A model generated the notes under the pieces. That model was not told where the DNA came from. It was given only the letters and a program-made list of their open reading frames with translations, and did not search any database. Source: an uncultured Acidobacteriota bacterium (GTDB lineage: Bacteria > Acidobacteriota > Thermoanaerobaculia > UBA5066 > Gp7-AA6). From it: 64,000 nucleotides of DNA. Shown here one piece after another: positions 1 through 64,000 of this stretch. How positions within the stretch are numbered: position 1 is the stretch's first letter; the number at the start of each line of letters is the position of its first letter. The DNA is taken from assembly GCA_963810205.1 (NCBI GenBank), contig CAWEMP010000018.1, forward strand, positions 169,001 through 233,000. The letters run 5' to 3'. Made by a program: the position numbers and the translations under genes.

Positions 1-581
1 CGCGCCACCGCGGCCAGGGCGCGGCGCCGCTTCGGATCCCGCACGCCGCGCCAGCGCGTCGCCCCGCCGTAGAGGTCGTCGCCGACGATCGGGTGGCCGT
101 GGGCCGAGAGGTGGACCCGGATCTGGTGCGTGCGGCCGGTCTCGGGGAAGAGCCGCAGGTCGGCGACCGAGGGGAGACGCGCCAGCGTTTCGTAGCGGGT
201 GAGGGCGGCCTTGCCGTCGTGCCGGACCTTCATCTTCCGTCCGTCCTTCGGATCCCGGCCGAGGGGGTCCTCGTAGAGCGCCGCGTGCGGCGTCGGATGG
301 CCCCAGACGAGCGCGCGGTAGGTCTTTCGCGCGCCACGGGACTGGAAAGCCCGCGAGAGCTCCCGGTGCGCCGCGTCGGTCTTCGCGAGAAGGACGACCC
401 CCGAGGTCCCGACGTCGAGCCGGTGGACCAGAAGGAGGGGGCCCGCGGGGTCCTCGCCGCAGGCCTCGAGGAGCCGTGCGACGGCTCTCGCCGCCGACTT
501 CTCCTCCCTCGCCGAGGTCGCCATCGAGACGCCGGGCGGCTTGTCGAGCGCGACGGCGAGCTCGTTCTCGAAGAGCCTCAA
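1..581 (-). CDS. RluA-family pseudouridine synthase (3' end cut by window edge)
   Basis: The minus-strand frame is open from 581 to the window edge, so it has no stop inside the window and is absent from the ORF track. The translation ..LVHRLDVGTSGVVLLAKTDAAHRELSRAF..LFPETGRTHQIRVHLSAHGHPIVGDDLYGG carries the HRLD and GRTHQIR motifs of RluA/RluD-type synthases. The TTG at 581-579 overlaps the stop of the upstream gene (TTGA). Confidence 0.8.
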   Translation of the reverse strand, partial: MRLFENELAVALDKPPGVSMATSAREEKSAARAVARLLEACGEDPAGPLLLVHRLDVGTSGVVLLAKTDAAHRELSRAFQSRGARKTYRALVWGHPTPHAALYEDPLGRDPKDGRKMKVRHDGKAALTRYETLARLPSVADLRLFPETGRTHQIRVHLSAHGHPIVGDDLYGGATRWRGVRDPKRRRALAAVA

Positions 582-1487
582 CGGGCCTGGAACCGGTCGT
601 ACACCATGCGCGAAAGCTCGGCCCCGAGCCGGAAGGTGTCGTTGTCGGCGCTCGCGCGCTTGTCCTTGATCCTCCGCGCGCAGATGGCGATGACGAAACG
701 CGCCTTCGGTCCCTTGACGTACGCGGCGTCGTTGCGGACGTCGCCCTTGAAACCCTTCGCATCCGGGTTCTTCTCCTCGTCCCAGCCGGTCTTGTTGGCG
801 ACGAGGATCTCGTCCGTCTCGAAGGGGAGCGAGCGCGGGATCATGGCCCGGTCCTGCTGGGTCGCGAGCAGCGCGATCATCTCGTCGCAGGCGGAGCGCG
901 AGACGACCTTGCCCTGCGCGATGAGCTCCATCAGCGTCGCGGCCTCGCGCGGCGTCGTCGAGCCGAGGCCGTACTCCTTCTCCTCCTCGGGCAGAACGTC
1001 GGCGTGTCCGTCGCGGAAGGTCGGACGGTAGAGGCGCGTCTTCGTCAGGCCGAGGGAGTCGAGCAGCGCGTCGACGTTCGCCGTGCCGACCATTCCGACG
1101 AGGAGGTTCGTGGCCGTGTTGTCGCTGTACGCGATCATGAACTTCAAGCAGGTCCGAGACCGTGAGCACCGTCCCGTCGTGGAGCATGTTGAGCGGGACC
1201 GTCTCGTCGCCGGCCTTGTCGGAGTCGTGGAGAGTGACCGGCGTGTTCTTGCCGAACTTGCCCGCGGCCATCTGCCGGTAGACCTCGGCCATGACGGCGA
1301 CCTTGATCAGGCTCGCGGTCGGGAAGCGCTGGTCGGCGTTGACCGCGACGATCTCGCCGGTGTCGAGGTTCTTCGCGTAGAGGCCCATCTCGCCGTGGAA
1401 GGCCTTGATCTTCGCGGCGATCTGCGCCTGGAGCGGGCCGGGGGCCGGCGCGGCGACGGCGGCGGCGAGGAATGCGGCGGCGATCAT
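578..1487 (-). pseudogene. class A beta-lactamase-like serine hydrolase, one frameshift near 1150
   Basis: ORF 578..1147 carries YSDNTATN (SDN box) and ANKTGW (KTG box). The N-terminal third is read from ATG 1487 in another frame and includes a signal-like MIAAAFLAAAVAAPA and PTASLIK (S-x-x-K). The two frames meet at ..TVSDLL / KFMIAYSDN.. Confidence 0.7.
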
Positions 1488-1556
1488 CGAGCGCCGATGC
1501 TATCCCGCTCGGCGCGGCGGGATAAGCTCCGCCTCGCCAATTCGAGAGGAAAAGCG

Positions 1557-3104
1557 ATGAAGAGAATGCTCGCGACCTGGCTCCTCGTCTGCGGTCTCGG
1601 CGCGACCGCGCTGCGCCCAGGAGAAGCCCGCGGAGAAGCGCCGCTCCGGACGCCGCGAAGAAGGAGCCGCCGAAGGCCGAGCAGTCGGTCACGCAGCACA
1701 CCGCCGTGATCGGCGGGGCGCCCGTCGCCTTCACGGCGACCGCCGGCACGCTCGTCGTGCAGAACGCCAAGGACGAGCCGTGGGCGAGCATGGGCTACGT
1801 CGCGTACGTCCGGAAGGACGCGGGCCCGGCCGCGCGGCGCCCGATCGCGTTCTGCTACAACGGCGGCCCCGGGCTCCTCGTCGATCTGGCTGCACATGGG
1901 CGCGCTCGGTCCGCGGCGCGTCGTCGTCGCGGACGCCGCCCCGACGCCGCCGCCGCCGTACCAGGTCGTCGACAACGCCTACAGCCTGCTCGACAAGGTC
2001 GACATCGTCCTGATCGATCCGGTCGGCACGGGAGTCAGCAAGCCGCGTCGGCGACTTCAAGAACCAGGACTTCTGGGGCGTCGATCCCGACATCGAGTCG
2101 ATCTCGCGGTTCATCAAGCAGTACGTCTCGGACAACGGCCGCTGGAACTCGCCGAAGTACCTGATCGGCGAGAGCTACGGCACGACGCGCTCGCCCGGCA
2201 TCGTCGACTGGCTGCAGAGCAAGGGCGGCATGTCGTTCAACGGCGTCGTGCTCATCTCGCTCGCGACGGACCTCGGCGCGATCTTCGCCTTGCCGGGCAA
2301 CGACCAGCCGTATCCGCTGATTCTCCCGAGCTACGCGGCGACGGCCTGGTACCACAAGGCGCTGCCGAATCCGCCGAAGGACCTCGAGCCCTGGCTGACG
2401 GAGGTCCGTCGCTTCGCCGCGGGCGACTACGCGGCGGCGCTCGCGGAGGGCGACCGGCTCTCCGACGAGCGTCGCGCCGCGGTCGTCGCAGAAGCTGCAC
2501 GAGTACACCGGGCTCTCGGAGGAGTACCTGCGCCTGGCCGACCTGCGCGTGTCGCGAGAGCGAGTTCACGCAGGAGCTCTTCCGGCAGAAGGGAATCACG
2601 ATCGGCCGGCTCGACTCGCGGTTCGTGGGCCCGACCTTCGACCCGCTCGCCAAGGAGACCGAGAACGACCCGCAGTCGAACTCGATCACCGGAGCGTACA
2701 CGGCCGCGTTTCTCGACTGGTACCACGAGGGATTGAAGTTCGGCGAGGGCAAGTCCTACGTCGTCACCGCCGACGCCTGGCGCACGTGGGACTTCAAGCA
2801 CGCGGTCCCCGGGCTGCCCTTCCCCGCGCCGACGCTGACCAACACGAACATCGACCTCGCGCGCGCGATGGCCTTCAATCCGAGCCTGCGCGTCCTGGTG
2901 CTGAACGGACAGTTCGACCTCGCGACGCCGTTCTTCGCGAGCGAGTACATGATGGCGCACGTCTCCCCGCAGAAGGACGTCAAGGCCCGCATCGAGATGA
3001 AGTACTACCCGGCGGGCCACATGATGTACGTCAACGAGGGCGCGCTCAAGGCGATGAAGGCCGACATGGCCGACTTCGTTTCGCGCACCGTCGCTTCGCG
3101 CTGA
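1557..3104 (+). pseudogene. peptidase S10-like serine carboxypeptidase, about five frameshifts
   Basis: ATG 1557 follows GAGAGGA and opens a signal peptide MKRMLATWLLVCGLGA. The protein has to be pieced from all three frames (ORFs 1706.., 1896..3104, 2230..2736). The pieces give CYNGGPG, LIDPVGTGVS, IGESYGTTR (Ser box) and YYPAGHMMY (His box) in S10 order. Frame changes lie near 1630, 1885, 2045, 2495 and 2555. Confidence 0.7.
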
Positions 3105-3190
3105 CTCGGGTTCTGCGCCCTCCGGGCGCACCGGCTTGCGGCGTCGCGGACGGCGCTCGACCGCAAGCCTGTCCCCTCGCGGCGCCAGTG
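3087..3190 (+). repeat. truncated copy R0 (5' domain only) of the kinase-leader structured repeat
   Basis: It starts ACCGTCGCT like the other copies. It retains hairpin 1 (GCGCCC-TCC-GGGCGC), hairpin 2 (GGCTTGCGG...CCGCAAGCC) and TCGCGGCGC, then diverges. The invariant 3' domain is missing. Its first 18 nt supply the last codons and the stop of the S10 peptidase gene. Confidence 0.7.
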
Positions 3191-3225
3191 CGGCTGAAGG
3201 CCGTAGATCCCGAGCGGAGCGTTTG

Positions 3226-3645
3226 CTACGGTATTGCGACCTGGTACATGAGCGCACCGCCCGAGTAGAAGGGCATGTAGAACGTTCCGGCGCAGTTCAT
3301 GTACGAGCGGCCGTTGACCGACATGCTCGAGCAGCCGACCGGCGGAAGCGTCGTGACGACGGTGCCGACGGCCGGCGCGTAAGCGACGGGCGCGGCGTAA
3401 TAGACCGGTGCCGGGGCGTAGTACGCCGGCTGGGCGGCCGTGGCGACCGCGGCTCCCACCATCGCGCCGGCGACGGCGGCGCCGGCGACCGCTGCTCCGG
3501 AGTAGCCGTGATAGCAGCACGGCGGGTGGTACGCGACGGCGACACCGCCATGGTAGCCGCCTGCGGCGACCCAGGCCCGGGCGGGCGACGACAACGCGAG
3601 GAACATGGCGGCGGCAAGAAACGGCGCGAGGGTTCGAGTCTTCAT
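3226..3645 (-). CDS. hypothetical secreted Gly/Ala/Tyr-rich protein
   Basis: Intact 139-aa ORF with signal peptide MKTRTLAPFLAAAMFLALSSPARA. The body is a low-complexity A/G/Y/P region followed by a Cys-containing C-terminus. No family recognised. Confidence 0.45.
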   Translation of the reverse strand: MKTRTLAPFLAAAMFLALSSPARAWVAAGGYHGGVAVAYHPPCCYHGYSGAAVAGAAVAGAMVGAAVATAAQPAYYAPAPVYYAAPVAYAPAVGTVVTTLPPVGCSSMSVNGRSYMNCAGTFYMPFYSGGALMYQVAIP

Positions 3646-3663
3646 CGTGTGCTCCTGTCCGTC

Positions 3664-4458
3664 CTACTGCTTCACGGTCTTCCAGTCGACCTTCGTCGCG
3701 CCGGCGGGCGGCGTGAAGACGAACCGGTCGGCGGGAACGGTCGCCGAGAGATTCCAGTCGGAAAGCGACGTCACGACCCGCGGAGTCCCCGGGACGTTCT
3801 TGTACGTGACGGCGATCCGGCGGGGAAGCGGCTTTGCGCCGTCCTCGATCCAGACCTGCCAGTCGGCGTCGGGCTCGGAGAAGGCGAGGTGCCGGCAGGC
3901 GATGCCGTCGATGCGGGCCTCTCCCGCGTCGAACGCCGTCGTGACGCCCTCCATCATCTTGGCGTACGGGTCCTTCAGGAGAAACCCCGCGGCCGGAAAC
4001 GCCATCTGGAAGCGGTCCATCAGCATCATCACCGTTTCGTCGATCGTGGGCGGAGCGTCGGTCTGACCGTAGAACGCGCTCTTCGTGGAGTAGATCGCGA
4101 CGGTCTTCCCGTCGTACCAGAGCGACGCATCGTGAAGATCGCCGGTCGTATCGAGGCGAACACGGTTCGGCCGGGTGACCGCGACGGTCGACACGGCGAA
4201 GAAGTCGAGGAGCGGGCCCGTTGACCGAGGGCTGCTCGCGGTCGGACACGGCCTGGAAGGTGAAGCTGCCGGCGCTCTTCAGAAGGTCGCTCATCGCCTT
4301 GAGGCGTTCGAGCGCGGCGGGCTCGAGCGGCGGCGGTGGCACGGGTGTCGCCGCCGGAGCCGGGGCGGACGTCTGCGGCGCGCTGCTGGCAGGGCCCACA
4401 GCAGCAGCGCCGGGGCGGCGGCCCAGACGGCGAGGCGGTTCCGGGATGGGATTCTCAA
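3664..4458 (-). pseudogene. DUF2092-like periplasmic (LolA-fold-like) protein, two frameshifts
   Basis: TTG 4458 lies 6 nt after AGGAGG and opens the signal MRIPSRNRLAVWAAAPALLL. The middle segment (..LERLKAMSDLLKSAGSFTFQAVSDREQPSVNG) and the C-terminal ORF 3664..4194 (..HLAFSEPDADWQVWIEDGAKPLPRRIAVTYK..DWNLS..FVFTPP) are in different frames. The C-terminal motif pattern matches my recollection of the DUF2092 family. Confidence 0.55.
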
Positions 4459-4557
4459 CGTGGCCTCCTGTTCCGGAAGATGCGGGTTCGAGCGGCCTCG
4501 GATTAGATCACAGCGGTTCGTGGGCGAGCCGCCGTTCGTTGTAGGCTCCGCTCAACC

Positions 4558-7235
4558 TTGCCGCTCTCCGCAGGCTCGCGACTCGGCCCTTACGAAATCC
4601 TCGCTCCGATCGGCGCGGGGGGAATGGGCGAGGTCTACAAGGCGAAGGACACGCGGCTCGATCGCACGGTCGCGGTCAAGGTCCTGCCGCAGCACCTCTC
4701 GGCCTCGCCGGAAATGCGCCAGCGCTTCGAGCGGGAGGCGAAGACGATCTCGCAGCTCTCGCATCCCCACATCTGCGCGCTCTACGACGTCGGCAACGAG
4801 GACGGGACCGAGTACCTCGTCATGGAGCTATCTGGAGGGCGAGACGCTGTCGGACCGGCTCGCGAAGGGCTCGCTGCCGCTCTGTCGCAGACGCTGACGT
4901 TACGGCGTCGAGATCGCCGACGCGCTGGACAAGGCGCACCGGCAGGGGATCGTGCACCGGGACCTCAAGCCCGGCAACGTGATGCTGACGAAGACGGGCG
5001 TCAAGCTGCTCGACTTCGGGCTCGCGAAGGCGATGGCACCGTCGGCGTGCCGTCGTCGGGCGCGACGTCGCTGCCGACGGTGATGGGCGCGGCCACGGGC
5101 GACAACCTGACGCAGGAAGGCACGATCCTCGGGACGTTCCAGTACATGGCGCCGGAGCAGCTCGAGGGCCGCGAGGCCGACGGCCGGACGGACATCTTCG
5201 CCTTCGGCTGCGTGCTCTACGAGATGGCGACGGGGCGCAAGGCCTTCTCGGGCTCGTCGCAGGCGTCGCTCATCTCCTCGATCATGAAGGAGGAGCCGGC
5301 GCCGGTGTCCGCGGTGATGCCGACCTCGCCGCCCGCGCTCGACCGTGTCATCCGCAAGGCGCTCTCCAAGGACCCCGAGGACCGGTGGCAGAGCGCCGGG
5401 GACCTCGGCAGCGAGCTGAAGTGGATCGCCGAGGGCGGCTCGGCGAGCGGCATCGCGGCGCCGGTCGTGCCGACGCGCCGCAAGCGCATCGCCTGGCTGC
5501 CGTGGGCGGCGGCGCTCGTCCTCGCCGCCGCGGGCTTCGCCGCCGGCCGCCTGTTCCAGCGCGCACCCGAGGCGGCGGTCCTTCGCGCGTCGATCGATCT
5601 GCCGCCGCAGCTCGATCTCGAGCGCAACAACGCGTCGCTCGCGCTCTCGCCCGACGGGACGACCCTCGCCCTCGCGGCGACCGGCGCCGACGGCCGACGA
5701 CTCGCTCTGGGTCAGGCGGATGGACGGGTTCGGCGTCCAGCCGCTGCCAGGCACCGACGACGCCATGATCCCGTTCTGGTCTCCCGACGGCCGCTCCATC
5801 GGCTTCTTCGCGGAGCGGAAATTGAAGCGGGTGCCGGCCGCCGGCGGCGTCGTGCAGACGATCTGCGAGGCCGCCGACGGCCGCGGGGCGAGCTGGAGCG
5901 TCGACGACGTCATCGTCTTCGCCCCCGCCCCGTTCGGCGGGCTCTGGAAAGTTTCGGCGGCCGGCGGAACGGCGACACCGCTGACCCGAACCGACAAGCC
6001 GGGTGCGACGCACCGCCTGCCCTTCTTCCTTCCGGACGGGAAGCGCCTTCTCTACTTCTCGGGATCCCAGACGTCGGACAAAGACAAGCAGAGCGCCATC
6101 GAGGTCCTCGACCTCGCGACCGGCAAGTCGACCCTCGTCGCCCGGGAGAACAGCGAGGGACGGTACGCCGAGCCCGGGTACCTTCTCTTCGTTCGCGAAG
6201 GCAACCTCATGGCCCAGCCGCTCGATCCTTCGAGCCTGAAGATCACGGGCGGGGCCGTGCCGATCGCCGAGGGCGTCCTGTTCCAGCCGTTTCGCTGGTT
6301 CGGCAACTACACCGTCTCGCGGACGGGGCGGCTCGTCTTTCAGGGCAGCGGTGCGGTGCGCCGGAGCCAGCTCACGTGGTTCGACGTCGACGGGAAGGAG
6401 CTCGGCCGCGTCGGGGAGCCCGCGAACTTCTTCTCCATCGCCCTCTCGCCCGACGCCCGGCGGGCCGCCATCACCTACATCACCGGACAGGCCGGAGCCA
6501 AGCCGGAAGCCTGGCTCTACGACCTCGACCGCGGAGTCGGTGCTCGCTTCTCGTTTGGGGACCAGGGCAGCAACTTTCCCATTTGGTCGCCGGACGGGCG
6601 CGAGATCGCTTTCGGAGATCCGGGCGGCGGCGTCAGCGTCAAGTCGGCCGACGGAACGTCGGCGCCCAGGGTCATCTGGCCCGCAGAGCACGAACGTCTG
6701 GCCTCTCTCGTGGTCTCCCGACGGGAAGCTCGTGCTCCTTCGGATCCAGGACGCCAAGTCGGGCGGCGTCGACCTCTGGGTCCTGCCCCTCGACGGCGAA
6801 AAAAAGCCCCGGATGCTCGTCTCGACCGATCCCGACGAGTTCGTCAACGGCTCGATCTCGCCGGACGGAAAATGGCTGCAGTACATCGCCAACGAATCGG
6901 GACGCCGCGAGGTCTACGTCGTGCCTTTCCCCGGGCTCGGCGAAAAACGGCAGGTCTCGACCGGCGGCGCCATCACGGGCCGCTGGCTCGGGGACCGGGC
7001 CATCCTGTATTCGCAGCCGCCGGACGGCAAGCTCTTCGCCGTGGACCTCGAGGCTCGGGGGACCTCTCTGCAGGTCGGCGCGCCGCGCCCGATCTTCGGG
7101 GGGAAGCCGGCGCCGCGAGGGGCCTTCGACGTGACGCTCGACGGGAAACGGATCCTGTTCGCCGTACCGGTGGAGGACCGCTCCGCCCAGATCCGATTCG
7201 TTTCGGACTGGCGCGCGGAGCTCGCGAAGAAGTAG
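4558..7235 (+). pseudogene. Ser/Thr protein kinase with PD40/TolB-like beta-propeller ectodomain (K1, subfamily I), multiple frameshifts
   Basis: TTG start 4558 ([31 protein letters not shown]). The kinase motifs [20 protein letters not shown] and QYMAPEQ are followed by the TM segment IAWLPWAAALVLAAAGFAAG. PD40-type repeats follow ([39 protein letters not shown]) and the family C-terminus is DWRAELAKK. The pieces lie in three frames (ORFs 4558.., 4175..4897, 5720.., 6351..7235), with at least five frame changes. Confidence 0.85.
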
Positions 7236-7249
7236 GGGCGGGGGCTCAC

Positions 7250-7748
7250 CTAGCTCCAGTCGACCCGAATCGCCGGCGGCTGCATGAGCGTCTGCATGAC
7301 GACGCAGTACTGCTCGGTCTTCTCGGCGAGCGCGCGGAGCTGATCCGGGGTCGCGTCGGGCGCATCGACGGCGACCTTCAGGCGAATCGTCTCGAAGCCG
7401 ACGGGGACCTCCTTCGAGATGCCGAGCGTGCCCGCGAGGTCGAGGTCCCCTTCGACGGACACCGCGATCGACTTCGTCGGGATCCCCATCGCCGACGCGA
7501 CCATCTGGCAGGTCACCTGCGCGCACGCGGCGAGCGCGCCGAGGAGCAGATCGCCCGAGCAGGCGCCCGTTCCCGCGCCGCCCGACGCCCGCGTGGGCCT
7601 GGGCCTCGTAGACCGCGCGGCCGATGTCGACCGAGCAGGCGATCGGCGCGCCGGTCTCGGCGCCCCTCGCAGTGAGCGTGATGCGAGAGGTCGAAGGCTC
7701 CGCGCGGTACTTGTCCTTGAGCGGCTTCTGGAGCGAGCGCAGGTCCAT
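7250..7748 (-). pseudogene. OsmC/Ohr-family peroxiredoxin-like protein, one frameshift near 7580
   Basis: The N-terminus MDLRSLQKPLKDKYRAEPSTSRITLTARGAETG..AHAGVG starts at ATG 7748. The C-terminus GAGTGACSGDLLLGALAACAQVTCQMVA...QYCVVMQTL is in the frame of ORF 7250..7873. The conserved Cys pair context is typical of OsmC. Confidence 0.7.
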
Positions 7749-7787
7749 GCCGGTGCCTCCTGAACTAGTGTATGGCCGGGAGGGAGC

Positions 7788-8238
7788 ATGAACGTCCTGG
7801 CCGTGGTCGAGTGCATCGCCGTGTTTGCGACGGGCCTGCTCGCCGGAATTCTCTTCGGCGACCGAGCGGGCAACTCGTACGCGCGCGGGAAACTGCCGGC
7901 GGCCGCGTTCCTGGCGTTTCAGCGGGAGCAGAACCGCCGGTTCGCCGCGATGATGCCGGTGCCGATCCTGGCCGCCGTCGTCGCAGGCTCCGCTTGGCTC
8001 GTCCTGATGCGCTCGCGCACCGGCTCAGCGGAATTCATGCTCCTCGCGGCGGGTCTGGCGTGCCTGGTCGTCTGGGTCGCGATCACCCGCATCGTGAACA
8101 TCCCGATCAACGGCCGGATCGATGCGGGGGACGGGGCATCGCTCTGGCCGCGCTGGGAGCACGCGCACACGGTGCGCACGGTCTTCGCCGTTCTGGCCTT
8201 CCTGTGCGAGCTCGCGGCGCTCGCCGTCTCCCGGAGCG

Positions 8239-8249
<11 letters not shown>
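7788..8249 (+). CDS. DUF1772-type integral membrane protein
   Basis: Intact 153-aa ORF with four hydrophobic segments. The NIPIN motif context is typical of the DUF1772/anthrone-oxygenase-like family. Confidence 0.55.
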
Positions 8250-9489
<1,240 letters not shown>

Positions 9490-9566
9490 CGACCGTTGAA
9501 TCTACCAGATGCGCCCGTGCCCGGCCGCCTGGCGAAGCTCTATCTTGTATGCTCCCCGCAACTTGG

Positions 9567-9727
9567 ACCGTCGCTTGCGCTTACTCGGGACCTGCGCCCT
9601 TCGGGCGCACCGGCGAGCGACTCGCCCAAAGGGGCTCGATCGCTCGCCTGGTCCCTCGCGGCGCGCTCGCTCCCGCGGCGCGAACCTCCTCCCTCCCTTC
9701 GGTCGGGAGACTATTCGCGCCGCGAAC
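9567..9727 (+). repeat. kinase-leader structured repeat, copy R1
   Basis: Runs from ACCGTCGCT to TTCGCGCCGCGAAC. It has P1 GGGACC/GGTCCC, hairpin 1 GCGCCC-TTC-GGGCGC and hairpin 2 GGCGAGCGA/TCGCTCGCC. The 3' domain is CGCGGCGCGAA-(29 nt with CTCCC/GGGAG hairpin)-TTCGCGCCGCG. It lies 29 nt upstream of the K2 start. Confidence 0.85.
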
Positions 9728-9756
9728 GAAGTAGAGAGTGCCTCGAGGGGGAAGAC

Positions 9757-12447
9757 GTGAGTCTCGCCACCGGCACGCGCCTCGGCCCCTACGAGATCCT
9801 CGCGCCGATCGGCGCGGGAGGGATGGGGGAGGTCTACAGGGCGCGGGACGGGAAGCTGCAGCGGGACGTCGCGATCAAGGTGCTGCCGGAGCTCTTCGCC
9901 GCGGATGCCGAGCGGCTGGCGCGGTTTCAGCGCGAAGCGCAGGTGCTGGCGGCGCTGAACCATCCGCACATCGCGGCGATCTACGGCCTGGAGGAGTCCG
10001 GCGCGACGGCGGCGCTGGTGCTGGAACTCGTGCCGGGGGAGACGCTCGCGGAAAGGATCGCGTCGGGGCCGATCCCGGTGGAGGAGGCCATGGCCGTCGC
10101 GCATCAGATCTCCGACGCCCTCGAGGCCGCGCACGAGCGGGGCATCGTGCACCGCGACCTGAAGCCCGCCAACGTCAAGATCACGCCCGACGGGAAGGTC
10201 AAGGTACTGGACTTCGGGCTGGCCAAGGCGCTCTCGACCGACGGATCGTCGCCGGACGTGACGTCGTCGCCGACGATCACGGCCGCCGCGACGCAAGCGG
10301 GCGTCGTGATCGGAACCGCGGCGTACATGTCGCCCGAGCAGGCGCGGGGCAAGCCCGTCGACAAGCGCACCGACATCTGGGCTTTTGGAACAGTGCTCTA
10401 CGAGATGCTGACGGGCAGGCGCTGCTTCGAGGGCGACACGGTGTCGGACGTGCTTGCCTCCGTCCTGCGCCAGGACCCGGACTGGTCGGCTCTCCCCGCC
10501 GAGACACCGGCGAACGTGCGCCGGCTCCTTCGTCGGTGCCTGGAGCGGGACCGCAAGAACAGGCTGCGCGACATCGGGGACGCGTGGCTCGAGGGCCCCG
10601 CGGATGCACCGGCGGCAACGGGAGTCCGGCGCGGATTTCCGATCGCCTGGGCCGCGGCCGTGCTCCTCGCCCTGGCGGCTGGATTCGCCGTGGCCCGCTG
10701 GACCGGCCGGGCACCCGCCGCGACGACCCCCATCGCGACCCATTCCGTGGTCCCGCTGCCTCCCGGCACGCGGCTTTCCGGTTGGGCATCTCCGGTGCTC
10801 GCCCTCTCCCGCGACGGCCGCTCGCTGGCCTTCGTGGCCGAGAAGGATGGCGAGCCGCAGAGGCTCTGGGTGCACCGGCTCGACCTCGACGAGAGCCGCG
10901 TCGTCCCCGACAGCGATGCGGCCGAAGGGCCGTTTTTCTCTCCCGACGGTCAGTGGGTCGCCTTTGCCGTGAACGTTTCGCAAGTGGCGTCCGGCGGGAG
11001 GGCAGAGCTGAAGGGAGAGCTCAGGAAGTACTCGCTCTCCACGGGCCTGACGCAGACGGTCGCTCCCATTCCCGACTATCACGGAGGAAGCTGGGCCGAG
11101 GACGGCTCGATGCTCGTGGCGGCGTCGACGACCCAGGGTCTGTGGCGAATTGCTGCCGGCGGCGGCAAGCCCGACGTGTCGGCGGAGAGGGTGATCTGGC
11201 AGGGCCGCGAGGACCGGCTCCCATTGTCCTGGCCGCAGGCTCTCGCGGGAGGCGCGGCGCTCGTCACCTTTGACGGCCTGAGCCGTTGGGGAGGCGCCGC
11301 GATTCTCGACTTCCCGACGCGGACCCTGGAGAGGCTCGCCGGAGACACGTCGTTTTCGCGATACGCCGCGGACGGCCGCCTGCTGATGCTCCGGCGAGAT
11401 CGCTCGGTGCTCGCCGCTCCCTTCGACGCGCGGACGCACCGGATCACGGGGCCCGCGGTCGCCGTGCTGCGGGAGGTCGCCACGGGCGGGAACGGCGCCG
11501 GAGCACTCGCCGTCTCGGAGAACGGGACCCTGGTCTATGCGAGCGGTTACCTTCTTGGAAGCGGTCTGGAGCAGAGGCGGCTGGTCCGCCTGAGCGAGAG
11601 GGGGGACGTCGAGATCCTCCCGTTCGAGCCGGACGCCTTCGTCCGCCTTCCGAACGTGTCGCCGGACGGCCGGACTCTCCTGGCGTTGACTGCGGACGGG
11701 TCGGTGTTCCTCTACGATCTAGTGCGCGGCGTTCGCAGTCGGCTTCCGATCGGGAATCTGCAGGGCCACGGGTTCGTGGGGATCTGGTCGCCCGACGGCG
11801 AGAGCGTCACGTTCACCGTCTCGTCCGAGGGCGGGCAGGGGTGGAGCATCGTCCGACAAAAGGCGGATGGCAGCGGTCCGCCCGAAGAGATCGTCCCGAG
11901 CGGCGAGGAGAAAAACGCGCTCGCCTGGACGAGCGATGGCGGTTCCCTGATTTTCACTCAGTGGGGAGAGGAGCCGGCGCTCTGGATTGCGCCGGTCGCC
12001 GAGAAGGCCGCGCCGCGCAAGCTCGTCGAAGGCTTCGTCGGAACCGCGAGCATCTCTCCCGACGGGCACTGGTTGGCGTACGACCGTCAAGGGATCGAGG
12101 GCTGGGAGACGGTCGTCGAGAGGCTCCCCGCGCCGGGCCGCAAGGTGGCGATCGCCGCGGGAGGTAGGGCGCCTCGCTGGTCCCCCGACGGGCGCGCGAT
12201 CTACTTCCGGAGGGGCGACAGCCTTTTTCGCGTAAGGGTCACGCCGGGAGAGAAGCTCGAGCCGGACACCCCCGTGGAGCTTTTCCGGCTGGCGAACTGG
12301 CAGGGCTATGCCGTGGCTCCAGATGGGAAGAGCTTCTTTGGCATCGTGCAGGCCGCCGATTCCGGCATTGTGCGGGAGCTGCACCTGGTCACGAACTGGT
12401 TCTCGGAGCTCGAGCGCCTCGCGCCGGCGGCCGGGGCAAAGCCGTGA
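9757..12447 (+). CDS. Ser/Thr protein kinase with PD40/TolB-like beta-propeller ectodomain (K2, subfamily II)
   Basis: GTG 9757 follows GAGGGGGAAG. The start is fixed by similarity of [27 protein letters not shown] to paralog N-termini, because the track ORF 8122..12447 is merely open upstream. Motifs are VAIKVL, HRDLKPAN, DFGLAK and AYMSPEQ. A TM segment IAWAAAVLLALAAGFAVA is followed by many SPDG repeats. Intact. Confidence 0.9.
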   Translation: MSLATGTRLGPYEILAPIGAGGMGEVYRARDGKLQRDVAIKVLPELFAADAERLARFQREAQVLAALNHPHIAAIYGLEESGATAALVLELVPGETLAERIASGPIPVEEAMAVAHQISDALEAAHERGIVHRDLKPANVKITPDGKVKVLDFGLAKALSTDGSSPDVTSSPTITAAATQAGVVIGTAAYMSPEQARGKPVDKRTDIWAFGTVLYEMLTGRRCFEGDTVSDVLASVLRQDPDWSALPAETPANVRRLLRRCLERDRKNRLRDIGDAWLEGPADAPAATGVRRGFPIAWAAAVLLALAAGFAVARWTGRAPAATTPIATHSVVPLPPGTRLSGWASPVLALSRDGRSLAFVAEKDGEPQRLWVHRLDLDESRVVPDSDAAEGPFFSPDGQWVAFAVNVSQVASGGRAELKGELRKYSLSTGLTQTVAPIPDYHGGSWAEDGSMLVAASTTQGLWRIAAGGGKPDVSAERVIWQGREDRLPLSWPQALAGGAALVTFDGLSRWGGAAILDFPTRTLERLAGDTSFSRYAADGRLLMLRRDRSVLAAPFDARTHRITGPAVAVLREVATGGNGAGALAVSENGTLVYASGYLLGSGLEQRRLVRLSERGDVEILPFEPDAFVRLPNVSPDGRTLLALTADGSVFLYDLVRGVRSRLPIGNLQGHGFVGIWSPDGESVTFTVSSEGGQGWSIVRQKADGSGPPEEIVPSGEEKNALAWTSDGGSLIFTQWGEEPALWIAPVAEKAAPRKLVEGFVGTASISPDGHWLAYDRQGIEGWETVVERLPAPGRKVAIAAGGRAPRWSPDGRAIYFRRGDSLFRVRVTPGEKLEPDTPVELFRLANWQGYAVAPDGKSFFGIVQAADSGIVRELHLVTNWFSELERLAPAAGAKP

Positions 12448-12454
12448 GGAGTTG

Positions 12455-13792
12455 ATGAAGGAGATGGCGCGGACGCGTTTGGCCGCCGTGCTGCTGAGCG
12501 CCTGGGCCGGGATCGCATTGGCCGCCGACCCGGCCGTCACGATCCTCAAGGCCGCCCGACTGATCGATGGGCGCGGCGGCCGGCCGATCGCGCCCGCGAT
12601 GGTGCGGGTCGAAGGCGAGCGAATCGCCGAGGTCGGGCCCGCCCTCGCGATTCCGGCCGGCGCCCGCGTCATCGACCTCGGCGACGCGACGCTCCTGCCC
12701 GGCCTCATCGACCTCCACACGCACCTGACCGACAAGTTCGGCGTCCACTGGGAACAGGCCCTGACGACGACGACCCCCGGCGAGGCCGCGCTGTGGGGCG
12801 CGAACAACGCGCGCGACACCCTCATGGCCGGCTTCACCACGTGCCGCGACATGGGGCCGACCTGGCCCTACGTGGACGTCGCCCTGCGCAACGCGATCGA
12901 CGCGGGCGCGGTGCCCGGGCCGCGCCTCTTCGTGGCCGGCAACTACGTCTCCTCGACCGGCGGGGCCGGCGACGCGCGGCAGTTCTCGATCTACGTGGAC
13001 GTCCCGATCGTCCGGAACCTGGCCGACGGGCCGGAGGAAGTGACGAAGGCCGTGCGCACGAACTTCAAGAACGGCGCGGACTTCATCAAGATCCTCGCAA
13101 CCGGCGCGATCCTCTCGAAGGGCATCGCGCCGGACGCGCAGCAGTACTCGGACCTCGAGATCGCGGCGGCGGTCGAGGAGGCGAACCGCTGGGGACGGCA
13201 GGTCGCGGCCCACGCGCACGGGGCGAAGGGCATCAAGAGCGCGATCCGCGCAGGCGTGCGCACGATCGACCACGGCTCGTATCTCGACGACGAGGCGGTC
13301 GCGCTGCTGAAGGCGGGCGCGCGGAGGACGTTCTACGTTCCGACGCTGTACACGAGCGAGGTGATTCTCGAGAACGAGGGCGCGACGATACCGGAATCCG
13401 AGGTCCAGAGAATGCGCCAGATCCGCGACATCAAGGACGCGGCCTTCCGGCGGGCACTGGCCGCGGGCCTGCCGATCGGATTCGCCACCGACTCGGGCGT
13501 GATCCCTCACGGCAGGAACGCCCGAGAGTTCGCTCTCCGCACCGGTCTCGGCGAGACGCCACTCTCGGCGATCGTCTCCGCGACGAGCCTGAACGCGGAG
13601 ATCATGGGCTGGTCGGACCGCGTGGGGACCGTCGAGAAGGGGAAGCTCGCAGACCTCGTTGCGGTGTCCGGCAATCCCCTCTCGGACGTCACCGAGCTCG
13701 AGCGCGTCCGGTTCGTGATGAAAGGCGGCGTCGTCTGGCGGGACGATCTGTCAGGCGCGTGCCCGGATGCCGGCAGGGGAGCCGGACCTTGA
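12455..13792 (+). CDS. secreted metal-dependent amidohydrolase (PF01979-type)
   Basis: ATG 12455 follows GAGGAG and opens the signal peptide MKEMARTRLAAVLLSAWAGIALA. LPGLIDLHTHL (HxH), AAHAHGAKGI, TIDHGSYL and FATDSGV follow the order of the amidohydrolase metal ligands. Intact. Confidence 0.8.
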   Translation: MKEMARTRLAAVLLSAWAGIALAADPAVTILKAARLIDGRGGRPIAPAMVRVEGERIAEVGPALAIPAGARVIDLGDATLLPGLIDLHTHLTDKFGVHWEQALTTTTPGEAALWGANNARDTLMAGFTTCRDMGPTWPYVDVALRNAIDAGAVPGPRLFVAGNYVSSTGGAGDARQFSIYVDVPIVRNLADGPEEVTKAVRTNFKNGADFIKILATGAILSKGIAPDAQQYSDLEIAAAVEEANRWGRQVAAHAHGAKGIKSAIRAGVRTIDHGSYLDDEAVALLKAGARRTFYVPTLYTSEVILENEGATIPESEVQRMRQIRDIKDAAFRRALAAGLPIGFATDSGVIPHGRNAREFALRTGLGETPLSAIVSATSLNAEIMGWSDRVGTVEKGKLADLVAVSGNPLSDVTELERVRFVMKGGVVWRDDLSGACPDAGRGAGP

Positions 13793-13861
13793 GCCTCTCC
13801 GCCGGTACGAAGCTCGGTCCCTACGAGATCCTGGCTCCGATCGGCGCGGGCGGGATGGGGG
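13789..13861 (+). pseudogene. orphan 5' stub of a kinase gene (first 24 codons, [24 protein letters not shown])
   Basis: The TTG at 13789 overlaps the amidohydrolase stop (CTTGA). The coding sequence stops being kinase-like exactly where repeat R2 begins. Nucleotides 13804-13862 are identical to 14061-14119 of K3. Confidence 0.7.
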
Positions 13862-14015
13862 ACCGTCGCTTCGGTGACTCGGAGGTCTGGCTTCGCCACC
13901 GGCGCGCGGCTCGCAGACGGCGCTCGACCGCGCGCCTGACCTCCTCGCGGCGGTCCGCTCCCGCGGCGCGAACCTCCTCCCTCCCTTCGGTCGGGAGACT
14001 ATTCGCGCCGCGAAC
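13862..14015 (+). repeat. kinase-leader structured repeat, copy R2
   Basis: P1 GGAGGTC/GACCTCC, hairpin 1 GGC-TTC-GCC, hairpin 2 GGCGCGCGG/CCGCGCGCC, and the invariant 3' domain. It lies 30 nt upstream of the K3 ATG. Confidence 0.85.
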
Positions 14016-14045
14016 AACTGGGAGATTGTCTTTGAGAGGTCTCCG

Positions 14046-16706
14046 ATGAGTCTGGCGGCGGGTACGAAGCTCGGTCCCTACGAGATCCTGGCTCCGATCG
14101 GCGCGGGCGGGATGGGGGAGGTGTACCGGGCGAAGGACACGCGGCTGGAGCGGACGGTGGCGATCAAAGTGCTGCCGCAACATCTTTCTTCATCCCCCGA
14201 GGTCCGCCAGCGGTTCGAGCGCGAGGCGAAGACGATCTCGCAGCTCTCGCATCCCCACATCTGCGCGCTCTACGACGTCGGTCGCGAAGGGGAGATCGAA
14301 TACCTGGTGATGGAGCTTCTCGAGGGCGAGACGCTCTCGGATCGCCTCGCGAAGGGGCCGCTGCCGCTCGAGCAGACGCTGCGCTCCGGAGTGGAGATCG
14401 CGGACGCCCTGGACAAGGCGCACCGTCAGGGAATCGTGCACCGGGACCTGAAGCCCGGCAACGTCATGCTGACGCGGTCGGGCGTGAAGCTCCTGGACTT
14501 CGGACTGGCCAAGGCGATGGCGCCGTCTACGCAGCAGTCGAGCCTGACGGCCCTGCCCACGCAGCAGGGCCTGACGCAGGAAGGCACCATCCTCGGGACG
14601 TTCCAGTACATGGCGCCCGAGCAGCTCGAGGGCAGGGACGCGGACGCGCGGACGGACATCTTCGCGTTCGGAGCGGTCCTGTACGAGATGGTCACGGGGC
14701 AGAAGGCGTTCTCGGGTTCGAGCCAGGCCTCGCTCATCTCGTCGATCCTCCGCGACGAGCCGAAGCCCATCTCGCAGGTCCACCCGACCTCTCCCCAGGC
14801 GCTCGATCGAATCGTGCGGACGTGCCTCGCCAAGGATCCCGAGGAGCGGTGGCAGTCGGCGAGCGACCTGAAGCGGGAGCTCCGGTGGATCGGCGAGAGC
14901 TCGCAGTCCGGCGCGGCGGCCGCGACGGGGGTCGTCCCCCGTTCGCGGGCGTCGCGCGCCTGGCTCCCGTGGGGGCTCGCGCTGGCCTCCCTCGCAGCCG
15001 CCCTCGCCCTGGCCTTCGTTCTCCACCGCCGAAGCGCCGTTCGCCCGTCCGCGGTCCATTCCTTCCTTCTGCCGCCGGAGAAGACCGCTTTCGAGCTGAC
15101 CGGCGACGAGTCCGCGCCACCCGCGCTCTCGCCCGACGGCGCGCGGGTCGTCTTCGGCGCGTCGGGAAAGCTCTGGGTCCAGTCGGTGTCGACCGGCGTG
15201 ACGTCGGCGCTGCCGTTGACCGAGCACGCGCTGTTTCCGTTCTGGTCGCCCGACAGCCGGTCGATCGGCTTCTTCGCCGGCGGGAAACTGAAGACGATCG
15301 AAGCCGCCGGCGGCCCGGTGCAGGTCCTGTGCGATGCGCCGACGCCCCGCGGGGGGAGCTGGGGCCGGGCGGGCGTCATCGTTTTCGCTCCGGACTTCCG
15401 GGGCGGGCTTTCGCGCATTCCGGCGGGTGGCGGCGCTCCCGCGGCCGTGACGACGCTCGATGCCGCGCGGCACACGACGCATCGCTGGCCCTGGTTCCTT
15501 CCGGACGGCAAGCGGTTCCTCTTCCTCGCGGCCAACCACGCCAACTCGCGGTCGCAGGACTCGGGGATTTACGTCGGATCGCTCGACGCGGGGCCGGCGC
15601 GCCGCCTGATGGCGTCCTACGGGAGTGTTCAAACGGTGCCGGGCTGGGTGCTGTCGGTTCGCGACAACAGCCTCATCACGACGCCCTTCGACGAGGACCG
15701 CGCCGCCGTCTCGCCGCCGGGCGTCAGCGTCGCCAACGACGTGAACTTCGACTCCGGCGTGTGGCGGGGCGTCTTCACGGTTTCCCGGACGGGACTCCTC
15801 GCGTACCAGGTAGCGCGCGAGGGAACGGGAGGGCAGCTCACGTGGCTCGACATGTCAGGCCATGCGGCCGGAACGATCGGAGAGCGCAACGAGTCGTATG
15901 CCCTGCGGTTGTCGCCCGACGGCCGCCGGGCGTCCGTGATCCAGGGCGATCCGAACAACGACATCTGGATATACGAGCTCGAGCGCGGTGTTCGGACCCG
16001 TCTCACCACCGACGCGGGTGTCCTCCCTTCTCCGATCTGGTCTCCCGACGGTTCCGAGATCCTCTTCGTCAGCGGTGTGGCGATCGAGATGAAGCCCGAG
16101 TACGTCGTGGCGAGGCTTCCGTCGTTCGGAGCCGGCGAAAAGAAGGTCGTCCTGCGCTCGCCCGCCCGCATGGAAACGACGGACTGGTCGCGGGACGGAA
16201 AGTACCTGTTGTTCGACCGCGGCAACATCGGCGCCACCGACATCTGGGCGGTGGCGCTCGCTCAGCCGGACAAGCCATTTCCCCTCGTCCAGACTCCGTT
16301 CCTCGACACCACCGGAATGTTTTCTCCCGACGGGCGATGGGTCGCGTACGTATCGATGCAGACCGGCTCCTGGGAGGTTTTCGTCACGGCGTTTCCCGCG
16401 GGCGGCGCGCCGTACCAGGTCTCCGGCTCGGGCGGCCGCCTGCCGCAGTGGGGCCCGGACGGCAAGACCCTCTACTTCATCGCGGAAAACGAGCTCATGG
16501 CCGCGGAGGTCGACGGATCCGGACCCCGGTTCGAGATTCGAGCGCCGAAGCCCGTGTTCCCCCTTCCCCTTTTCATCGGCCCCCGGTTGGCGAGCGCGTA
16601 CGCCATCACGCCCGACGGAAAACGGCTGCTCGCCAACGCTGCCGGCGACGTGTCCGCGCCGCGCGTCGCGCTCGTCGCGAACTGGACCTCGGATCTGGCC
16701 AGGTGA
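14046..16706 (+). CDS. Ser/Thr protein kinase with PD40/TolB-like beta-propeller ectodomain (K3, subfamily I)
   Basis: Intact 886-aa ORF with [29 protein letters not shown] and QYMAPEQ. The TM segment is AWLPWGLALASLAAALALAFVL. It has repeated SPDG/PD40 motifs and the C-terminus NWTSDLAR. Confidence 0.92.
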   Translation: MSLAAGTKLGPYEILAPIGAGGMGEVYRAKDTRLERTVAIKVLPQHLSSSPEVRQRFEREAKTISQLSHPHICALYDVGREGEIEYLVMELLEGETLSDRLAKGPLPLEQTLRSGVEIADALDKAHRQGIVHRDLKPGNVMLTRSGVKLLDFGLAKAMAPSTQQSSLTALPTQQGLTQEGTILGTFQYMAPEQLEGRDADARTDIFAFGAVLYEMVTGQKAFSGSSQASLISSILRDEPKPISQVHPTSPQALDRIVRTCLAKDPEERWQSASDLKRELRWIGESSQSGAAAATGVVPRSRASRAWLPWGLALASLAAALALAFVLHRRSAVRPSAVHSFLLPPEKTAFELTGDESAPPALSPDGARVVFGASGKLWVQSVSTGVTSALPLTEHALFPFWSPDSRSIGFFAGGKLKTIEAAGGPVQVLCDAPTPRGGSWGRAGVIVFAPDFRGGLSRIPAGGGAPAAVTTLDAARHTTHRWPWFLPDGKRFLFLAANHANSRSQDSGIYVGSLDAGPARRLMASYGSVQTVPGWVLSVRDNSLITTPFDEDRAAVSPPGVSVANDVNFDSGVWRGVFTVSRTGLLAYQVAREGTGGQLTWLDMSGHAAGTIGERNESYALRLSPDGRRASVIQGDPNNDIWIYELERGVRTRLTTDAGVLPSPIWSPDGSEILFVSGVAIEMKPEYVVARLPSFGAGEKKVVLRSPARMETTDWSRDGKYLLFDRGNIGATDIWAVALAQPDKPFPLVQTPFLDTTGMFSPDGRWVAYVSMQTGSWEVFVTAFPAGGAPYQVSGSGGRLPQWGPDGKTLYFIAENELMAAEVDGSGPRFEIRAPKPVFPLPLFIGPRLASAYAITPDGKRLLANAAGDVSAPRVALVANWTSDLAR

Positions 16707-19381
16707 CCCTCTCCACCGGGACGCGCCTCGGCCCCTACGAAGTCCTCGCGCCGCTCGGCGCGGGCGGGATGGGGGAGGTCTACCGGGCGAAGGACACGCG
16801 GCTGGGGCGCGAGGTCGCCGTCAAGGTGCTGCCGGAGAAGGTCGCGGGCGACGCGGCGGCGCTGGCGCGGTTCGAGCGCGAGGCGCGCGCGGTCGCGGCG
16901 CTGTCCCACCCGCACATCCTGGCGCTCCACGATTTCGGCAGCGAGGGCGGCGTCACGTACGCCGTGACCGAGCTTCTCGACGGCGAGACCCTGGCCGATC
17001 GTCTCGCCCGCGGCCCCCTGCCGGCGAGCGAGATCGCCCAGGTGGGAGCGCAGATCTGCGGCGCCCTCACGGCGGCCCACCGCAAGGGCATCGTGCACCG
17101 GGACCTGAAGCCTGCCAACGTGATGCTGACGAAGTCGGGCGTGAAGCTGCTCGACTTCGGGCTCGCCAAGCCGAGCGAGGCGCCGGACGGCCTGACCTCG
17201 GCCCACACCGCGGCGGCGGACGTCACGCGCGAGGGGACGATCGTCGGCACGCTCGCCTACATGTCGCCCGAGCAGGTCGAGGGAAAGACCTCCGACGCGC
17301 GGTCGGACATCTTCGCTCTGGGCGCGACGCTCTACGAGATGGCCACGGGCCGGAGGGCCTTCGAGGCGTCGAGCCAGGCGGGACTGATCTCCGCGATCCT
17401 CTCGGGCGAGCCGCCGGCGGTGTCGGCGGTCCAGCCCATGTCGCCGCCCGCGCTCGACCGGATCGTCCGCGGCTGCCTGGCCAAGGACCCCGACGCGCGC
17501 TGGCAGACGGCGCACGACGTGGGCCTGCAGCTTTCCGCCCTCGGCGATTCCGGAACGGCCGCGGCAACCGTCGTGCGGCCACAGGCGTGGCGTGGCCGCC
17601 GCGTGCTGCCCTGGGCCGTCGCCGCGATCTTCGCGGCCCTGGCCGCCGGGGCGCTCTGGAAGTCGGGGCGGCCGCCCGTCGTTGCGGCACGGACCATCCA
17701 GTTCCCCCTGCTTCCGCCGCCCGGGCGCGCCTTCTACACGACCTACGAAACGCTGACCGTCGCCGTCTCGCCCGACGGCTCCCAGATCGCCTACGTGTCG
17801 GCTCCCTTCGCCGTTTCGGCCGCCCGCCGCGGCATCGCTTCGCCGGAGGCGGCGGACACGCGCAACATCTGGATCCGCGACCTGGCGACTCTCGAATCGC
17901 GGCCGGTCCGGGGGACCGAGGCCGCGATCTCGCTCTTCTGGTCGCCCGACGGGAAATCCCTCGGCTTCTTCGTGCCCGGCAAGCTCAAGCGGATCGCGCT
18001 CGTGGAGGGCGCGTCGGCCGTTCCGATCTGCGACGTGCCGGCCGGAGGAGGTAGGGCGGGGACCTGGAGCGCGGGAGGCGACATTCTGTTCGGGAGCGTC
18101 CAGGGGCAGGTGATCTACCGGGTTCCGGCGGCCGGCGGCTCGCCGGAGAAGCTCATCGAGATCTCGGGCGACGAGTTCCGCGTCGTCTGGCCCTGGTTCC
18201 TGCCGGACGGGCGGAGGTTCCTGTATCTCGCGCGGCTGCGCGACGGTACGTGGCGTCTGATGCTCGGTGAGACCGGAAAGGCCGCTCGCGTTGTCGCGGC
18301 GATCAGCTCGGCCGCCCAGTACGTCGAGCCGGGCTACGTGGTCTTCGTTCGCGAGGGAGCGCTGCTCGCCCAGCGTTTCGACCCGGACGCCGGACGCCTG
18401 ACCGGCGATCCGATCTCGATTGCCGAATCGGTGAACTACTTCTTCTCGACGGGACGTTCTTCGTTCGCCGCGTCCGCGGCGGGAACGATCGCCTACCAGA
18501 CGCACGAGGACGTGAGCCGGCTCGCCTGGTTCGATCTCGCCGGCCGGGCCCTCGAAACGATCGGACCGCCCGGCAACTACCTCAACCTGGCCTTCGACCG
18601 GGAGGGGCGCCGGGTCTTCTTCGACCGCACGCGGCCGGGCATCGGCACCTTCGACATCTGGTCCTGGGACCTCGAGCGAGGGCTCGAAACGCCGATCACG
18701 ACCGAGACCGACACCGAGATTTCGCCGGTCGAGCTCGCCGACGGCAAGAGCATCGTCTATTCGGCCAATCGCGGGCGAGCGCCCGAGCTCTACATTCGCG
18801 ACCTCGGCAGCGGCGCCGAGACGCGGCTCACGAGCGCCCAGAACGCGTTTCAGCAGGCCCAGGATCTTTCGCCCGACGGCCGGACGCTGGCGTACGTCGA
18901 GCGCACGGCCTCGGGAAGCTTCGACATCTGGACCCTCTCGCTCTCCGGAGAGCGAACAGCCGTCCCCTTCCTTCAGTCGAAGTTCGACAAGAAAGAGGTG
19001 CGCTTTTCTCCCGACGGCCGCTTCCTCGCCTTCGTCGCCAACGACTCGGGGCAGGCCGAGGCCTACGTGGCGCCGTTCCCGGGTCCCGGCGAAAAGGTCC
19101 GCCTCTCCTCCGGGGGAGCGCGCCTGCTGCAATGGAGCCGCGACGGGAAGACGCTCTTCTACGTCGCCGCCGACGGGCGGATGATGGGGCTCCCCATCGC
19201 GACCGCCCCGTCGCTGAAGACGGGATCTCCGACGGCGCTCTTCAGGATCGCGGGCAAGCCGTGGCTGAACTTCCGGGTCTCGCGGGACGGGACGCGGTTC
19301 CTGGCGGTTGTCCCCGAGTTCGCCGCCGACGAGCAACCCATGACGGTCGTCGTCGACTGGCCGGCGTCGTTGAAGAAGTAG
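16703..19381 (+). CDS. Ser/Thr protein kinase with PD40/TolB-like beta-propeller ectodomain (K4, subfamily III)
   Basis: GTG 16703 overlaps the K3 stop (GTGA). The N-terminus is [31 protein letters not shown], with VAVKVL, HRDLKPAN, DFGLAK and AYMSPEQ. The TM segment is VLPWAVAAIFAALAAGALW, followed by PD40 repeats and the C-terminus DWPASLKK. Intact. Confidence 0.9.
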   Translation: MTLSTGTRLGPYEVLAPLGAGGMGEVYRAKDTRLGREVAVKVLPEKVAGDAAALARFEREARAVAALSHPHILALHDFGSEGGVTYAVTELLDGETLADRLARGPLPASEIAQVGAQICGALTAAHRKGIVHRDLKPANVMLTKSGVKLLDFGLAKPSEAPDGLTSAHTAAADVTREGTIVGTLAYMSPEQVEGKTSDARSDIFALGATLYEMATGRRAFEASSQAGLISAILSGEPPAVSAVQPMSPPALDRIVRGCLAKDPDARWQTAHDVGLQLSALGDSGTAAATVVRPQAWRGRRVLPWAVAAIFAALAAGALWKSGRPPVVAARTIQFPLLPPPGRAFYTTYETLTVAVSPDGSQIAYVSAPFAVSAARRGIASPEAADTRNIWIRDLATLESRPVRGTEAAISLFWSPDGKSLGFFVPGKLKRIALVEGASAVPICDVPAGGGRAGTWSAGGDILFGSVQGQVIYRVPAAGGSPEKLIEISGDEFRVVWPWFLPDGRRFLYLARLRDGTWRLMLGETGKAARVVAAISSAAQYVEPGYVVFVREGALLAQRFDPDAGRLTGDPISIAESVNYFFSTGRSSFAASAAGTIAYQTHEDVSRLAWFDLAGRALETIGPPGNYLNLAFDREGRRVFFDRTRPGIGTFDIWSWDLERGLETPITTETDTEISPVELADGKSIVYSANRGRAPELYIRDLGSGAETRLTSAQNAFQQAQDLSPDGRTLAYVERTASGSFDIWTLSLSGERTAVPFLQSKFDKKEVRFSPDGRFLAFVANDSGQAEAYVAPFPGPGEKVRLSSGGARLLQWSRDGKTLFYVAADGRMMGLPIATAPSLKTGSPTALFRIAGKPWLNFRVSRDGTRFLAVVPEFAADEQPMTVVVDWPASLKK

Positions 19382-19384
19382 GCG

Positions 19385-19951
19385 CTACGGCGTCGCGACG
19401 GCGTTCTTCGCGCCGGGCGGGGGCGGGTACTCGGCGAGAAGCTCCGAGACGGCGCGGTCGATGTCGCCCCGGAGCGCATCGGGACTCGTGCCGAGCAGCG
19501 CCGACTTGAGTCCGCGCCAGATCAGCTTCTGCTCGGAGTCGCGAATGTTGATCCAGAGGGTGCCCCCCTGGCGGTACTTCGTGCTCGTTTCGTACAGGCC
19601 GCTCCACCAGCTGTACGAGCTGACGCGATCCTGGGACGAGGCTCCTTCCGCCCGCGTCGAGTAGGAGACGTAGATGTCAGGCTTGGCGCCGGCCGCCACG
19701 GGCTGGACGCCTTTCTTCTTGAGGGTCTCGTCGATGGCCCTCCGAATGTTCTCGTCGATGAATCGTCCGTCGACGACCGACCCGCCCCCGGGCGGCTTGA
19801 AGTCCGGATCGTCGTACCACGCATACGTTTTCGGGGGCGTGAAGCGGAACGCAGGATCGAAGGCGTAGTCGTAGGTCGGGGCGCCCGCGCAGGCCGCGAG
19901 CCCGGCGACGAGAACGAGAGCCGCGAGCGTGGAAAGACGGGGGTTCCTCAT
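19385..19951 (-). CDS. DUF4136-like lipoprotein
   Basis: Intact 188-aa ORF with the lipobox LVAGLAAC. The motif GTLWINIRDSEQKLIWRG resembles the DUF4136 signature. Confidence 0.6.
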   Translation of the reverse strand: MRNPRLSTLAALVLVAGLAACAGAPTYDYAFDPAFRFTPPKTYAWYDDPDFKPPGGGSVVDGRFIDENIRRAIDETLKKKGVQPVAAGAKPDIYVSYSTRAEGASSQDRVSSYSWWSGLYETSTKYRQGGTLWINIRDSEQKLIWRGLKSALLGTSPDALRGDIDRAVSELLAEYPPPPGAKNAVATP

Positions 19952-19955
19952 GTGG

Positions 19956-20510
19956 TCACCTCGTGGGTTGCGCTCCGGGCGGCGGCGGGAACTTCGAGAG
20001 CAGCGAGTCGATCTCGCTGCGGATTTCGCGGCCCGCGGCGTCGGGGTTTTCGCCCTCGAGCCGCGTGATCGAGCCGCGCCAGATGAGCTTCTTGTCGGCC
20101 GTGCGGAAGTCGATCGTGATGGCTCGCGACTTCTCGTACATCACGCTCTCGTAGCCGGTCAGCCAGGCGTAGTTGGGGTCCTTGACCTCGTCGGACACGC
20201 TCGTGTCGCCGGTGAGAAAGGCGACGAGCAGCGACGCCTTCGCGGGATCCACCTTCTGGTAGCCCTTGCTCGCGAGGCTCGCGTCGACCGCGGCGTGGAC
20301 GTGTTGCGAGATGAACTCACCGTCGATGATCGAGTCGCCGTGGGGCGGCGGGTATCCCGGGCCGACCCACCAGGAGTAAGTCTTCGCCGCCGCGAAGTCG
20401 GCGGTCTTGTCCCACGCGAACTGGGGCGCGGGATGAGTGCCGCGGCAACCGGCGATGCCGATCGCGCCGGAGACCAGCAGAAACGACAGGCGCCGCAGGG
20501 TCCGAGTCAT
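19956..20510 (-). CDS. DUF4136-like lipoprotein (tandem paralog)
   Basis: Intact 184-aa ORF with the lipobox AIGIAGC. It has [16 protein letters not shown] and the same C-terminal ..FPPPPGA tail as its neighbour. Confidence 0.6.
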
Positions 20511-20572
20511 GTTCGCTCCTCCAAGAGTTCGGCGACATTACACCATGCGCGGGATCGCATACGCTTGCCCCC

Positions 20573-21913
20573 GTGGGCGCCGACAAGCGGGCGCCGGGGC
20601 CCCCGCGGCGTTATCCCGGCAGTCATCTTTTCGCGCTCCGCCGCGATCCGCTCGCGTTCCTGACCCGGATCGCCCGCGAACACGGCGACATCAGCCGGTT
20701 CCGTCTCGGGCCGATCGACGTGCACCTCGTGAGCCGCCCCGACTGGATCCGAGATGTCCTCGTAACGGATGCCCATCTCTTTCACAAGGGCCGGGGTCTC
20801 GAACGTGCCAAGCGGCTGCTCGGCGAAGGCCTCCTCACGAGCGAGGACCCGCTCCACTTGCGGCAGCGGCGGATGATGCAGCCGGCCTTCCATCGCGACC
20901 GCATCGCGCGTTACGCGGACGTCATGACGGCGCACGCCGAACGGATGAGCGCGCGCTGGCGCGACGGGGAAACGCGCGATCTCGCGCAGGAGATGTCGCG
21001 CCTGACGCTCGCGATCGTGGGCAGGACGCTCTTCGACTCCGACGTCGAGTCGGAGGCCGGGGAGATCGGCGCAGCGTTGACGACGACGATCGAGCTCTTC
21101 GGCCGGACGTTCTCGCTGCCGTTCTTCGAGATCCTCGACCGGCTGCCTCTGCCGTCGAACCGCCGCTTCGCGAAAGCGCACGCCCGCATCGACGCCACGA
21201 TCGCCCGCCTGGTCACCGACCGGCGCCGCTCTCCCGGCGGCCGCACGGACCTTCTGACGCTTCTCGTCCAGGCGAGCGACACCGAGGGCGACGGCGGGGG
21301 AATGACCGACGAGCAGGTGCGCGACGAAGCCGTCACGATCTTCCTGGCCGGGCACGAGACGACCGCCAACGCCATGACCTGGACCTGGTACCTGCTCTCG
21401 CAGAACCCCGAGGTCGAGGCGCGACTGCACGCCGAAGTCGACGCGCTCGACGGGCCTCCCGGATTCGAGGACCTCCGGAGGCTCGTCTACACCGAGATGG
21501 TCTTCGCCGAGTCGATGCGTCTCTTTCCTCCGGCCTGGATCATCGGCCGTCGGGCGATGGTCGATTACGCGATCGGCGGCTACACCGTCCCGCGCTCCTC
21601 CATCGTCGTTTGTAGCCAATGGGTGACGCACCGGGACCCACGCTTCTTTCCGGACCCGGAGCGGTTCGATCCGGAACGCTTCCGCCCGGAAGCGAGGGAG
21701 GCCCGGCCGAAGTTCTCCTACTTCCCTTTCGGCGGCGGCCCGCGCGTCTGCATCGGCGAGGGGTTCGCATGGATGGAGGGGGTGCTTCTCCTCGCGGCGC
21801 TCGCCCGCCGGTGGCGCCTGCGTCTGGCGCCAGGCCACCCCGTCGTCCCCGCGCCGTCGATCACGCTGCGCCCCCGCCACGGGATGCGGATGTCGATCGA
21901 ATCACGCCGTTAG
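20573..21913 (+). CDS. cytochrome P450
   Basis: Intact 446-aa ORF with the I-helix FLAGHETT, the ExxR motif (AESMRL) and the heme-thiolate loop [16 protein letters not shown]. Confidence 0.92.
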
Positions 21914-21947
21914 ACGGGCTGCGACCCCTGTTGTAGGCTTCGGCCAC

Positions 21948-24596
21948 TTGAGTCTTTCGGCCGGGACACGCCTCGGGCCCTACGAGATCGCTGCGCCGAT
22001 CGGCGCCGGCGGCATGGGCGAGGTCTACCGGGCGAAGGACACGCGTCTGGACCGTCAGGTCGCGGTGAAGGTGCTGTCCTCGCACCTCTCGGCGAGCGAG
22101 GAGGTCCGGCAGCGGTTCGAGCGCGAAGCCAAGACGATCTCGCAGTTCTCGCACCCGCATATCTGCTCGCTCTACGACGTCGGGCGGGAGGGCGAGACCG
22201 ACTACCTCGTGATGGAGCTCCTCGAGGGCGAGAGCCTCGCGGACCGGTTGGGCAAGGGCGCGCTTCCCACGGAGCAGGTCCTGCGCTTCGGGATCCAGAT
22301 CGCGGACGCGCTCGACAAGGCGCACCGGCAGGGGATCGTGCACCGGGACCTCAAGCCCGGCAACGTCATGCTCACGAAGACGGGCGTGAAGCTGCTCGAC
22401 TTCGGCCTCGCCAAGCCCTTGACCGCAGCCGGCGCTCGGCCCGTCTCCGGTGCCTCGGTCCTCGCGACGGAAGCGCAGGTCAGCCAGCCGCTGACGGAGC
22501 GGGGAACCGTGCTCGGCACGTTCCAGTACATGGCGCCCGAGCAGCTCGAGGGCGGAGAGGCGGACGGCCGCTCCGACATCTTCGCGTTCGGCGCCGTGCT
22601 CTACGAGATGGCGACGGGCAAGAAGGCCTTCACAGGCAAGAGCCAGGCGTCCTTGATCGGCTCGATCCTGCGGGACGATCCGCCCTCGATCACCGAAGCG
22701 GCGCCGATGATCCCGCCGGCCCTGAATCGCGTCGTCAAGACCTGTCTCGCCAAGGACCCCGAGGACCGCTTCCAGACCGCGCACGACGCCAAGCTCCAGC
22801 TCGAGTGGATCGCCGAGGGCGGCTCGCAGGTTGGCCTGCCGGCACCCGTCGCCGCGCGGCGCAAGAGCCGCGAGAAGCTCGCCTGGGCGATCGCGGCCGT
22901 CGCCATCGTCGCAGCGGCCCTCGCCGCCTACGGTTACCTGCGCCGCGCGCCAAAGCCGCTCCGGCTGACGCGCTTCGAGATCTCGACTCCGGAAGAGATC
23001 GTGGCGCTGGACGCGCCGCGCGTCTCGCCGGACGGGCGCTACGTGGCGTTCAACGCGACGGATTCCTCCGGAAAGACGCGGATCTGGCTGCGTGCTCTGA
23101 ATGCCCTTGCGCCGCAGCCGCTCCCCGGCACCGAGGGGACGACCCGGCCCTTCTGGTCCCCGGATTCCCGGTTTCTCGGCTTCTTCGCCGAAGGCAAGCT
23201 GAAGAAGATCGACGTGACCGGAGGGCCGCCGCAAAACATCTGCGACGCGCCGACCGGCTCCGACGGTTCGTGGAGCCCGGAGGGCGTGATCCTCTACGAC
23301 GGCCGCGGGACGGATCCGATCAACCGCGTTTCGGCCGCGGGAGGCGTTCCCGTCGCGGTGGTCAAGCCCGATCCGGCGAAAAAGATCAGCCAGGTCGGCT
23401 GGCCGGAGTTCCTGCCCGACGGCAAGCACTACTTCTTCATGGTGATCGCGACCCGGGCCGAGGACAGCGCCTACCGCATCGGATCCCTCGATTCGAACGA
23501 GTCGAAGCCGTTCGCTCCCGCCCAGACCCTGCTCACGTACGCTCCCCCCGGCTATCTCCTCTTCGTCCGGGATCGGACGCTCGTCGCCCAGCCCTTCGAC
23601 GCAAAGGCCCAGAAGACGACGGGCGAGCCCGTGCCGCTGGCCGAGAAGATCGGTGTCGACAGCGTCGGGCTCGCTCGCTTCTCGGTCTCGCGCGAGGGCA
23701 CGCTCGCCTATCGGACCGGGGAGTCCGGGACCCGCCTGCTCTGGGTGGACCGCAACGGCAAGGAGCTCGAGGCGGCGGGCGAAGCGGGCGACTCGCGAGA
23801 GCCGGCGCTGTCGCCGCGGGGCGACCGCCTCGCTTTCGACCTGACCGACGCCCGGGCCAACAACGCCGACGTCTGGGTGCGCGATCTCGCGCGCGGCGTG
23901 AACTCGCGGCTGACGTTCGGCCCGGTCGACGAGTTCGCCCCGACCTGGTCGCCCGACGGAAGCCGGATCGCCTACGCCGTGGACAGCAAGGGAATCTTCG
24001 AGAAGGCCGGCGACGGAACCGGCGAAGAGAAGGAGCTGCTGAAGGCGGAGGAGCTGATGTTCCCGACCGACTGGTCCCGGGACGGCCGGTACATCGCTTT
24101 CACGCGGCAGGGCAAAGACACGGGCCTGGACATCTGGGTGATGCCGACCTCCGGCGACGGGAAGCCGGTACCGATTCTCAAGACGCCCTTCAACGAAAAC
24201 GGCACCATCTTCTCTCCCGACGGCCGGTTCATCGTGTACGTGTCGACCGAATCCGGCCGCAACGAGATCTACGCGCGCAGCTTCCCCGGCCAGGGCGGCA
24301 AGTGGCAGGTCTCGGCCGGCGGAGGCACGGACCCGCATTTCAGCGCCGACGGCCGGGAGATCTTCTACCGCGCGCCGGACCAGAAGGTCATGGCCGTGGA
24401 CGTGAAGGCGGGCGCAGGGTTCGAGACCGGCGTTCCCAAGGCGCTGTTCCTCGGACGATTCCAGCCGGCGACGGCCCGCAACCGGTTCGTGCCCGCGCTC
24501 GATGGCCAGCGTTTCCTGATCGTCGCCCCGTTGGGGCGCGACGCCATGGCGCCGACGACGGTGGTCCTCAACTGGTTCGCCGGACTCGGGAAGTGA
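21948..24596 (+). CDS. Ser/Thr protein kinase with PD40/TolB-like beta-propeller ectodomain (K5, subfamily I)
   Basis: TTG start and an intact 882 aa. It has the full kinase motif set, the TM segment LAWAIAAVAIVAAALAAYGYL, PD40 repeats and the C-terminus NWFAGLGK. It is closely related along its whole length to K6. Confidence 0.92.
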   Translation: MSLSAGTRLGPYEIAAPIGAGGMGEVYRAKDTRLDRQVAVKVLSSHLSASEEVRQRFEREAKTISQFSHPHICSLYDVGREGETDYLVMELLEGESLADRLGKGALPTEQVLRFGIQIADALDKAHRQGIVHRDLKPGNVMLTKTGVKLLDFGLAKPLTAAGARPVSGASVLATEAQVSQPLTERGTVLGTFQYMAPEQLEGGEADGRSDIFAFGAVLYEMATGKKAFTGKSQASLIGSILRDDPPSITEAAPMIPPALNRVVKTCLAKDPEDRFQTAHDAKLQLEWIAEGGSQVGLPAPVAARRKSREKLAWAIAAVAIVAAALAAYGYLRRAPKPLRLTRFEISTPEEIVALDAPRVSPDGRYVAFNATDSSGKTRIWLRALNALAPQPLPGTEGTTRPFWSPDSRFLGFFAEGKLKKIDVTGGPPQNICDAPTGSDGSWSPEGVILYDGRGTDPINRVSAAGGVPVAVVKPDPAKKISQVGWPEFLPDGKHYFFMVIATRAEDSAYRIGSLDSNESKPFAPAQTLLTYAPPGYLLFVRDRTLVAQPFDAKAQKTTGEPVPLAEKIGVDSVGLARFSVSREGTLAYRTGESGTRLLWVDRNGKELEAAGEAGDSREPALSPRGDRLAFDLTDARANNADVWVRDLARGVNSRLTFGPVDEFAPTWSPDGSRIAYAVDSKGIFEKAGDGTGEEKELLKAEELMFPTDWSRDGRYIAFTRQGKDTGLDIWVMPTSGDGKPVPILKTPFNENGTIFSPDGRFIVYVSTESGRNEIYARSFPGQGGKWQVSAGGGTDPHFSADGREIFYRAPDQKVMAVDVKAGAGFETGVPKALFLGRFQPATARNRFVPALDGQRFLIVAPLGRDAMAPTTVVLNWFAGLGK

Positions 24597-24759
24597 GCCG
24601 TCGCTCGCGCTTACTCGGGGCCTGCGCCCTTCGGGCGCTCCGGCCTGCGGCTCGCGCGGATGCGCGCTCGACCGCAAGCCTGGCCCCTCGCGGCGCGCTC
24701 GCTCCCGCGGCGCGAACCTCCTCCCTCCCTTCGGTCGGGAGACAATCCGCGCCGCGAAC
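24597..24759 (+). repeat. kinase-leader structured repeat, copy R3
   Basis: It begins immediately after the K5 TGA. P1 is GGGGCC/GGCCCC, hairpin 1 is GCGCCC-TTC-GGGCGC and hairpin 2 is GGCCTGCGG/CCGCAAGCC (one C-A mismatch). The 3' domain has one change (TCCGCGCCGCG). It lies 31 nt upstream of the K6 ATG. Confidence 0.85.
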
Positions 24760-24790
24760 GCAACGGAGAGCGCTGTTGAAAGGTCTTGAA

Positions 24791-27448
24791 ATGAGTCTGG
24801 CTGCAGGAACGAAGCTCGGTCCGTACGAGGTGCTCGCGCCGATCGGGGCGGGAGGGATGGGCGAGGTCTACAAGGCGAAGGACACGCGGCTCGGACGCGA
24901 CGTCGCGGTCAAGGTGCTGCCGGCGCACATGTCCTCGTCGGCGGAGCTGCGGCAGAGGCTGGAGCGTGAGGCGAAGACGATCTCGTCGCTGTCGCACCCG
25001 CACATCTGCATGCTCCACGACGTCGGTCACCAGAACGGGACCGACTACCTGGTGATGGAGTTCCTGGAAGGGGAGACGCTGGCGGACCGTCTCTCGAAGG
25101 GCGCGCTGCCGATGGAGCAGGCGCTCAAGATCGGCGTCGAGATCGCCGGCGCTCTCGACGCGGCGCACAAGAGCGGCATCGTTCACCGGGACCTGAAGCC
25201 CGGCAACGTGATGCTGACGAAATCGGGCGTGAAGTTGCTCGACTTCGGCCTCGCGAAGCTCGCCGTTCCGGAGAAGAGTGCGGTCTCGCAGGCGACGAGC
25301 CTTCCGACGGCCCTGCAGGAGAGCCAGCCGCTGACGACGCGGGGTACGATCCTCGGAACCTTCCAATATATGGCGCCCGAGCAGCTCGAGGGCGGCGAGG
25401 CCGACGCGCGGAGCGACATCTTCGCCTTCGGCTGCGTGCTCTACGAGATGCTCACTGGGCAGAAGGCCTTCTCGGGCAAGAGCCAGGCGAGCCTGATTTC
25501 CTCGATCATGGGCTCCGACCCGCCGCCGATCTCGTCGATCCAGCCGATGATCCCGGCCTCGCTGGACCGGATCGTCAAGGGCTGCATCGCGAAGGAGCCC
25601 GATCATCGCTGGTCGACGGCCCACGACGTGATGCTGCAGCTCCAGTGGATCGCGGAGGGCGGTTCGATGGCGGGCGTGCCGGCTCCCGTCGTCGCTCGCC
25701 GAAAGAACCGCGAGAAACTCTCGTGGGCCGTCGCGGCCTTGGCCCTCCTCGCCGCCGCCGCCTTCGCGTACGGGTTCGTCCGCCGCGCGCCGAAGCCTCC
25801 CGAGCTCATGCGGTTCGAGATCGCGACGCCGCCGGAGGTCACGACGATCGACGTCCCGCGGATCTCTCCCAACGGAAAGATCCTGGCGTTCGACGCGACC
25901 GACACGGAGGGCAGGGCCCGGATCTGGGTGCGGCCGCTGAACGCGCTCGTCGCGCAGCCCCTTCCGGGCACCGAGGGCGGGGTCCGTCCGTTCTGGTCGC
26001 CGGACAGCCGGTTCGTGGGATTTGTGGCCGACGGCGTTTTGAAGAAGATCGACGTCACGGGAGGGCCTCCGACCAAGATCTGCGACGCGCCCGGAGCATC
26101 GGACGGGAGCTGGAGCCCGGAAGGCGTGATCCTCTTTGACGGCACGGGCGCCGATCCGATCTATCGAGTCGCGGCGGCGGGGGGGACGAAGGTGGCCGCC
26201 GTCAAGCTCGACGCGGCGAAGAAGGAAACGTCGGTTGGATGGCCCGAGTTCCTTCCCGACGGCAAGCACTTCCTCTACCTTCTCGGCGGCGAGAAGGCCG
26301 AGGACAGCGCCTACTGGATCGCCTCGATCGACTCGAACGAGAAGAGGATGCTGGCCCCGGCGCAGACGCTCGTGACCTACTCGCCTCCGGGCTATCTGCT
26401 CTTCGTCCGCGACAAGACCCTCGTCGCGCAGCCCTTCGACGCGAAGGCCCTGAAGACGACGGGCGAGCCGATACCTCTGGCCGAGCAGATCGGGACGGAC
26501 AACGTGGGACTGGCGCGCTTCTCGGTTTCGCGCAACGGGATCCTCGCCTATCGGACGGGAGAGTCCGGAGGCCGGCTGGTCTGGCGGGACCGCGCTGGGC
26601 GGGAGCTCGAGACCCTGGGAGACCCCGGAAACTACGGAAACCCGATTCTTTCTCCATCCGGCGATCGGCTCGCCTACAACCTTGCCGACGCTCGAACCGG
26701 CAAGGCCGACATCTGGATCCGGGACCTGGCGCGCGGCGTCAACTCGCGCTTCAGCCTCGGCCCCGGCAATAACTTCCGCCCGCTGTGGTCCCCCGACGGC
26801 GGCGGGATCGTGTTCACGTCGGACCGCGAGGGGACCCTCGATCTCTATCAGAAGTCCACGCAGGGCCAGGGCGGGGAAAAGCTGGTCCTCCACTCGGACG
26901 AAGCGAAGTTCGCCTCCAGCTGGAGCCGCGACGGACGCTACATCGCCTACAGCAGCCAGAACCCGAAGTCGAACTGGGACATGTGGGCACTGCCGACCTT
27001 CGGGGACAAGAAACCCATTCCCATCCTCGTCGCCCCGTTCGTCGAGAGCCAGCCCGTGTTTTCGCCCGACGGACGGTTCGTCGCGTACGTGTCGGCGGAG
27101 TCCGGCCGCGCGGAGATCTACGTTCAGACCTTCCCCGACGGCGCGGGGAAGTGGCAGGTCTCCAATTCCGGCGGCGGCGACCCGAGCTGGCGGGGCGACG
27201 GGAAGGAGCTCTTCTACCGGACTCCCGACCAGAAACTCATGGCGGTCGAGATCCGGACCGCCGGGGGCGACGTCCAGGCGGGCATCCCGCAGGCCCTATT
27301 TCCCGTCCGCATCCGGCCGGGCAACGCCCGCAACAAGTACATTCCCTCCGCGGACGGCCAGAAGTTCCTCTTCGACGCGCCGCTCGGCCGCGAGTCGATG
27401 AGCCCGACGACCGTCGTCGTGAACTGGTTCGCGGGCCTCGGGAAGTAG
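24791..27448 (+). CDS. Ser/Thr protein kinase with PD40/TolB-like beta-propeller ectodomain (K6, subfamily I)
   Basis: ATG 24791 ([31 protein letters not shown]) and intact to 27448. The TM segment is LSWAVAALALLAAAAFAYGFV, followed by PD40 repeats and the C-terminus NWFAGLGK. Confidence 0.92.
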   Translation: MSLAAGTKLGPYEVLAPIGAGGMGEVYKAKDTRLGRDVAVKVLPAHMSSSAELRQRLEREAKTISSLSHPHICMLHDVGHQNGTDYLVMEFLEGETLADRLSKGALPMEQALKIGVEIAGALDAAHKSGIVHRDLKPGNVMLTKSGVKLLDFGLAKLAVPEKSAVSQATSLPTALQESQPLTTRGTILGTFQYMAPEQLEGGEADARSDIFAFGCVLYEMLTGQKAFSGKSQASLISSIMGSDPPPISSIQPMIPASLDRIVKGCIAKEPDHRWSTAHDVMLQLQWIAEGGSMAGVPAPVVARRKNREKLSWAVAALALLAAAAFAYGFVRRAPKPPELMRFEIATPPEVTTIDVPRISPNGKILAFDATDTEGRARIWVRPLNALVAQPLPGTEGGVRPFWSPDSRFVGFVADGVLKKIDVTGGPPTKICDAPGASDGSWSPEGVILFDGTGADPIYRVAAAGGTKVAAVKLDAAKKETSVGWPEFLPDGKHFLYLLGGEKAEDSAYWIASIDSNEKRMLAPAQTLVTYSPPGYLLFVRDKTLVAQPFDAKALKTTGEPIPLAEQIGTDNVGLARFSVSRNGILAYRTGESGGRLVWRDRAGRELETLGDPGNYGNPILSPSGDRLAYNLADARTGKADIWIRDLARGVNSRFSLGPGNNFRPLWSPDGGGIVFTSDREGTLDLYQKSTQGQGGEKLVLHSDEAKFASSWSRDGRYIAYSSQNPKSNWDMWALPTFGDKKPIPILVAPFVESQPVFSPDGRFVAYVSAESGRAEIYVQTFPDGAGKWQVSNSGGGDPSWRGDGKELFYRTPDQKLMAVEIRTAGGDVQAGIPQALFPVRIRPGNARNKYIPSADGQKFLFDAPLGRESMSPTTVVVNWFAGLGK

Positions 27449-27452
27449 GCCC

Positions 27453-29781
27453 GTGATCGCAACCGCGGAGCGCCGCTGGGGCCTCGCGGCCGTGACGGCG
27501 GCGCTCGGATGCCTCGCGCTCCTGGCCGTGCGTTCGTCCGCGGCTCCCGAACCGCGGGTGGGCGCGCTCCTGGTGGTCGCGGCCGCCCTGGAGCTGTTCC
27601 ACGGCTTCCGGCGCTCGAGCGAGGCGGGGCAGCGCGAGGCCTGGACGGGCGGCCTGATCACGCTCCTCATGGGACTCCTGCTCCTGAATGCTCCGGACCT
27701 GGCCGCGGGGGCGCTGGTCGTCTTCTTCGGCGGCGGGTTCGCGCTCGACGGGATTCGGCACGCGAAACACGCGCTCGGAGCGCGAAAGGCCGGCCGCCCG
27801 TTCGCCGCGCATGCCTGGGCGGCCCTCGGCAACTTCGCACTCGCGGCGCTGCTCGCCGTGCTCGGCGGATGGGCGCCGGAGTGGATGGTTCCGATCGCCG
27901 GCGCGCTTCGCATCTTCGGGACGGCCTGGGGCATCGCGATGGCTCCGGTCTTCGATGCGGCCGACACCGGAGAGACGGTGGTTCGCGACCTCGGCCTCGA
28001 GGATCGGCCCGAAATCGCCGCGCTCGCGGAGCGGCTCGAGGCCGAGGAGGTCCACCGCGCGCCGATCGACCGGCACTGGATCTTCGTGCTGATCCTCACG
28101 CTCTTCGCGATCCACCTCGGACGGATGGGATTCGACCGCACGGCCCTCGGCGTCCTGGCGCCGAGTGTCGCCGTGATCGGCGATCTGTTCGTCGGGCTCG
28201 TCGTGGGATTCCTCATCGTGTTGCCGGGGCGCCTGGCCTTGCTCAGGCTGACCGGCCCGCTCGCTCGCCGAGCCGGCGACTGGCGCGCGGCGGCGAAGCC
28301 CTCCTGGCGGACGCGTCTGGTCGATCGCTGGCTGACCAGGCGGCTTCGCGCCAACATTCGAATGCGCGACGCGCGCTACTCGTTCGCCGCCGCGGCCTCG
28401 CGCAGTCTGCGGGTCGGCCTGCCGGTCGCGGCGGTCTTCGCGGCCACGATCCCGGTCTGGGGCATGAGCTGGTATTTCGACACGGAGAACTGGGCGTCCG
28501 GCGTCTGGGACTCGTGGGCCGAAGAGCGCACCGATGTCTGGCGCGCGGCGATGACCTCCGCGACGGCCGAAGGCGAGCGCGCCGCCGGGCGGCCGGCGAA
28601 CTTCGCCGTGACGCCGGCCGGGCACCGAGAACGACTTCGCGTTCGTGGTCGTCGGCGACACCGGAGAGGGCGACGCCTCGCAGCACGTGCTCCGCCGCTC
28701 GCTGCTCCGCGCGGCCGCCCAGCCCGAGGTGAAGTTCGTCATCGTCTCTTCCGACGTCGTCTACCCCTCAGGCGAGATGAAGGACTACGAGCGCAAGTTC
28801 TGGCTGCCCTTCATGGGGGTCGAGAAACCGGTCTACGCGATCCCGGGCAACCACGACTGGTACGACGCGCTCGAGGGCTTTGCCGCGACCTTCTTCACGC
28901 CCGAGGCCGCGCGGCGGGCGCTGCGGGCGCGCGCCGAGGCCGATCACCAGCTGACGACGACCACCGACGCCGAGGTCGACAGGCTCGTCGCCGAGGCGGC
29001 GCGGCTGCGCGCGGAGTACGGCGTGCCGACCGGACTCCAGCAGGCGCCCTATTTCCAGATCCAGACTCCGGACTTCGCCCTGATCGCGGTCGACACTCGG
29101 CGTTCGCCGGGCGGTCGACGCGGCGCAGCTCGCGTGGCTCGAATCGGCGCTCGACGCGTCGCGCGGCAAGTTCACGATGGCGCTCCTCGGTCATCCGTTC
29201 TACGCCGTCGGCGCGTACCAGGGCGCCGCCAACGGAGGATTTCGCGGCGCTCCACCGCCTGCTGCGCGAGCGCGGCGTGCCTCTGGTCATGGCCGGCGAC
29301 ACGCACGATCTCGAGTACTACCGGGAGCCGGGCGCTCGCGGGTCGCGCGCCGATGCACCACGTGGTGAACGGCGGAGGCGGCGCCTATCTGAGCCTCGGC
29401 ACGGCGCTCGCGAAGCCCGAGAGCATGCCGACGCCGGCCTGGGCGTTCTATCCCTCGACCGCGCCGATCGTCGAAAAGGTCGAGGCCAACAATCCGAGCT
29501 GGAAGCGCCCGGTCTGGTTCTGGGCGAGCCGGCTCGGCGGATGGCCGTGGTCGTCCGAGTGGCTCTCGGCCGCGTTCGACTACAACGTCGCGCCGTTCTT
29601 CCAGAGCTTCGTCGAGGTCCGTGTCGAGCCCTCGGCCGGCCGCGTCCGACTCCTGCCGTGGGGCGTTCACGGGCGCCTGCGCTGGTCCGACCTCCAGACT
29701 TCCGACGGGTTGCGTCCCGAGGGGGTCGCGGCGGAGGCGCCGGTCGAGTGGTCCCTGCCGCTCGGAGCGCCGGCGAGCTGA
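27453..29781 (+). pseudogene. multi-pass membrane domain fused to calcineurin-like metallophosphoesterase, about four frameshifts
   Basis: GTG 27453 opens about 390 aa of hydrophobic helices. FAFVVVGDTGEGD, SSDVVYPSG, IPGNHDWY, LLGHPFY and MAGDTHDLEYY follow in metallophosphoesterase motif order. They are split over three frames (ORFs 27453.., 28645..29781, 29177..29368). Frame changes lie near 28630, 29100, 29245 and 29340. Confidence 0.65.
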
Positions 29782-29825
29782 GGGCGCCGCTTCACGCGTC
29801 GCTATACACTCCGACCTGAACTCCG

Positions 29826-29904
29826 ATGACGCTCGCCGCCGGCTCGAGGCTCGGTCCCTACGAGATCCTCGCGCCGATCGGAGCGGGCGGGATGGGGGAG
29901 GTTT
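29826..29904 (+). pseudogene. orphan 5' stub of a kinase gene ([26 protein letters not shown]..)
   Basis: ATG 29826 is followed by 26 kinase-like codons that end exactly at the ACCGTCGCT start of repeat R4. The frame then runs into the repeat and terminates there. Confidence 0.65.
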
Positions 29905-30064
29905 ACCGTCGCTCTCGCTCGCTCGCGGACCTGGCCCTTCGGCACCGGCGTTCGGCTCGTCCGGATGCGGACTCGCCGTCCGCCTGATCCGCTCGCGTCG
30001 CTCCCGCTCCCGCGGCGCGAACCTCCTCCCTCCCTCCGGTCGGGAGACTATTCGCGCCGCGGAC
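29905..30064 (+). repeat. kinase-leader structured repeat, copy R4 (most diverged)
   Basis: P1 GGACC/GATCC (one mismatch), hairpin 1 GCC-CTTC-GGC, and hairpin 2 GGCGTTCGG/CCGTCCGCC (two mismatches) with inner GTCCG-GATG-CGGAC. The 3' domain has a loop variant (TCCGGTC) and ends GGAC. It lies 39 nt upstream of the K7 GTG. Confidence 0.8.
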
Positions 30065-30103
30065 GTCAGGGAGGGTGCCGCTGAGGGCAGGGGAGAAGGC
30101 GCC

Positions 30104-32745
30104 GTGACGCTCGCCGCCGGCACGAAGCTGGGCCCGTACGAGATCCTCGTCGCCGCTCGGCGCGGGCGGGATGGGCGAGGTGTACCGGGCGCGGGACGCG
30201 CAAGCTCAACCGCGACGTCGCGATCAAGGTGCTGCCGGCGGCGTTCGCGGAGGACGCGGAGCGGCTGGCGCGGTTCCAGCGGGAGGCGCAGGTCGCTGGC
30301 GTCGCTGAATCACCCGCACATCGCCGCGATCTACGGACTCGGAGAACGTCGGGCAGCGTCGAGGCGCTCGTGCTGGAGCTCGTCGAGGGCGAGACGCTCG
30401 CGGAGCGGATCGCGAGCGGGCCGATTCCTGTCGACGAGGCCCTGGCGATCGCGCGCCAGATCGCCGACGCGCTCGAGGCGGCGCACGAGAAGGGGATCGT
30501 GCACCGGGACCTGAAGCCGGCCAACGTCAAGGTCACGCCGGAGGGCAAGGTCAAGGTCCTCGACTTCGGCCTGGCGAAGGCGTTGACGGGCGACGCGTCG
30601 TCGCCGGACCAGACGCACTCGCCGACGCTGACGGCCGCGGCGACGCAGGCCGGGGTCGTCATCGGGACGGCGGCGTACATGTCGCCGGAGCAGGCGCGAG
30701 GGCAAGGCCGGTCGACAAGCGCGCCGACATCTGGGCCTTCGGCGCGGTGCTCTACGAGATGCTCTCGGGCAGCAAGGCGTTCGACGGCGAGACGGTCTCG
30801 GACACGCTGGCCGCGATGCTGCGCGCCGACTCGGACTGGTCGCGTCTCCCGCCGGAGCACGCCGCCCGCGGTCCGCGAGCGCTTCTGCGCCACTGCCTCG
30901 ACCGCGAGCGAAGTACCGGCTCGCGCGACATCGCCGACGCGCCGATCGCTTTCGGACGGCTCGCGGGAGCGTCGTTCCCGGCGCGCTCGCCGCCGCCCCG
31001 GGTCCGCCGAATTCCCGCCGGGCTCCTGTGGGGTATTGCGGGGCTTCTCGCCGGAGCGATCACGGCGCCTGCTCTCGAGCGGGCGTCTTTCCCGGCACGC
31101 CTCCCCGGGCCAGCCGGTTCGTTTCGAAGTCGCCGCGCCGCCGGACCACCGCGTCGTGGGGACCGTCGCGCTCGCGCGAGACGGCAGCCATCGTCGCCTT
31201 CACGGCACGAGCGCCGGACGGCGTCGACGCGCTCTGGATTCGTGCGCTCGAGATCAAGCGGCGAGGTTGCAGGGAACCGAAGGCGCGCACCTTCCCTTCT
31301 GGTCGCCCGACGGCCGTTCCGTGGGGTATGTCGCCAGCGGAGCTCTCAAAGGCATCGCGACTCGGGTGGCCGCGCCTCGGAGCGACGCTGGCCTCTGTGA
31401 CGACGACGTTCGCGGTGCGTGCTGGGACGAAGCCGACCGGTCGTCTTCGCGCCGGCATTACCGGGCCTCATGCAGGTTTCGGCCTCGGGAGGGATGGTCA
31501 AGCCGTGCTCACGCTCTGGACAAGCCGGAGCGGGACTTCCATCCGCGGCCCGCTTCCCGGACGGGCGGCTTTCCTCTACTTCGCCACGGGTCCACCGGAC
31601 AGGGCCCGGCGAGATCATCGTCGGGGAGGTCGGGTCGGGCAAGGTCAAGCACGTCGTGCAGTCGAGCTCGATCGCGGCTACGCGAACCCGGGATACCTCT
31701 TATTCGTCCGCGGCCAGCTCCCTTCGGCGCAGCGCGTCCGACGCCGACGGCTCGGGCGTTCCCGTTCACGCGACGCCTCTCGGCGACGATCGTCGCCGAA
31801 TTCGTCGACGAGGGGCCTGCGGGCCATCTCCGCTTCTCTCGAGGGAACGATCTGCTGGCGCGCTCCAGCGAGCTCGACGAGCCAGCCGGTGGTGCTCGAT
31901 CGCCAGGGACGCGAGATCGGAAGGCTCGCGGAGGCCGGGACCTGGTACTACCCTCATCTCTCTCCGGACGGTCAGCGGCTGGCCGCCGCGGAGTGGCCGA
32001 CACCACCGTCGGGACATCTGGACGATCGACATCGCTCGGAACGTGGCGACGCGCATGACTCTGGACCCGGGGGACGACCAGAGCCCGATCTGGTCGCCCG
32101 AGGGTACGCGGATCGTCTTCAACTCGGACCGCAAGGGCGCCTCGGGCAACCTTTACGAAATGCGGGCCGACAGCCGGGCAGCGAAGAGCTCGTTCTCGCG
32201 ACCGAAGACGCGAAGACCGCCGAATCGTGGGCGCCGGACGGCCGCTCGCTGATCTTCCAGCTCAGTACGCCTCGAGACCGGGCGGACCTCTGGCTGCTTC
32301 CTCTCGAGGGAGATCGAGAAGCCAGCGCCGTTTCTGGCGACAACCTTCTCCGAGCGGAATGCCCGCTTCTCTCCCGACGGCCGGTGGGTGGCATACACAT
32401 CCGATGTCTCGGGCGCCTTCGAGGTCTACGTCCGGCCGTTCCCGAATCCGGCGGAACGTGGAGAGTCTCGAACCGCGGCGACCAGACTCCTGCCTGGAGA
32501 GGCGACGGCCGCGAGATCTACTTCTCGCTCCCGATGACATGCTGATGGCCGCGGCTGTAAAGGGCACCGCGCCCTTTCAGACCGAAGCCCCGGCGCCTCT
32601 CTTCAAGCTCGCGGTCTCCGATGGCGGTCGATCCTCAGTACGACGTATTCCCGGACGGCAAGCGCTTTCTCGTCAACGCAGCGAGATCTCGTCGGAGGAG
32701 GAGCCGACCAACGTGCTCGGTGCAACTGGGCCGCGGCCCTCAAGA
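30104..32745 (+). pseudogene. Ser/Thr protein kinase with PD40/TolB-like beta-propeller ectodomain (K7, subfamily II), many frameshifts; 3' end approximate
   Basis: GTG 30104 ([15 protein letters not shown]..). Pieces in all three frames give [84 protein letters not shown] and a NWAAALKK-type C-terminus near 32740. No clean stop lies before K8. Confidence 0.8.
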
Positions 32746-32760
32746 AGACCGCGAGGGCCA

Positions 32761-35451
32761 ATGACGCTCGCGGCCGGGACGAAGCTCGGGCCTTACGAGA
32801 TCCTGGCGCCGATCGGCGCGGGCGGGATGGGCGAGGTCTACAAGGCGCGAGACGAGCGTCTCGAGCGCACGGTCGCGGTCAAGGTCCTGCCGCCGCATCT
32901 CTCGTCGAGCCCGGAGCTGCGGCAGCGATTCGAGCGCGAGGCGAAGACCATCTCGCAGATCTCGCACCCGCACATCTGCGCGCTCTACGACGTCAACCGC
33001 GAGGGCGAGACCGAGTACCTCGTCATGGAGTACCTCGAGGGCGAGACGCTGGCGGATCGCCTGAGCAAGGGCCCGCTGCCGGCCGAGCAGCTCCTGCGGT
33101 CCGGGATCGAGATCGCCGACGCGCTCGACAAGGCGCACCGGCAGGGCATCGTGCACCGGGACCTGAAGCCCGGCAACGTGATGCTGACGAAATCCGGGGT
33201 CAAGCTGCTCGACTTCGGCCTGGCGAAGTTCCAGGCGGCGGGCCGCGACGTTTCGTCCGGCGTCTCGCGCCTCGCGACGGAGATGCAGGCGAGCCAGCCG
33301 CTGACCGAGCGCGGCACCGTGCTCGGCACCTTCCAGTACATGGCGCCCGAGCAGCTCGAGGGCAAGGACGCCGACGCCCGCAGCGACCTCTTCGCCTTCG
33401 GCGCCGTGCTCTACGAGATGGCGACGGGCAAGAAGGCGTTCTCCGGCTCGAGCCAGGCCTCGCTCATCGGGGCGATCCTGCGCGACGACCCGCCGGCGAT
33501 CTCGGAGATCTCGCCGATGATCCCGCCGGCCTTGAACCGCGTCGTCAAGACCTGCCTCGCCAAGGACCCGGAGGACCGCTTCCAGACGGCACACGACGCG
33601 AAGCTCCAGCTCCAGTGGATCGCCGAGGGCGGCTCGCAGGCGGGGCTGCCCGCGCCGGTCGTCGCGCGCCGCAAGAACCGGGAGAAGCTCGCCTGGGCCG
33701 TCGCGGCCGCGGCGATCGTCGCGGCCGGACTCGCGACGTTCGGTTACCTTCGCCGGGCGCCGCGCGCGGCGACGCGCGTCGGCGCGTTCGTGCTGCCGGC
33801 CGAGAAGTCCGAGCTCCAGTTGTCCGAGGCGGGCTGCGGCTCGCTCACGGTGTCGCCGGACGGCCGCCTCATCACGTTCTCTGCGAAGGATGCCGACGGC
33901 AAGACCCTGCTGTGGCTCCGGCCCACGGGCGAGCTCGCGGCCAGGCCGATTCCCGGGACGCATGGGGCGACCTTTCCGTTCTGGTCGCCCGACAGCCGGT
34001 TTCTCGCGTTCTTCGCCGACGGCAAGCTCCAGAAGGTGGACATCTCCGGCGCGCCGCCGCTTCCGGTGTGCGACGCGCCGGCGGGCCGCAGCGGCGCCTG
34101 GAATCGGGATGGCGTCATTCTCTTCTCGCCGGACACGACGACGGGCCTCGTTCGGGTCCCCGCGGCGGGGGGCACGCCGAAGCCGGCGACGACGCTCGAT
34201 GGCGCTCGCGTCGAGACGACGCACCGGTGGGCGACGTTTCTGCCGGATGGGCGCCACTTCCTCTACATGGCGGGCGCGCATTCGGCCGGCACGAAGAGCG
34301 ACTCGAACGCGATCTACCTCGGGGCCCTCGACTCGAACGAGAAGACCCTCCTCCTGCAGGCCCGCTCGAACGTCGTCTATGCCTCGGGCTACCTGCTCTA
34401 CGTGCGCGAGCGGATCCTGCTCGCGCAGCGCTTCGACCCGGGCGCCCGGCGTCTCGTCGGGGAAGCGGTCCCGGTGGCCGAGGGCGTGCAGTACGACCCG
34501 GCGTTTTTCCGGGGCGTGTTCGCGGCCTCGGAGGACGGCGTCCTCGTGTACGCCCTCGGCGCGGCAGGCTCGGCCGCGACCCGGCTCACGTGGATGGATC
34601 GCGCGGGAAAGCCGCTGGGCGAGCCCCTGGGGGAGCCCGCGGAGTACCAGGGTCTTTCGCTTTCGGCGGACGGAAAGCGCATCGCCGCCTGGATCAACGA
34701 TCCGACGACGGGGGCCGGATCGATCTGGCTCGTCGACGGCCGCGGGGTCCGCACCCGTTTCACGTTCGGCGACCTCTCGGAGTCGCCCGTGTGGTCGCGG
34801 GACGGGAGCCGCATCGCGTTCCAGAGGCTGGACAAGAAGGGGGTCGATCAGATTCGCGTGAAGGCCTTGAGCGGCTCCGGCCAGGAAGAGCTCGTGTTTC
34901 AAGGAAAGCCGGCGACCCCGCTCGACTGGTCTCCGGACGGCGCCTACCTCGCGGTGCAGGTGCACCAGCGCAGCGGCGTCACGACGGGTGAAGACATCTG
35001 GATGGTCCCGCTCTCCGGCGACCGGAAGCCGTTCCCGTTCCTCGCGGGAGAGTTCAACGAGACCGGCGCCTCCTTCTCGCCGGACGGCAAGTGGGTGAGT
35101 TTCTCCTCGAACGAGTCGGGGCGGGACGAGCTCTACGTCGTTCCGTTTCCGGGGCCGGGCGGCAAGTACCAGATCTCCGCGGGCGGCTCCCAGGGAGGAG
35201 CCTTCTTCAAGGGCGGCCGGGAGATCCTCTACGGAACTCCGGATAACGACGTGGTTTCCGTGGACGTCAAGGCCAGCCCGTCGGGGCTCGAGGTCGGCCC
35301 GCCGAAGAAGCTCTTCAAGGTCCCTTCGGCTACTGCCGTCGCGATCACGCCCGACGGCGAGAGATTCCTCCTCGCCGTGCTCCCGCAGGGGACCGCGGCG
35401 CCGCGCGTGGCGCTCGTGACCAACTGGACGGCGGGGCTCGAGAAGAAGTAA
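32761..35451 (+). CDS. Ser/Thr protein kinase with PD40/TolB-like beta-propeller ectodomain (K8, subfamily I)
   Basis: ATG 32761 ([31 protein letters not shown]) and intact to 35451. The TM segment is [21 protein letters not shown], followed by PD40 repeats and the C-terminus NWTAGLEKK. Confidence 0.92.
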
Positions 35452-35465
35452 AGACGGCTCAGCAA

Positions 35466-35538
35466 ATGACGCTCGCGGCCGGAACGAAGCTCGGCCCCTA
35501 CGAGATCCTGTCGCCGCTGGGCGCGGGCGGGATGGGGG
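35466..35538 (+). pseudogene. orphan 5' stub of a kinase gene ([24 protein letters not shown])
   Basis: ATG 35466 lies 14 nt after the K8 stop. Its 24 kinase codons end at GGGATGGGGG/ACCGTCGCT, the same junction as at 13861/13862. It differs from the K9 5' end at about nine positions and resembles K11/K12-type 5' ends ([11 protein letters not shown]). Confidence 0.7.
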
Positions 35539-35692
35539 ACCGTCGCTCCGCTGACTCGGAGGTCTGGCTTCGCCACCGGCGCGCGGCTCGCGGACGGCGC
35601 TCGACCGCACGCCTGACCTCCTCGCTGCGCTTCGCTCCCGCGGCGCGAACCTCCTCCCTCCCTTCGGTCGGGAGACTATTCGCGCCGCGAAC
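35539..35692 (+). repeat. kinase-leader structured repeat, copy R5
   Basis: Near-identical to R2. P1 is GGAGGTC/GACCTCC and hairpin 2 is GGCGCGCGG/CCGCACGCC, with the invariant 3' domain. It lies 54 nt upstream of the K9 ATG. Confidence 0.85.
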
Positions 35693-35746
35693 GATAGAGA
35701 GAGTGCCATGAAATGAAATCGCCGGGCTTGTTGGAGGTCGGCTGAG

Positions 35747-38434
35747 ATGACGCTCGCGGCAGGAACCAGGCTCGGGCCCTACGAGATCCTGGCGCCGCTC
35801 GGTGCGGGCGGCATGGGAGAGGTGTACCGGGCGCGGGACACGCGGCTCGAGCGGACGGTGGCGGTGAAGGTGCTGCCGGAGCGCCTGGCGGAGGATGACG
35901 ACGCGCTGGCGCGCTTCGGGCGGGAGGCGAAGGCGGTCGCGGCGCTGTCGCACCCGAACATCCTCGCGATCCACGACTTCGGGCACGAGGGCAGCGGTCG
36001 CCTATGCCGTGTCCGAGCTTCTCGAGGGCGAGACGCTGCGCGAGGCCCTCGCGTCGGGGCCGCTGTCTTCCCGCAAGGCGACGGAGTACGGCGTGCAGAT
36101 CGCGCTGGGCCTCGCCGCGGCCCACGAGAAGGGGATCGTCCATCGGGACCTGAAGCCCGACAACATCTTCATCACGCGCGACGAGCGGCTCAAGATCCTC
36201 GACTTCGGCCTCGCCAAGCCCGGCGCTGGCTTCGCCAGACGCCCGCGACGAGACACAGTCGCCGACCGTCTCGGGCTACACGGAGCCCGGCAAGGTGATG
36301 GGCACGGTCGGCTACATGTCGCCGGAGCAGGTCCGGGGCATCGCGGTCGATCACCGGTCCGACATCTTTTCGTTCGGCGCCGTGCTCTACGAGATGCTGA
36401 CGGGAAGCCGGGCCTTTGCAGCGGGAGACCGCGGCCGAGACGATGACGGCGATCCTCAAGGAGGAGCCCCGCGAGCCGACGTCGGTCGGCTGCGGATGCA
36501 TCGGCGCTCGTCCCGGTCCTTCGGCACTGCCTGGAGAAGAAGCCCGAGAAGCGCTTCCAGTCGGCGCGGGACCTCGCCTTCGCCCTGGAGACGGCCTCCG
36601 GGACGACGGGCTCCGCCGCCGTGGCGGTCGCTCCGGCCGCGCCGCGCTCCGCCCCGGTGTGGAAGTGGCTCGGCGTCGCGGCACTCGCTGCGGCCGCGGC
36701 GCTCGCCGGCTACTTCGTTCGCGGCCGGTCGGGCGACGGCTCCCGCGCCGGACTGGAGCGAGGCGACGATCACGCCGCTGACGACGGATCCGGGCTACGA
36801 AGGGGAGCCGACGTTCTCTCCCGACGGACAGACGATCGCCTACGTCTCCGACCGCGACGGGAACTTCGAGATCTATCTGCAGCAGATCGCGGGCGGGCCC
36901 GCGCTCAATCTGACGAACAACCGGGCGGCGGACATCCAGCCGGCCATTTCTCCCGACGGCCGCGAGATCGCGTTCGTCTCGAATCGCTCGAGCAGCTCGG
37001 ACATCATTCACGCGGCTCCCGGCCTGCCGCTCGTCGGAGGCGACATCTGGGTGATGCCCGCCCTCGGGGGTCCGGCCCGCCGGATCGTCGAGAACGGAGA
37101 TTGCCCGTCCTGGACGCCGGACGGAGCGAGCCTCCTCTACGTTCACGGCACTTTCCGAAATACGCGGATCGCGCGTCGTTCCCGCGGCGGGAGGGGAGAG
37201 CCGCGACCTGCCGATCGAAGAGCCCTATCGTGGCCCGGTATTTCTGTTCCCGAGCCTCTCGGAGGACGGCCGGTGGCTGCTCTTCCAGAACGGCAATCAG
37301 GTCGAGGTCGTCCCCGCGAGGAGGCGGGAAAGCGAAGGTCCTCGCTCGCGGCGAGGCGCCGGCATGGGGGCCCGGATCGACGAGCATCCTGTACACGAAC
37401 GACACGCCCGGCAAGGGCCGCACGCTCTGGCGGGCGCCCTTCTCGCTCGACGCGGGGAGAGCTTTCGGGACGGCCCGAGCCGCTCACCTTCGGGCGCGGC
37501 GCCGACCTCGGGGCGAAGGCCTCGCGCGACGGAACGGCGGTCGCGTTCTCCGCGGTGGACGAGAGTCTCAACCTCGAGGAGCTTCCGTTCGATGCGGAGG
37601 CCGGTCGCGCGACGGGACCGGTCCGGGAGCTGACCTCCGGAAACAACCGCGTGGGATTCTTCGACCCCGCCCCCGACGGGAAAGCGGTCGTCTTCGCGGC
37701 GGACCGCGGCGCCCGGGCGCATCTCTGGCGCATCGATCCGCCGGCGCTTCCGGTCGAGCTCACGCGCGATCCGAACTACTCGGAGACGTACCCCGAGTGG
37801 TCGCTCGACGGCAGCGAGATCGCGTTTTCTCGATCGGTCGGCGGAGCCGGCGAAGGCGCCCAGGCGCTCTGGATCATGAAGGCGGACGGCACCAACCCGC
37901 GGCGGGTCACCGACTTCTCAGGGCAGATGGTCTGGTTGTCGGATCGGAAGGCGCATCATCCAGCGCGGCGAAAACCTGATGCGGCTCGATCTCGTCTCGG
38001 GCGCCACCGAGCCCGTTGCGCGGGAGCCAGAAGCCGGACGCTTCTTTCCGTCGATCGCGCCGGTCAGTGGCTCGCGTACCAGAGCAGCGAGGGCGGCGCG
38101 ATGAACATCGTGGCCATCCCGGTCGCCGGCGGAACCCCGCGGCTCGGTCGCGACTGGGCCGTACGAGGCCTACCACCCGTTCTTCTCGCCGTCCGGCCGC
38201 TGGCTGTATTTCCAGCCGGCGCACAAGAACCTCTACCGCGTGCCCGGCCCGGCGCAGGGCTGGGCGACCGCCGTTCCGCAGAAGGTGACAGACTTCTCCG
38301 GGCTCGACCTCTACATCGAAAATCCCAGGATCTCGCGCGACGGCTCGAAGCTCTTCTATACGCGAGGGCGTAGGACGGGGGACATCTTCATCCTCCACTT
38401 CGGAACGACGCGGAGACGAAGTCGCCACCGATGA
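35747..38434 (+). pseudogene. Ser/Thr protein kinase with TolB-like beta-propeller ectodomain (K9, subfamily III), many frameshifts
   Basis: ATG 35747 ([31 protein letters not shown]). Pieces give [40 protein letters not shown] and [13 protein letters not shown]. TolB-like repeats follow ([50 protein letters not shown]). They are spread over three frames (ORFs 35747.., 35895.., 36295..38373, 36621.., 38240..38434). Confidence 0.8.
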
Positions 38435-38467
38435 CGCTCGCGGCTCGAATCTCGCCGGGAGGTTGCC

Positions 38468-39536
38468 ATGATCAAGATGTTGCTGTCCGCCGCGGCCGGA
38501 TTGCTCGTCAGCTTCTGTTGCTCGGCCGCCGGCCCGGACCAGGCCCCGTTCACCGTCGGCACGGCTTCCGCGAATTCCGGCCAGAAAGCCACCGGCGTTC
38601 TCGCGGTCCCCGCGGGCTCCGACGCGGCGCTGGACATTCCCGTCGCCGTCGTCCGGGGGGCGCGGCCGGGGCCGGTGCTGGCTCTCGTCGCCGGCGCGCA
38701 CGGGACCGAGTACGCCTCGATCATCGCGATCGAGCGGCTGATCGAGAGGCTCGACCCGGCGCGAGGTGTCCGGCACGGTCATCCTGGTCCCGCTCGTCAA
38801 CACGCCGTCCTTCGAGCAGAAGGTTCCGCACGTCAATCCGGTGGACGGCAAGAGCATGAACCGCTTCTATCCCGGCAAGGCGGACGGGACGCAGACGGAG
38901 CGCGCCCTTCTACTCATCACGCGGCAGATCGTCGAGCGGTGCGACTACCTGATCGACTTTCACGGCGGCGATCTCGACGAGGATCTGCGGCCCTACAGCT
39001 ACTGGCTGAAGACCGGAAACGAAAAGCAGGACGCCGCTTCGCGCCAGATGGTCCTGGCGTTCGGCCTCGGCACGATCATCATCTCCGCCGACCGCCCGAC
39101 GGATCCCGGCGCCTCGCGCTATCTCGACGCGACGGCATCCACGCGAGGCAAGCCGTCGATCACGGTCGAGGCGGGCCGCGCGGGGACCGTGGACCCGGCG
39201 GACGTGTCGGCTCTCGTCGACGGGAGCCTCTCGGTCATGCGACTGCTCAAGATGCTGCCCGGCACGCCCGCGATGGTGGATCATCCGGTCTGGATCGAGT
39301 CCATCAAGACCATCGCGAGCGAGCAGACCGGGATCTTCTATCCGCTCGTCGCTCGTGGAACCTACGTCGCACAGGGCATGCGGGTGGGGTACGTGACGGA
39401 CTACGTGGGTCGGAAAACCTTCGAGGCGCGCGCGCCGGAGGCCGGCGTCGTGCTCTACATCTGCTCGGTGCCCTCCATGAGGAAGGGGGACACGATCGCC
39501 AACATCGGGGTCGTCGCGGCGTCGCCTCCGCCATGA
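38468..39536 (+). pseudogene. succinylglutamate desuccinylase/aspartoacylase-family (M14-like) zinc hydrolase, one frameshift near 38765
   Basis: The signal-like N-terminus MIKMLLSAAAGLLVSFCCSAA and ..LVAGAHGTEYAS.. are in the first frame. VSGTVILVPLVNTPSF..NRFYPG..IDFHGGD.. is in ORF 38766..39536. The motif order is typical of the AstE/AspA family. Confidence 0.65.
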
Positions 39537-39696
39537 ACCGTCGCTGCGCTTCGCTCGGGGTCTGCGCCTGCGGCGCACCGGCGAGCGGCTCGCCGGGATG
39601 CCGGCTCGACCGCTCGCCTGATCCCTCGCGGCGCTTCGCTCCCGCGGCGCGAACCTCCTCCCTCCCTTCGGTCGGGAGACTATTCGCGCCGCGAAC
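39537..39696 (+). repeat. kinase-leader structured repeat, copy R6
   Basis: It begins directly after the upstream TGA. P1 is GGGGTC/GATCCC (contains a G-U pair), hairpin 1 is GCGCC-TGC-GGCGC and hairpin 2 is GGCGAGCGG/CCGCTCGCC, with the invariant 3' domain. It lies 35 nt upstream of the K10 GTG. Confidence 0.85.
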
Positions 39697-39731
39697 GAAA
39701 GCGAGATGGCCGCGGAAGTGGGTCGGCTGAC

Positions 39732-42409
39732 GTGAGTCTCGCGGCGGGAACGAGGCTCGGGCCCTTACGAGATCCTCTCGCCGATCGGCGCGGGAGGGAT
39801 GGGGGAGGTCTACCGGGCGCGGGACACGCGGCTGGAGCGGACGGTGGCGGTGAAGGTGCTGCCGTCGCACATGTCGGCCTCTCCGGAGATCCGGCAGCGG
39901 TTCGAGCGTGAGGCGAAGACGATCTCGCAGCTCTCGCATCCGCACATCTGCGCGCTCTACGACGTCGGGCGCGAGGGCGAGACCGAGTACCTGGTGATGG
40001 AGCTCCTCGAGGGCGAGACGCTGGCGGATCGGCTGGCGAAGGGCCCGCTGCCGCTCGAGCAGACGCTGCGGTACGGCGTGGAGATCGCCGACGCGCTGGA
40101 CAAGGCGCACCGGCAGGGGATCGTGCACCGGGACCTGAAGCCCGGCAACGTGATGCTGACGAAGTCGGGCGTGAAGCTGCTGGACTTCGGCCTGGCCAAG
40201 GCGATGGCGCCGGCGGCGACGCAGGCGAGCCTGACGTCGCTTCCGACGCAGCAGGGTCTGACGCAGGAAGGGACGATCCTCGGGACGTTCCAGTACATGG
40301 CGCCGGAGCAGCTCGAGGGCAAGGAAGCCGACGCGCGGACGGACATCTTCGCGCTTCGGCGCGGTGCTCTACGAGATGGCGACGGGGAAGAAGGCGTTCT
40401 CGGGCGGCGAGCCAGGCGTCGCTGATCACGGCGATCATGTCGAGCGAGCCCGCCGCCGATCTCGGCGGTGCAGCCGATGTCGCCGCCCGCGCTCGACCGC
40501 GTGGTGAAGAAGTGCCTCGCCAAGGACCCGGAGGATCGCTGGCAGAACGCCGCGGACCTCGGCAGCGAGCTCAAGTGGATCGGCGAATCCGGCTCGCAGG
40601 CGGGAGTTCCCGCGCCGATCGCCCTGCGCCGCCGCGTGCGCCTCGGGGCCACTGGCACGATCGCAGGCGTCATTCTCGGAGCCCTGGTCGGAGGGCTCGG
40701 GGTTCGGTGGTGGCTCTCCCGCGAGCCGGCGCGCGAGGCGCCGAAGCCAGCATGGCTCTCGATGCTTCTTCCCTCCGACGCGCCGCTGGCTTCCTACGGC
40801 GCGCAGACGCTCGCGTTCTCTCCCGACGGGACTCGCCTGGTCTACGCCGCGGAACACGGCGGAACGACACAGCTCTACCTGCGCTCCCTCGACCGTCTGG
40901 ACGCGATGCCCGTTCGGGACAGCGAGGGCGCGATGAGCGCCTTCTTCTCCCCCGACTCTCGGTGGCTCGGGTTCTTCGCCGGCACCAGGCTCATGAAGGT
41001 CCCGGTCGAAGGAGGAGTGCCGCAGACGCATCTGCGAAGCCGCCGAGGTCCGAGGGGCGAGCTGGGGCTCGGACGGCACCATCGTCTTTTCCTCGGGCAC
41101 CTCCGGATTGCTGCGCGTCTCCGCCTCGGGCGGGACATCTCGAATGCTCCTGCCCCGGATGCCAAGCACGGCGAGGTACCTTCTACTGGCCGGAAATCCT
41201 GCCGGGAGACGAGGCGGTTCTCTTCACGACTCGCTCGGCGAGGCGCAGGCCTCCGTCTTCTCCCTCGAAGACCGGCAAGCGCACGCGACCTGATCGAGGG
41301 AACGGAGCGCGCTATTCCCCCTCGGGCCATCTCGTCTTTGCGCGCGGCGGGTCGCTCTTCGCCGCGCCCTTCGATGTCAGGCGCCTGGAGCTGACCGGGC
41401 CCGCCGTCTCGGTCCTGGACGGCGTGATGATCCTCTCCCCGTTCAACAGCCCGTCTGTTCGGTCTTTCGGCCGTCGGAACTCTCGCCTACGCTCCCGGGT
41501 CTCCGCCCCGAGCACACCCTGGTCTGGGTCGACCGACAGGGCAAGGTCGAGCCGCTCCCTTCGAGCCCGCACCTACGAGGAGCCCCGCCTCTCGCCCGAC
41601 GGGAAGCGGCTCGCGGTCACGATCCGGGCGAGACAACCCGGACATCTGGGTCCTGGACATCTCTCGAGGCGCGTCGGCGCGGCTGACTTTCGACGCGGGG
41701 GAGGACGAGACGCCGTCTGGACTCCCGACGGCGCCAGAGGTCACCTACAGCGCCGACCGCGCGGGAAGCCCTCGCGCCATCTACTCGAAGTCCGTCCGAC
41801 GGCAGCGGCGCCGAAGAGCGGCTCCTGGCGAGCGCGACGCACCCTCACGTCAGCTCCTGGTCTCCGGACGGAAGGACGCTCGTCTACACCGAGTTCGATC
41901 CCGTCTTCTCCGGCGACATCTGGTCTGTTGACGTTCGGCGAGAAGGTCGCACCGGCGCCCCTGGCTGCGCACGCCCTTCAACGAGCGAGCGGCCGCGCTT
42001 CTCTCCTGACGGCCGCTGGCTCGCCTACGTCTCCAACGAGTCGGGACGCGACGAGATCTACGTGCAGCCCTTTCCCGGGCCGGGAGGCAAGTGGCAGATT
42101 TCGGTCTCCGGCGGAACCGAGCCGGTCTGGTCTCCCGACGGCAAGGAGATCTTCTATCGTGCCGGCGACAAGATGATGGTCGGTTCGCGTCGCGGCCGGC
42201 CAGACCTTCTCGGCGGAGACTCCGCAGTGCTGTTCGAGGGCCGCTTCGTGCCGACGCGCCGTGGCGACGCGGCCTACGACGTGTCGTCCCGATGACCGGC
42301 GATTCGTCATGATCCAGCGCGACGTGCAGTCGGTGGCCACCCACCTCAACGTGGTCCTGAATTTCTCGGAGGAGTTGAAGCGCCGCGCACCGGCGGAAGG
42401 CAGCCGTGA
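39732..42409 (+). pseudogene. Ser/Thr protein kinase with PD40/TolB-like beta-propeller ectodomain (K10, subfamily I), many frameshifts; 3' end approximate
   Basis: [12 protein letters not shown] is read from GTG 39732, and an extra T at about 39768 breaks the frame at once. ORF 39799..40425 gives an almost complete kinase domain. ORFs 40468.., 41xxx and 42062..42295 give the TM segment and PD40 repeats. The C-terminus VVLNFSEELKRR lies just before the K11 GTG. Confidence 0.8.
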
Positions 42410-45098
42410 CGCTCGCCGCCGGTCGCGCCTGGGCCCCTACGAGATCCTGTCGCCGCTCGGCGCCGGCGGGATGGGGGAGGTCTACAAGGCGCGGGACACG
42501 CGGCTCGAGCGGACGGTGGCGGTCAAGGTGCTGCCGTCGCACCTGTCGGCGTCCCCGGAAGTGCGCCAGCGCTTCGAGCGGGAGGCGAAGACGATCTCGC
42601 AGCTCTCGCATCCGCACATCTGCGCGCTCTACGACGTGGGGCGCGAGGGCGAGACCGAGTACCTCGTCATGGAGCTCCTCGAGGGCGAGACGCTGTCGGA
42701 GCGGCTGGCGAAGGGGGCGCTGCCGCTCGAGCAGACGCTGCGGTACGGCATGGAGATCGCCGACGCGCTGGACAAGGCGCACCGGCAGGGGATCGTGCAC
42801 CGGGACCTGAAGCCCGGCAACGTGATGCTGACGAAGTCGGGTGTGAAGCTGCTCGACTTCGGCCTGGCCAAGGCGATGGCGCCGGCGAGCGCGGCAGTCG
42901 AGCCTGACGTCGCTGCCGACGCAGCAGGGCCTGACGCAGGAAGGCACGATCCTCGGGACGTTCCAGTACATGGCGCCGGAGCAGCTCGAAGGCAAGGACG
43001 CCGACGCGCGGACGGACATCTTCGCGTTCGGGCGCGTGCTCTACGAGATGGCGACGGGAAAGAAGGCGTTCTCGGCGTCGAGCCAGGCGTCCTTGATCAC
43101 GGCGATCATGTCGAGCGAGCCGGCGCCGATCTCGTCCGTCCAGCCGATGTCGCCGCCGGCGCTCGACCGGGTCGTGAAGACCTGCCTCGCCAAGGATCCC
43201 GAGGACCGCTGGCAGATCGGCCGGCGACGTGGCCAAGGAGCTCAAGTGGATCGCCGAGGGCTCCGCGGCCGGTGTCGCGGCGCCGGTGGCGCTCGCCTCC
43301 CGCCGCCGGAATCGCGAGCGAATCGCCTGGGGCGCCTTCGGCGTCGCCGCACTGGCGGCGGCCGCCCTCGGGATCGGCCTCCTCCGCCGGCCGACGGCTC
43401 CGGCGCGCATCGTCCGGTTCGAGGTCGTCCCCACCGACGAGTCGCCCTACCGCGATGTGCAGGGCAGGATCTCGACATGGCGCCCGCCGTGTCTCCCGAT
43501 GGCCGACTCCTCGTGTTCAAGGCGGCGGACAGGGACCGAAAGACTGTCCCTGTGGGCTCGCCCTCTCGACGGTCTTCGGGCTCGGCCCCTGCCGGGAACC
43601 GAGGACGGTGATCTACCCCTTCTGGTCTCCGGACAGCCGTCTCCATCGGCTTCTTCGCCGACGGAAAGCTGAAGCGCATGGACGCTTCGGGAGGTCCCGT
43701 CCAGGTGCTCTGCGACGCGGAGGCGGGGCGCGGCGGGACATGGAGTCGTGACGGCGTCATCCTGTTCTCTCCCTCCGCCGGGAGTCCCATCCACCGCGTG
43801 ACCGCCTCCGGTGGCAAGCCCGAGCCGGTGCTCGCGTTCGACAGCGCCCACGGCGAGGACAGCCAGCGCTGGCCTCACTTTCTGCCCGACGGGCGGCACT
43901 TCCTGTACTTCTCCTATCTCGGCGCCAACCCGGAATCGAAGAACCAGAACGGCGGCATCCGCGTGGGCTCGCTCGACTCGAAGGAGGTGCGGGTCGTGGT
44001 GCCCGAGGCTTCGAATCCGGTCTACGCGGAGCCGGGCTACGTGCTCTTCGCGCGCGACGGAAACCTGCTCGCCCAGCGATTCGATGCGAAAGCGCTCCGA
44101 GCCTCGGGCGAGCCGATTCCGGTCGCTCAGGGCGTCGCCGTCATGGGCCCTCGGAAGTTCGGCTACTTTTCCGTCTCGGCGACCGGCGTTCTCGCTTACG
44201 GCCGGGCCGTGACCTTTCCCTCGAGGCTTCTCTGGTTCGACCGGCAGGGCCGGCAGGTGGGCGCGGTGGGGGAGGCCGGGGGCTACATCGGCCTGCGTCT
44301 CTCGTCCGACGGACGCAGGCTGGCCCTCGTGCGTCCGGGGAGCCGACGGCCAGAGCAGGAACGTCTGGATCTACGATCTCGTCCGGGGCTCGAAGGCACG
44401 GCTCGCGTCCGGAGGGCGACTCGAACGACGGTAGCGCCGTCTTGTCCCCCGATGGCTCCCGCATCGCCTTCAGCTCGATCCGCGGCGGCCCTCCGCGTCT
44501 CTTCGTGCGGTCGGTCGGCGGCGGGCCCGAGGAAGCCCTGCTCAAGACGAAGGACGCCGAGATCCCCGTCGATTGGTCCCCGGACGGACGCCTGATCGCG
44601 TACGTCGCCCCGGACGCGTCATCGAACTGGGACCTCTGGATCGTCCCGCTGCAAGGAGACCGCAAGCCTTTCCCCTTCGCCAAGACCAGCGCCATGGAAA
44701 CGCACGCCAAGTTTTCGCCGGACGGACGCTGGATCGCGACCGTCGCGGACGAAGCCGGAAAGGAAGAGGTCTACGTCGCGCCATTCCCGGGGCCCGGGGA
44801 GAGGGTGCAGGTCTCGACGGCCGGCGGCACGACTCCGCGCTGGCGAGGAGACGGGAAGGAGCTCTACTACCTTGCACCCGACCGAAAGCTGATGGCTGTC
44901 CCGATCCAGACCGGTGGGGCGCTCGAGGCCGGGATTCCGACCCCGCTCTTCGAGACGCGCGGGGACATCGGCGCCTCCGGATACGACGTGACGCGAGACG
45001 GGCAGCGGTTTCTCGTCATCACGCCCGTTCGCGAGGACGCCGCGCTGCCGATCGCGGTGGTCTTGAACTGGACTTCGGTCCTCGAGAAGGCGAAGTGA
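42406..45098 (+). pseudogene. Ser/Thr protein kinase with PD40/TolB-like beta-propeller ectodomain (K11, subfamily I), several frameshifts
   Basis: GTG 42406 (VTLAAG..) with one nt missing near 42424. The kinase domain in ORF 42261..43751 is about 95 percent identical in protein sequence to K10 and K12. Propeller pieces are in ORFs 42970.., 43229.., 43678..44595 and 44442..45098. The C-terminus is [10 protein letters not shown]. Confidence 0.82.
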
Positions 45099-47767
45099 CG
45101 CTGTCGGCCGGCTCGCGCCTCGGTCCCTACGAGATCCTGTCGCCTCTGGGCGCGGGCGGGATGGGGGAGGTCTACAAGGCGCGGGACACGCGGCTGGAGC
45201 GGACGGTGGCGGTGAAGGTGCTGCCGTCGCACATGTCGGCGTCTCCGGAAGTGCGCCAGCGGTTCGAGCGGGAGGCGAAGACGATTTCGCAGCTCTCGCA
45301 TCCTCACATCTGCGCGCTGTACGACGTGGGGCGCGAGGGCGAGACGCGAGTACCTGGTAATGGAGCTGCTCGAGGGCGAGACGCTGTCGGATCGTCTGGC
45401 GAAAGGGCCGCTGCCGCTCGAGCAGACGCTTGCGGTACGGACATCGAGATCGCGGACGCGCTGGACAAGGCGCACCGGCAGGGGATCGTGCACCGGGACC
45501 TGAAGCCCGGCAACGTGATGCTGACGAAGTCGGGCGTGAAGCTGCTCGACTTCGGGCTGGCGAAGGCGATGGCGCCGCGCGACGCCGCAGTCGAGCCTGA
45601 CGTCACTCCCGACGCAGCAGGGTCTGACGCAGGAAGGGACGATCCTCGGGACGTTCCAGTACATGGCGCCGGAGCAGCTCGAGGGCAAGGACGCCGACGG
45701 GCGGACGGACATCTTCGCGTTCGGCGCGGTCTTGTACGAGATGGCGACGGGGAGGAAGGCGTTCTCGGCGGCGAGCCAGGCGTCATTGATCACGGCGATC
45801 ATGTCGCTCGGACCCGCCGTCGATCTCGGCGGTGCAGCCGATGTCGCCGCCGGCACTCGACCGGGTCGTGAAGAAGTGCCTGGCCAAGGATCCGGAGGAC
45901 CGCTGGCAGAACGCGGCGGACCTCGGCAGCGAGCTGAAGTGGATCGGCGAGTCCGGCTCGCAGGCCGGGGTGGCCGCGCCGGCCGTTTCTCGCCGCAGGA
46001 ATCGCGAGCGGCTCGCGTGGGGTGTGGCGATCCTCGCGCTGCTCGCGGCCGGGGCCGCCGTGCTTCGCCACGGGCGCGGGCCGACGGCGTTTGCGATTCC
46101 GATGCGCTCCTCGATCATTCTGACGGACAAGTCGGCCTTGCGCAGCATCGCCCTTTCGCCAGACGGGACCAGGCTCGCCTTCGTCGCGAGGGATTCCGCC
46201 GGCAAGAACCTGCTCTGGATCCGGCCTCTGGATTCGTTGGCCGCGCAGCCCCTCCCGGGCACGGAGAATCCGTCGTTTCCGTTCTGGTCGCCCGACGGCC
46301 GCTCTTCTGGGTTTCTTCGCGGACGGAAAGCTCAAGAGGATCGACGCCTCGGGTGGGCCGCCCCAGACGCTCTGCGACGCGCCGGTTCCTCGCGGCGGGA
46401 GCTGGAGCCGGGAAGGCGTGATCCTCTTCTCGCCCGTCGTCGATGGTCCGCTCTATCGCGTCCCGGCGTCCGGCGGGCGCGCGACGGCCGTGACACGACT
46501 CGACAAGACACGGGGTGAGAGCTCTCATCGGTGGCCGTACTTCCTGCCCGACGGGCGTCACTTCCTCTACCTGGTCGCCAGCTTCGGGTCCGGGGCCGAG
46601 CGGGAGAAGATGGGGATCTACGTCCGGTCGCTCGACTCGAGCGAGGAAAGACTCATCGTGGCCGCAAAGTCGACCCTGGCGTACGCCGCGCCCGGGTTCG
46701 TGCTCTTCAGGCGCGAGCAGCATCTGGTCGCACAACCCTTCGACGCGCGGAAGCCTTCGAATCACGGGTGATCCCTTTCTGGTGGCCGAGAACATCCAGT
46801 ACTTTCCTCAGACGTTCGGGGCGCTCTTCTCCGTTTCCGCAAACGGCCTGCTGGTCTATCAGGCGGAATCGAGCTCGGTCCTTTCGCGGCTGCTCTGGCT
46901 GGATCGAAGCGGCCGGGAGGTCGGTTCCGTGGGCACGGAGGGTGACCTGGCCAATCCGCGCATTTCGCCCGACGGAACGAGGGTCGCCCTGGACATCACG
47001 GATCATCAGTCGGGAAACTTGGACGTCTGGATCTACCAATCTTCGGCGGCGTCGCGACGCGCTTCACGTCGGATCCGGCGCTCGACGCCGGGCCAATCTG
47101 GTCGCCCGACGGGCAGCGAATCGCTTTCATGTCTCTGCGCCGAGGCCATCCGGACATCTATCAGAGGAGCTCGAGCGGGGTCGGCGCGAGGAGCCGGTTC
47201 TCGCGTCGGACAGAACGAAGTACGTGACCGACTGGTCGCCGGATGGGCGGTTCATCCTGTATCGCGCCGTCGATGCGACGACGAATCTCGAGTTGTGGGC
47301 GCTGCCGGTCGGCGGCGGCGGCAAGCCCATCCCGTTTCTCAAGGCGTCGTTCGGCGTGAGCCAGGGCCAGTTCTCGCCGGACGGGCGATGGGTCGCGTAC
47401 GCGTCGAACGAGTCGGGGAAGTGGGAGATCGCCGTCGCGCCCTTTCCGGGACCGGGCGGCAACTGGAAGGTCTCCACGGCCGGAGGCACCGAGCCCCGAT
47501 GGCGGCGTGACGGAAAGGAGCTCTACTACCTCGCTCCCGACGGCAAACTGATGGCGGTGGACGTGAAGACCGGACCGACCTTCGAAGCGGGTGTCGCGAC
47601 GGCCGCTGTTCCCGGTCCGCCGCCGCGAGCCCGTGTCCGCCACCGACATGTTCAGCTACGACGTGTCCGCCGACGGCCAGCGCTTCCTGGTCAGTGACGG
47701 ATGCGGGTGAGGTGACCACGTCGCCCCTGACCGCCATCGTCAACTGGGCGCCGGGCTGAAGAAGTAG
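45095..47767 (+). pseudogene. Ser/Thr protein kinase with PD40/TolB-like beta-propeller ectodomain (K12, subfamily I), several frameshifts
   Basis: GTG 45095 overlaps the K11 stop (GTGA). The N-terminus is [31 protein letters not shown]. Pieces are in ORFs 44573.., 45663.., 45832.., 46418.. and 46531..47697. The C-terminus NWAPG(L)KK is broken by a last 1-nt gap before TAG 47765-47767. Confidence 0.82.
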
Positions 47768-47820
47768 AAGACGCTCGCCGCGCTGCTGACGAACGGAACC
47801 GCGGAACGGGAGAAGAAACA

Positions 47821-49265
47821 ATGAAGATTCCTCCATCGACTGGCAGGGGTGATCGTGATCGCGGCGATCGACGACAGCGGCAGCGGCGCAGGATTCCGTC
47901 GACCGCCCGCATCGCCGGCGCCGCGATGACGAGCGGCGGCGCGTCGGCGTTTCTCGAGAAGCTGACCGACTACGGTCGGCGGCCGCGTGACGGGAAGCCG
48001 CGGAGCTGCGCGGGCGGCCTCGGAGCTCATCCTCGCGGCGTTGAAGGACGCCGGATACGCCAACGCGCGCTTCGAGGAGTACCCGCTCGAGTCGCGCTGG
48101 ACACGCGGGCCGGCCAGCGGAAGGATCACGTCTCCGATCGACCGGGCGATCACGGTCGGGTCGTACGCCTGGGTGCCGGGCACGGCGGGGACGATCGCCG
48201 CGCCGCTCGTCGACATCGGCGCGCCGGCGTCGAATGCGCTTCCGGTCCCGGCCGACCGAGTGCGCGGCGCCGCGGTGCTCGTCGATCCGCAGAAGGTCGG
48301 CGTCGATCCGTCGTTCGTGGCGCGCGCGGCCCTGGCGCACGCCGCTCGCCGACGCCGGTGCGGCGGCGATGCTGATCCCGTCGGACAAGCCCGGCCGGAT
48401 GGTCTACACGTCGGCGTTCGGCTTCTATCCCGAAGGCGCCGCTGCCGGTCATCTCGGTCGCGAAGCCGGACGCGCTGCTCCTGCGGCGGCTGCTCGCGAA
48501 GGGCCCGGTGAAGCTCTCGCTCGACGTGCGCAACACGTTCGACACGAGCCCGTACCTCGAGCGCAACGTGATCGCGGACCTGCCGGGGCAAGGACGCCGT
48601 CCGAGGTCGTCCTCATCGGAGCGCACTACGACTCCTGGGACCCCGCCGAGGGCGCCGACGACGACGGCTCGGGCGTGGCGGCGGTGCTCGAGGCGGCGCG
48701 GATCCTGAAGACGCTCGGCGTGACGCCGAAGCGGACGATCCGGTTCGCCTTCTTCTCGGGCGAGGAGGAGGCCACGCTCGGCTCGCGCGCCTACGTCGTC
48801 GCGCATGAGAAGGAGCTCGACTGCGCTCAAGGCCGTCCTGGTCATGGACTCGGGCGCGCAGGCGCCGAAGGGCGTCGAGCTCCACGGGCGGGCGGACCTC
48901 GAAGCCGCCGATGAAGAAGGCGCTCGCGCCGCTCGCGTCCTTCGGCGCGACGGCGACGACGCTCGAGGCCAGCTTCGACCGCGACCACGGGCCCTTCATG
49001 GTGGTGGGCGTGCCCGCCATGACGCTCTGGGTCGAGCCGGGAACCTACGACGAGCGCCACCACACCGTCATCGATACGTTCGACGGGGTCGACCCGCGCT
49101 GGCTCGCCGTCGACACGGCGGTGATGGCGATCCTGGCCTGGGAGCTGGCGAATGCGCCCGGAACCGGTCGGCCGGCGCCTCTCTCCGACGGAGGCCGAGG
49201 CGCTCCTGAAGAGCTCCGGCGTCGAGGGCACCAAGCGCATGGTCTACGCCGGCTCGCCGCGCTGA
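47821..49265 (+). pseudogene. M28-family aminopeptidase with PA domain, several frameshifts
   Basis: ATG 47821 follows GGAGAAG. Pieces in three frames (ORFs 47987.., 48234.., 48508.., 48911..) give ..NVIADLPG..VVLIGAHYDSWDPAEGADDDGSGVAAVLEAARIL..IRFAFFSGEEEATLGSRAYV..FDRDHGPF. This is the M28 zinc-ligand pattern (H/D..D..EE..H). Confidence 0.7.
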
Positions 49266-49327
49266 CGGCGCGCGGCCGGGAGTCTCGCGCGGCGCGACAG
49301 GACCGGAAAGGAGAACCGTTGGACGGA

Positions 49328-49841
49328 ATGACAGCGAATTCACGATCCTGGAAGAGGCGCTCGAGGCCTGGGGCTACGCGAGGCAGGGAGTCATCGACGA
49401 GCTCCGGAACATCCCGGAAAAGGACATCGGGTACCGACCGACGCCCGGAGAGCCGGACGGTCGCCGAGCTCGCGCGCCACATCATCGAGTCGGGGCTGCT
49501 GATGTCCGGCGAGCTCTCGCGCGAGGACGGCGACTTCCGGCGCAAGAGCTACGAGGCGCTTCTGCGGGAGCACGGCCGCGGCGTGTCGCGCCTGGCGACG
49601 CGCCGAGCCCTGCTCGACGGCGCTCGCGCGAAGTCACCGCGACGGCGAGCGCGCTCTCCGGAAGGCGGGGGAGCTGCACATCCTGCAGTTCATCCGGCGC
49701 TTCGACGGGAAGCTGGGGACGCGCCTCGCCTGGATGCAGCACGGGATCGCCCACGAGGAGTATCATCGCGGCCAACTGGCGCTGTACGCGCGACTGCTGG
49801 GGCGGGTGCCGGCCCTGACGCAACTGATCTACGGAGGCTGA
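49328..49841 (+). pseudogene. DinB-superfamily protein, about three frameshifts
   Basis: ATG 49328 lies 14 nt after AAGGAG. Pieces EFTILEEALEAWGYARQGVIDELRNIPEKDIGYRP, TVAELARHIIESG and WMQHGIAHEEYHRGQLALYARLLG (the DinB His-triad context) are in different frames. The stop is TGA 49839-49841. Confidence 0.6.
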
Positions 49842-49877
49842 CGATGAAGGACCCGGACCCTGTTTTCGACTGTCGTT

Positions 49878-50522
49878 GTGGTGGCGACGGCCGTCGCGGC
49901 CGCGCTCGCCCAGGTCCAGACCAAGGAGTCGCAGATGTCCATGACCCCGGCCCAGGCGCTCCAGCGCCTCAAGGAGGGCAATGCCCGGTTCGTGTCCGGT
50001 AAGCCGCTGGCCCGCGACTGGAACGCCAAGGTGATCGCGACCTCGTCGGGGCAGTTTCCCTACGCCGCCGTCGTCTCCTGCATGGACTCGCGGGCGCCCG
50101 TCGAGATCCTCCTCGACCAGGGGATCGGCGACGTGTTCGTCCTGCGCTCGGCCGGCAACGTCGTCGACACCGACGTGCTCGGCGGCCTGGAGTTCGCGAC
50201 GAAAGTGACGGGCGCGCACCTCGTGCTCGTGCTCGGGCACACCGAGTGCGGAGCGGTCAAGGGCGCCATCGACGGCGTCAAGCTCGGGAACCTGACCGCC
50301 GTGCTCGCGAAGATCCAGTCGGCCGTCCGCGATTCGGGCCCGGGCACCTCGAAGGACAAGGCCTACGTCACGAAGGTGACGGAGCAGAACGTTCGCGACT
50401 CGATCCACGAGATCAAGGCGCGCAGTTCGATCCTCCGCGAGCAGATCGACTCGGGCAAGGTCGCCATCGCCGGCGCCATCTACGACGTGGCCACCGGCAC
50501 GGTGACCTTCCTGGCGGACTAG
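49878..50522 (+). CDS. beta-class carbonic anhydrase
   Basis: ORF with SCMDSR (CxDxR) and GHTECGAV (HxxC) zinc-ligand motifs. A better signal peptide, MK..RTRTLFSTVVVVATAVAAALA, would start at ATG 49844, but reaching it needs a 1-nt frame correction, so the 5' end is uncertain. Confidence 0.85.
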   Translation: MVATAVAAALAQVQTKESQMSMTPAQALQRLKEGNARFVSGKPLARDWNAKVIATSSGQFPYAAVVSCMDSRAPVEILLDQGIGDVFVLRSAGNVVDTDVLGGLEFATKVTGAHLVLVLGHTECGAVKGAIDGVKLGNLTAVLAKIQSAVRDSGPGTSKDKAYVTKVTEQNVRDSIHEIKARSSILREQIDSGKVAIAGAIYDVATGTVTFLAD

Positions 50523-50612
50523 TCGGACTCGTCGTCCGCCGACGCCCTTCGTGACGGCGCCTTCCGGCGCCGCCGCGAGGGGCCGCTGACCCGATATAGG
50601 CTTTCCGGCGAC

Positions 50613-52901
50613 GTGACGCTCACGGCGCGATCGCTCGGGCCCTACGAGATCCTCGGCTCGCTCGGAGCGGGCGGGATGGGCGAGGTCTATCGGGCGCGCG
50701 ACCCGCGGCTCGAGCGCGAAGTCGCGGTCAAGGTCCTGCGGGGCCTTTCGGGCGGCAGCCCGGACGCCATCGCCCGATTCCAGCGCGAGGCCCGGGCGGT
50801 CGCGGCGCTCTCGCACCCGAACATCCTGGCGATCCACGACATCGGCGAGTCGAACGGCGTCGCCTACGCCGTCATGGAGCTTCTCGAAGGGGAGACGCTC
50901 CGCGGACGGCTCGCCGCGTCCGCGATCCCGGCCCGCAAGTCCGTCGAGTACGCGCTTCAGATCGCGCAGGGCCTCGCCGCGGCCCACGACCGCGGGATCG
51001 TCCACCGGGACCTGAAGCCCGAAAATCTCTTCCTCACGCGAGACGGCCTCGTCAAGATCCTCGACTTCGGCCTGGCGGTGCTGTCGACGCCGTCGGCTTC
51101 GGCCGACCTCTCGCAGTCGCCGACGGCGGGCACCCAGCCCGGGGTGGTTCTCGGCACGCCGGGTTACATGTCGCCCGAGCAGGTTCGCGGCCGTCCGATC
51201 GATCACCGCACGGACCTCTTCGCGCTGGGGGCGATCCTCTACGAGATGCTGACGGCCCGGCGGGCCTTCCGTGGCGACAGTCCGGCCGAGGCCATGATCG
51301 CGGTCCTGCAGGAGGACCCGATGTCCTCTCCGACGGGCACGCAGATCGCTCCCGACCTCGCGCGGATCATCTCCCACTGTCTCGAGAAGGAGCCCGGGGA
51401 GCGGTTCCAGAACGCCCGCGACTTCGCCTTCGCCCTCGAGGCGCTCCAGGTCGAGCCGTCCGCTCCCAGCGCGCCCTCGATCACGGCCTCCGGGCCCGCG
51501 GAAACCTCGATCGCCGTGCTGCCGTTTCGCAACATGAGCGCGGACCGGGACGCCGAGTATTTCAGCGACGGCATCACCGAGGAGATCATCAACGCCCTGA
51601 CCGGCATTGCCCCCTTGCGCGTTGCCGCGCGCACGTCCTCGTTCGCCTACAAGGGAAAGGATACCGATGTCCGTCAGATCGGCCGCGAGCTCGGCGTCCG
51701 GGCGGTCCTCGAAGGCAGCGTGCGGCAGGCGGGGCGGCGGCTTCGGATCACGGCGCAGCTCGTCGACGTCGCCAGCGGGTACCACCTCTGGTCGGAGCGG
51801 TTCGACCGGGAGATGGAGGACGTCTTCGCCGTCCAGGACGAGATCGCGCGCGCGATCGCCGGGGCGCTCCACGTGAAGCTGATGGGAGCGGCGGACGCCC
51901 CCGTAGTGGTGCGCCCGACGCAGGACATCGAGGCCTACAACCTGTACCTCAAGGGCCGCTACAACCTGAACCTGCGCCGTCCGAAGCCGGCGATCGCGGA
52001 TCTCGAGGCGGCGATCGACCGCGACCACCGGTACGCCGCCGCGTACCTGGGCCTCACCGAGGCCTATTGCTTCTGGGGTTTCTACGGCGGCATCCCCACG
52101 TGGGAGGCCTACGGCCGGGCGCGCTGGGCAGCCGACCGGGCGCAGGAGCTCACGCCGGGCGCCCCGGAAGTGCATCTGTCACTGGGGCTCATCGAGCATT
52201 ACTTCGGCTGGGACGCGGCCCGCGAGGAGCGTGAGATTCGAACGGTCATCGAGAAGACCCCGCGTTCGACCGACGGCTACTTCTGGCTCGGCCTGTTCCT
52301 CGGCTGCGTGGGCCGGGCCCAGGAGTCGTTCGAAGCGACCCGGCATGGCCTGACCCTCGAGCCCCACAACGCCAACCTCCAGACCCAGCTCGGCTGGTGC
52401 TTCATGTACGGGCGCCGCTATGCGGAGGCGGTTACGGAGCTGCGCAAGGCTGCGGCGCTCGATCCCAACGCGGGGTTTCCAGCCTGGTCCCTCGGCATCG
52501 CCTGCCAGGAGTCGGGCGCCTACGACGAGGCCATCCGTGAGTTCGAGCGGGGCGTCGAGATCACGCAGGGCAATCACAGCCTCTACATCGGGCTGCTCGG
52601 AGGCGCGCTCGCCCGCGCCGGGCGGCGCGAGGACGCCGAGCGCGTGCTCGGCGAGCTCGAGCAGCGGGCGCGGCGCGAGTACGTGCCTCCTTTCGACCGG
52701 GCGGTGGTCCTGGCCCCGCTCGGCCGTGCGGACGAGGCCCTGGACGCCCTGGAGCGGGCGTACGAGGAGCGCAACGCCCTGCTGTGGTTCCGGATCCACT
52801 TTCCCGTGTTCGACCCCCTCCGATCGACTCCGCGCTGGAAGGCGCTCGCCGAGCGGCTGGCCCGCACGGCGCCGGTCCAGGATGCCGCGTTTCATGGTTA
52901 G
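50613..52901 (+). CDS. Ser/Thr protein kinase with TolB-N-like and TPR domains (K13, subfamily III kinase domain)
   Basis: GTG start and an intact 762 aa, with [32 protein letters not shown] and [41 protein letters not shown] follows (TolB N-terminal-like/CadC-like module). The C-terminal half is TPR-like helical repeats. No PD40 repeats. Confidence 0.88.
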   Translation: MTLTARSLGPYEILGSLGAGGMGEVYRARDPRLEREVAVKVLRGLSGGSPDAIARFQREARAVAALSHPNILAIHDIGESNGVAYAVMELLEGETLRGRLAASAIPARKSVEYALQIAQGLAAAHDRGIVHRDLKPENLFLTRDGLVKILDFGLAVLSTPSASADLSQSPTAGTQPGVVLGTPGYMSPEQVRGRPIDHRTDLFALGAILYEMLTARRAFRGDSPAEAMIAVLQEDPMSSPTGTQIAPDLARIISHCLEKEPGERFQNARDFAFALEALQVEPSAPSAPSITASGPAETSIAVLPFRNMSADRDAEYFSDGITEEIINALTGIAPLRVAARTSSFAYKGKDTDVRQIGRELGVRAVLEGSVRQAGRRLRITAQLVDVASGYHLWSERFDREMEDVFAVQDEIARAIAGALHVKLMGAADAPVVVRPTQDIEAYNLYLKGRYNLNLRRPKPAIADLEAAIDRDHRYAAAYLGLTEAYCFWGFYGGIPTWEAYGRARWAADRAQELTPGAPEVHLSLGLIEHYFGWDAAREEREIRTVIEKTPRSTDGYFWLGLFLGCVGRAQESFEATRHGLTLEPHNANLQTQLGWCFMYGRRYAEAVTELRKAAALDPNAGFPAWSLGIACQESGAYDEAIREFERGVEITQGNHSLYIGLLGGALARAGRREDAERVLGELEQRARREYVPPFDRAVVLAPLGRADEALDALERAYEERNALLWFRIHFPVFDPLRSTPRWKALAERLARTAPVQDAAFHG

Positions 52902-52932
52902 AATCTCTCTCGACCCGGGAAGGAGCACTGCC

Positions 52933-53397
52933 ATGTCCGCCGAGCCGTTGAGCCGCTGCGAGTTCGAGGCGAGCGATCTTCTCGTCAAGGTCGACATGAC
53001 CCTGCCGGCGGACGTCAACGCCATCTCGCCCGTCGTCGGGAAGGTGATGGAGATCGTCACGCAGATGGGCTGCGCCGCCGGCCGCGAGTTCGAGATCGAG
53101 CTGGCGTTGCGCGAGGCGCTCGCCAACGCGATCGAGCACGGCAGCGGCCACGACCCCTCCAAGCAGGTCGAGTGCTGCGTGGCCTGCGATCACGCGCGCG
53201 GCATGCTGATCGTCGTGCGGGACCCCGGCCCGGGATTCGACCCGGCTTCGATCCCGAGCCCGATCCTCGGCCAGAACCTCTTCTCGACGGGCGGCCGCGG
53301 GATCTACCTGATCAACCAGCTCATGGACGAGGTGAAGTTCGAGCGCGGCGGAACCGAGATCCATATGCGCACGAAGCCCCCGGCGCCGCCCGCGTAG
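52933..53397 (+). CDS. RsbW/SpoIIAB-like anti-sigma-factor-type HATPase protein
   Basis: ATG 52933 follows GGAAGGAG and opens 154 aa. ELALREALANAIEHG (N box) and VRDPGPGFDP..GGRGIYLINQLMDEV (G boxes) define a GHKL ATPase of the size of partner-switching anti-sigma kinases. Confidence 0.7.
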   Translation: MSAEPLSRCEFEASDLLVKVDMTLPADVNAISPVVGKVMEIVTQMGCAAGREFEIELALREALANAIEHGSGHDPSKQVECCVACDHARGMLIVVRDPGPGFDPASIPSPILGQNLFSTGGRGIYLINQLMDEVKFERGGTEIHMRTKPPAPPA

Positions 53398-53464
53398 ACG
53401 GGAGACTCAGCTCTTTCGCCAGCTCGTGCTCTCTCCCTTCGCCTGAATGCGCCATCCGTTCGCG

Positions 53465-54722
53465 CTAGATTTCGGCAGACCCTGCCGCGTCGGGCAGCGT
53501 CTGCTCCGTCTCCGTGTGACGCGAGGGCTCCGGCAGCTTCACGAAGATCGCCGCGGCGAGCGCCCCGAGCAGGAACGTCAGGCCCCAGAGCACGCGGGCG
53601 CCCGCCCGCTCGAGCACGACGGTCCCGGCCCAGGGCCCGACGCCGAAGGCGATCGAGAAGACCATCGTGTAGAGCCCGCTGTACTCCCCGCGGCGCGCGT
53701 CGGGCGCGATGTCCGTGGCGTAGGCGGCGGAGGCGGGAAAGAAGAGCATCTCGCCGAAGGTCCAGATGACGACCGTGCCGGCGAGCGACCAGAAGTCCCG
53801 CGCGAACGCCATGGCCCCGAATCCGGCGCCCGAGAGGATGGCGCCGAGGGCGAGGGTTCGACGGTGGGACCAGTGGGCCGTCGCGACGTTCAACGGGATC
53901 TCGAGGACGACGATGATGAGGCAGTTGAGCGAGAAGAGCAGGCCGAAAGTGCGCGGCGTGAAGCCGAGGTTGTCGACGATGAAGAGCGGCATCGAGGAGA
54001 TGTGCTGGAAGAAGATGACCGTGACCGGCAGCACCCCGGCGAGGAAGAACAGGAAGCGCGGGTCCAGGTGGGCGGCGGTCGAGAGGCGCAGGCGGGTCGC
54101 CGTCGACGGGGCCGGCGTTCCGGCGGCGTAGAAGCGCTTCTTCTTCTTTCCCGTTCGGCAGGGCCACGGCGGCGAGGACGAGGCCGGCCGCGATCGACGT
54201 CGCGCCGTCGACGAAGAAGAGGTACTTGAAGGCGATCGTCGCGAGGATCCCGCCGACCGCCGGCCCGATCGCCATGCCGAGATTGATCGCGAGACGGTAC
54301 ACGGCGAACGCGGACTTGCGGCGGGACGGCTCGACCGTCTCGGCGAAGAACGACATCGCCGCGGGCCGGAAGGCCTCGGTGAGAACCGCCAGCGCGATCG
54401 TCACGATGGCGATCGCCGCCGTTCCGTGCGCGAAGGGGTACACGAGGAGCATTCCGCCCGAGAGAAAGAGGGATGCGCGCATCAGCGGGACGGAGCCCCA
54501 GCGGTCGGCGAGCCGCCCGGCGAGCGGGCCGCACACGATCGCCCCCAGGCCGTACAGAAAGAGGACGAATCCCGCGTGCTCCGCCGAGAAGCCCCGCTCG
54601 CGCGTCAGGTACAGGACCAGGAAGGAGAGGACCATCGAGCCCGCGCGGTTGACGAGCTGCGACCCGGCCACGACCCACACCGGCCGCGGCAGGAACCTCA
54701 GGTCTTTCCAATACTTCAGCAC
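53465..54722 (-). pseudogene. MFS transporter, frameshift(s) near 54040-54130
   Basis: The N-terminal half comes from ATG 54722 (MLKYWKDLRFLPRPVWVVAGSQLVNRAGSMVLSFLVLYL..GPLAGRLADRWG). The C-terminal half is ORF 53465..54034 in another frame. Together they give about 12 hydrophobic helices. Confidence 0.7.
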
Positions 54723-54760
54723 GGGCGCTCGGAGTGTTTACGAGCCGCGCCGGGTCCGGG

Positions 54761-54892
54761 TTATGCGAAACGCTTCAGGAGCCAGCCGGCTGCGAGGGCC
54801 AGGAGCGCCAGGGCCGCCATGAAGCCGAGCACGTAGAGGAGGATCGGCAGGAACCGCGCGTTTTGCGGATCGTCGCCCTCCGGATCATCCAT
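54761..54892 (-). CDS. small hypothetical membrane protein (43 aa)
   Basis: [43 protein letters not shown]. Its ATG lies inside the last codons of trxB (ATGGATGA), suggesting coupling. It has one TM helix and no family is recognised. Confidence 0.35.
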
Positions 54893-55835
54893 GGATCCCC
54901 TGAGCGGCGAGCCACCGCTCCGCGTCGATCGCGGCCTTGCAGCCCTCGCCCGCGGCGGACACGGCCTGTCGGTAGGTCGGGTCGGCGACGTCGCCGGCGG
55001 CAAAGACGCCCTCGACGGAGGTGGCGGTCGAGGGATGCTTGATCTTGACGTAGCCGACGTCGTTCATCTCGAGCTGGCCCCGGAAAATCGCCGTGTTCGG
55101 CGAGTGACCGATCGCGACGAAGACGCCCTGGGTGGCGAAGGCCTCGCTCGCGCCCGTGCGGGTGTCCTGGAGCGTCACGCCCGTGACGCCCTTCTCGTCG
55201 CCCTGGATGTCGGTGACCGTCGCGAAGAGCTTCCAGGCGATCTTCGGATTGCTCCGCGCCCGATCCAGCATGATCCGCGACGCCCGAAAGTCCTCGCGGC
55301 GGTGCACGATCGTGACCTTCGAAGCGAACTTGGTCAGGAAGTTCGCCTCCTCCATCGCGGTGTCGCCGCCCCCCACGACCACGACCTCCTTGCCCTTGAA
55401 GAAGAACCCGTCGCAGGTCGCGCAGGCAGACACGCCGCGGCCCATGAGACGCGTCTCGGACTCGATGCCGAGGAGCTTCGCCGAGGCCCCGGAGGAGACG
55501 ATGACGGCGTCGGCGGTGACCGATCCTCCGGCGTCCAGGTGCAGCCGGAAGGGCCGCCGGTCGAAGTCGACGCCGGTGACCGTGTCGAGCACGACCTCCG
55601 TGCCGAAGCGCTTCGCCTGCTCGCGGAAGACCTCCATCAGCTCGGGCCCCTGAATGCCGTCCTTGAAGCCGGGGTAGTTCTCGACCTCCGTGGTGATCGT
55701 GAGCTGGCCCCCGGGTTGCGGGCCTTCGAAGACGACCGGAGCCAGGTCGGCGCGGGAAGCGTAGAGGGCGGCGGTCCAGCCGGCGGGGCCCGATCCGATG
55801 ATCGCGATGTGGTAGTGCGTCTTGGTCGGTGGCAT
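54885..55835 (-). CDS. trxB: thioredoxin-disulfide reductase
   Basis: Intact 316-aa ORF with IIGSGPAG (FAD), the redox-active CATCDG motif, [12 protein letters not shown] (NADPH) and GVFAAGDV. Confidence 0.95.
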
Positions 55836-55880
55836 GGCGCCGGGAGGATATCAGCGCCGCCGGGCCGGTATCATCGGCCG

Positions 55881-57050
55881 ATGCGTCCCGCGCTCGCCCG
55901 AAAGCTCCAGGGGTTCGGGACGACCATCTTCACCGAGATGACGCGCCTCGCCAACGAGCGCGGCGCCATCAACCTCGCGCAGGGCTTCCCGGATTTCGAC
56001 GGTCCGGAGTTCGCGAAGACGGCCGCCATCGACGCGATCCGCGCCGGCCACGGCCAGTACGCGCGCATGACCGGGATCCCGGAGATCCACCGCGCGCTCT
56101 CGGCGAAGTACCGGCGCGACTGGGGGCTCGAGTACGCGGCCGACGCGGAGATCACCGTGACCTCGGGCGCGACCGAGGCGATCTTCTCCGCCATCCAGGG
56201 CGTCTGTGACGCCGGGGACGAGGTCGTTCTCTTCGAGCCCTACTACGACTCCTACAAGGCCAGCGTAGCGATGGCCGGCGCGGTGCCGCGCGTCGTGACG
56301 CTGCGCGCCCCGGACTGGACGTTCGACGAAGGCGAGCTGTCCGCGGCGTTCTCCGGCCGGACGCGGGCGCTGCTCGTCAACTCGCCGCACAACCCGACCG
56401 GGAAAGTGTTCTCGCGCGCGGAGCTCGAGGTCCTGGCCGCGCTCTGCCGCGAGCGCGACGTTCTCTGCATCACCGACGAGGTCTACGAGCACCTCGTCTA
56501 CGAAGGCCGCCACGTCCCGATGGCGACCCTGCCCGGCATGCGCGAGCGCACGATCACGATCTCGTCCTTCGGCAAGACCTTCTCCCTGACGGGGTGGAAG
56601 ATCGGCTGGGCCGCGGCCCCGCCGGAGCTGACGGCCGCCGTCCGCGCGGCGCACCAGTTCGTCACGTTCGCCACGGCGACGCCCCTTCAGCACGGCGCCT
56701 CCGCGGCCCTGTCGGCCGGGCCGGAGTACTACGGCGCCCTCCAGTCGGACTACCGCGGCAAGCGCGACTATCTGGTCGCGGAGCTCGCGCGCCTCGGCTT
56801 CTCGGTCCGCGCCCCGCAGGGAACGTACTTCGCCTGCGCGGACTTCCGGCCGTTCGGCTTCGACGACGACCGCGTGTTCGTCCGGCACATGATCGAGAAG
56901 GCCGGCGTCGCCGCGATCCCGCCGAGCGTGTTTTACGACCACCCCGAGCACGGCCGCCACTACGTCCGCTTCGCCTTCTGCAAGAAACAGGAGACGCTCG
57001 AAGCGGCGGTCGCGCGCCTCTCCTCCCTCTCCCGGCGGGAGAGGGCGTGA
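55881..57050 (+). CDS. class I/II PLP-dependent aminotransferase (YbdL/kynurenine-glutamine transaminase-like)
   Basis: ATG 55881 opens 389 aa. NLAQGFPDF, SPHNPTG and SFGKTFSLTGWKIGW (PLP lysine context) are typical of methionine/glutamine transaminase-type enzymes. Confidence 0.85.
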   Translation: MRPALARKLQGFGTTIFTEMTRLANERGAINLAQGFPDFDGPEFAKTAAIDAIRAGHGQYARMTGIPEIHRALSAKYRRDWGLEYAADAEITVTSGATEAIFSAIQGVCDAGDEVVLFEPYYDSYKASVAMAGAVPRVVTLRAPDWTFDEGELSAAFSGRTRALLVNSPHNPTGKVFSRAELEVLAALCRERDVLCITDEVYEHLVYEGRHVPMATLPGMRERTITISSFGKTFSLTGWKIGWAAAPPELTAAVRAAHQFVTFATATPLQHGASAALSAGPEYYGALQSDYRGKRDYLVAELARLGFSVRAPQGTYFACADFRPFGFDDDRVFVRHMIEKAGVAAIPPSVFYDHPEHGRHYVRFAFCKKQETLEAAVARLSSLSRRERA

Positions 57051-57060
57051 GGGGTTCCCT

Positions 57061-57831
57061 GTGCGCCTAGCCCTCGTGCAGATGGACCTCGCCTGGGAGG
57101 ACGTTGCGGAGAACCACCGCCGCGCGCGGCGGCACCTCGAGCACGCGCGCAACGGCGGGGCGAGGCTGGCGCTCCTGCCGGAGATGTTCTGCACCGGGTT
57201 CTCGATGGAGTCGGACCGCATCGCGCAGCCCGCCGGCGGCCCGTCGGAGACGTTTCTTCGCGACACCGCGCGCGAGCTCGGGATCTCGATCCTCGCCTCC
57301 GTTCCCGAGGCGGGGCAGCCGCGTCCCCGCAACATGGCGATCCTGGCCGGGCCGGACGGGACTCTGACGAAGTACGCCAAGATCCATCCGTTCACGTTCG
57401 GCGGAGAGCATCGCGTCTACGCGGGCGGGGACGGAATCGTCACGGTGCCCGTCGAGGGGGCGCGCGTGACGCCCTTCGTCTGCTACGACCTGCGCTTCCC
57501 CGAGCCCTTCCGCCTGGCCGCCGAGGACACCGACCTCTTCGCCGTCGTCGCCAACTGGCCCGAGGCCCGGCGCGAGCACTGGCGGACGCTGCTCCGCGCC
57601 CGCGCGATCGAGAACCTGTGCTACGTGGCGGGTGTGAACCGCGTGGGCGAAGGCGGCAAGCTCCGCTACGCCGGCGACTCGGTCGTCGTGTCGCCCTGGG
57701 GCGAGACGCTGGTGGAAGGCGGAGCGGAGGAAGCCGTCCTCTTCGCCGACGTCGATCCCGCCGCGGTCCGCGACGCCCGGGCGAAGTTCCCCGCTCTCCG
57801 GGACCGCCGCCCGGAGGCCTACCGAAGATAG
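57061..57831 (+). CDS. carbon-nitrogen hydrolase (omega-amidase/YafV-like nitrilase superfamily)
   Basis: Intact 256-aa ORF. It has the catalytic-triad contexts LPEMF (Glu), KIHPF (Lys) and VCYDLRFPE (Cys). Confidence 0.85.
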   Translation: MRLALVQMDLAWEDVAENHRRARRHLEHARNGGARLALLPEMFCTGFSMESDRIAQPAGGPSETFLRDTARELGISILASVPEAGQPRPRNMAILAGPDGTLTKYAKIHPFTFGGEHRVYAGGDGIVTVPVEGARVTPFVCYDLRFPEPFRLAAEDTDLFAVVANWPEARREHWRTLLRARAIENLCYVAGVNRVGEGGKLRYAGDSVVVSPWGETLVEGGAEEAVLFADVDPAAVRDARAKFPALRDRRPEAYRR

Positions 57832-57907
57832 CCGCGGAATCTCGCCCTTGATCCGATTGCATCTATTGCCGTGCCGGGCGTCGGCAGAGACTGCCCCCGG
57901 ACAAGCG

Positions 57908-58576
57908 ATGGGCCGACTCGTGCGGACCTCGATCGCTCTGGCCGCGCTCGGTTTGGCGCGGGGGCTGGAGGCGCAAGTCGTCACCCCGAGCCATCCTTCG
58001 TGGCCGCCTCTGGCGCGCTTCGAAATCGCCGTCCTGGCGGGCTACCGGTTCGAGAGCACGCTGACCTTCCGGGAGCCCGTGCGGTACGACCGCGTCGAGA
58101 TCGACAACGCCCCGACCTGGGGCGTCACCGGGGGCTACAACCTGAACCCGTACTGGGGGACCGAGATCCAGTACAGCTACGCGAATGTCGAAGCGACCGC
58201 GATCGCGCTCGATCCGGGGGGCCCGGACCGCTCGTTCTTCGTCGGCCTGCACGATTTCCAGCTCGGCTTGTATGCCTACCTCGCCGAGCCGGCCGAGACT
58301 GTTCGGCCGTTTCTGGAGCTGGCCATCGGAGCGACGGTGTTGAACAGCGATCAGAGCCTCGACGAGAAGGTGCAGCTTTCCCTGGGCGTTTCGGTCGGCC
58401 TGAAGGCCTACCTCAGCGACCACGTCGGGCTGCGTGCGGAGGTCCACTACGTCCCCGTGTTCCTGTACTCGACCGGAACCGACCCGTGGGTGTGCTACGA
58501 CTCCGTCTGCTGGGACACGGGCGGCCGTTATCTGCAGCAGGTGGATCTGCGGGCGGGCCTGACCTTCCGCTTCTGA
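57908..58576 (+). CDS. outer-membrane beta-barrel protein
   Basis: ATG 57908 opens the signal MGRLVRTSIALAALGLARGLEA. The body has alternating hydrophobic beta-strand periodicity and the terminal LTFRF (aromatic C-terminal residue). The track ORF starts earlier, at 57848. Confidence 0.6.
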   Translation: MGRLVRTSIALAALGLARGLEAQVVTPSHPSWPPLARFEIAVLAGYRFESTLTFREPVRYDRVEIDNAPTWGVTGGYNLNPYWGTEIQYSYANVEATAIALDPGGPDRSFFVGLHDFQLGLYAYLAEPAETVRPFLELAIGATVLNSDQSLDEKVQLSLGVSVGLKAYLSDHVGLRAEVHYVPVFLYSTGTDPWVCYDSVCWDTGGRYLQQVDLRAGLTFRF

Positions 58577-58579
58577 GGG

Positions 58580-59266
58580 CTATTTCGGGGCTCGGCGGAG
58601 GAACCGCACTGCGTTGTCGTGCAGGATGTCCCGCTTCTGCGCGGCCGTGAGGAAGTCGGCGGACTCGATCGCCTCGATCGCGATGCGGGTCCGCTCGGGA
58701 TCCTTCGTCGCGTCCGAGCCGAACAGGATCCGGGCGGCGAAGCCGGTCTCGACGAAGCGGCGCAGGTACGCGTGAAACCCGGCTCGCGGAAGCGTGCAGG
58801 CGATGACGCTCGTGTCGACGGAGACCTGCGGATAGCGCCACATCAAGGCGACCATCGCGTCGCCCATCGGCCAGCCGGCGCGCGAAACGACCACGCGGAG
58901 CTTCGGGTGGCGCACGAGGACGCTCTCGAGCCTGAGCGGATCGCCGAGAGCCGCTCGGTAGCCCGGAGCAGGCGCGGCGCCGGGCGGCTCCGGGCCGAGC
59001 GGGATTGCGACGGGCAGGTCGAGCTCCTCGGCGAGCGACCAGTAAGGCTCGAGTCGCGGGTCGTCGGGGGCGATGCCGTCCTCCTGGGCGAGCAACGGCC
59101 CGAGCACCTCGGCCCGACTCTCCTGGAGGCGGCGGCGCAGCCCCTCGAGGTCCGGCCGGCGGGCGTCGACGTGGAGGGCCCCCGCCGCGACCGCGGCGAG
59201 GTCGATGACCGGCGGCACCGGCGGTGCCGGTGCGAGCGACGGGGGAGCAGGCGTCGGAATCGGCAC
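58580..59266 (-). CDS. amidohydrolase-2 (PF04909)-like domain protein; N-terminal boundary unresolved
   Basis: The C-terminal region ..LDLPVAIPLG..HPKLRVVVSRAGWP..ILFGSDATKD..QKRDILHDNAVRFL resembles amidohydrolase-2 strands 5-8. The expected His residues read Pro and Arg, and no HxH is visible. The same frame is open upstream through a Pro/Ala-rich tract. Confidence 0.45.
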   Translation of the reverse strand: MPIPTPAPPSLAPAPPVPPVIDLAAVAAGALHVDARRPDLEGLRRRLQESRAEVLGPLLAQEDGIAPDDPRLEPYWSLAEELDLPVAIPLGPEPPGAAPAPGYRAALGDPLRLESVLVRHPKLRVVVSRAGWPMGDAMVALMWRYPQVSVDTSVIACTLPRAGFHAYLRRFVETGFAARILFGSDATKDPERTRIAIEAIESADFLTAAQKRDILHDNAVRFLRRAPK

Positions 59267-59399
59267 GGGCCGTGCGGGCGTCGCCGTCGCGGGCGGAGTC
59301 GGAGCGGGCGGCGGGGCCGCGGGCGCCGGTGCTGCCGGCGCGCTGGCGTTCGTGTCGGCGGAACCGTGGCGGTGGCGACACCGGGAGTCGGGATCGGCG

Positions 59400-59808
59400 G
59401 CGCGCCCGGCGCGCGCGTCGGGCTGACGTCGACCATGACCCAGTACCCGGGGCTCGGTGGACGGGGGAACGTCGTCTCGCGAACCGCCCAGCGCAGGCAG
59501 ACGGCCACGGGAAGCGGCGGCCGCAACAGCACCTGGGACGGGCGGCCGTCGCCGCCGAGCTCGAGAAGCACGATGAACGGCGCGGAGTCCTCTTCCTTCG
59601 CCGAGTCGGCGCAGGCGACGAGGGCGTCGCGGAGCTTCTTCTCGTCGAAGCGCTCGGCGATGCGCGCGGCGTAGTCGCGGCCTTCGGCCGTCAGGAGCTT
59701 CGCCTTCGCCGCCGCGAGCGAATCGTCGAATCGGTCGGCGGCCAGACGGGACGGGAGCAGGGCGAGCAGGGCGGCGGCCGTCGCCAGGGCCCGCGGCGCG
59801 ATCCGCAC
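59400..59808 (-). CDS. hypothetical secreted protein; 3' boundary unresolved (runs into a Pro-rich tract, possibly fused to the downstream amidohydrolase-like ORF through a frameshift)
   Basis: GVRIAPRALATAAALLALLPSRLAA is a signal-like N-terminus read from GTG 59808, which lies 8 nt after the aminotransferase stop. A domain of about 110 aa follows (..FIVLLELGGDGRPSQVLLRPPLPVAVCLRWAV..), then PTPGVATATVPP... in the frame of ORF 58843..61011. Confidence 0.35.
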
Positions 59809-59815
59809 GGACGCC

Positions 59816-61011
59816 CTAGGGGCGCCCGGCCGTCGCGTGCGCGAACGCCGCGAGCGCTTCGACGCCGCCGGCGATCGTCTCGTCGGACACGGAGAACGAG
59901 AACCGCAGGTGCCCTTCGCCTTCGGGGCCGAAGACGATTCCGGGCACCGTCGCGACCTTCGCCTCGTCGAGCAGCGTGCGCGCGGCCGCGCGCGAGTCGG
60001 AGGGCAGCCACGAACGGCGTCCGGGGAAAGAGGTACAGGGCGGCCCGCGGCGCCTCGAGCGCGAATCCCGCGGCCTTCAGCCCCGCGACGAGGCGATCGC
60101 GCCGCGTGCGGTACCCGGCCTTCCACTCCCCGACGAACTCCGTGCCCCGCGCGAGGGCCTCCACGGCGGCCCACTGCGTCGGCGTCGACACGCCGTTGGT
60201 CGTGTAGAGCACGACCGTCTTGATCGGCATCTGGTAGCGCTTCGGGGCGAGGACGTAGCCGAGCCGCCAGCCCGTCATCGAGTAGCTCTTGGAGAGGGTG
60301 TAGCAGGTGATCGTCCGTTCGAACATCCCGGGCAGCGACGCCATCGCGACGGACGGCTCGCCCTCGTAGATGAGGTCTTCGTAGGCCTCGTCGGCGACGA
60401 CGGCGAGGCCGCGCTCGCGGGCGAAGGCGGCGACCTCCTCGGTCTCGGACCGTGAAAAGACGTCGCCGGTGGGGTTGCTGGGGCTGTTCCAGTAGATGAC
60501 CTTCGTTCGCGCCGTGACCCGGGCGGCGAGCGCCGCCGTCAGGCCGTTGCGCCGCGCCTGCGCCGGTGGCGACCAGGACCGGCGTCGCCTGGTGATACGC
60601 CACGAGATCGACGATCGGCGTCCAGTAGGGCGAGAGCAGCAGCACTTCGTCGCCCGGATCGAGCAGCGTCGCGAACGCGGCGAAGAGGCCCTGCATGCCG
60701 CCGTTGACGACGATGGGCGACTCGTCGTCGGCGGGGATGCCGTTGCGGTCGCGGGCTTTCGCGAGGATCGCCTGCCGCAGCTCCGGGATCCCGGAGGACG
60801 GCGCGTAGCGCGTCTGGTTGCGCGCCAGCGCGTCTCCCATGGCGGCCTTGACGCTCTCCGGCGTGTTCATCCAGGGCTCGCCGCCCTCGAAGCGCCAGAC
60901 CTTCTGGCCCGAGGACAGGAGCTCGATGACGCGGTTGCGGACCTTGACGATCTCCGAGAATCCGACGCTCTCGAAGCGCCGCGCGGTGCGGGGAAACGAG
61001 CCTTCGGTCAC
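59816..61011 (-). pseudogene. class I/II PLP-dependent (aspartate-type) aminotransferase, several frameshifts
   Basis: GTG 61011 opens about 150 clean aa (..RYAPSSGIPELRQAI..VVNGGMQGLF..LLLSPYWTPI). The remainder is in other frames: NSPSNPTG, ORF 59691..60344 with YTLSKSYSMTGWRLGY, and ..ATVPGIVFGPEGEGHLRFSF. The stop is TAG 59816-59818. Confidence 0.75.
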
Positions 61012-61024
61012 CGTCGCGCCCGCC

Positions 61025-61204
61025 TCAGACGGCGGCCTTCCGGCCGGGTCCCATCAGGAAATAGAGGACCATGCCGATGACCGGAAGAAAGATGACGAGG
61101 AGGCACCAGAGGATCTTGGTTCCGGTGTCGGCGCCGCTCTTCAGGATCGAGACGATCGCGATGATGTCGAGAACGAGGACGACGAGGCCCAGGAAGGAGT
61201 ACAT
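61025..61204 (-). CDS. PLDc_N-type small membrane protein
   Basis: ATG 61204 follows AAGGAGG and opens 59 aa with two TM helices. ILWCLLVIFLPVIGMVLYFLMG resembles the PLD N-terminal membrane domain family. Confidence 0.55.
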   Translation of the reverse strand: MYSFLGLVVLVLDIIAIVSILKSGADTGTKILWCLLVIFLPVIGMVLYFLMGPGRKAAV

Positions 61205-61215
61205 GGGACCCTCCT

Positions 61216-62763
61216 TTACAGCTTCTCCGAGATCGCCTTCTGCTGGGTGAAGAGATAGAGATACTCGCGGCCGCCGGCCTTCGAGTCCGTTCCCGACATG
61301 TTGAAGCCGCCGAACGGGTGGACGCCGACCAGAGCGCCGGTGCACTTGCGGTTCAGGTACAGGTTGCCCACGTGGAGCTCGCGCTTGCCGCGCTCGAGCC
61401 GCTCGCGCACCCGCGAGTAGAGCGAGCCGGTCAGGCCGTACTCCGAGTGGTTCGCGACCCGGATGCCCTCGTCGAAGTTGCGCACCTTCAGGACGGCGAG
61501 CACGGGCCCGAAGATCTCCTCGCAGGCCAGGCGGCCGTTGGGCTGGACGCCGTCGACGACCGTCGGCATGACGAAGTAGCCCTGCTTCGGCCCGGCCTTG
61601 CCGCCCGCGACGACACGGCCTTCCTTCCGGCCGAGCGCCGCGTATTCGAGGATCTTCTTGTGGGCGCGCTCGTTGATCACGGCACCGACGGTGTTCTTCG
61701 GGTCGCGCACGTCGCCGACGGAGAGCGCTTTCGTCTTCGCCACCACGCGCGCGAGCAGGTCCTTGTGGACCTTCTGGTGGACGATCACGCGCGAGCATGC
61801 CGAGCACTTCTGTCCCTGGAAGCCGAAGGCCGCCGCGACGATGCCGTTGGCGGCTTCTTCGACGTCCGCGGTCTCGTCGACGAGGATGAAGTCCTTGCCG
61901 CCCATCTCGAGAATCGCCCGCTTGATCCAGATCTGTCCCGGGACGACGCGGCCCGCCTTCTCGGACACCTGCAGGCCGACGTCGCGCGATCCCGTGAAAG
62001 CGATGAGCCGCGTCTTCGGATGCTCGACCAGGGCGTTGCCGACGGTCGCGCCGCCGCCCGTGAGGAAGTTCAGCACGCCGTCCGGGACGCCGGCCTCGTC
62101 GCAGGCGTCGAGGAACATCGACGCGATGCCGGCGGCGTCGGAGGAGGGCTTCAGGACGACCGTGTTTCCGGCGACGAGGGCCGCGGTCGTCATGCCGGTC
62201 AGGATCGCGAGCGGAAAGTTCCAGGGCGGGATGACGACGGCCACGCCCAGCGGGATGTGCTCGAGCTCGTTGTACTCCCCGGGGTAGGGCGTCAGCGGCT
62301 GGGGGAGCGCCAGCCGCTCCATCTCGCGCGCGTAGAACTCGCAGAAGTCGATCGCCTCGGCCGTGTCGCCGTCGGCCTCGGCCCAGGACTTGGACTCCTC
62401 GAGCACCATCATGGCGGAGAACTCGTGCTTGCGGCGCCGGAGGATCGAGGCGATGCGCAGGACGAGGGCCGACCGCTCTCCGTGCGGCGTCCGGCTCCAG
62501 GCCGGGAAGGCCTTCGTCGCCGCGTCCACGGCCCTCGCCGCGTCGGCCACGGTGCCCTCGGGGAAGCGCCCGATCACCTGCCGGAAGTCGGAGGGATTGA
62601 GAGATTCGAAGTGCTTCGAGGCGCCGAAGTCCTTGCCCCCGATTCGGTTCTTGCCCCGGATCGGAAGCCGCTTTTCGACCGCGGCGAGCGCCGCGCGGAA
62701 GGCTTTCGCGTTGGCGTCGACGGAGAAATCGGTGAAGGGCTCGTTGCGGAACTCAGGAAGCAA
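61216..62763 (-). CDS. pruA: L-glutamate gamma-semialdehyde (1-pyrroline-5-carboxylate) dehydrogenase
   Basis: Intact 515-aa aldehyde dehydrogenase with the PruA/RocA-type N-terminus (NEPFTDFS) and ..VVIPPWNFPLAI... The catalytic EMGGKD and FGFQGQKCSACSR motifs are present. Confidence 0.9.
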   Translation of the reverse strand: MLPEFRNEPFTDFSVDANAKAFRAALAAVEKRLPIRGKNRIGGKDFGASKHFESLNPSDFRQVIGRFPEGTVADAARAVDAATKAFPAWSRTPHGERSALVLRIASILRRRKHEFSAMMVLEESKSWAEADGDTAEAIDFCEFYAREMERLALPQPLTPYPGEYNELEHIPLGVAVVIPPWNFPLAILTGMTTAALVAGNTVVLKPSSDAAGIASMFLDACDEAGVPDGVLNFLTGGGATVGNALVEHPKTRLIAFTGSRDVGLQVSEKAGRVVPGQIWIKRAILEMGGKDFILVDETADVEEAANGIVAAAFGFQGQKCSACSRVIVHQKVHKDLLARVVAKTKALSVGDVRDPKNTVGAVINERAHKKILEYAALGRKEGRVVAGGKAGPKQGYFVMPTVVDGVQPNGRLACEEIFGPVLAVLKVRNFDEGIRVANHSEYGLTGSLYSRVRERLERGKRELHVGNLYLNRKCTGALVGVHPFGGFNMSGTDSKAGGREYLYLFTQQKAISEKL

Positions 62764-62824
62764 GATGGGTCCTCCGAAGCGGAAAATCTATCAGAACGGG
62801 CGCTGGCGCCCGGCGGCTTCTGAG

Positions 62825-64000
62825 ATGATTCCCGTCGTGACCACGGCGGCCGGGGCGGCGGCGCTTTCGAACGAGGAGATCCGCCGCTACGCGCGTCACC
62901 TGATCCTCCCGGAGGTCGGCCCGGAGGGCCAGGCGAAGCTCAAGGCGGCGCGAGTGCTCCTCGTCGGCGCGGGCGGCCTCGGCTCTCCCGCCGCCCTCTA
63001 CCTCGCGGCGGCCGGGGTGGGGACGCTCGGCCTCGTCGACTTCGATCGCGTCGACGAGTCGAACCTCCATCGCCAGATCCTCTTCGGGACCTCGGACGTG
63101 GGGCGCCCGAAGCTCGCCGCCGCCGCCGCCCGTCTTCGCGACGTCAACCCCAACGTGCGGGTGGTGCCCTTCGAGACGCGGCTGACGTCGGAGAACGCCC
63201 TGGCGGTCCTCGCGGACTTCGACGTCGTCGCGGACGGAACGGACAACTTTCCGACGCGGTACCTGGTCAACGACGCCTGCGTGCTGCTCGGCAAGCCCAA
63301 CGTCTACGCGTCGATCTTCCGCTTCGAGGGGCAGGCGTCGGTCTTCGGCGCGCGGGACGGGCCGTGCTACCGCTGCCTCTACGCGGAGCCGCCGCCCCCG
63401 GGAGTCGTGCCCTCCTGCGCCGAGGGGGGAGTTCTCGGGGTGCTGCCGGGGCTCCTCGGCACGATCCAGGCGGCCGAGACGATCAAGCTGGTGCTCGGCG
63501 TCGGCGAGCCGCTCGTCGGCCGTCTCCTGCTCGTCGACGCTCTCGGCATGCGCTTTCGGGAGCTGAAAGTCCGCCGCAACCCCGATTGCGCCGTCTGCGG
63601 CCCGCGCCCCACCGTGACGCGGCTGATCGATTACGAGGCCTTTTGCGGGGAACCGCCGGCGCCGGCCTCTGGTATCGTCCCGCCGATGCACGGCCACGTC
63701 GAGGAAGTGTCCGTCGAAGAGCTCAAGCAGATGCGCGACCGCGGCGACGCGTCGTCCTCGTCGACGTCCGGGAGCCGCGCGAGTGGGCGATCTCGGACCT
63801 GCCGGACTCGGTCAAGATCCCGCTCGGGACGCTGCCCGAGAGCCTCGACAAGCTCTCGAAGGAGGACGACATCGTCGTCTACTGCCGCACGGGCGGGCGC
63901 AGCGGGAACGCGGTCCAGTTCCTCATGCAGCAGGGGTTCGATCGGGTGCGCAACCTCGCCGGCGGCATCAACAAGTGGGCGGAGCGGATCGACACGTCGC
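62825..64000 (+). pseudogene. moeB: MoeB/ThiF-type adenylyltransferase with C-terminal rhodanese domain (3' end cut by window; one frameshift near 63750)
   Basis: ATG 62825. It has RYARHLILPEVG, LVGAGGLGSPAALYLAAAGVG (nucleotide loop) and the CYRC...CAVC zinc pairs. After a 1-nt frame change it continues as VVLVDVREPREW..VVYCRTGGRS (rhodanese active-site loop). It is not in the ORF track because it has no stop within the window. Confidence 0.8.

Follow-up and report, generated by a model that had tools for sequence, protein, structure and literature searches.

The structured repeat that occurs seven times in the 64,000-nucleotide stretch of acidobacterial DNA analysed here (the window) belongs, as one copy family, to a REP-like intergenic repeat found across the clade, and is not a kinase-specific regulator. 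The landmark that stays constant among its copies is the upstream stop codon or tRNA end, whatever gene is located there. We judge the chances to be slightly better than even that the element is a large, modular, non-autonomous palindromic repeat of the REP, BIME or MITE kind that is moved at the DNA level throughout this clade. Such a repeat is probably propagated or rearranged as DNA and co-transcribed as a 3ʹ untranslated or intercistronic structure.

Repeat copies in the window

A covariance model run with its filters off recovered six full copies plus a truncated one, each on the + strand (Table 1), and this is the same set that had been listed in an earlier note made from the sequence alone. 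The model scored the full copies at 142-180 bits and the truncated copy at 60 bits, with no further match in the window. A pattern for the 3ʹ domain matched exactly six + strand sites (9674, 13962, 24706, 30011, 35639 and 39643), where shuffled sequences give an expectation of zero.

Table 1. Repeat copies, parts of the focal copy and orphan kinase fragments in the window.
Feature	Position	Strand	Score or remark
Focal full copy	9568..9751	+	covariance model, 180 bits
Focal copy, head CCGTCGC	9568-9574	+	
Focal copy, 5ʹ arm	to 9586	+	
Focal copy, P1	9587-9592/9650-9655	+	
Focal copy, hairpin 1	9594-9608	+	
Focal copy, hairpin 2	9612-9648	+	apical GCCC-AAAG-GGGC, 9624-9635
Focal copy, pyrimidine linker	9656-9673	+	
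Focal copy, 3ʹ domain	9674-9724	+	outer 11-bp stem 9674-9684/9714-9724
Focal copy, C-rich CCTCCTCCCTCCC	9685-9697	+	within 3ʹ domain with inner CTCCC/GGGAG hairpin
Focal copy, purine tail	9725-9742(-9751)	+	
Truncated copy	3088..3190	+	60 bits; head, P1, hairpins 1 and 2, linker; without 3ʹ domain
Full copy, GGAGGTC/GACCTCC subfamily	13863..14039	+	160 bits; head adjoins kinase 5ʹ fragment
Full copy	24598..24783	+	167 bits; next kinase start 24791
Full copy	29906..30088	+	142 bits; head adjoins kinase 5ʹ fragment ending ..GAGGTTTA
Full copy	35540..35716	+	174 bits; subfamily and breakpoint as for the 13863 copy
Full copy	39538..39720	+	174 bits; kinase start 39732
Orphan kinase 5ʹ fragment	13789..13862	+	TTG start through ..GAGGMG codons; GGGGGA at CCGTCGC junction
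Orphan kinase 5ʹ fragment	29826..29905	+	ATG to GGMGEV(Y) codons; second, different breakpoint
Orphan kinase 5ʹ fragment	35466..35539	+	14 nt after stop of kinase 32761-35451

All window copies begin (A/G)CCGTCGCT, as the earlier note had described, and the variants of P1, hairpin 1 and hairpin 2 that it gave are present in the sequence. Some details require adjustment. The proposed end of complete copies, TTCGCGCCGCG(A/G)AC, holds for five of the six full copies, with the 24597 copy reading TCCGCGCCGCGAAC, and the hairpin stem GGCTTGCGG/CCGCAAGCC is perfect in the truncated copy alone, carrying one C·A mismatch in the 24597 copy. The purine block said to follow the copies is indeed conserved, but it is conserved clade-wide as the tail of the element itself, and the unit is therefore ~185 nt rather than 160 nt in length.

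The focal copy is flanked by a divergent ispG gene (8239-9489, - strand) and by the kinase start at 9757, and its predicted fold has a minimum free energy (MFE) of -106 kcal/mol (z -4.0). A scan of positions 9400-9800 found no canonical promoter or terminator at this copy. A Rho-independent terminator is likewise absent from the element, whose 3ʹ stem is followed by GA(A/G)CG... and no T-runs. The ORF upstream of the truncated copy enters the head by 17 nt and stops at TGA 3102-3104, and the two small - strand ORFs beside this copy correspond to DUF2092 and DUF6515, neither of which is a transposase-like gene.

Architecture and covariation of the element

The unit carries 42 consensus pairs in six helices, including a three-way junction, and comprises an unpaired head with the motif CGTC, a 5ʹ module that is optional, a near-invariant long 3ʹ hairpin and a purine tail. 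The 5ʹ module can be absent, a single hairpin or a three-way junction. The head (consensus N-CGTCGC) is followed by an unpaired arm of 17-19 nt. Its C-G-T-C at positions 2-5 is unpaired in the consensus fold and invariant in 77 of 77 aligned long copies, a count to be read with the caveat that the 5ʹ end was itself located by a CGTC-containing pattern; degenerate heads occur in 9 of 131 copies. The 3ʹ hairpin spans 51 nt, and its loop is identical in ~80% of copies from ~40 species that were ascertained independently, by the 5ʹ domain alone.

Among the 77 copies, 97.6% of cells pair and both sides have changed in 22 of the 42 pairs, giving a covariation score of 0.266 versus 0.088 for shuffles (0 of 500 reach the observed score) and 0.02-0.06 for slid controls. 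The earlier proposal of a structured family with double compensatory changes is thus upheld. However, the stems are 96.8% Watson-Crick, and G·U occupies 19 of 3234 cells versus 30 for A·C. As G·U does not exceed A·C, the pattern normally taken to indicate selection on the transcribed strand is missing. One-sided changes from G-C to G-U number ~17 versus 287 double changes, and the palindrome is symmetrical on both strands. The earlier note had left the choice between an RNA leader and a single-stranded DNA intermediate, and the second of these fits the data better.

These same features bear on the possibility that the element is a host-selected structured RNA, primarily a functional 3ʹ untranslated or intercistronic module that would govern how the cistrons on either side decay, are processed or are coupled. 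Such an RNA would begin at the terminating ribosome or at a tRNA processing site, would have a conserved protein or RNA partner that recognizes the invariant C-rich internal loop or hairpin and the three-way junction, and would have spread anciently and persisted through selection. Covarying stems with invariant loops and bulges, the constancy of the 3ʹ loop and the very stable fold (z = -4) are all as expected of it, whereas the lack of any preference for G·U and the rarity of one-sided changes are unlike typical RNA families. The 5ʹ module is also dispensable, since short and long forms of the element are found at the same orthologous sites. On balance we view a host-selected RNA as a possible but rather doubtful explanation. 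Invariant loops and bulges combined with covarying stems would also fit a protein-binding site.

Several further readings of the architecture were rejected. Pairing between the pyrimidine linker and the purine tail, suggested by the MFE structure of a single sequence, yields 13.8 pairs compared with 12.8 for shuffled tails, and is therefore compositional only, which also counts against a host-selected RNA. A coding, readthrough-extension or MIRU-like ORF function is ruled out by the lack of a conserved open frame: no frame is consistently open in 85 long copies (each in only ~46-61%), and indels among long copies are not in threes. The alignment, judged by eye, reveals no terminal inverted repeat: nothing in the tail consensus GA(G/A)CG...GGG..AG.GCCGC matches the head CCGTCGC(C/T)T.CGCT in inverted form. 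Nor is there a target-site duplication, given that the 2-4 nt next to the head reappear behind the tail at a frequency no higher than under permutation. A GAA(G/A)TGA repeat around the 24597 copy and the copy at locus L082 was considered as such a duplication and is better explained as the relic of a kinase-kinase GTGA stop/start junction.

The head abuts the ends of upstream genes

An in-frame stop codon ends 0-2 nt 5ʹ of the head in 47 of the 48 copies that have a clear co-oriented upstream ORF. The stops at the head comprise 21 TAA, 15 TAG and 11 TGA, against a background of 335 TGA, 207 TAG and 91 TAA. Within the window, the kinase gene 21948-24596 has its TGA (24594-24596) 1 nt 5ʹ of the 24598 head, and the AstE/AspA-like gene 38766-39536 has its TGA (39534-39536) 1 nt 5ʹ of the 39538 head. 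At five loci the head lies 0-4 nt 3ʹ of a co-oriented tRNA gene, and three copies reside 3ʹ of T-runs. Distances from the tail to neighbouring genes are broad (6-200 nt), and the anchoring of the head is therefore not simple compaction. An orthologous gene found with and without the element (L028 versus L111) keeps its native C-terminus. No fixed target tetranucleotide is evident at the head, where purine at position -1 (88 of 112 copies) and T at position -3 (48 of 112) amount to a bias only and stop codons of all three kinds are found.

The precision of these starts, at stop codons or tRNA ends, is again what a host-selected RNA would exhibit. In a further reading, position is set by function and not by transposition, and the element would represent a hitherto unrecognized kind of transcript-end module. 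It would then be a structured RNA, or a target in single-stranded DNA or RNA for a dedicated enzyme, that must begin at the last base of the upstream unit. The terminating ribosome or tRNA 3ʹ processing would melt or cleave the CGUC head and thereby switch the invariant C-rich, anti-Shine-Dalgarno-like hairpin, so that termination of upstream translation would influence what becomes of the message or whether initiation follows downstream. We consider such a switch unlikely. If true, it would be new, and equally so would be a CGTC-specific mobilizing enzyme that truly targets gene 3ʹ ends.

Distribution across the clade and the association with kinase genes

Representatives were found in more than 114 loci from ~40 metagenome-assembled genomes (MAGs), all of them Acidobacteriota/Thermoanaerobaculia, and are dispersed singly across many contigs; viral contigs gave no match. 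Genes were called by a caller trained with GC1 > GC2 and a filter on GC3, whereas the strands of flanking genes were taken from local six-frame codon scores. Of 58 copies, 47 (81%) share the orientation of their upstream gene and 11 are antisense to it; of 56 copies, 36 share that of the downstream gene and 20 converge with it. At 73 of 110 loci (66%) the element has its top strand on the G-rich strand, as it does in 40 of 53 (75%) where |skew| > 0.02, although this preference is confounded with gene orientation, as is the rise in cumulative GC skew along the + strand of the window. Orthologous-site copies persist across species, and in two of three pairs they exceed the flanking coding DNA in conservation. 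The prevailing co-orientation and this conservation favour a host-selected RNA, whereas the 11 antisense copies do not.

The earlier note held that the repeat is always located just upstream of kinase paralogs, which would imply a kinase-leader function. Spelled out, such a leader would be a cis-acting 5ʹ element dedicated to Ser/Thr kinase paralogs, riboswitch-like or thermometer-like, whose CCUCC-rich loop would mask the kinase ribosome-binding site. The 29-54 nt that it measured from the ends of all six full window copies to a kinase start match the starts at 9757, 14046, 24791, 30104, 35747 and 39732. Because its upstream gene is divergent, the 9567 copy must lie in the 5ʹ transcribed or promoter region of its kinase, a location that would suit a host-selected RNA. 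The C-rich loop, as read from the sequence, is complementary to Shine-Dalgarno sequences. Kinases are also over-represented downstream across the clade, in that the element precedes 12 of the 35 kinase N-termini in the loci, and one subfamily (L004, L009, L084 and L086) retains a conserved spacer between element and kinase start from genome to genome.

However, only 12 of ~113 copies outside the window (~11%) have a kinase N-terminus within 330 nt downstream. The remaining ~89% have other downstream neighbours, and in 20 of 56 copies the downstream gene is convergent. Copies that have no kinase association are found genome-wide, the outcome that the earlier note itself had named as a refutation. 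At least six window kinases lack the element. In addition, the fixed landmark is the upstream stop or tRNA 3ʹ end, whereas the spacing to the downstream start is broad (7-200 nt), the CUCC motif is buried within the inner stem in variant 3ʹ domains and so unexposed, and no wobble signature is present. The window appears kinase-specific because it contains a co-oriented tandem kinase array. A kinase leader is therefore highly improbable, and clade-wide context has already largely refuted it.

Truncated genes and broken copies at the head

Three window heads are joined exactly to orphan 5ʹ fragments of kinase genes (13862/3, 29905/6 and 35539/40). The abutment of these copies on truncated kinase genes was overlooked in the earlier note. 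The 13789 fragment overlaps the stop of an amidohydrolase gene (12452-13792), and the 35466 fragment is most like the kinases at 32762, 35748 and 45096, not the downstream one alone. Duplicative insertion that carried along a kinase 5ʹ end, as a long target-site duplication, was rejected: the 13789 fragment alone closely matches its downstream kinase (67 of 72), and the other two match other paralogs equally well or better. Elsewhere in the clade, kinase fragments cut at the head were found at L040, L077, L086, L108, L109 and L052, with at least three breakpoints overall. At L073, L075, L107 and L111 the head is joined to element copies that are broken within the 3ʹ domain, and tandem copies occur at L079 (three copies) and L013. 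Tail-to-tail pairs sit between convergent genes. An unoccupied site that is clean, strictly orthologous and marked by a precise footprint of excision or insertion was not recovered. Heads on truncated genes and truncated copies, together with tandem arrays, are signatures of DNA rearrangement and weigh against a host-selected RNA.

Exact junctions between the head and heterogeneous upstream partners are also what might be expected if the element were an attC-like or comparable recombination site, active as a folded single strand, that forms the 5ʹ boundary of mobile gene cassettes, for instance element-plus-kinase units, joined by a site-specific recombinase at the CGTC head. As in integron attC sites and Vibrio cholerae repeats, a folded strand retains its structure while its sequence varies, extrahelical or loop bases are invariant, copies lie directly 3ʹ of ORFs, and orientation is uniform within an array, as it is for all window copies. 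The stems are strictly Watson-Crick. At L073 the first copy is broken in its inner loop (..CCGTCG..), which resembles the head. Unlike attC, however, the element lacks the R''/L''-L'/R' core sites: the alignment shows neither R'' (RYYYAAC) nor R' (GTTRRRY) at its ends, which are CCGTCGC and the purine tail. No integrase or recombinase gene was found beside arrays among the neighbours examined. Copies are dispersed singly and not one per gene in an array, they also follow tRNAs, and many are arranged tail to tail between convergent genes. A recombination site thus seems decidedly improbable.

Relationship to known repeats and mobile elements

A search of the whole window against Rfam gave no match at the gathering threshold, consistent with the earlier judgement that this is not a known Rfam family and inconvenient for a host-selected RNA, which has no relative there. 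At E<=10 on positions 9500-9800 only noise was returned (E = 4.6-6.9). Literature on the motif strings and on acidobacterial repeats yielded no description of the element. With E. coli RayT as a tblastn query, no RAYT homologue was detected in ~0.9 Mb around 120 copies or in the window, and no transposase-like gene flanks the copies among the neighbours examined. Candidates for an autonomous parent did not hold up: copies without a recognizable head within 136 nt merely have degenerate heads, and the convergent copies at L066, considered as a transposase-flanking pair, enclose a VOC-family gene. Apparent GTAG REPs in the window are spurious: they are LGPYE codons of kinase genes read in antisense.

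The closest described relatives are CGTC-tagged REPs (Di Nocera, De Gregorio and Rocco 2013, BMC Genomics 14:522; PMC3733652), single stem-loops of 20-40 bp that have 8-9 bp stems starting with A-T pairs, loops of 4-5 nt and a CCA tail, and that have been described in Proteobacteria, Chlorobi, Bacteroidetes, Spirochaetes and Thermotogae. GTAG or CGTC REPs reside mostly just 3ʹ of ORFs, between unidirectional or convergent genes, where they can supply or touch the stop codon, and roles in mRNA stabilization and termination have been proposed for REPs (PMC3733652). A RAYT gene flanked by repeats is associated with GTAG REPs, whereas no such link is known for CGTC REPs, for which no dedicated transposase was found (PMC3733652). 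The element shares with CGTC REPs the unpaired CGTC at one end of a G+C-rich palindrome, a high-copy intergenic distribution, mainly just 3ʹ of ORFs where adjacent genes are unidirectional or convergent, inverted dimers and the lack of an identified dedicated transposase. It differs in its size (~185 nt, 5-6 helices, with 17-19 nt unpaired after the head), its modular 5ʹ part and invariant 51-nt 3ʹ hairpin, its host phylum (Acidobacteriota) and the rarity of G·U, whereas G-T pairs are cited as frequent in REP stems (PMC3733652).

The element resembles the GTAG REPs, REPINs and BIMEs of RAYT (IS200/IS605-like Y1) systems in combining hairpins with an unpaired terminal tag, in being strand-specific, in having neither terminal inverted repeats nor target-site duplications, in its location at gene 3ʹ ends, where it can touch or supply the stop codon, and in its composite arrangements. 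Unlike these repeats it carries the tag CGTC, has yielded no RAYT homologue in the 0.9 Mb around 120 copies, is much larger and branched, and occurs predominantly as singletons in one orientation and not as inverted doublets.

PATEs derived from IS200/IS605 elements have subterminal hairpins near both ends, no terminal inverted repeats or target-site duplications, and insert 3ʹ of a fixed 4-5 nt target that abuts the left end, with the top strand on the lagging-strand template. The element is similar in its subterminal hairpins, its lack of terminal repeats and duplications, its left end fixed ~17-19 nt 5ʹ of the first hairpin foot, its right end ~8-21 nt 3ʹ of the last hairpin, and its apparent bias towards the G-rich strand (confounded with gene orientation). 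In contrast to PATEs, next to its left end a purine or T-R-R bias is seen and no fixed 4-5 nt target is evident, it has short forms without the left-end hairpin, and no cognate TnpA or TnpB was found.

Pneumococcal BOX (boxA-B-C), enterobacterial ERIC, Neisseria Correia and Rickettsia RPE elements are, like the element, modular and 100-200 nt long, with compensatory stem changes throughout the family, and by analogy it may share with them co-transcribed stable folds that can alter the expression of neighbours. Terminal inverted repeats, usually together with a duplicated TA or other target site, characterize Correia, ERIC and other MITEs, and the element lacks both features. None of BOX, ERIC, Correia or RPE is known to lie regularly within 0-2 nt of stop codons and tRNA ends. 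Mycobacterial MIRUs (Supply et al. 1997) are reportedly intercistronic repeats that carry small ORFs coupling translation. The element resembles them in its intercistronic, operon-oriented location in a G+C-rich genome, and MIRU ends touch flanking stop and start codons, but it has no conserved open frame.

How the repeat may move and persist

If the element is a non-autonomous palindromic repeat moved at the DNA level, as we favour, it would be copied and rearranged as DNA by a strand-specific enzyme, of the HUH/Y1 type (RAYT or IS200/IS605-like) or similar in function, that reads the hairpins and the head in single-stranded DNA. Events at the head end would consist of insertion 3ʹ of purine-ending or A/T-rich sites, plus adjacent deletions, and would return the head to the first indispensable upstream base: a stop codon, the CCA end of a tRNA or the T-run of a terminator. 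If the upstream gene can be lost, as redundant kinase paralogs can, deletion would enter the gene and leave the 5ʹ kinase fragments seen in the window. This adjacent-deletion ratchet is what we infer and not something observed. The pre-kinase position of the window copies would then reflect the tandem, co-oriented kinase array and duplication of element-plus-kinase units.

An element resident at a gene 3ʹ end is necessarily co-transcribed with the upstream gene. It would act there as a very stable, G+C-rich 3ʹ untranslated or intercistronic structure that probably blocks 3ʹ exonucleases or insulates one cistron from the next.

Counting against a DNA-level explanation, no transposase was identified, the target does not appear to be a fixed tetranucleotide, no clean orthologous empty site was recovered and orthologous copies persist across species.

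Implications

Recognition of this element corrects the tempting but wrong inference of a kinase riboregulator. More broadly, gene 3ʹ ends throughout an acidobacterial class dominated by uncultured members are marked by a structured, high-copy repeat that had not been described. Left unrecognized, it would seed false ncRNA or riboswitch calls; for annotation, it is a useful pointer to stop codons, operon junctions and gene remnants. With this element, CGTC-headed palindromic repeats are extended to a far larger, modular form and to another phylum. Its head adjoins stop codons and tRNA ends almost without exception, and gene fragments are cut exactly there; both offer a concrete handle on how such repeats move, or on how they erode DNA nearby and contribute to the remodelling of paralog arrays such as these kinases.

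Distribution and form of the repeat

The structured repeat consists of a CGTC-containing head (5ʹ end N-CGTCGC), a P1 stem, hairpins 1 and 2, a linker, a 3ʹ domain that forms a long hairpin, and a purine tail. The + strand of the window carries six matches to the 3ʹ domain pattern CGCGGCGCGAA-N29-TTCGCGCCGCG, against a chance expectation of 0, and all aligned window copies share the head (A/G)CCGTCGCT. When the window was searched with filters off, a covariance model made from 77 family members regained the six full copies (142–180 bits) and one truncated copy (60 bits), and found no others on either strand. This confirms the copies proposed in the earlier note, and alignment likewise bears out its shared head, its complementary yet variable arms of P1, hairpin 1 and hairpin 2, and its near-invariant 3ʹ domain. 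The conserved purine block that the note placed after the repeat is real, but it belongs to the unit, which is therefore ~185 nt long. The note had not recognised a known Rfam family in the element, and none was matched: the whole window gave no hit at the gathering threshold, and a permissive search of positions 9500–9800 (E ≤ 10) gave nothing above noise.

The 3ʹ loop (CCTCCTCCCTCCCNNCGGNCGGGAG) was used as an exact pattern to scan species-representative genomes, and matched at least 114 stretches on both contig strands. The matches listed fall in ~40 genomes, all of them Acidobacteriota MAGs and, wherever classified, Thermoanaerobaculia; viral contigs contained no 3ʹ loop match. Among the 125–131 copies inspected for form from these matches are long forms like those of the window, short forms that pass from the head and a 45–57-nt CGCT-rich arm straight into the 3ʹ domain, a one-hairpin form (locus L075), head-to-tail tandems (L013, and three copies at L079) and tail-to-tail inverted pairs (L006, L011, L023, L087, L092 and L112). 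When copies were ascertained independently by the conserved hairpin 2 motif only, the canonical 3ʹ loop was present in 89 of 117 matches. Of the other 28, six were chance matches in coding DNA, and the remaining non-canonical copies carry a compensatory inner-stem change, from CTCCC/GGGAG to CTCCGC/GCGGAG or CTCCCC/GGGGAG, while keeping the TCCTCC...GGAGA(C/T)T frame.

Other small repeats accompany the element. An unrelated ~57-nt repeat (GAACGCCGTGCTTCGCAC(A/G)GCGTTCCCTACTGC.GGGGGTC.GCCTTCGGTGGTCGGG) is nested at one fixed spot in 5 of 122 copies, apparently as a small mobile element targeting the ACTAT bulge. In 12 of 122 copies, the 160 nt beyond the tail contain a recurrent hairpin (CCCTCTCCCC-N-GGGGAGAGGG, in many cases with TTGGGGTGAGGGG after it), which may be another repeat family or a terminator. 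At L002, L022, L031 and L034, canonical-looking GTAG-headed REP hairpins (GTAGGGGCGG...CCGCCCC) are found ~40–60 nt past the tail, so a RAYT and classical REPs are probably present in these genomes as well. Four GTAG REP regular-expression matches in the window proved to be only the antisense of kinase LGPYE codons.

Element copies and associated features (window coordinates; L-numbers are loci in other genomes; a slash marks a junction)
Feature	Location	Strand	3ʹ domain pattern	Context
Truncated copy	3088	+		5ʹ half only; upstream ORF continues 17 nt into element
Focal copy	9568–9751	+	9674	between divergent ispG (− strand) and a kinase
Full copy	13863	+	13962	first base joined to orphan kinase 5ʹ fragment (74–80 nt)
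Full copy	24598	+	24706	1 nt after upstream gene's TGA
Full copy	29906	+	30011	first base joined to orphan kinase 5ʹ fragment (74–80 nt)
Full copy	35540	+	35639	first base joined to orphan kinase 5ʹ fragment (74–80 nt)
Full copy	39538	+	39643	1 nt after upstream gene's TGA
Kinase array	4558–52901			at least 12 co-oriented tandem Pkinase+PD40 paralogs
Kinase fragment	35466			14 nt past stop of preceding full kinase, the position expected of a third tandem gene
Broken-copy junction	L107			...GCGGCGCGTACCTGA/CCGTCGC
Broken-copy junction	L075			...GGCTCCTCCCTG/CCGTCGCC
Broken-copy junction	L111			...CTCCTCCCTA/CCGTCGC
Broken-copy junction	L073			break in inner loop, at head-resembling sequence
Head duplications	L058 (1600–1620), L067 (~1540), L073			CCGTCGCTA/CCGTCGCT.. 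and TAGCCGTCGCCT/CCGTCGCC
tRNA-abutting copies	L005, L035			tRNA-Val
tRNA-abutting copies	L037, L021, L070			tRNA-Gln
Nested ~57-nt repeat	L043 (~1440–1500), L065, L100, L108			between GGGAGA(C/G)TAT and 3ʹ strand of outer stem
Recurrent downstream hairpin	L001, L018, L029, L080, L083, L088, L094, L099, L103, L107, L111			

Covariation without a strand signature

For 77 distinct long copies (alignment A2), RNAalifold predicts a consensus of 42 pairs that form P1, hairpin 1, hairpin 2, which is long and has an invariant bulge and internal loop, and a 3ʹ hairpin with outer 11-bp and inner 5–7-bp stems. The double compensatory stem changes described earlier are genuine: they occur in 22 of the 42 pairs (one hairpin 2 pair is CG in 25 copies, UA in 20, AU in 19 and GC in 9), and across the 77 copies 97.6% of cells are paired and 287 are altered on both sides. 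The covariation score of 0.266 exceeds those of column shuffles (0.088, with 0 of 500 as high) and slid partners (0.02–0.06), which shows that the pairing is real.

Watson–Crick pairs fill 96.8% of cells. G·U (19) is not commoner than A·C (30), which is G·U on the opposite strand, and one-sided G-C to G-U changes number ~17. Given these proportions, the stems act as strict, double-strand-symmetrical palindromes, and they lack the wobble signature of one particular transcribed strand. The element contains no conserved reading frame. An apparent linker–tail helix was rejected as purely compositional. The C-rich loop of every canonical copy (9685–9697 in the focal copy) is a homopyrimidine tract, whose complement GGGAGGGAGGAGG is predicted to be prone to G-quadruplex or triplex formation and is also Shine–Dalgarno-like.

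The head abuts gene and tRNA ends

Flanks were scored over 210 nt per side in six frames with a codon model trained on long ORFs (GC3 > 0.85 and GC1 > GC2). The upstream flank is coding on the strand of the element in 47 copies and on the opposite strand in 11; downstream, 36 copies face a co-oriented gene and 20 a convergent one. A co-oriented upstream ORF could be called confidently for 48 copies; its in-frame stop directly precedes base N of N-CGTCGC in 31 of them, is separated from it by 1 nt in 13, and is no more than 2 nt away in 47 altogether. TAA accounts for 21 of these stops, TAG for 15 and TGA for 11, against a background in the same sequences of 91, 207 and 335, so TAA is enriched about threefold. 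Five copies begin 0–4 nt past the 3ʹ end of a co-oriented tRNA gene (ARAGORN), and three more adjoin T-runs. Distances from the tail are broad (6–198 nt to the stop of a convergent gene and 7–200 nt to the first possible co-oriented start), and head abutment is therefore specific rather than a by-product of short spacers.

The stop codons at heads are native. FtsX-type ...EALRYE ends are intact next to heads, and an orthologous gene ends one residue later at L111, which has no element, than at L028, which has one.

Kinase genes and element copies broken at the head

The genes downstream of window copies encode Pkinase plus PD40 beta-propeller proteins, and the remaining neighbours are ispG, an amidohydrolase, an AstE/AspA-like enzyme and a P450 (Pfam). 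The claim that the repeat always precedes kinase paralogs, as a kinase leader, does not extend beyond this array: of ~113 copies among the matches listed that lie outside the window, only 12 are followed within 330 nt by a kinase N-terminus.

The orphan kinase fragments end at two distinct breakpoints, ...GGGGGA/ and ...GAGGTTTA/. Like junctions occur at L108 and at L040, L077, L086 and L109, and a third breakpoint, ...CCCTACGA/, at L052. Only the first window fragment is closest to its downstream kinase (67/72); other paralogs match the remaining two equally well or better, and the possibility that the fragments are plain copies of the downstream kinase was rejected. Element-free tandem kinase junctions have a 4-nt stop/start overlap (GTGA, e.g. 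16703–16706), and comparison of paralogous filled and empty sites (L082 or L030 versus L052) places the element between the stop of such a junction and a re-created start. Kinases starting near 4558, 30104, 35747, 39732, 42406 and 45096 do not form single ORFs (one example is an extra T in CCCTTACGAG near 39765), and are either pseudogenes or indel errors of long-read assembly.

Heads are also joined exactly to element copies that are broken within their own 3ʹ domain (four loci). At orthologous sites, form differs between species (short at L027 versus long at L011), and an element at L028 is replaced by unrelated spacer at L111. The head itself is shortly direct-duplicated at three loci, which is consistent with repeated cutting and joining there.

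No target-site duplication was found, and the tail contains no inverted version of the head. These features agree with strand-specific, hairpin-recognising mobilisation of the kind that moves REPs and IS200/IS605 derivatives, and they agree with end-mediated adjacent deletions as well. We infer that deletions or insertions recurring at the head might be tolerated until they reach the first base that cannot be lost, which would yield abutment to stops of all three kinds, tRNA ends and terminator T-runs, erosion of redundant kinase genes, truncated upstream element copies, and no target-site duplication. An E. coli RayT query of 0.9 Mb gave no match, and no transposase-like ORF was present among the neighbours examined. 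The top strand is the G-rich strand at 73 of 110 loci, a share that rises to 40 of 53 where the skew is clearer. Cumulative GC skew climbs almost monotonically over window positions 1–64000 (0 to 0.55), which means that a single replichore contains the whole window and that its + strand is the G-rich one; this strand carries every element copy and almost all of the large genes. Both skew results are what lagging-strand-template elements would show, although gene orientation confounds them.

A REP-like element and its possible roles

Among described classes, the CGTC-tagged REP superfamily comes closest. Its members have an unpaired CGTC head, G+C-rich palindromes and no known dedicated transposase, and reside just downstream of ORFs between unidirectional or convergent genes, with ends that can touch the stop codon and with inverted dimers (PMC3733652). 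Our element shares these traits, and for it, too, no dedicated transposase was found in the sequence examined. However, CGTC-tagged REPs are by definition small, single stem-loops with frequent G-T pairs, whereas the element is branched and modular, has about five times their length, rarely contains such pairs, and belongs to a phylum absent from those listed for CGTC repeats (PMC3733652). It also differs from MITEs (no terminal inverted repeat or target-site duplication), attC sites (no core sites), MIRUs (no ORF) and terminators (no U-tract). Literature searches with motif strings and for acidobacterial repeats found no description of it. We classify it as a REP-like, CGTC-headed repeat anchored to gene 3ʹ ends.

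The main rival, a host-selected 3ʹUTR or intercistronic RNA, is retained as the less probable reading, and we regard it as rather unlikely. It is kept because a copy abutting a stop codon must be transcribed with the upstream gene, the fold of the focal copy is highly stable (−106 kcal/mol, z = −4.0), stems covary around invariant loops and bulges, and in 2 of 3 pairs copies at orthologous sites are better conserved than flanking coding DNA (95% versus 62% and 88%; 98% versus 76% and 78%). The focal copy, flanked by divergent genes, must sit in the 5ʹ transcribed or promoter region of its kinase. A canonical terminator is ruled out because there is no U-tract. Of the earlier suggestion that selection acts on a folded single strand, either an RNA leader or ssDNA, the ssDNA half fares better and the kinase leader is not supported.

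Under the REP-like reading, resident copies are assumed to form stable structures at transcript ends, a role that has been proposed for REPs. What most distinguishes this family is the near-absolute abutment of its head to stop codons and tRNA ends, together with gene fragments that are cut exactly at the head.

Follow-up and report, generated by a model that had tools for sequence, protein, structure and literature searches.

In the sap homologues of Campylobacter fetus and the vsa genes of Mycoplasma pulmonis, a conserved 5' segment serves as the crossover site through which varied gene bodies are joined to one fixed start; both systems are programmed, reversible and operate within a single strain. 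Among dispersed repeats, the Neisseria REP2 and Borrelia IR-A/IR-B elements are 120-180 nt long, with internal stem-loops and without terminal inverted repeats (Delihas 2011, PMC3184786; Morelle 2003); they lie directly upstream of genes, carry a ribosome binding site and start codon, are fused to the ORF and have a duplicated 5' UTR as their presumed origin (PMC3184786). As summarised in PMC3184786, MIRUs (Supply 1997) are intercistronic operon repeats of 40-100 bp, often tandem VNTRs, with small ORFs that overlap the upstream stop and the downstream start and thereby keep translational coupling. GTAG- and CGTC-tagged REPs are single G+C-rich hairpins, 20-40 bp long and with stems of 8-9 bp, that lie mainly downstream of coding regions, are co-transcribed and in some cases sit inside genes (Di Nocera 2013, PMC3733652). 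Members of the CGTC-tagged superfamily carry the unpaired tetranucleotide at one end, their stem begins with A/T pairs, the loop measures 4-5 nt and a CCA tail follows; no transposase is known for them (PMC3733652). Rickettsia palindromic elements (RPE), finally, are structured repeats tolerated in reading frames and inserted within the mature protein sequence (PMC3184786).

The locus considered here lies in a window (the whole stretch of DNA analysed, 64,000 nt) of a Thermoanaerobaculia-like genome, where a conserved locus of amidohydrolase, AstE, MFS and aminotransferase genes has become host to invading arrays of Ser/Thr kinase paralogs; all features described are on the forward strand. The amidohydrolase gene (12308-13792 in the ORF list; Amidohydro_1/3 domains are present in its homologues) is followed by a ghost kinase 5' stub of 74 nt (13789-13862), by R2 (13863-14019), a copy of a structured dispersed repeat termed R, by a leader (14020-14045) with an SD-like GAGAGG at 14034-14039, and by the complete kinase K3 (14046-16706; 886 aa, Pkinase and PD40 beta-propeller), which starts with ATG. 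Several window kinases contain single-base frameshifts typical of long-read errors. An earlier note on this DNA held the mechanism behind such a layout to be one not seen described; analogous repeats are, in fact, known from Neisseria REP2, Borrelia IR and MIRU (PMC3184786).

Structure and distribution of the repeat R

R is a covarying multi-helix element of ~160 nt (155-170 nt). It has three or four helices, its 29-nt apical core does not vary, and Thermoanaerobaculia MAGs carry it at more than 111 loci. In R2, delineated by nhmmer (E = 2e-33), by folding and by covariation on 80 copies, a 5' module (13863-13961) is followed by a conserved 3' hairpin (13962-14012) with the invariant core at 13971-13999. 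Searching the whole window against Rfam gave no match at gathering score, and for R1 only matches at chance level (E = 4.6 and 6.9). The 5' end, CGTC[G/A]C (CGTCGC), is always a sharp boundary, and the left flanks vary (TAA, TAG, TGA, GTA, CTA, GGA, tRNA trailers, T-runs). Outside kinase contexts, R starts no more than 4 nt after the stop codon of a co-oriented ORF in 46 of 91 copies, compared with 1.9% at random positions; the most frequent spacing is 1 nt, and other copies lie just after a tRNA gene. The repeat, taken in the earlier note for a component of a kinase cassette, is not specific to kinases; it is dispersed and mostly found beside unrelated genes and tRNA genes. R sites are kept at orthologous positions across species, which implies a low turnover. 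In five contigs (L025, L054, L095, L109, L061) partial short 5' fragments of R adjoin full copies at base 1. R2 has a mosaic composition: the 5' module agrees with R5 at 93%, tail and leader with R3 at 78% but with R5 at only 49%, which indicates an exchange inside the invariant hairpin. No sigma-70-like site was detected in 13600-14200 by a promoter scan whose consensus does not cover the promoters of this phylum.

Several known classes fit R in part or not at all. A CGTC-tagged REP would be four to eight times shorter, and R has several helices and no such stem after the tag; a MITE would have inverted termini, and those of R (CCGTCGC... and ...GCGCCGCGAAC) do not form an inverted pair. The variable flanks, with no fixed tetra- or pentanucleotide directly 5' of the left end, speak against derivation from IS200/IS605 (PATE/REPIN with HUH transposase), and copies that are dispersed by housekeeping and tRNA genes on many contigs and not set in an integrase-side array speak against an integron cassette or attC site. 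Some 120 flanks of R, left and right, were inspected and showed no consistent target-site duplication.

Behind each of the six full copies of R in the window stand a leader, which contains an SD-like motif and ends in CTGAnnTGA, and a kinase start. Besides the stub at R2 there are two long and three 5-nt stubs, all of which directly adjoin base 1 of an R copy. The long stubs measure 80 nt at R4 (stub 29826-29905, R4 29905-30068, upstream of K7 at 30104) and 74 nt at R5 (stub 35466-35539, R5 35540-35697, upstream of K8 at 35747), the latter with the same junction as at R2. The short ones are TTGGA at 9563, abutting R1 (9568-9730) upstream of K2 (9757) and preceded by a promoter-like TGTATGCT; GTGAG at 24593, abutting R3 (24598-24762) upstream of K6 (24791), where the K5 stop overlaps the old coupled start and R3 with its leader, following the old GTG, is in frame with K6; and ATGAA at 39533, abutting R6 (39538-39701) upstream of K9 (39732). 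A 5' module alone (3088-3187) overlaps the stop of the ORF 1896-3104, with no kinase adjoining. The left end of R also marks breakpoints between relatives, at R4 compared with L021 and at the first base of R6, where synteny with the close relative L241 breaks.

The kinase 5' stub and its coupled start

The stub begins with a TTG at 13789 that overlaps the TGA (13790-13792) of the amidohydrolase gene (CTTGA), and it is joined without spacer to R2, which starts at 13862/13863, reading (A)CCGTCGCT, with the intact K3 behind it. This is the sequence as first reported, including the 24 codons, except that these end at 13860 and not at 13861; kinase-like sequence extends to 13862. The identity claimed for 13804-13862 and 14061-14119 likewise holds (59/59, with 0 matches expected from shuffles), as does the divergence of the first five codons. 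Across the kinase 5' ends and stubs of the window, the same 59 nt match at a median of 49 positions (78 pairwise comparisons) and the second-best pair reaches only 54/59, so that the identity of stub and K3 is exceptional for this kinase family. Over the first 15 nt, the stub matches K3 at only nine positions; it matches the kinase start of the related contig L116 at 14 of 15. We infer a hybrid stub, of which bases 1-15 are ancestral and coupled and bases 16-74 are K3-like.

In relatives, the first kinase after the amidohydrolase gene has a start codon that overlaps the stop of that gene (ATGA or TTGA). The empty sites predicted earlier, i.e. a coupled kinase and no repeat, were found in three related contigs (L112, L116, L241), where the amidohydrolase gene passes through (A/T)TGA directly into a full kinase, and whose alignments to the window all terminate exactly at 13862. 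This comparison supports the view, put forward before, that the stub is an ancestral kinase start once translationally coupled to the amidohydrolase gene. The coupled kinase bodies are K6-like in L112 (85% over 2.6 kb, with synteny further downstream matching at 91%), K7/K2-like in L116 and K10-like in L241 (91%), and in none of the three contigs is there a K3-like body behind the amidohydrolase gene; the locus looks like paralog exchange and not like the rewiring of one gene. With only 81-83% identity to the window at the amidohydrolase gene, the relatives do not allow the events to be ordered or polarised, and sites of the L112 type could alternatively have arisen by deletion between a stub and the downstream kinase 5' end.

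An old start was thus left behind, as had been proposed, but it does not appear to be merely dead, since it opens an 86-codon ORF (13789-14049, in the same frame as the ORF 12793-14049) through stub, R2 and leader, the start of which overlaps the amidohydrolase stop (TTGA, 13789) and the stop of which overlaps the K3 start (ATGA, 14046). This suggests a putative translational relay by which amidohydrolase-K3 coupling would be retained. In a hand-scored, ascertained sample of 24 junctions, 18 have their stub start in the open frame of R; counted by junction class, the figure is 11 of 16 (P = 0.004). Other frames of R are often open as well. A frame-0 stop on the kinase start was seen in 7 of the 19 kinase-context copies scored. 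The ORF of R1 starts at a TTG that stands free and terminates in GTGA on the K2 start, and in L238 and L239 an ORF through R overlaps the kinase start likewise.

Origin of the R2 junction

In each of at least 16 junction classes, the stub stops precisely at the first base of R and within the first 80 nt of the 2.7-kb kinase gene. Stub lengths range from 4 to 80 nt; at a GcpE-kinase locus, three genomes have stubs of 5, 11 and 74 nt. Since junction microhomology amounts to only 1-5 nt (e.g. TACCG), simple slippage fails to explain the fixed left edge. Tandem copies of R always include the leader and the gene 5' end (the first 38-80 nt of the kinase in the described units). In L240, two near-identical units follow each other, R, leader and 80 nt of kinase 5' end being joined to R, leader and kinase, and the stub matches the kinase 5' end at 79/80 positions. 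L237 shows a 74-nt stub, a deleted R, a leader and a second 74-nt stub before R, leader and kinase; L239 an R remnant, then leader and 38-nt stub before the same; and L031 an 80-nt stub joined to R, leader and a 17-nt stub, again joined to R, leader and kinase. The stub of L042 agrees with its own kinase at 73 of 74 positions.

We favour, with a probability of roughly 55%, a duplication anchored at the first base of R, followed by homologous exchange within kinase 5' ends, as the source of the R2 junction. In a first step, R from its first base, the leader and the first ~74 nt of K3 would have been duplicated in tandem, yielding a kinase 5' copy joined to R, leader and K3; this step would account for both the position of the junction and the 59-nt identity, and units resembling its product are seen directly in other contigs. 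Homologous exchange in the initial ~15 nt of the kinase 5' end, which belong to the most conserved stretch of the family, would then have joined the amidohydrolase-coupled start to the upstream 5' copy, with the coupled kinase body removed or displaced. Ribosomes coming from the amidohydrolase gene would read through R2 and stop at the ATGA on the K3 start, and K3 would for this reason remain coupled despite the structured insertion; the stub may have been retained because it gives a start codon in the sole open frame of R2. The anchoring might reflect cleavage or joining of a strand at the end that carries the CGTC tag. A precursor in which R, leader and stub adjoin R, leader and K3 is not present in the window, and the 59/59 identity could equally be the product of recent gene conversion between two direct repeats at a distance of 257 nt.

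The earlier note had instead proposed a single crossover between a coupled kinase and a circular or tandem unit of R, leader, start and ~75 nt, with K3 as the original, rewired gene, which we consider unlikely. Tandem units are indeed present (L240, L237, L239, L031), those of L240 and L237 with exactly this composition, and both the empty sites and the hybrid stub, ancestral-like at 1-15 and K3-like at 16-74, speak for the proposal. A crossover with a foreign donor, however, would give a stub of target (1..x) plus donor (x..74) and a gene of donor (1..x) plus target (x..), so that the 59/59 identity is predicted by a local tandem duplication and not by a foreign circle; in addition, the coupled kinases of all three relatives are unlike K3, and the closest relatives differ for the two halves of R2.

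It is quite improbable that R, leader and start were mobilised from a defined 5' end into kinase 5' ends, with the 59 nt as a target duplication of variable length, although this could have happened by an HUH/RAYT-like nick or strand transfer at the CGTC terminus or by run-off at an RNA 5' end. Such a process would fit the exact left end of R beside stubs of varying length, the partial 5' fragments that abut full copies at base 1, and the terminal CGTC, which recalls the tags of the REP superfamily (RAYT cleaves the GTAG tag; PMC3733652). Identity blocks, moreover, adjoin the junction in the window (16-74), L020 (24-38) and L042 (2-74), but the stubs of R4, R5, L002b and L087 differ from their own kinase over the whole length. 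Also against mobilisation, no transposase family was found among the 10 window ORFs scanned against Pfam and no reverse transcriptase was identified, ordinary R copies show neither a fixed target motif nor a consistent short target duplication, and turnover at orthologous R sites is low.

Kinase 5' remnants without R exist (38431-38444 in the window, about 7400-7435 in L042), and R normally stands right behind the stop codon of an upstream gene that can itself be a kinase; an ordinary illegitimate deletion of an upstream kinase body, ending at the R2 boundary by chance, is nevertheless very unlikely and already disfavoured, as the junction classes all fall at one base of R near the gene start and the 59/59 identity to the next kinase would be left unexplained. 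An assembly artefact of a long-read MAG, to which the frameshifts in window kinases might point, can hardly be the source of the duplicated 5' end, for independent short-read assemblies and JGI/NCBI contigs (L002, L031, L238, L240) have the same stub-R-kinase architecture.

Comparison with described systems

As a tentative and rather doubtful wider reading, R might represent a hitherto undescribed class of structured intercistronic elements of Acidobacteriota, in which the CGTC-tagged first base would be an enzymatically defined strand end and which would be copied with the downstream leader and gene 5' end, giving rise to anchored tandem duplications and to stranded starts that are kept as relay ORFs. 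If so, R together with recombination in conserved kinase 5' ends would amount to a built-in re-partnering of a large kinase family with expression contexts.

In architecture, R resembles REP2 and Borrelia IR, with stem-loops, no terminal inverted repeats, and a leader with SD-like motif and start. It differs in its strong covariation and in that most copies follow unrelated or tRNA genes and do not precede one gene family; at R2 the scan detected no sigma-70-like promoter, and stranded old starts such as the stubs at R are not described for REP2. With CGTC-tagged REPs, R shares the terminal CGTC, the G+C-rich hairpins, a location mainly downstream of coding regions and some copies inside genes. 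The in-frame position of R3 and its leader between the old GTG and K6 is reminiscent of RPE, but R is located at gene boundaries and not inside the mature protein sequence. R2 is like a MIRU in its ORF through the repeat, overlapping the upstream stop (TTGA) and the downstream start (ATGA); this double overlap is found in only some R copies (R2 here, whereas the R1 start is free-standing), and R consists of single multi-helix units of ~160 nt and not of 40-100 bp VNTRs. As in sap and vsa, one coupled start, that of the amidohydrolase gene, carries different bodies (K6-, K7- or K10-like), but here these are evolutionary differences between genomes, and neither an invertase nor a unique promoter plays a part. 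Because an anchored duplication and ordinary recombination explain it best, we regard the R2 locus as a variant of known repeat biology.

The stub behind the amidohydrolase gene and its counterparts in relatives

The amidohydrolase gene (12308..13792, + strand) ends in a TGA that is overlapped by a TTG at 13789 (CTTGA), and the 74 nt from this TTG onwards (the stub, 13789..13862) translate into a kinase N-terminus as far as the glycine loop. The stub passes without a gap into R2 (13863-14019), a copy of the structured repeat R with the first bases (A)CCGTCGCT, and after R2 and a short leader the complete kinase K3 (886 aa, Pkinase and PD40 domains) starts at 14046. Our read-out of the sequence thus agrees with the earlier note, which had described a coupled stub, a repeat and a complete kinase. 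Positions 13804-13862 and 14061-14119 agree at all 59 nt; when this 59-nt segment was compared among the kinase 5' ends and stubs of the window (78 pairs), the median was 49/59 and the second-best score 54/59. In the 15 nt preceding the block, stub and K3 match at 9 positions only. Judged by these pairwise scores and by the poorly matching flank, the identity is real, exceptional within the kinase family and sharp-edged.

In three related contigs (L112, L116 and L241) the amidohydrolase gene is coupled directly to a full-length kinase, without R (junctions ..CAATGACC.., ..CATTGAGCCTCGCCGCC.. and ..CCTTGACCCTCGCC.., respectively). Each of their alignments with the window crosses the stub and ends at 13862, which argues that the stub is the original start coupled to the amidohydrolase, and the earlier proposal of an old coupled start is borne out by these contigs. 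The expectation of empty sites, i.e. the same kinase with a coupled start and no repeat, holds for the start in all three contigs but not for the kinase, as a K3-like body follows the amidohydrolase gene in none of them (0/3). Instead, the attached body is K6-like in L112 (85% over the whole gene, with downstream genes as at K6, 91%), K7/K2-like in L116 and K10-like in L241 (91%). Because the attached bodies differ among relatives, the amidohydrolase-coupled kinase 5' end appears to be a recurrent exchange point, and a single fixed, translationally coupled start can come to drive different kinase bodies across genomes. The direction of any single change is not fixable, since the three contigs are only 81-83% identical to the window here; an 'empty' site could be produced by a deletion between the stub and some downstream kinase 5' end.

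Duplications and breakpoints at the edge of R

Using the stub-R ORF as a protein query, we found similar ORFs in other assemblies, with the junctions GMG/DRR (74 nt), EVY/RR (80 nt) and GPY/DRR (38 nt). Tandem units of repeat, leader and kinase 5' end, postulated in the earlier note, do exist in contigs of other assemblies: L240 carries R, leader and the first 80 nt of a kinase followed by R, leader and kinase, the units being nearly identical (stub versus kinase 79/80); L237 and L239 contain chains whose first R has lost part of its sequence; and in L031 an 80-nt stub is followed by R, leader and a 17-nt stub and then by R, leader and kinase. In L042 the stub matches its own kinase at 73/74 positions. 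The left edge of the tandem units is always R's first base, while the right edge lies 4-80 nt inside the kinase. Short 5' pieces of R abut full copies at base 1 (6 clear cases by automatic detection, the rest by eye only), and the left end of R is a synteny breakpoint between relatives (R4 versus L021; R6 versus L241, 95-98% identical). At an orthologous GcpE-kinase locus in three genomes the stub measures 5, 11 or 74 nt. Furthermore, R2 and R5 share 93% identity in the 5' module, whereas in tail and leader R2 reaches 78% with R3 but only 49% with R5; as the two halves differ in their nearest copy, R copies seem to recombine within the invariant hairpin. Taken together, these data show the reshuffling of a very large paralog family, at least 13 kinases in 64 kb, with breakpoints in the first ~80 nt of the kinase genes and at the edge of a structured repeat.

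How could the stub at 13789 have arisen? A plain tandem duplication at the amidohydrolase locus was dropped, as the stub has no R-leader in front of it. In the scheme we propose, a duplication in tandem, anchored at the first base of R, would give a 5' copy followed by R, leader and K3, which would account for both the junction at R and the 59-nt identity; homologous exchange in approximately the first 15 nt would then join the amidohydrolase-coupled start to this 5' copy. Other contigs display the duplication step; at the amidohydrolase-K3 locus we infer both steps. The stub would be a by-product of R's anchored duplications and of paralog recombination, probably without a dedicated 5'-replacement machinery. 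Anchored duplication, if true, would point to an as yet undescribed strand-cleaving activity for CGTC-tagged repeats.

Two further rearrangements were observed. In L042 (~7400-7435, a locus orthologous to R1/K2 of the window) a kinase 5' fragment ..CTCTCCCTACGAGATCCTCGCGG alone is left, joined to an unrelated minus-strand gene. In L065 a truncated R (near 130-290, - strand) is joined to an 80-nt kinase stub and followed by an inverted kinase fragment; the breakpoint lies within the tail of R.

Kinase arrays within a conserved locus

The window (70% G+C) contains ~13 kinase paralogs in tandem within 64 kb. Its six full R copies (R1-R6) all lie on the + strand immediately upstream of a kinase, and each is preceded by a kinase start, with stubs of 5 nt (R1, R3, R6), 74 nt (R2, R5) or 80 nt (R4). 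A lone 5' half of R (3088-3187; 5' module only, the 3' hairpin missing) overlaps the stop of an ORF without Pfam match (1896..3104). In the kinase-free relatives L113-L115 the genes for amidohydrolase, AstE, MFS and aminotransferase are adjacent in this order; in the window the corresponding genes (amidohydrolase 12308, AstE/AspA-like 38468, MFS transporter 53304, aminotransferase 54891) are split by ~25 kb and ~14 kb of kinase arrays (12308-57050). Since the relatives keep the same genes adjacent without kinases, the arrays appear to have entered a conserved locus at the borders between genes. The amidohydrolase homologues of L113-L115 were ruled out as empty sites; they represent a version of the locus without kinases and serve as background only.

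Just upstream of the AstE-like gene lies an orphan kinase start, ATGACGCTCGCGGC (38431-38444), followed by neither repeat nor kinase; this ghost stub is not fused to R. Single-base insertions or deletions disrupt the conserved 5'-end reading frames of K7 (30140-30160), K9 (39759-39775) and K10 (42418-42437); either these genes are pseudogenes or the long-read assembly is in error there. A 788-aa ORF without Pfam match (27453-29819) is missing from L241 (4351-4359), which is 95-98% identical on both flanks; the breakpoints are the K6 stop and a position 3 nt before the ATG of the R4 stub.

The repeat R, a putative relay ORF and known systems

When one genome per species was scanned with R's 29-nt apical core, at least 111 loci were obtained; the matches listed, all in Thermoanaerobaculia/Acidobacteriota MAGs, lie in their majority away from kinases. 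In 46 of 91 non-kinase copies R starts at most 4 nt (most commonly 1 nt) after the stop of a co-oriented ORF, compared to 1.9% of random positions; other copies among the matches listed begin 2-4 nt past a tRNA gene or directly after a T-run. The placement of R at gene and tRNA-gene ends is precise almost to the base. The copies are probably old, as many sites are common to different MAGs. Pairing in the predicted helices amounts to 97.7% across 80 copies (29-44% with slid partners), with compensatory changes in 17 of 32 pairs (one pair: CG 28, UA 25, AU 13, GC 6). For the strand of R, the G-U/U-G and A-C/C-A cells of the covariation pair table show roughly equal counts. R had no match in Rfam, either at the gathering score or at E-value thresholds. 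A widespread, strongly covarying ~160-nt element of an uncultured class, without Rfam entry, is hereby brought to light.

Terminal inverted repeats were not found in R, nor was a fixed target duplication or a sharp right end found in its flanks. TAA/TAG follows the hairpin by 8-26 nt in many copies, but was rejected as a right-end mark as the distance is variable. An integron attC was dropped because the copies are dispersed. A metagenome scan for the stub-R junction with the loose pattern ATGGGNGAN{0,6}CCGTCGC returned 120 loci, none with R.

Several observations concern the surroundings of R. The minus-strand MFS gene is followed, directly at its stop, by an R-tail-like remnant (53429-53468, - strand sense); at the matching site the relative L094 carries R in full, a presence/absence difference with the tail left behind. 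An R variant (L017, L025, L042, L057, L066) bears a nested structured insertion of ~55 nt (TATGACCGCCGTGCTTCGCACGGCG...GGTGGTCGGGTC) in its long 3' stem, the 3' arm of the hairpin. Just downstream of R, two further repeat families occur (L014, L054, L060, L096, L105; L033, L037, L063, L074, L075), the first a GTAG-tagged REP-like hairpin, CCGTAGGGGCGGCCCTTGTGGCCGCCC, the second a purine/pyrimidine palindrome, CCCTCTCCACCCGTGAGGGGGGAGAGGGTTGGGGTGAGGGGGG.

The TTG at 13789 opens an 86-codon ORF across R2, in the sole open frame of this copy, and the TGA ending it overlaps the ATG of K3. R1, L238 and L239 show the same start-relay layout, and R3 shares its frame with K6. With the CTGAnnTGA that closes the leaders, both frames other than that of the kinase meet a stop at the start codon. 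The stub start lies in R's open frame at 18/24 junctions, or in 11/16 junction classes (P = 0.004). A single open frame throughout the family was rejected, the three frames of this G+C-rich element being open in 49, 47 and 40 of 62 copies. Judging from sequence, the stub may be used as the start of a putative relay to K3 across R2; if true, this would be a simple rule for operons tolerating stable RNA structures inserted between coupled genes. Programmed bypass or splicing of R was dropped as superfluous, since K3 owns a start.

Among known systems, R comes nearest to Neisseria REP2 and Borrelia IR, structured repeats that bring an RBS and an ATG and are fused to ORFs, to MIRU, and to the CGTC/GTAG REPs. 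R shares a terminal CGTC with the CGTC-tagged REPs, a superfamily not known to have a transposase (PMC3733652), but is far larger than a REP. The relay layout at R2 resembles MIRU, in which ORFs extend into the genes on either side (PMC3184786). R departs from REPs, MITEs and IS200/605-type elements in traits that define them, and is best placed, as a new variant, among dispersed structured intergenic repeats.

Follow-up and report, generated by a model that had tools for sequence, protein, structure and literature searches.

An additional gene start fused to a dispersed repeat upstream of a Hanks-type kinase gene in an uncultured Acidobacteriota bacterium

The window analysed in this study is a stretch of 64,000 nt from the genome of an uncultured Acidobacteriota bacterium (assembly GCA_963810205.1, contig CAWEMP010000018.1, positions 169,001 to 233,000), referred to as G000 in comparisons with its relatives. 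Kinase genes in the window are numbered with K and copies of a dispersed repeat with R. The K9 locus and three related sites contain the following features.

32761-35451, + strand: K8, intact Hanks kinase and PD40 propeller gene upstream of the stub (Pfam Pkinase and PD40)
35466-35539, + strand: stub, codons 1-24 ending in the Gly-rich loop GAGGMG; alignment with G007 identifies it as the native gene start of the K9 lineage
35540-35692, + strand: R5, one copy of a dispersed multi-hairpin repeat of ~155 nt, with head CCGTCGC and tail GCGCCGCGAAC
35693-35746, + strand: R5-K9 leader, 54 nt, alignable with the leaders that follow R1-R4, R6 and the G024 copy
35747-35830, + strand: second (current) 5' coding end of K9, more diverged from orthologs than the stub
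35747-38376, + strand: K9 body, orthologous to intact genes in G007, G014, G023, G017 and G013
13789-14045, + strand: counterpart locus before the intact K2, with stub2 (13789-13862), R2 (13863-14015) and leader (14016-14045)
29826-30104, + strand: third stub locus, with the junction GGTTTA/CCGTCGC 6 nt further in (class 79), followed by R4, leader and K7
39537-39732, + strand: R6 and leader, within the start of K10, after an ATGA in which the upstream stop overlaps the kinase start

K8 is a single frame over 896 aa. Its TAA stop (35449-35451) is followed by a native 14-nt spacer and the stub ATG at 35466. The stub spans kinase residues 1-24, the last of which are GAGGMG, and its reading ends ...GGGATGGGGG(A)/CCGTCGCT. 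The A at 35539 can be assigned to the stub or to R5, with CCGTCGC beginning at 35540, and the stub end is therefore given as 35538/9. The parent gene of the stub belongs to the Hanks-type Ser/Thr kinases with a C-terminal PD40 (TolB-like) propeller; matches to PF00069 (E about 1e-49) and PF07676 were detected in K8, in K2 and in the G007 ortholog of K9. The R5-K9 leader contains a conserved GAGAGTGCC box and a GGAGG Shine-Dalgarno-like tract, and ends in ...GGTCGGCTGAG abutting the K9 ATG at 35747, 281 nt downstream of the stub ATG. The stub fused to R5 was thus found as laid out in the initial annotation (35466-35538/9), and its estimate of about nine differences between the stub and the K9 5' end agrees with the 9 mismatches in 73 aligned positions. 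As to the suggestion that a cassette now drives K9, a scan of 35300-35900, R5 and the leader included, revealed no sigma-70 promoter or intrinsic terminator.

Comparison with the closest relative, G007, showed that a block was gained in the K9 locus relative to the orthologous empty site. K8 is 91% identical to G007:C21:219313-222093, and this alignment continues into the stub. At the same locus in G007, K8 is followed by its TAA, a 13-nt spacer and a kinase start that runs uninterrupted into the K9 body, without repeat and without duplication. The alignment covers K8, the spacer and the stub (window 34700-35539), ends at 35539 and resumes from 35747 onward, with the same 74 nt of G007 being used twice. 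G000 exceeds G007 by 281 nt, which comprise R5, its leader and the second 5' coding end. No copy of R was detected anywhere in the syntenic 13-kinase array of G007, or at the K9 locus of G013, G014, G017 and G023. The empty state of G007 could in principle reflect precise loss through recombination between direct repeats. It had been proposed that a cassette displaced a subfamily I gene start here. A cassette-like block of 281 nt is indeed present in G000 and missing at the orthologous sites of five relatives; the displaced start is not of subfamily I. The stub and its spacer are orthologous to the K9 start of G007, and there this start leads directly into the K9 body; an origin of the stub in a subfamily I paralog is therefore not supported. 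Mismatches to the five K9 orthologs number 5, 8, 10, 10 and 10 per 73 for the stub (5/73 to G007) and 8, 15, 17, 10 and 14 for the current 5' end of K9. G007 orthology and the greater closeness to all five K9 orthologs contradict the derivation from a different paralog, and on this comparison of sequences the stub is K9's own native start.

The current 5' end of K9 was probably imported together with R5 and the leader. Identity between K9 and its G007 ortholog is 80% at nt 51-100 and ~90% beyond. The excess divergence of the current start is modest (8 vs 5 mismatches to G007), and faster drift could account for it. Among 44 genomes of the genus, no donor with the exact leader and 5' end of R5 was found (best full-length match, 81%). 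A search for a donor of the leader in these genomes and all retrieved loci returned only the R6/K10 leader end, where 56 nt, made up of the last 12 nt of the leader and the first 44 nt of K9, are 87.5% identical to the leader and start of K10. The R6 site itself is empty in G007 (CCGCCATGA/GTCTCGC) and filled in G000 (CCGCCATGA/ACCGTCGC...GTGA/GTCTCGC). The K9 body is 86-90% identical to its orthologs. As assembled, K9 contains 13 frame-breaking insertions of one or two bases, among them those at 35996 and 36240, its tblastn matches are distributed over all three frames, and the gene looks decayed.

The junction at K9 is one of many. As noted in the initial annotation, it is identical to that at 13861/2, the same string being present at 13852-13869, and R5 is close to R2 (92.8% identity over 167 ungapped nt; 95.4% in a gapped core alignment). 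A 34-nt segment of R occurs in the window at the R2 and R5 sites only, where shuffles expect 0. The K2 and K9 loci are unrelated except for R and the conserved kinase 5' end: identity is 38% upstream, 85% in the stub, 93% in R, 20% in the leader, and 71% dropping to 39% in the kinase. An origin of 35466-35749 and 13789-14048 in one large segmental duplication including the kinase bodies was rejected, as only R is highly similar. The leaders of R2 and R5 differ by a 24-nt block and many substitutions, so any event that copied R between these loci left the leader behind. The junctions GGNATGGGNGA/CCGTCGC and ...GAGGTNTA/CCGTCGC were found ~45 times in 151 genomes of the order, whereas the reversed-pattern control gave 0 matches; nine of ten retrieved loci were true stub-R-leader-kinase units. 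The junction always lies at the first base of R, and in many genomes and R lineages it occupies only two main positions. Microhomology is 1-2 nt (A or GA) at the class-73 junction, to which K9 belongs, and 4-5 nt at class 79 (ACCG). The crossover points differ between loci; the kinase 5' end is conserved.

We read these recurrent joints between Gly-loop codons and the head of R as products of recombination for which the conserved kinase 5' end served as anchor. On this reading, the suggestion that the junction was copied between loci holds in part: R2 and R5 are sisters attached at the same nucleotide, and the junction class recurs across the family. The class-73 junctions of G017 and G018 bear unrelated R lineages, and repeated de novo formation therefore fits as well as copying. 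Recombination between the flanking repeats is indicated by tandem stub-R units in G020 and G057 and by later homogenisation between stub and gene start in the orthologs C11:107986 and G024:C4. The stub-R rearrangement is recurrent and fairly ordinary within the large kinase gene family of this bacterial family.

The R family counts about 44 copies in the genome, and at nearly all of them R starts 0-3 nt past a stop codon. Compensatory changes were observed in 10 of 33 consensus pairs. The single-sequence fold of R5 and its leader is no better than that of shuffles (z = -0.65), so covariation is what backs the R structure. No Rfam 15 match at gathering score was obtained in the whole window. 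R2, R5 and a stop-adjacent copy at the K5/K6 boundary of G024 form one clade (93-95% identity), and the other copies in the window are 73-82% identical to R5. The G024 copy has an R2-like leader and adjoins the ortholog of K6. All R-linked leaders are mutually homologous. Flanking direct repeats occur solely at kinase-linked copies; at 35 ordinary copies no flanking target duplication was found (longest common flank string, 5-10 nt), which argues that the duplication depends on paralog homology and not on R insertion as such.

Several known classes of repeat were considered for R. Assignment to MITEs or IS-derived elements was rejected, as flanking duplications are missing and the ends CCGTCGC... 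and ...GCGCCGCGAAC are not mutual inverted copies. Two RAYT genes were identified in the genome (NF047646, 84.7 and 79.2 bits); they lie between palindromes of the GGGGTCAGCCCTGAAGG and GGGGTCAGGCCTTGA types and not between copies of R, and R was not classed as a REP/RAYT (REPIN) repeat. Nor is it a CGTC-tagged REP: its head is (C)CGTCGC, but R is ~155 nt long and comprises several hairpins, with 33 consensus pairs. At C11:448305-448672, three other kinase stubs are attached to a genuine CGTC-REP-like unit (CGTCATTCCGAGCGGAGCGAGGAATCCC).

Taking the locus as a whole, we favour, with moderate confidence, the explanation that the stub is the original K9 start, stranded when a 281-nt block of R5, leader and replacement start recombined in. 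In the G000 lineage, this block would have entered K9 and brought in R5 with its leader and a substitute for the first ~75-85 coding bases. Its source would be a different R-leader-kinase locus, of a cassette lineage shared with R2. On the right side, ordinary homologous recombination may have taken place inside the 5' coding region, whose sequence is very strongly conserved across ~90 kinase paralogs. On the left side, the recurrent joint would have formed where Gly-loop codons (GGGATGGGGGA) meet the first base of R (CCGTCGC), the junction being either copied from an existing stub locus or made afresh at a microhomology. The native start would have been retained and not deleted, remaining upstream as a 24-codon stub.

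The moved unit might alternatively have been R itself. If R were an active mobile element with a preference for Gly-loop codons (after ...GGGGGA or ...GTGTA), integration itself could make the long duplication, for example through one-ended strand transfer with subsequent copying and template switching, and R2 and R5 would be independent insertions from one active master copy. R2, R5 and C20:22655 do make up a young subfamily (91-95% identity), as a burst would give; the constant junction at the first base of R, at two main positions across genomes and R lineages, agrees with such insertion, and the position of R just after stop codons nearly everywhere suggests some targeting. We nevertheless regard an active R as unlikely. 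Ordinary copies lack a target duplication, and R has no linked transposase; the REPs on either side of the two RAYT genes are different ones. In addition, R is always followed by a homologous leader and a complete start, never by an interrupted kinase remainder, and the moved unit was therefore not R alone.

It is quite improbable that a tandem duplication of K9 was followed by insertion of R at its usual place, behind the stop codon of the first copy, and that a deletion from codon 25 to this stop then left the stub followed by R, leader and K9. Such a course would require three events and an exact right end at the first base of R, recurring dozens of times at one or other of two positions. 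A tandem duplicate of K9 is absent from all relatives compared. Internal kinase deletions that leave stubs are common (C13:158460, C14:111034 and the K10 remnant of G007), and the end of the R5 leader (GGTCGGCTGAG) loosely resembles the native K8-K9 spacer (GACGGCTCAGCAA), but the leader is homologous to other R-linked kinase leaders and not simply to this spacer.

That the stub and R5 are retained for a function, as an upstream ORF or leader peptide through which ribosomes reading into R control K9 translation, is very improbable. The stub ATG is kept, 81 codons are open through R5, and at R2, C11:107986 and G017 the terminal TGA of the stub ORF overlaps the kinase start codon. However, the stop positions vary among nine loci, the stop at R5 falls 35 nt short of the ATG, stub conservation is no greater than paralogy explains, and K9 itself appears decayed. 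An assembly artefact in a region of many paralogs is extremely improbable. The bin is a long-read metagenome bin (78.5% complete, 20 contigs) whose closest relatives are long-read soil MAGs, and K9 has many single-base insertions; against this, the adjoining K8 is clean, and the architecture and junction strings recur in many independently assembled genomes, highly fragmented ones included.

Barely credible is the view that the stub began a different subfamily I (K11/K12-type) gene that formerly stood here. The stub does encode the 11 residues of K11/K12, where K9 now encodes a different 11-residue version; yet this signature hinges on one nucleotide and, though common to K11/K12, is not diagnostic of that type as the initial annotation held, being encoded by many other paralogs and by the K9 orthologs of G013, G014 and G017 (three of five). 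At the nucleotide level the stub matches K11/K12 at 63/73 positions, the current K9 start at 64/73 and the G007 K9 ortholog at 68/73; its spacer and synteny are those of K9, and the orthologous empty site already contradicts the displacement.

A wider extension of the favoured recombination is unlikely: R, leader and first kinase codons might constitute a self-propagating cassette for 5'-end replacement, with the conserved kinase start as homing arm and no nuclease of its own. In several genera of Thermoanaerobaculia, such a cassette would have rewired dozens of Hanks kinases at their translation-initiation region, and the stranded stubs would serve as gene-conversion partners for the active start.

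The locus and its orthologous empty site suggest how a structured dispersed repeat, combined with a conserved gene start, can form a movable gene front, which spreads in a large paralog family and leaves recognisable scars. For annotation, 24-codon stubs of this kind should be treated as relics and not as small genes, the working start codon being the one after the repeat. For evolutionary genomics, ~90 kinase paralogs per 4-Mb genome offer a tractable case of recombination. The K9 stub locus reveals no new molecular machine.

In homology-facilitated illegitimate recombination, known from Acinetobacter and from pneumococcal transformation, a homologous anchor is combined with an illegitimate joint at short microhomology. 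In the kinase loci, the right end may plausibly have been resolved in homologous sequence, and the left joints lie at 1-5 nt of microhomology, of which the class-73 joint of K9 has no more than 1-2 nt; unlike in that process, donor and recipient would be paralogs of one genome lineage, the same joint is found at many loci, and no link to transformation was seen. Repeats of the Neisseria REP2 type supply an RBS and a promoter directly upstream of genes. Here too, a repeat and leader with a Shine-Dalgarno-like tract end directly before the start codon of many genes, but R5 and its leader contain no promoter-like site, a single paralog family is involved, and duplicated gene starts remain.

CGTC-tagged REPs consist of a CGTC head, a single stem of 8-9 bp that opens with A-T pairs, a 4-5 nt loop and a 3-nt tail (Di Nocera et al. 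2013, PMC3733652). Like them, R is intergenic and structured, has an unpaired CGTC-containing head and often abuts stop codons, and for neither has a dedicated transposase been found; unlike them, it is ~155 nt long and has several hairpins instead of a single 8-9 bp stem. In the tandem lpl paralogs of Staphylococcus aureus, the intergenic region and the flanking gene ends have been described as recombination units (Tsuru and Kobayashi 2008, PMC2568036). The two systems share a highly conserved stretch in every paralog that acts as recombination site, and an intergenic region that travels and evolves as a unit with the adjoining 5' end of the gene downstream. In the kinase family, unlike in the lpl genes, the conserved stretch is the extreme 5' end and the unit bears a structured dispersed repeat; in place of a clean swap, one side is an illegitimate joint and a stranded stub remains.

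All sequence statements of the initial annotation at this locus proved correct. Past the stop codon of K8, the upstream Hanks kinase gene, a 24-residue kinase-start reading (the stub) is interrupted at ...GGGATGGGGG(A)/CCGTCGCT. The head of the dispersed structured repeat R (CCGTCGC) runs from 35540, and the A at 35539 is assignable to stub or repeat. The local copy (R5), a leader and the kinase gene K9 follow:

35449-35451, plus strand: K8 stop codon TAA
35466, plus strand: stub ATG, 14 bases past the K8 TAA
Up to 35692, plus strand: R5 core, 153 nt, ending ...GCGCCGCGAAC
Between 35692 and 35747, plus strand: leader behind R5, 54 nt
35747, plus strand: K9 ATG, 281 nt downstream of the stub ATG

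As claimed, the string of the stub/R5 joint recurs at 13852-13869, at the joint with repeat R2 ahead of kinase K2; between the stub and the K9 start there are 9 mismatches in 73 positions, and R5 and R2 are nearly identical (92.8% ungapped over 167 nt; 95.4% for the gapped core).

A syntenic contig of the closest relative (G007) aligns at 91% with 34700-35539 (K8, spacer and stub) and anew from 35747 onward at 90%, the same 74 nt of G007 being used twice. There the locus reads ...GAGAAGAAGTAAGACGGCTCAGCAAATGACGCTCGCC... and continues unbroken as the K9 ortholog, whose 880 codons are intact, and neither R nor a stub was found in the entire 13-gene kinase array of G007. R is also absent at four more orthologous loci (G013, G014, G017, and G023), of which at least G023 and G017 also have the downstream single-copy gene. 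The K9 body is 86-90% identical to these five orthologs, compared with 58% to K8. Given the R-free loci and the orthology of the K9 body, the host genome (G000) has therefore gained 281 nt at an otherwise conserved locus. At G007:C21 225790-225850 (L041), opposite window position 39537, the K10 ortholog is reduced to a remnant in which the kinase's initial 18 nt are joined to some 50 nt coding for a kinase C-terminal tail (...TNWTRELERKK and stop); K10-K12 have no counterpart at this locus.

Mismatches to the ortholog starts of G007, G023, G013, G014, and G017 number 5, 10, 8, 10, and 10 for the stub and 8, 10, 15, 17, and 14 for the present K9 start. An 11-residue signature had been taken to give the stub a K11/K12-type origin, which was not borne out: T46 and G54 of the stub (giving ILSPLG) are the states of the K9 orthologs in G013, G014, and G017, and the top paralog matches in the host genome reach 66/73, with K9's own start at 64/73 and K11 and K12 at 63/73. 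The signature is therefore no mark of such an origin and is a polymorphic state of the K9 lineage itself. On these counts the stub is the stranded native start of K9, and the start now joined to K9 the odd copy. The latter has six private changes in its 73 nt, and its identity to G007 is lowered over nt 51-100.

Identity between the K2 and K9 loci is 38% in the upstream flank, 85% in the stub, 93% in R, 20% in the leader, 82% in the first 73 coding nt and 71% down to 39% in later kinase segments. One segmental duplication covering both loci, which the initial annotation had raised against its own reading, is thus excluded. In a tree of 41 host R copies plus relatives, R5, R2, and a G024 copy that lies between the orthologs of K5 and K6 form one tight clade, with C20:22655 and a G014 copy next; R5 is 73-82% identical to the other four window copies. 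The G024 copy is of the ordinary stop-adjacent type (...AAGTGAG/CCGTCGC), shares 94.8% identity with R5 and 92.9% with R2, and has behind it a leader like that of R2 and then the K6 ortholog. All R-linked leaders of the window are mutually alignable, sharing the GGAGAGTGCC box as well as a purine tract, with ...TGA(C/G) ahead of the start; the last 12 nt of the R5 leader plus the first 44 nt of K9 have their nearest match in the leader and start of K10, behind R6. The R clade, the leader homology and the R6/K10-like end therefore indicate that R, leader and first kinase codons act as one cassette lineage, the parts of which have been reshuffled since. Neither a donor with the exact R5 leader (in genus genomes and fetched loci) nor a promoter-like site at the K9 cassette was found. 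The initial annotation had the cassette driving K9, but nothing observed supports a working kinase under its control. R2 and R5 are sister copies attached at one and the same nucleotide, so their joint probably goes back to a single shared source and did not arise twice; since the two leaders differ, the copying did not involve the whole unit at once.

Across 151 genomes of the order, a specific pattern for the joint matched about 45 sites, spread over 20 of the genomes, whereas a reversed-pattern control matched none. Class 73 (GGNATGGGNGA/CCGTCGC) comprises ten sites, including both host loci, and class 79 (GGNATGGGNGAGGTNTA/CCGTCGC) about thirty-five, including 29906 and C11:107900; joints at kinase nt 20 and nt 48 are less frequent, and the R6 joint lies directly after ATGA, the upstream gene's end plus kinase start. 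Nine of 10 fetched sites are true stub-R-leader-full-kinase units. The class 79 position is the only conserved ACCG in the kinase start and matches the R head, which points to a microhomology joint; at class 73 the common bases are only A or GA. At some loci (R2, G129, G118:C7) the stub departs from the downstream start only within the first 15-25 nt, and at others, R5 included, the mismatches are scattered throughout, as would be expected if crossovers on the homologous side fell at varying points. Tandem stub-R units in G020 and G057 show continuing recombination of flanking repeats, and so does the subsequent homogenisation seen between the orthologs G000 C11:107986 and G024:C4.

The host genome carries about 90 paralogs of these Hanks kinase-PD40 propeller fusions, strongly conserved over their first ~130 nt. 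Recombination between kinase paralogs would transfer R, leader and start as one block, the exchange being homologous on the gene side and the other side being joined at the Gly-loop/R-head junction. We favor this block transfer as the best reading, with fair rather than high confidence.

Transposition of R into preferred sites, with the duplication arising as part of the process, is doubtful, and duplication followed by insertion and then deletion is unlikely.

R is present in about 44 copies in the 4.1-Mb host genome and in hundreds genus-wide, and almost every copy starts with (A/G)CCGTCGC 0-3 nt from the stop codon of the upstream gene, whatever the gene. A flanking duplication occurs only at kinase-linked copies and at none of the ordinary ones. 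The consensus is multi-hairpin, with compensatory double changes in 10 of 33 pairs (alignment of 41 copies), and no Rfam family resembles it. The two REP-associated tyrosine transposase genes of the genome are flanked by their own palindromes, which differ from R, so that no mobilising enzyme was identified for R. These genes (C13:71760-72083 and C11:1193456-1193776), bracketed by inverted palindromes of GGGGTCAGCCCTGAAGGTCTGAC and GGGGTCAGGCCTTGATTCTGTAC types, form a separate, classical REP/RAYT system. A tail-to-tail pair of R copies occupies C11:227529-227862; behind the first copy come a leader of R type and ATGAGACTCGAG, apparently a 12-nt kinase-start relic severed by the inverted second copy.

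Other kinase stubs were observed in the host genome. On the minus strand at C11:448040-448700, a full kinase has three tandem stubs in front of it (period ~183 nt). Every one of them is joined after ...GGCGCGGAGGCCCG to another, short CGTC-headed palindrome (CGTCATTCCGAGCGGAGCGAGGAATCCC) accompanied by a leader, with GGAGGAGCGCTC ahead of TTG; this is the stub-repeat-leader-kinase architecture made with a different repeat. At C2:71894-71986 (minus strand) a stub is joined at GGGCGGG to a 30-nt tRNA 3'-end-like sequence (GGTTCGATCCCC...CCGCTCCA), also present at C2:68809, 83262, and 87840 and likened to att-site repeats of integrated elements; ARAGORN found no full tRNA there. At C14:123911-124480 a ribbon-helix-helix antitoxin-like gene comes after a 110-nt kinase start; next are the 17 first codons of a PIN/VapC-like gene, fused to another kinase start that sets in near nt 15, so that duplicated kinase 5' ends bracket foreign DNA without any R.

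A functional upstream ORF is improbable. The stub frame traverses the entire repeat and stops at a TGA overlapping the kinase start (A/GTGA) at 14043-14048, C11:107738, and G017 (L021), and ends earlier at six other stub loci. Mis-assembly is marginally more so, and import of the stub from another paralog, as originally proposed, can be set aside almost entirely.

K9 as assembled (35747-38376) has 13 one- or two-base insertions relative to the intact G007 ortholog, with protein matches spread over all three frames; adjacent K8 has none. Six of the 12 window kinases are multi-frame (K1, 4558-7232; K7, 30105-32459; K9; and K10-K12, 39733-47580), and K2-K6 and K8 are clean. This bimodal pattern looks more like real pseudogenisation than random long-read error, although the relatives compared are long-read bins. 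The lineage, an uncultured member of Acidobacteriota / Thermoanaerobaculia, is known from soil metagenome bins.

R does not fit the CGTC-tagged REPs (Di Nocera et al., PMC3733652), which are short. For block transfer by paralog recombination, the closest described analogue is the recombination unit of the Staphylococcus aureus lpl cluster (PMC2568036), which joins intergenic sequence with a gene end.
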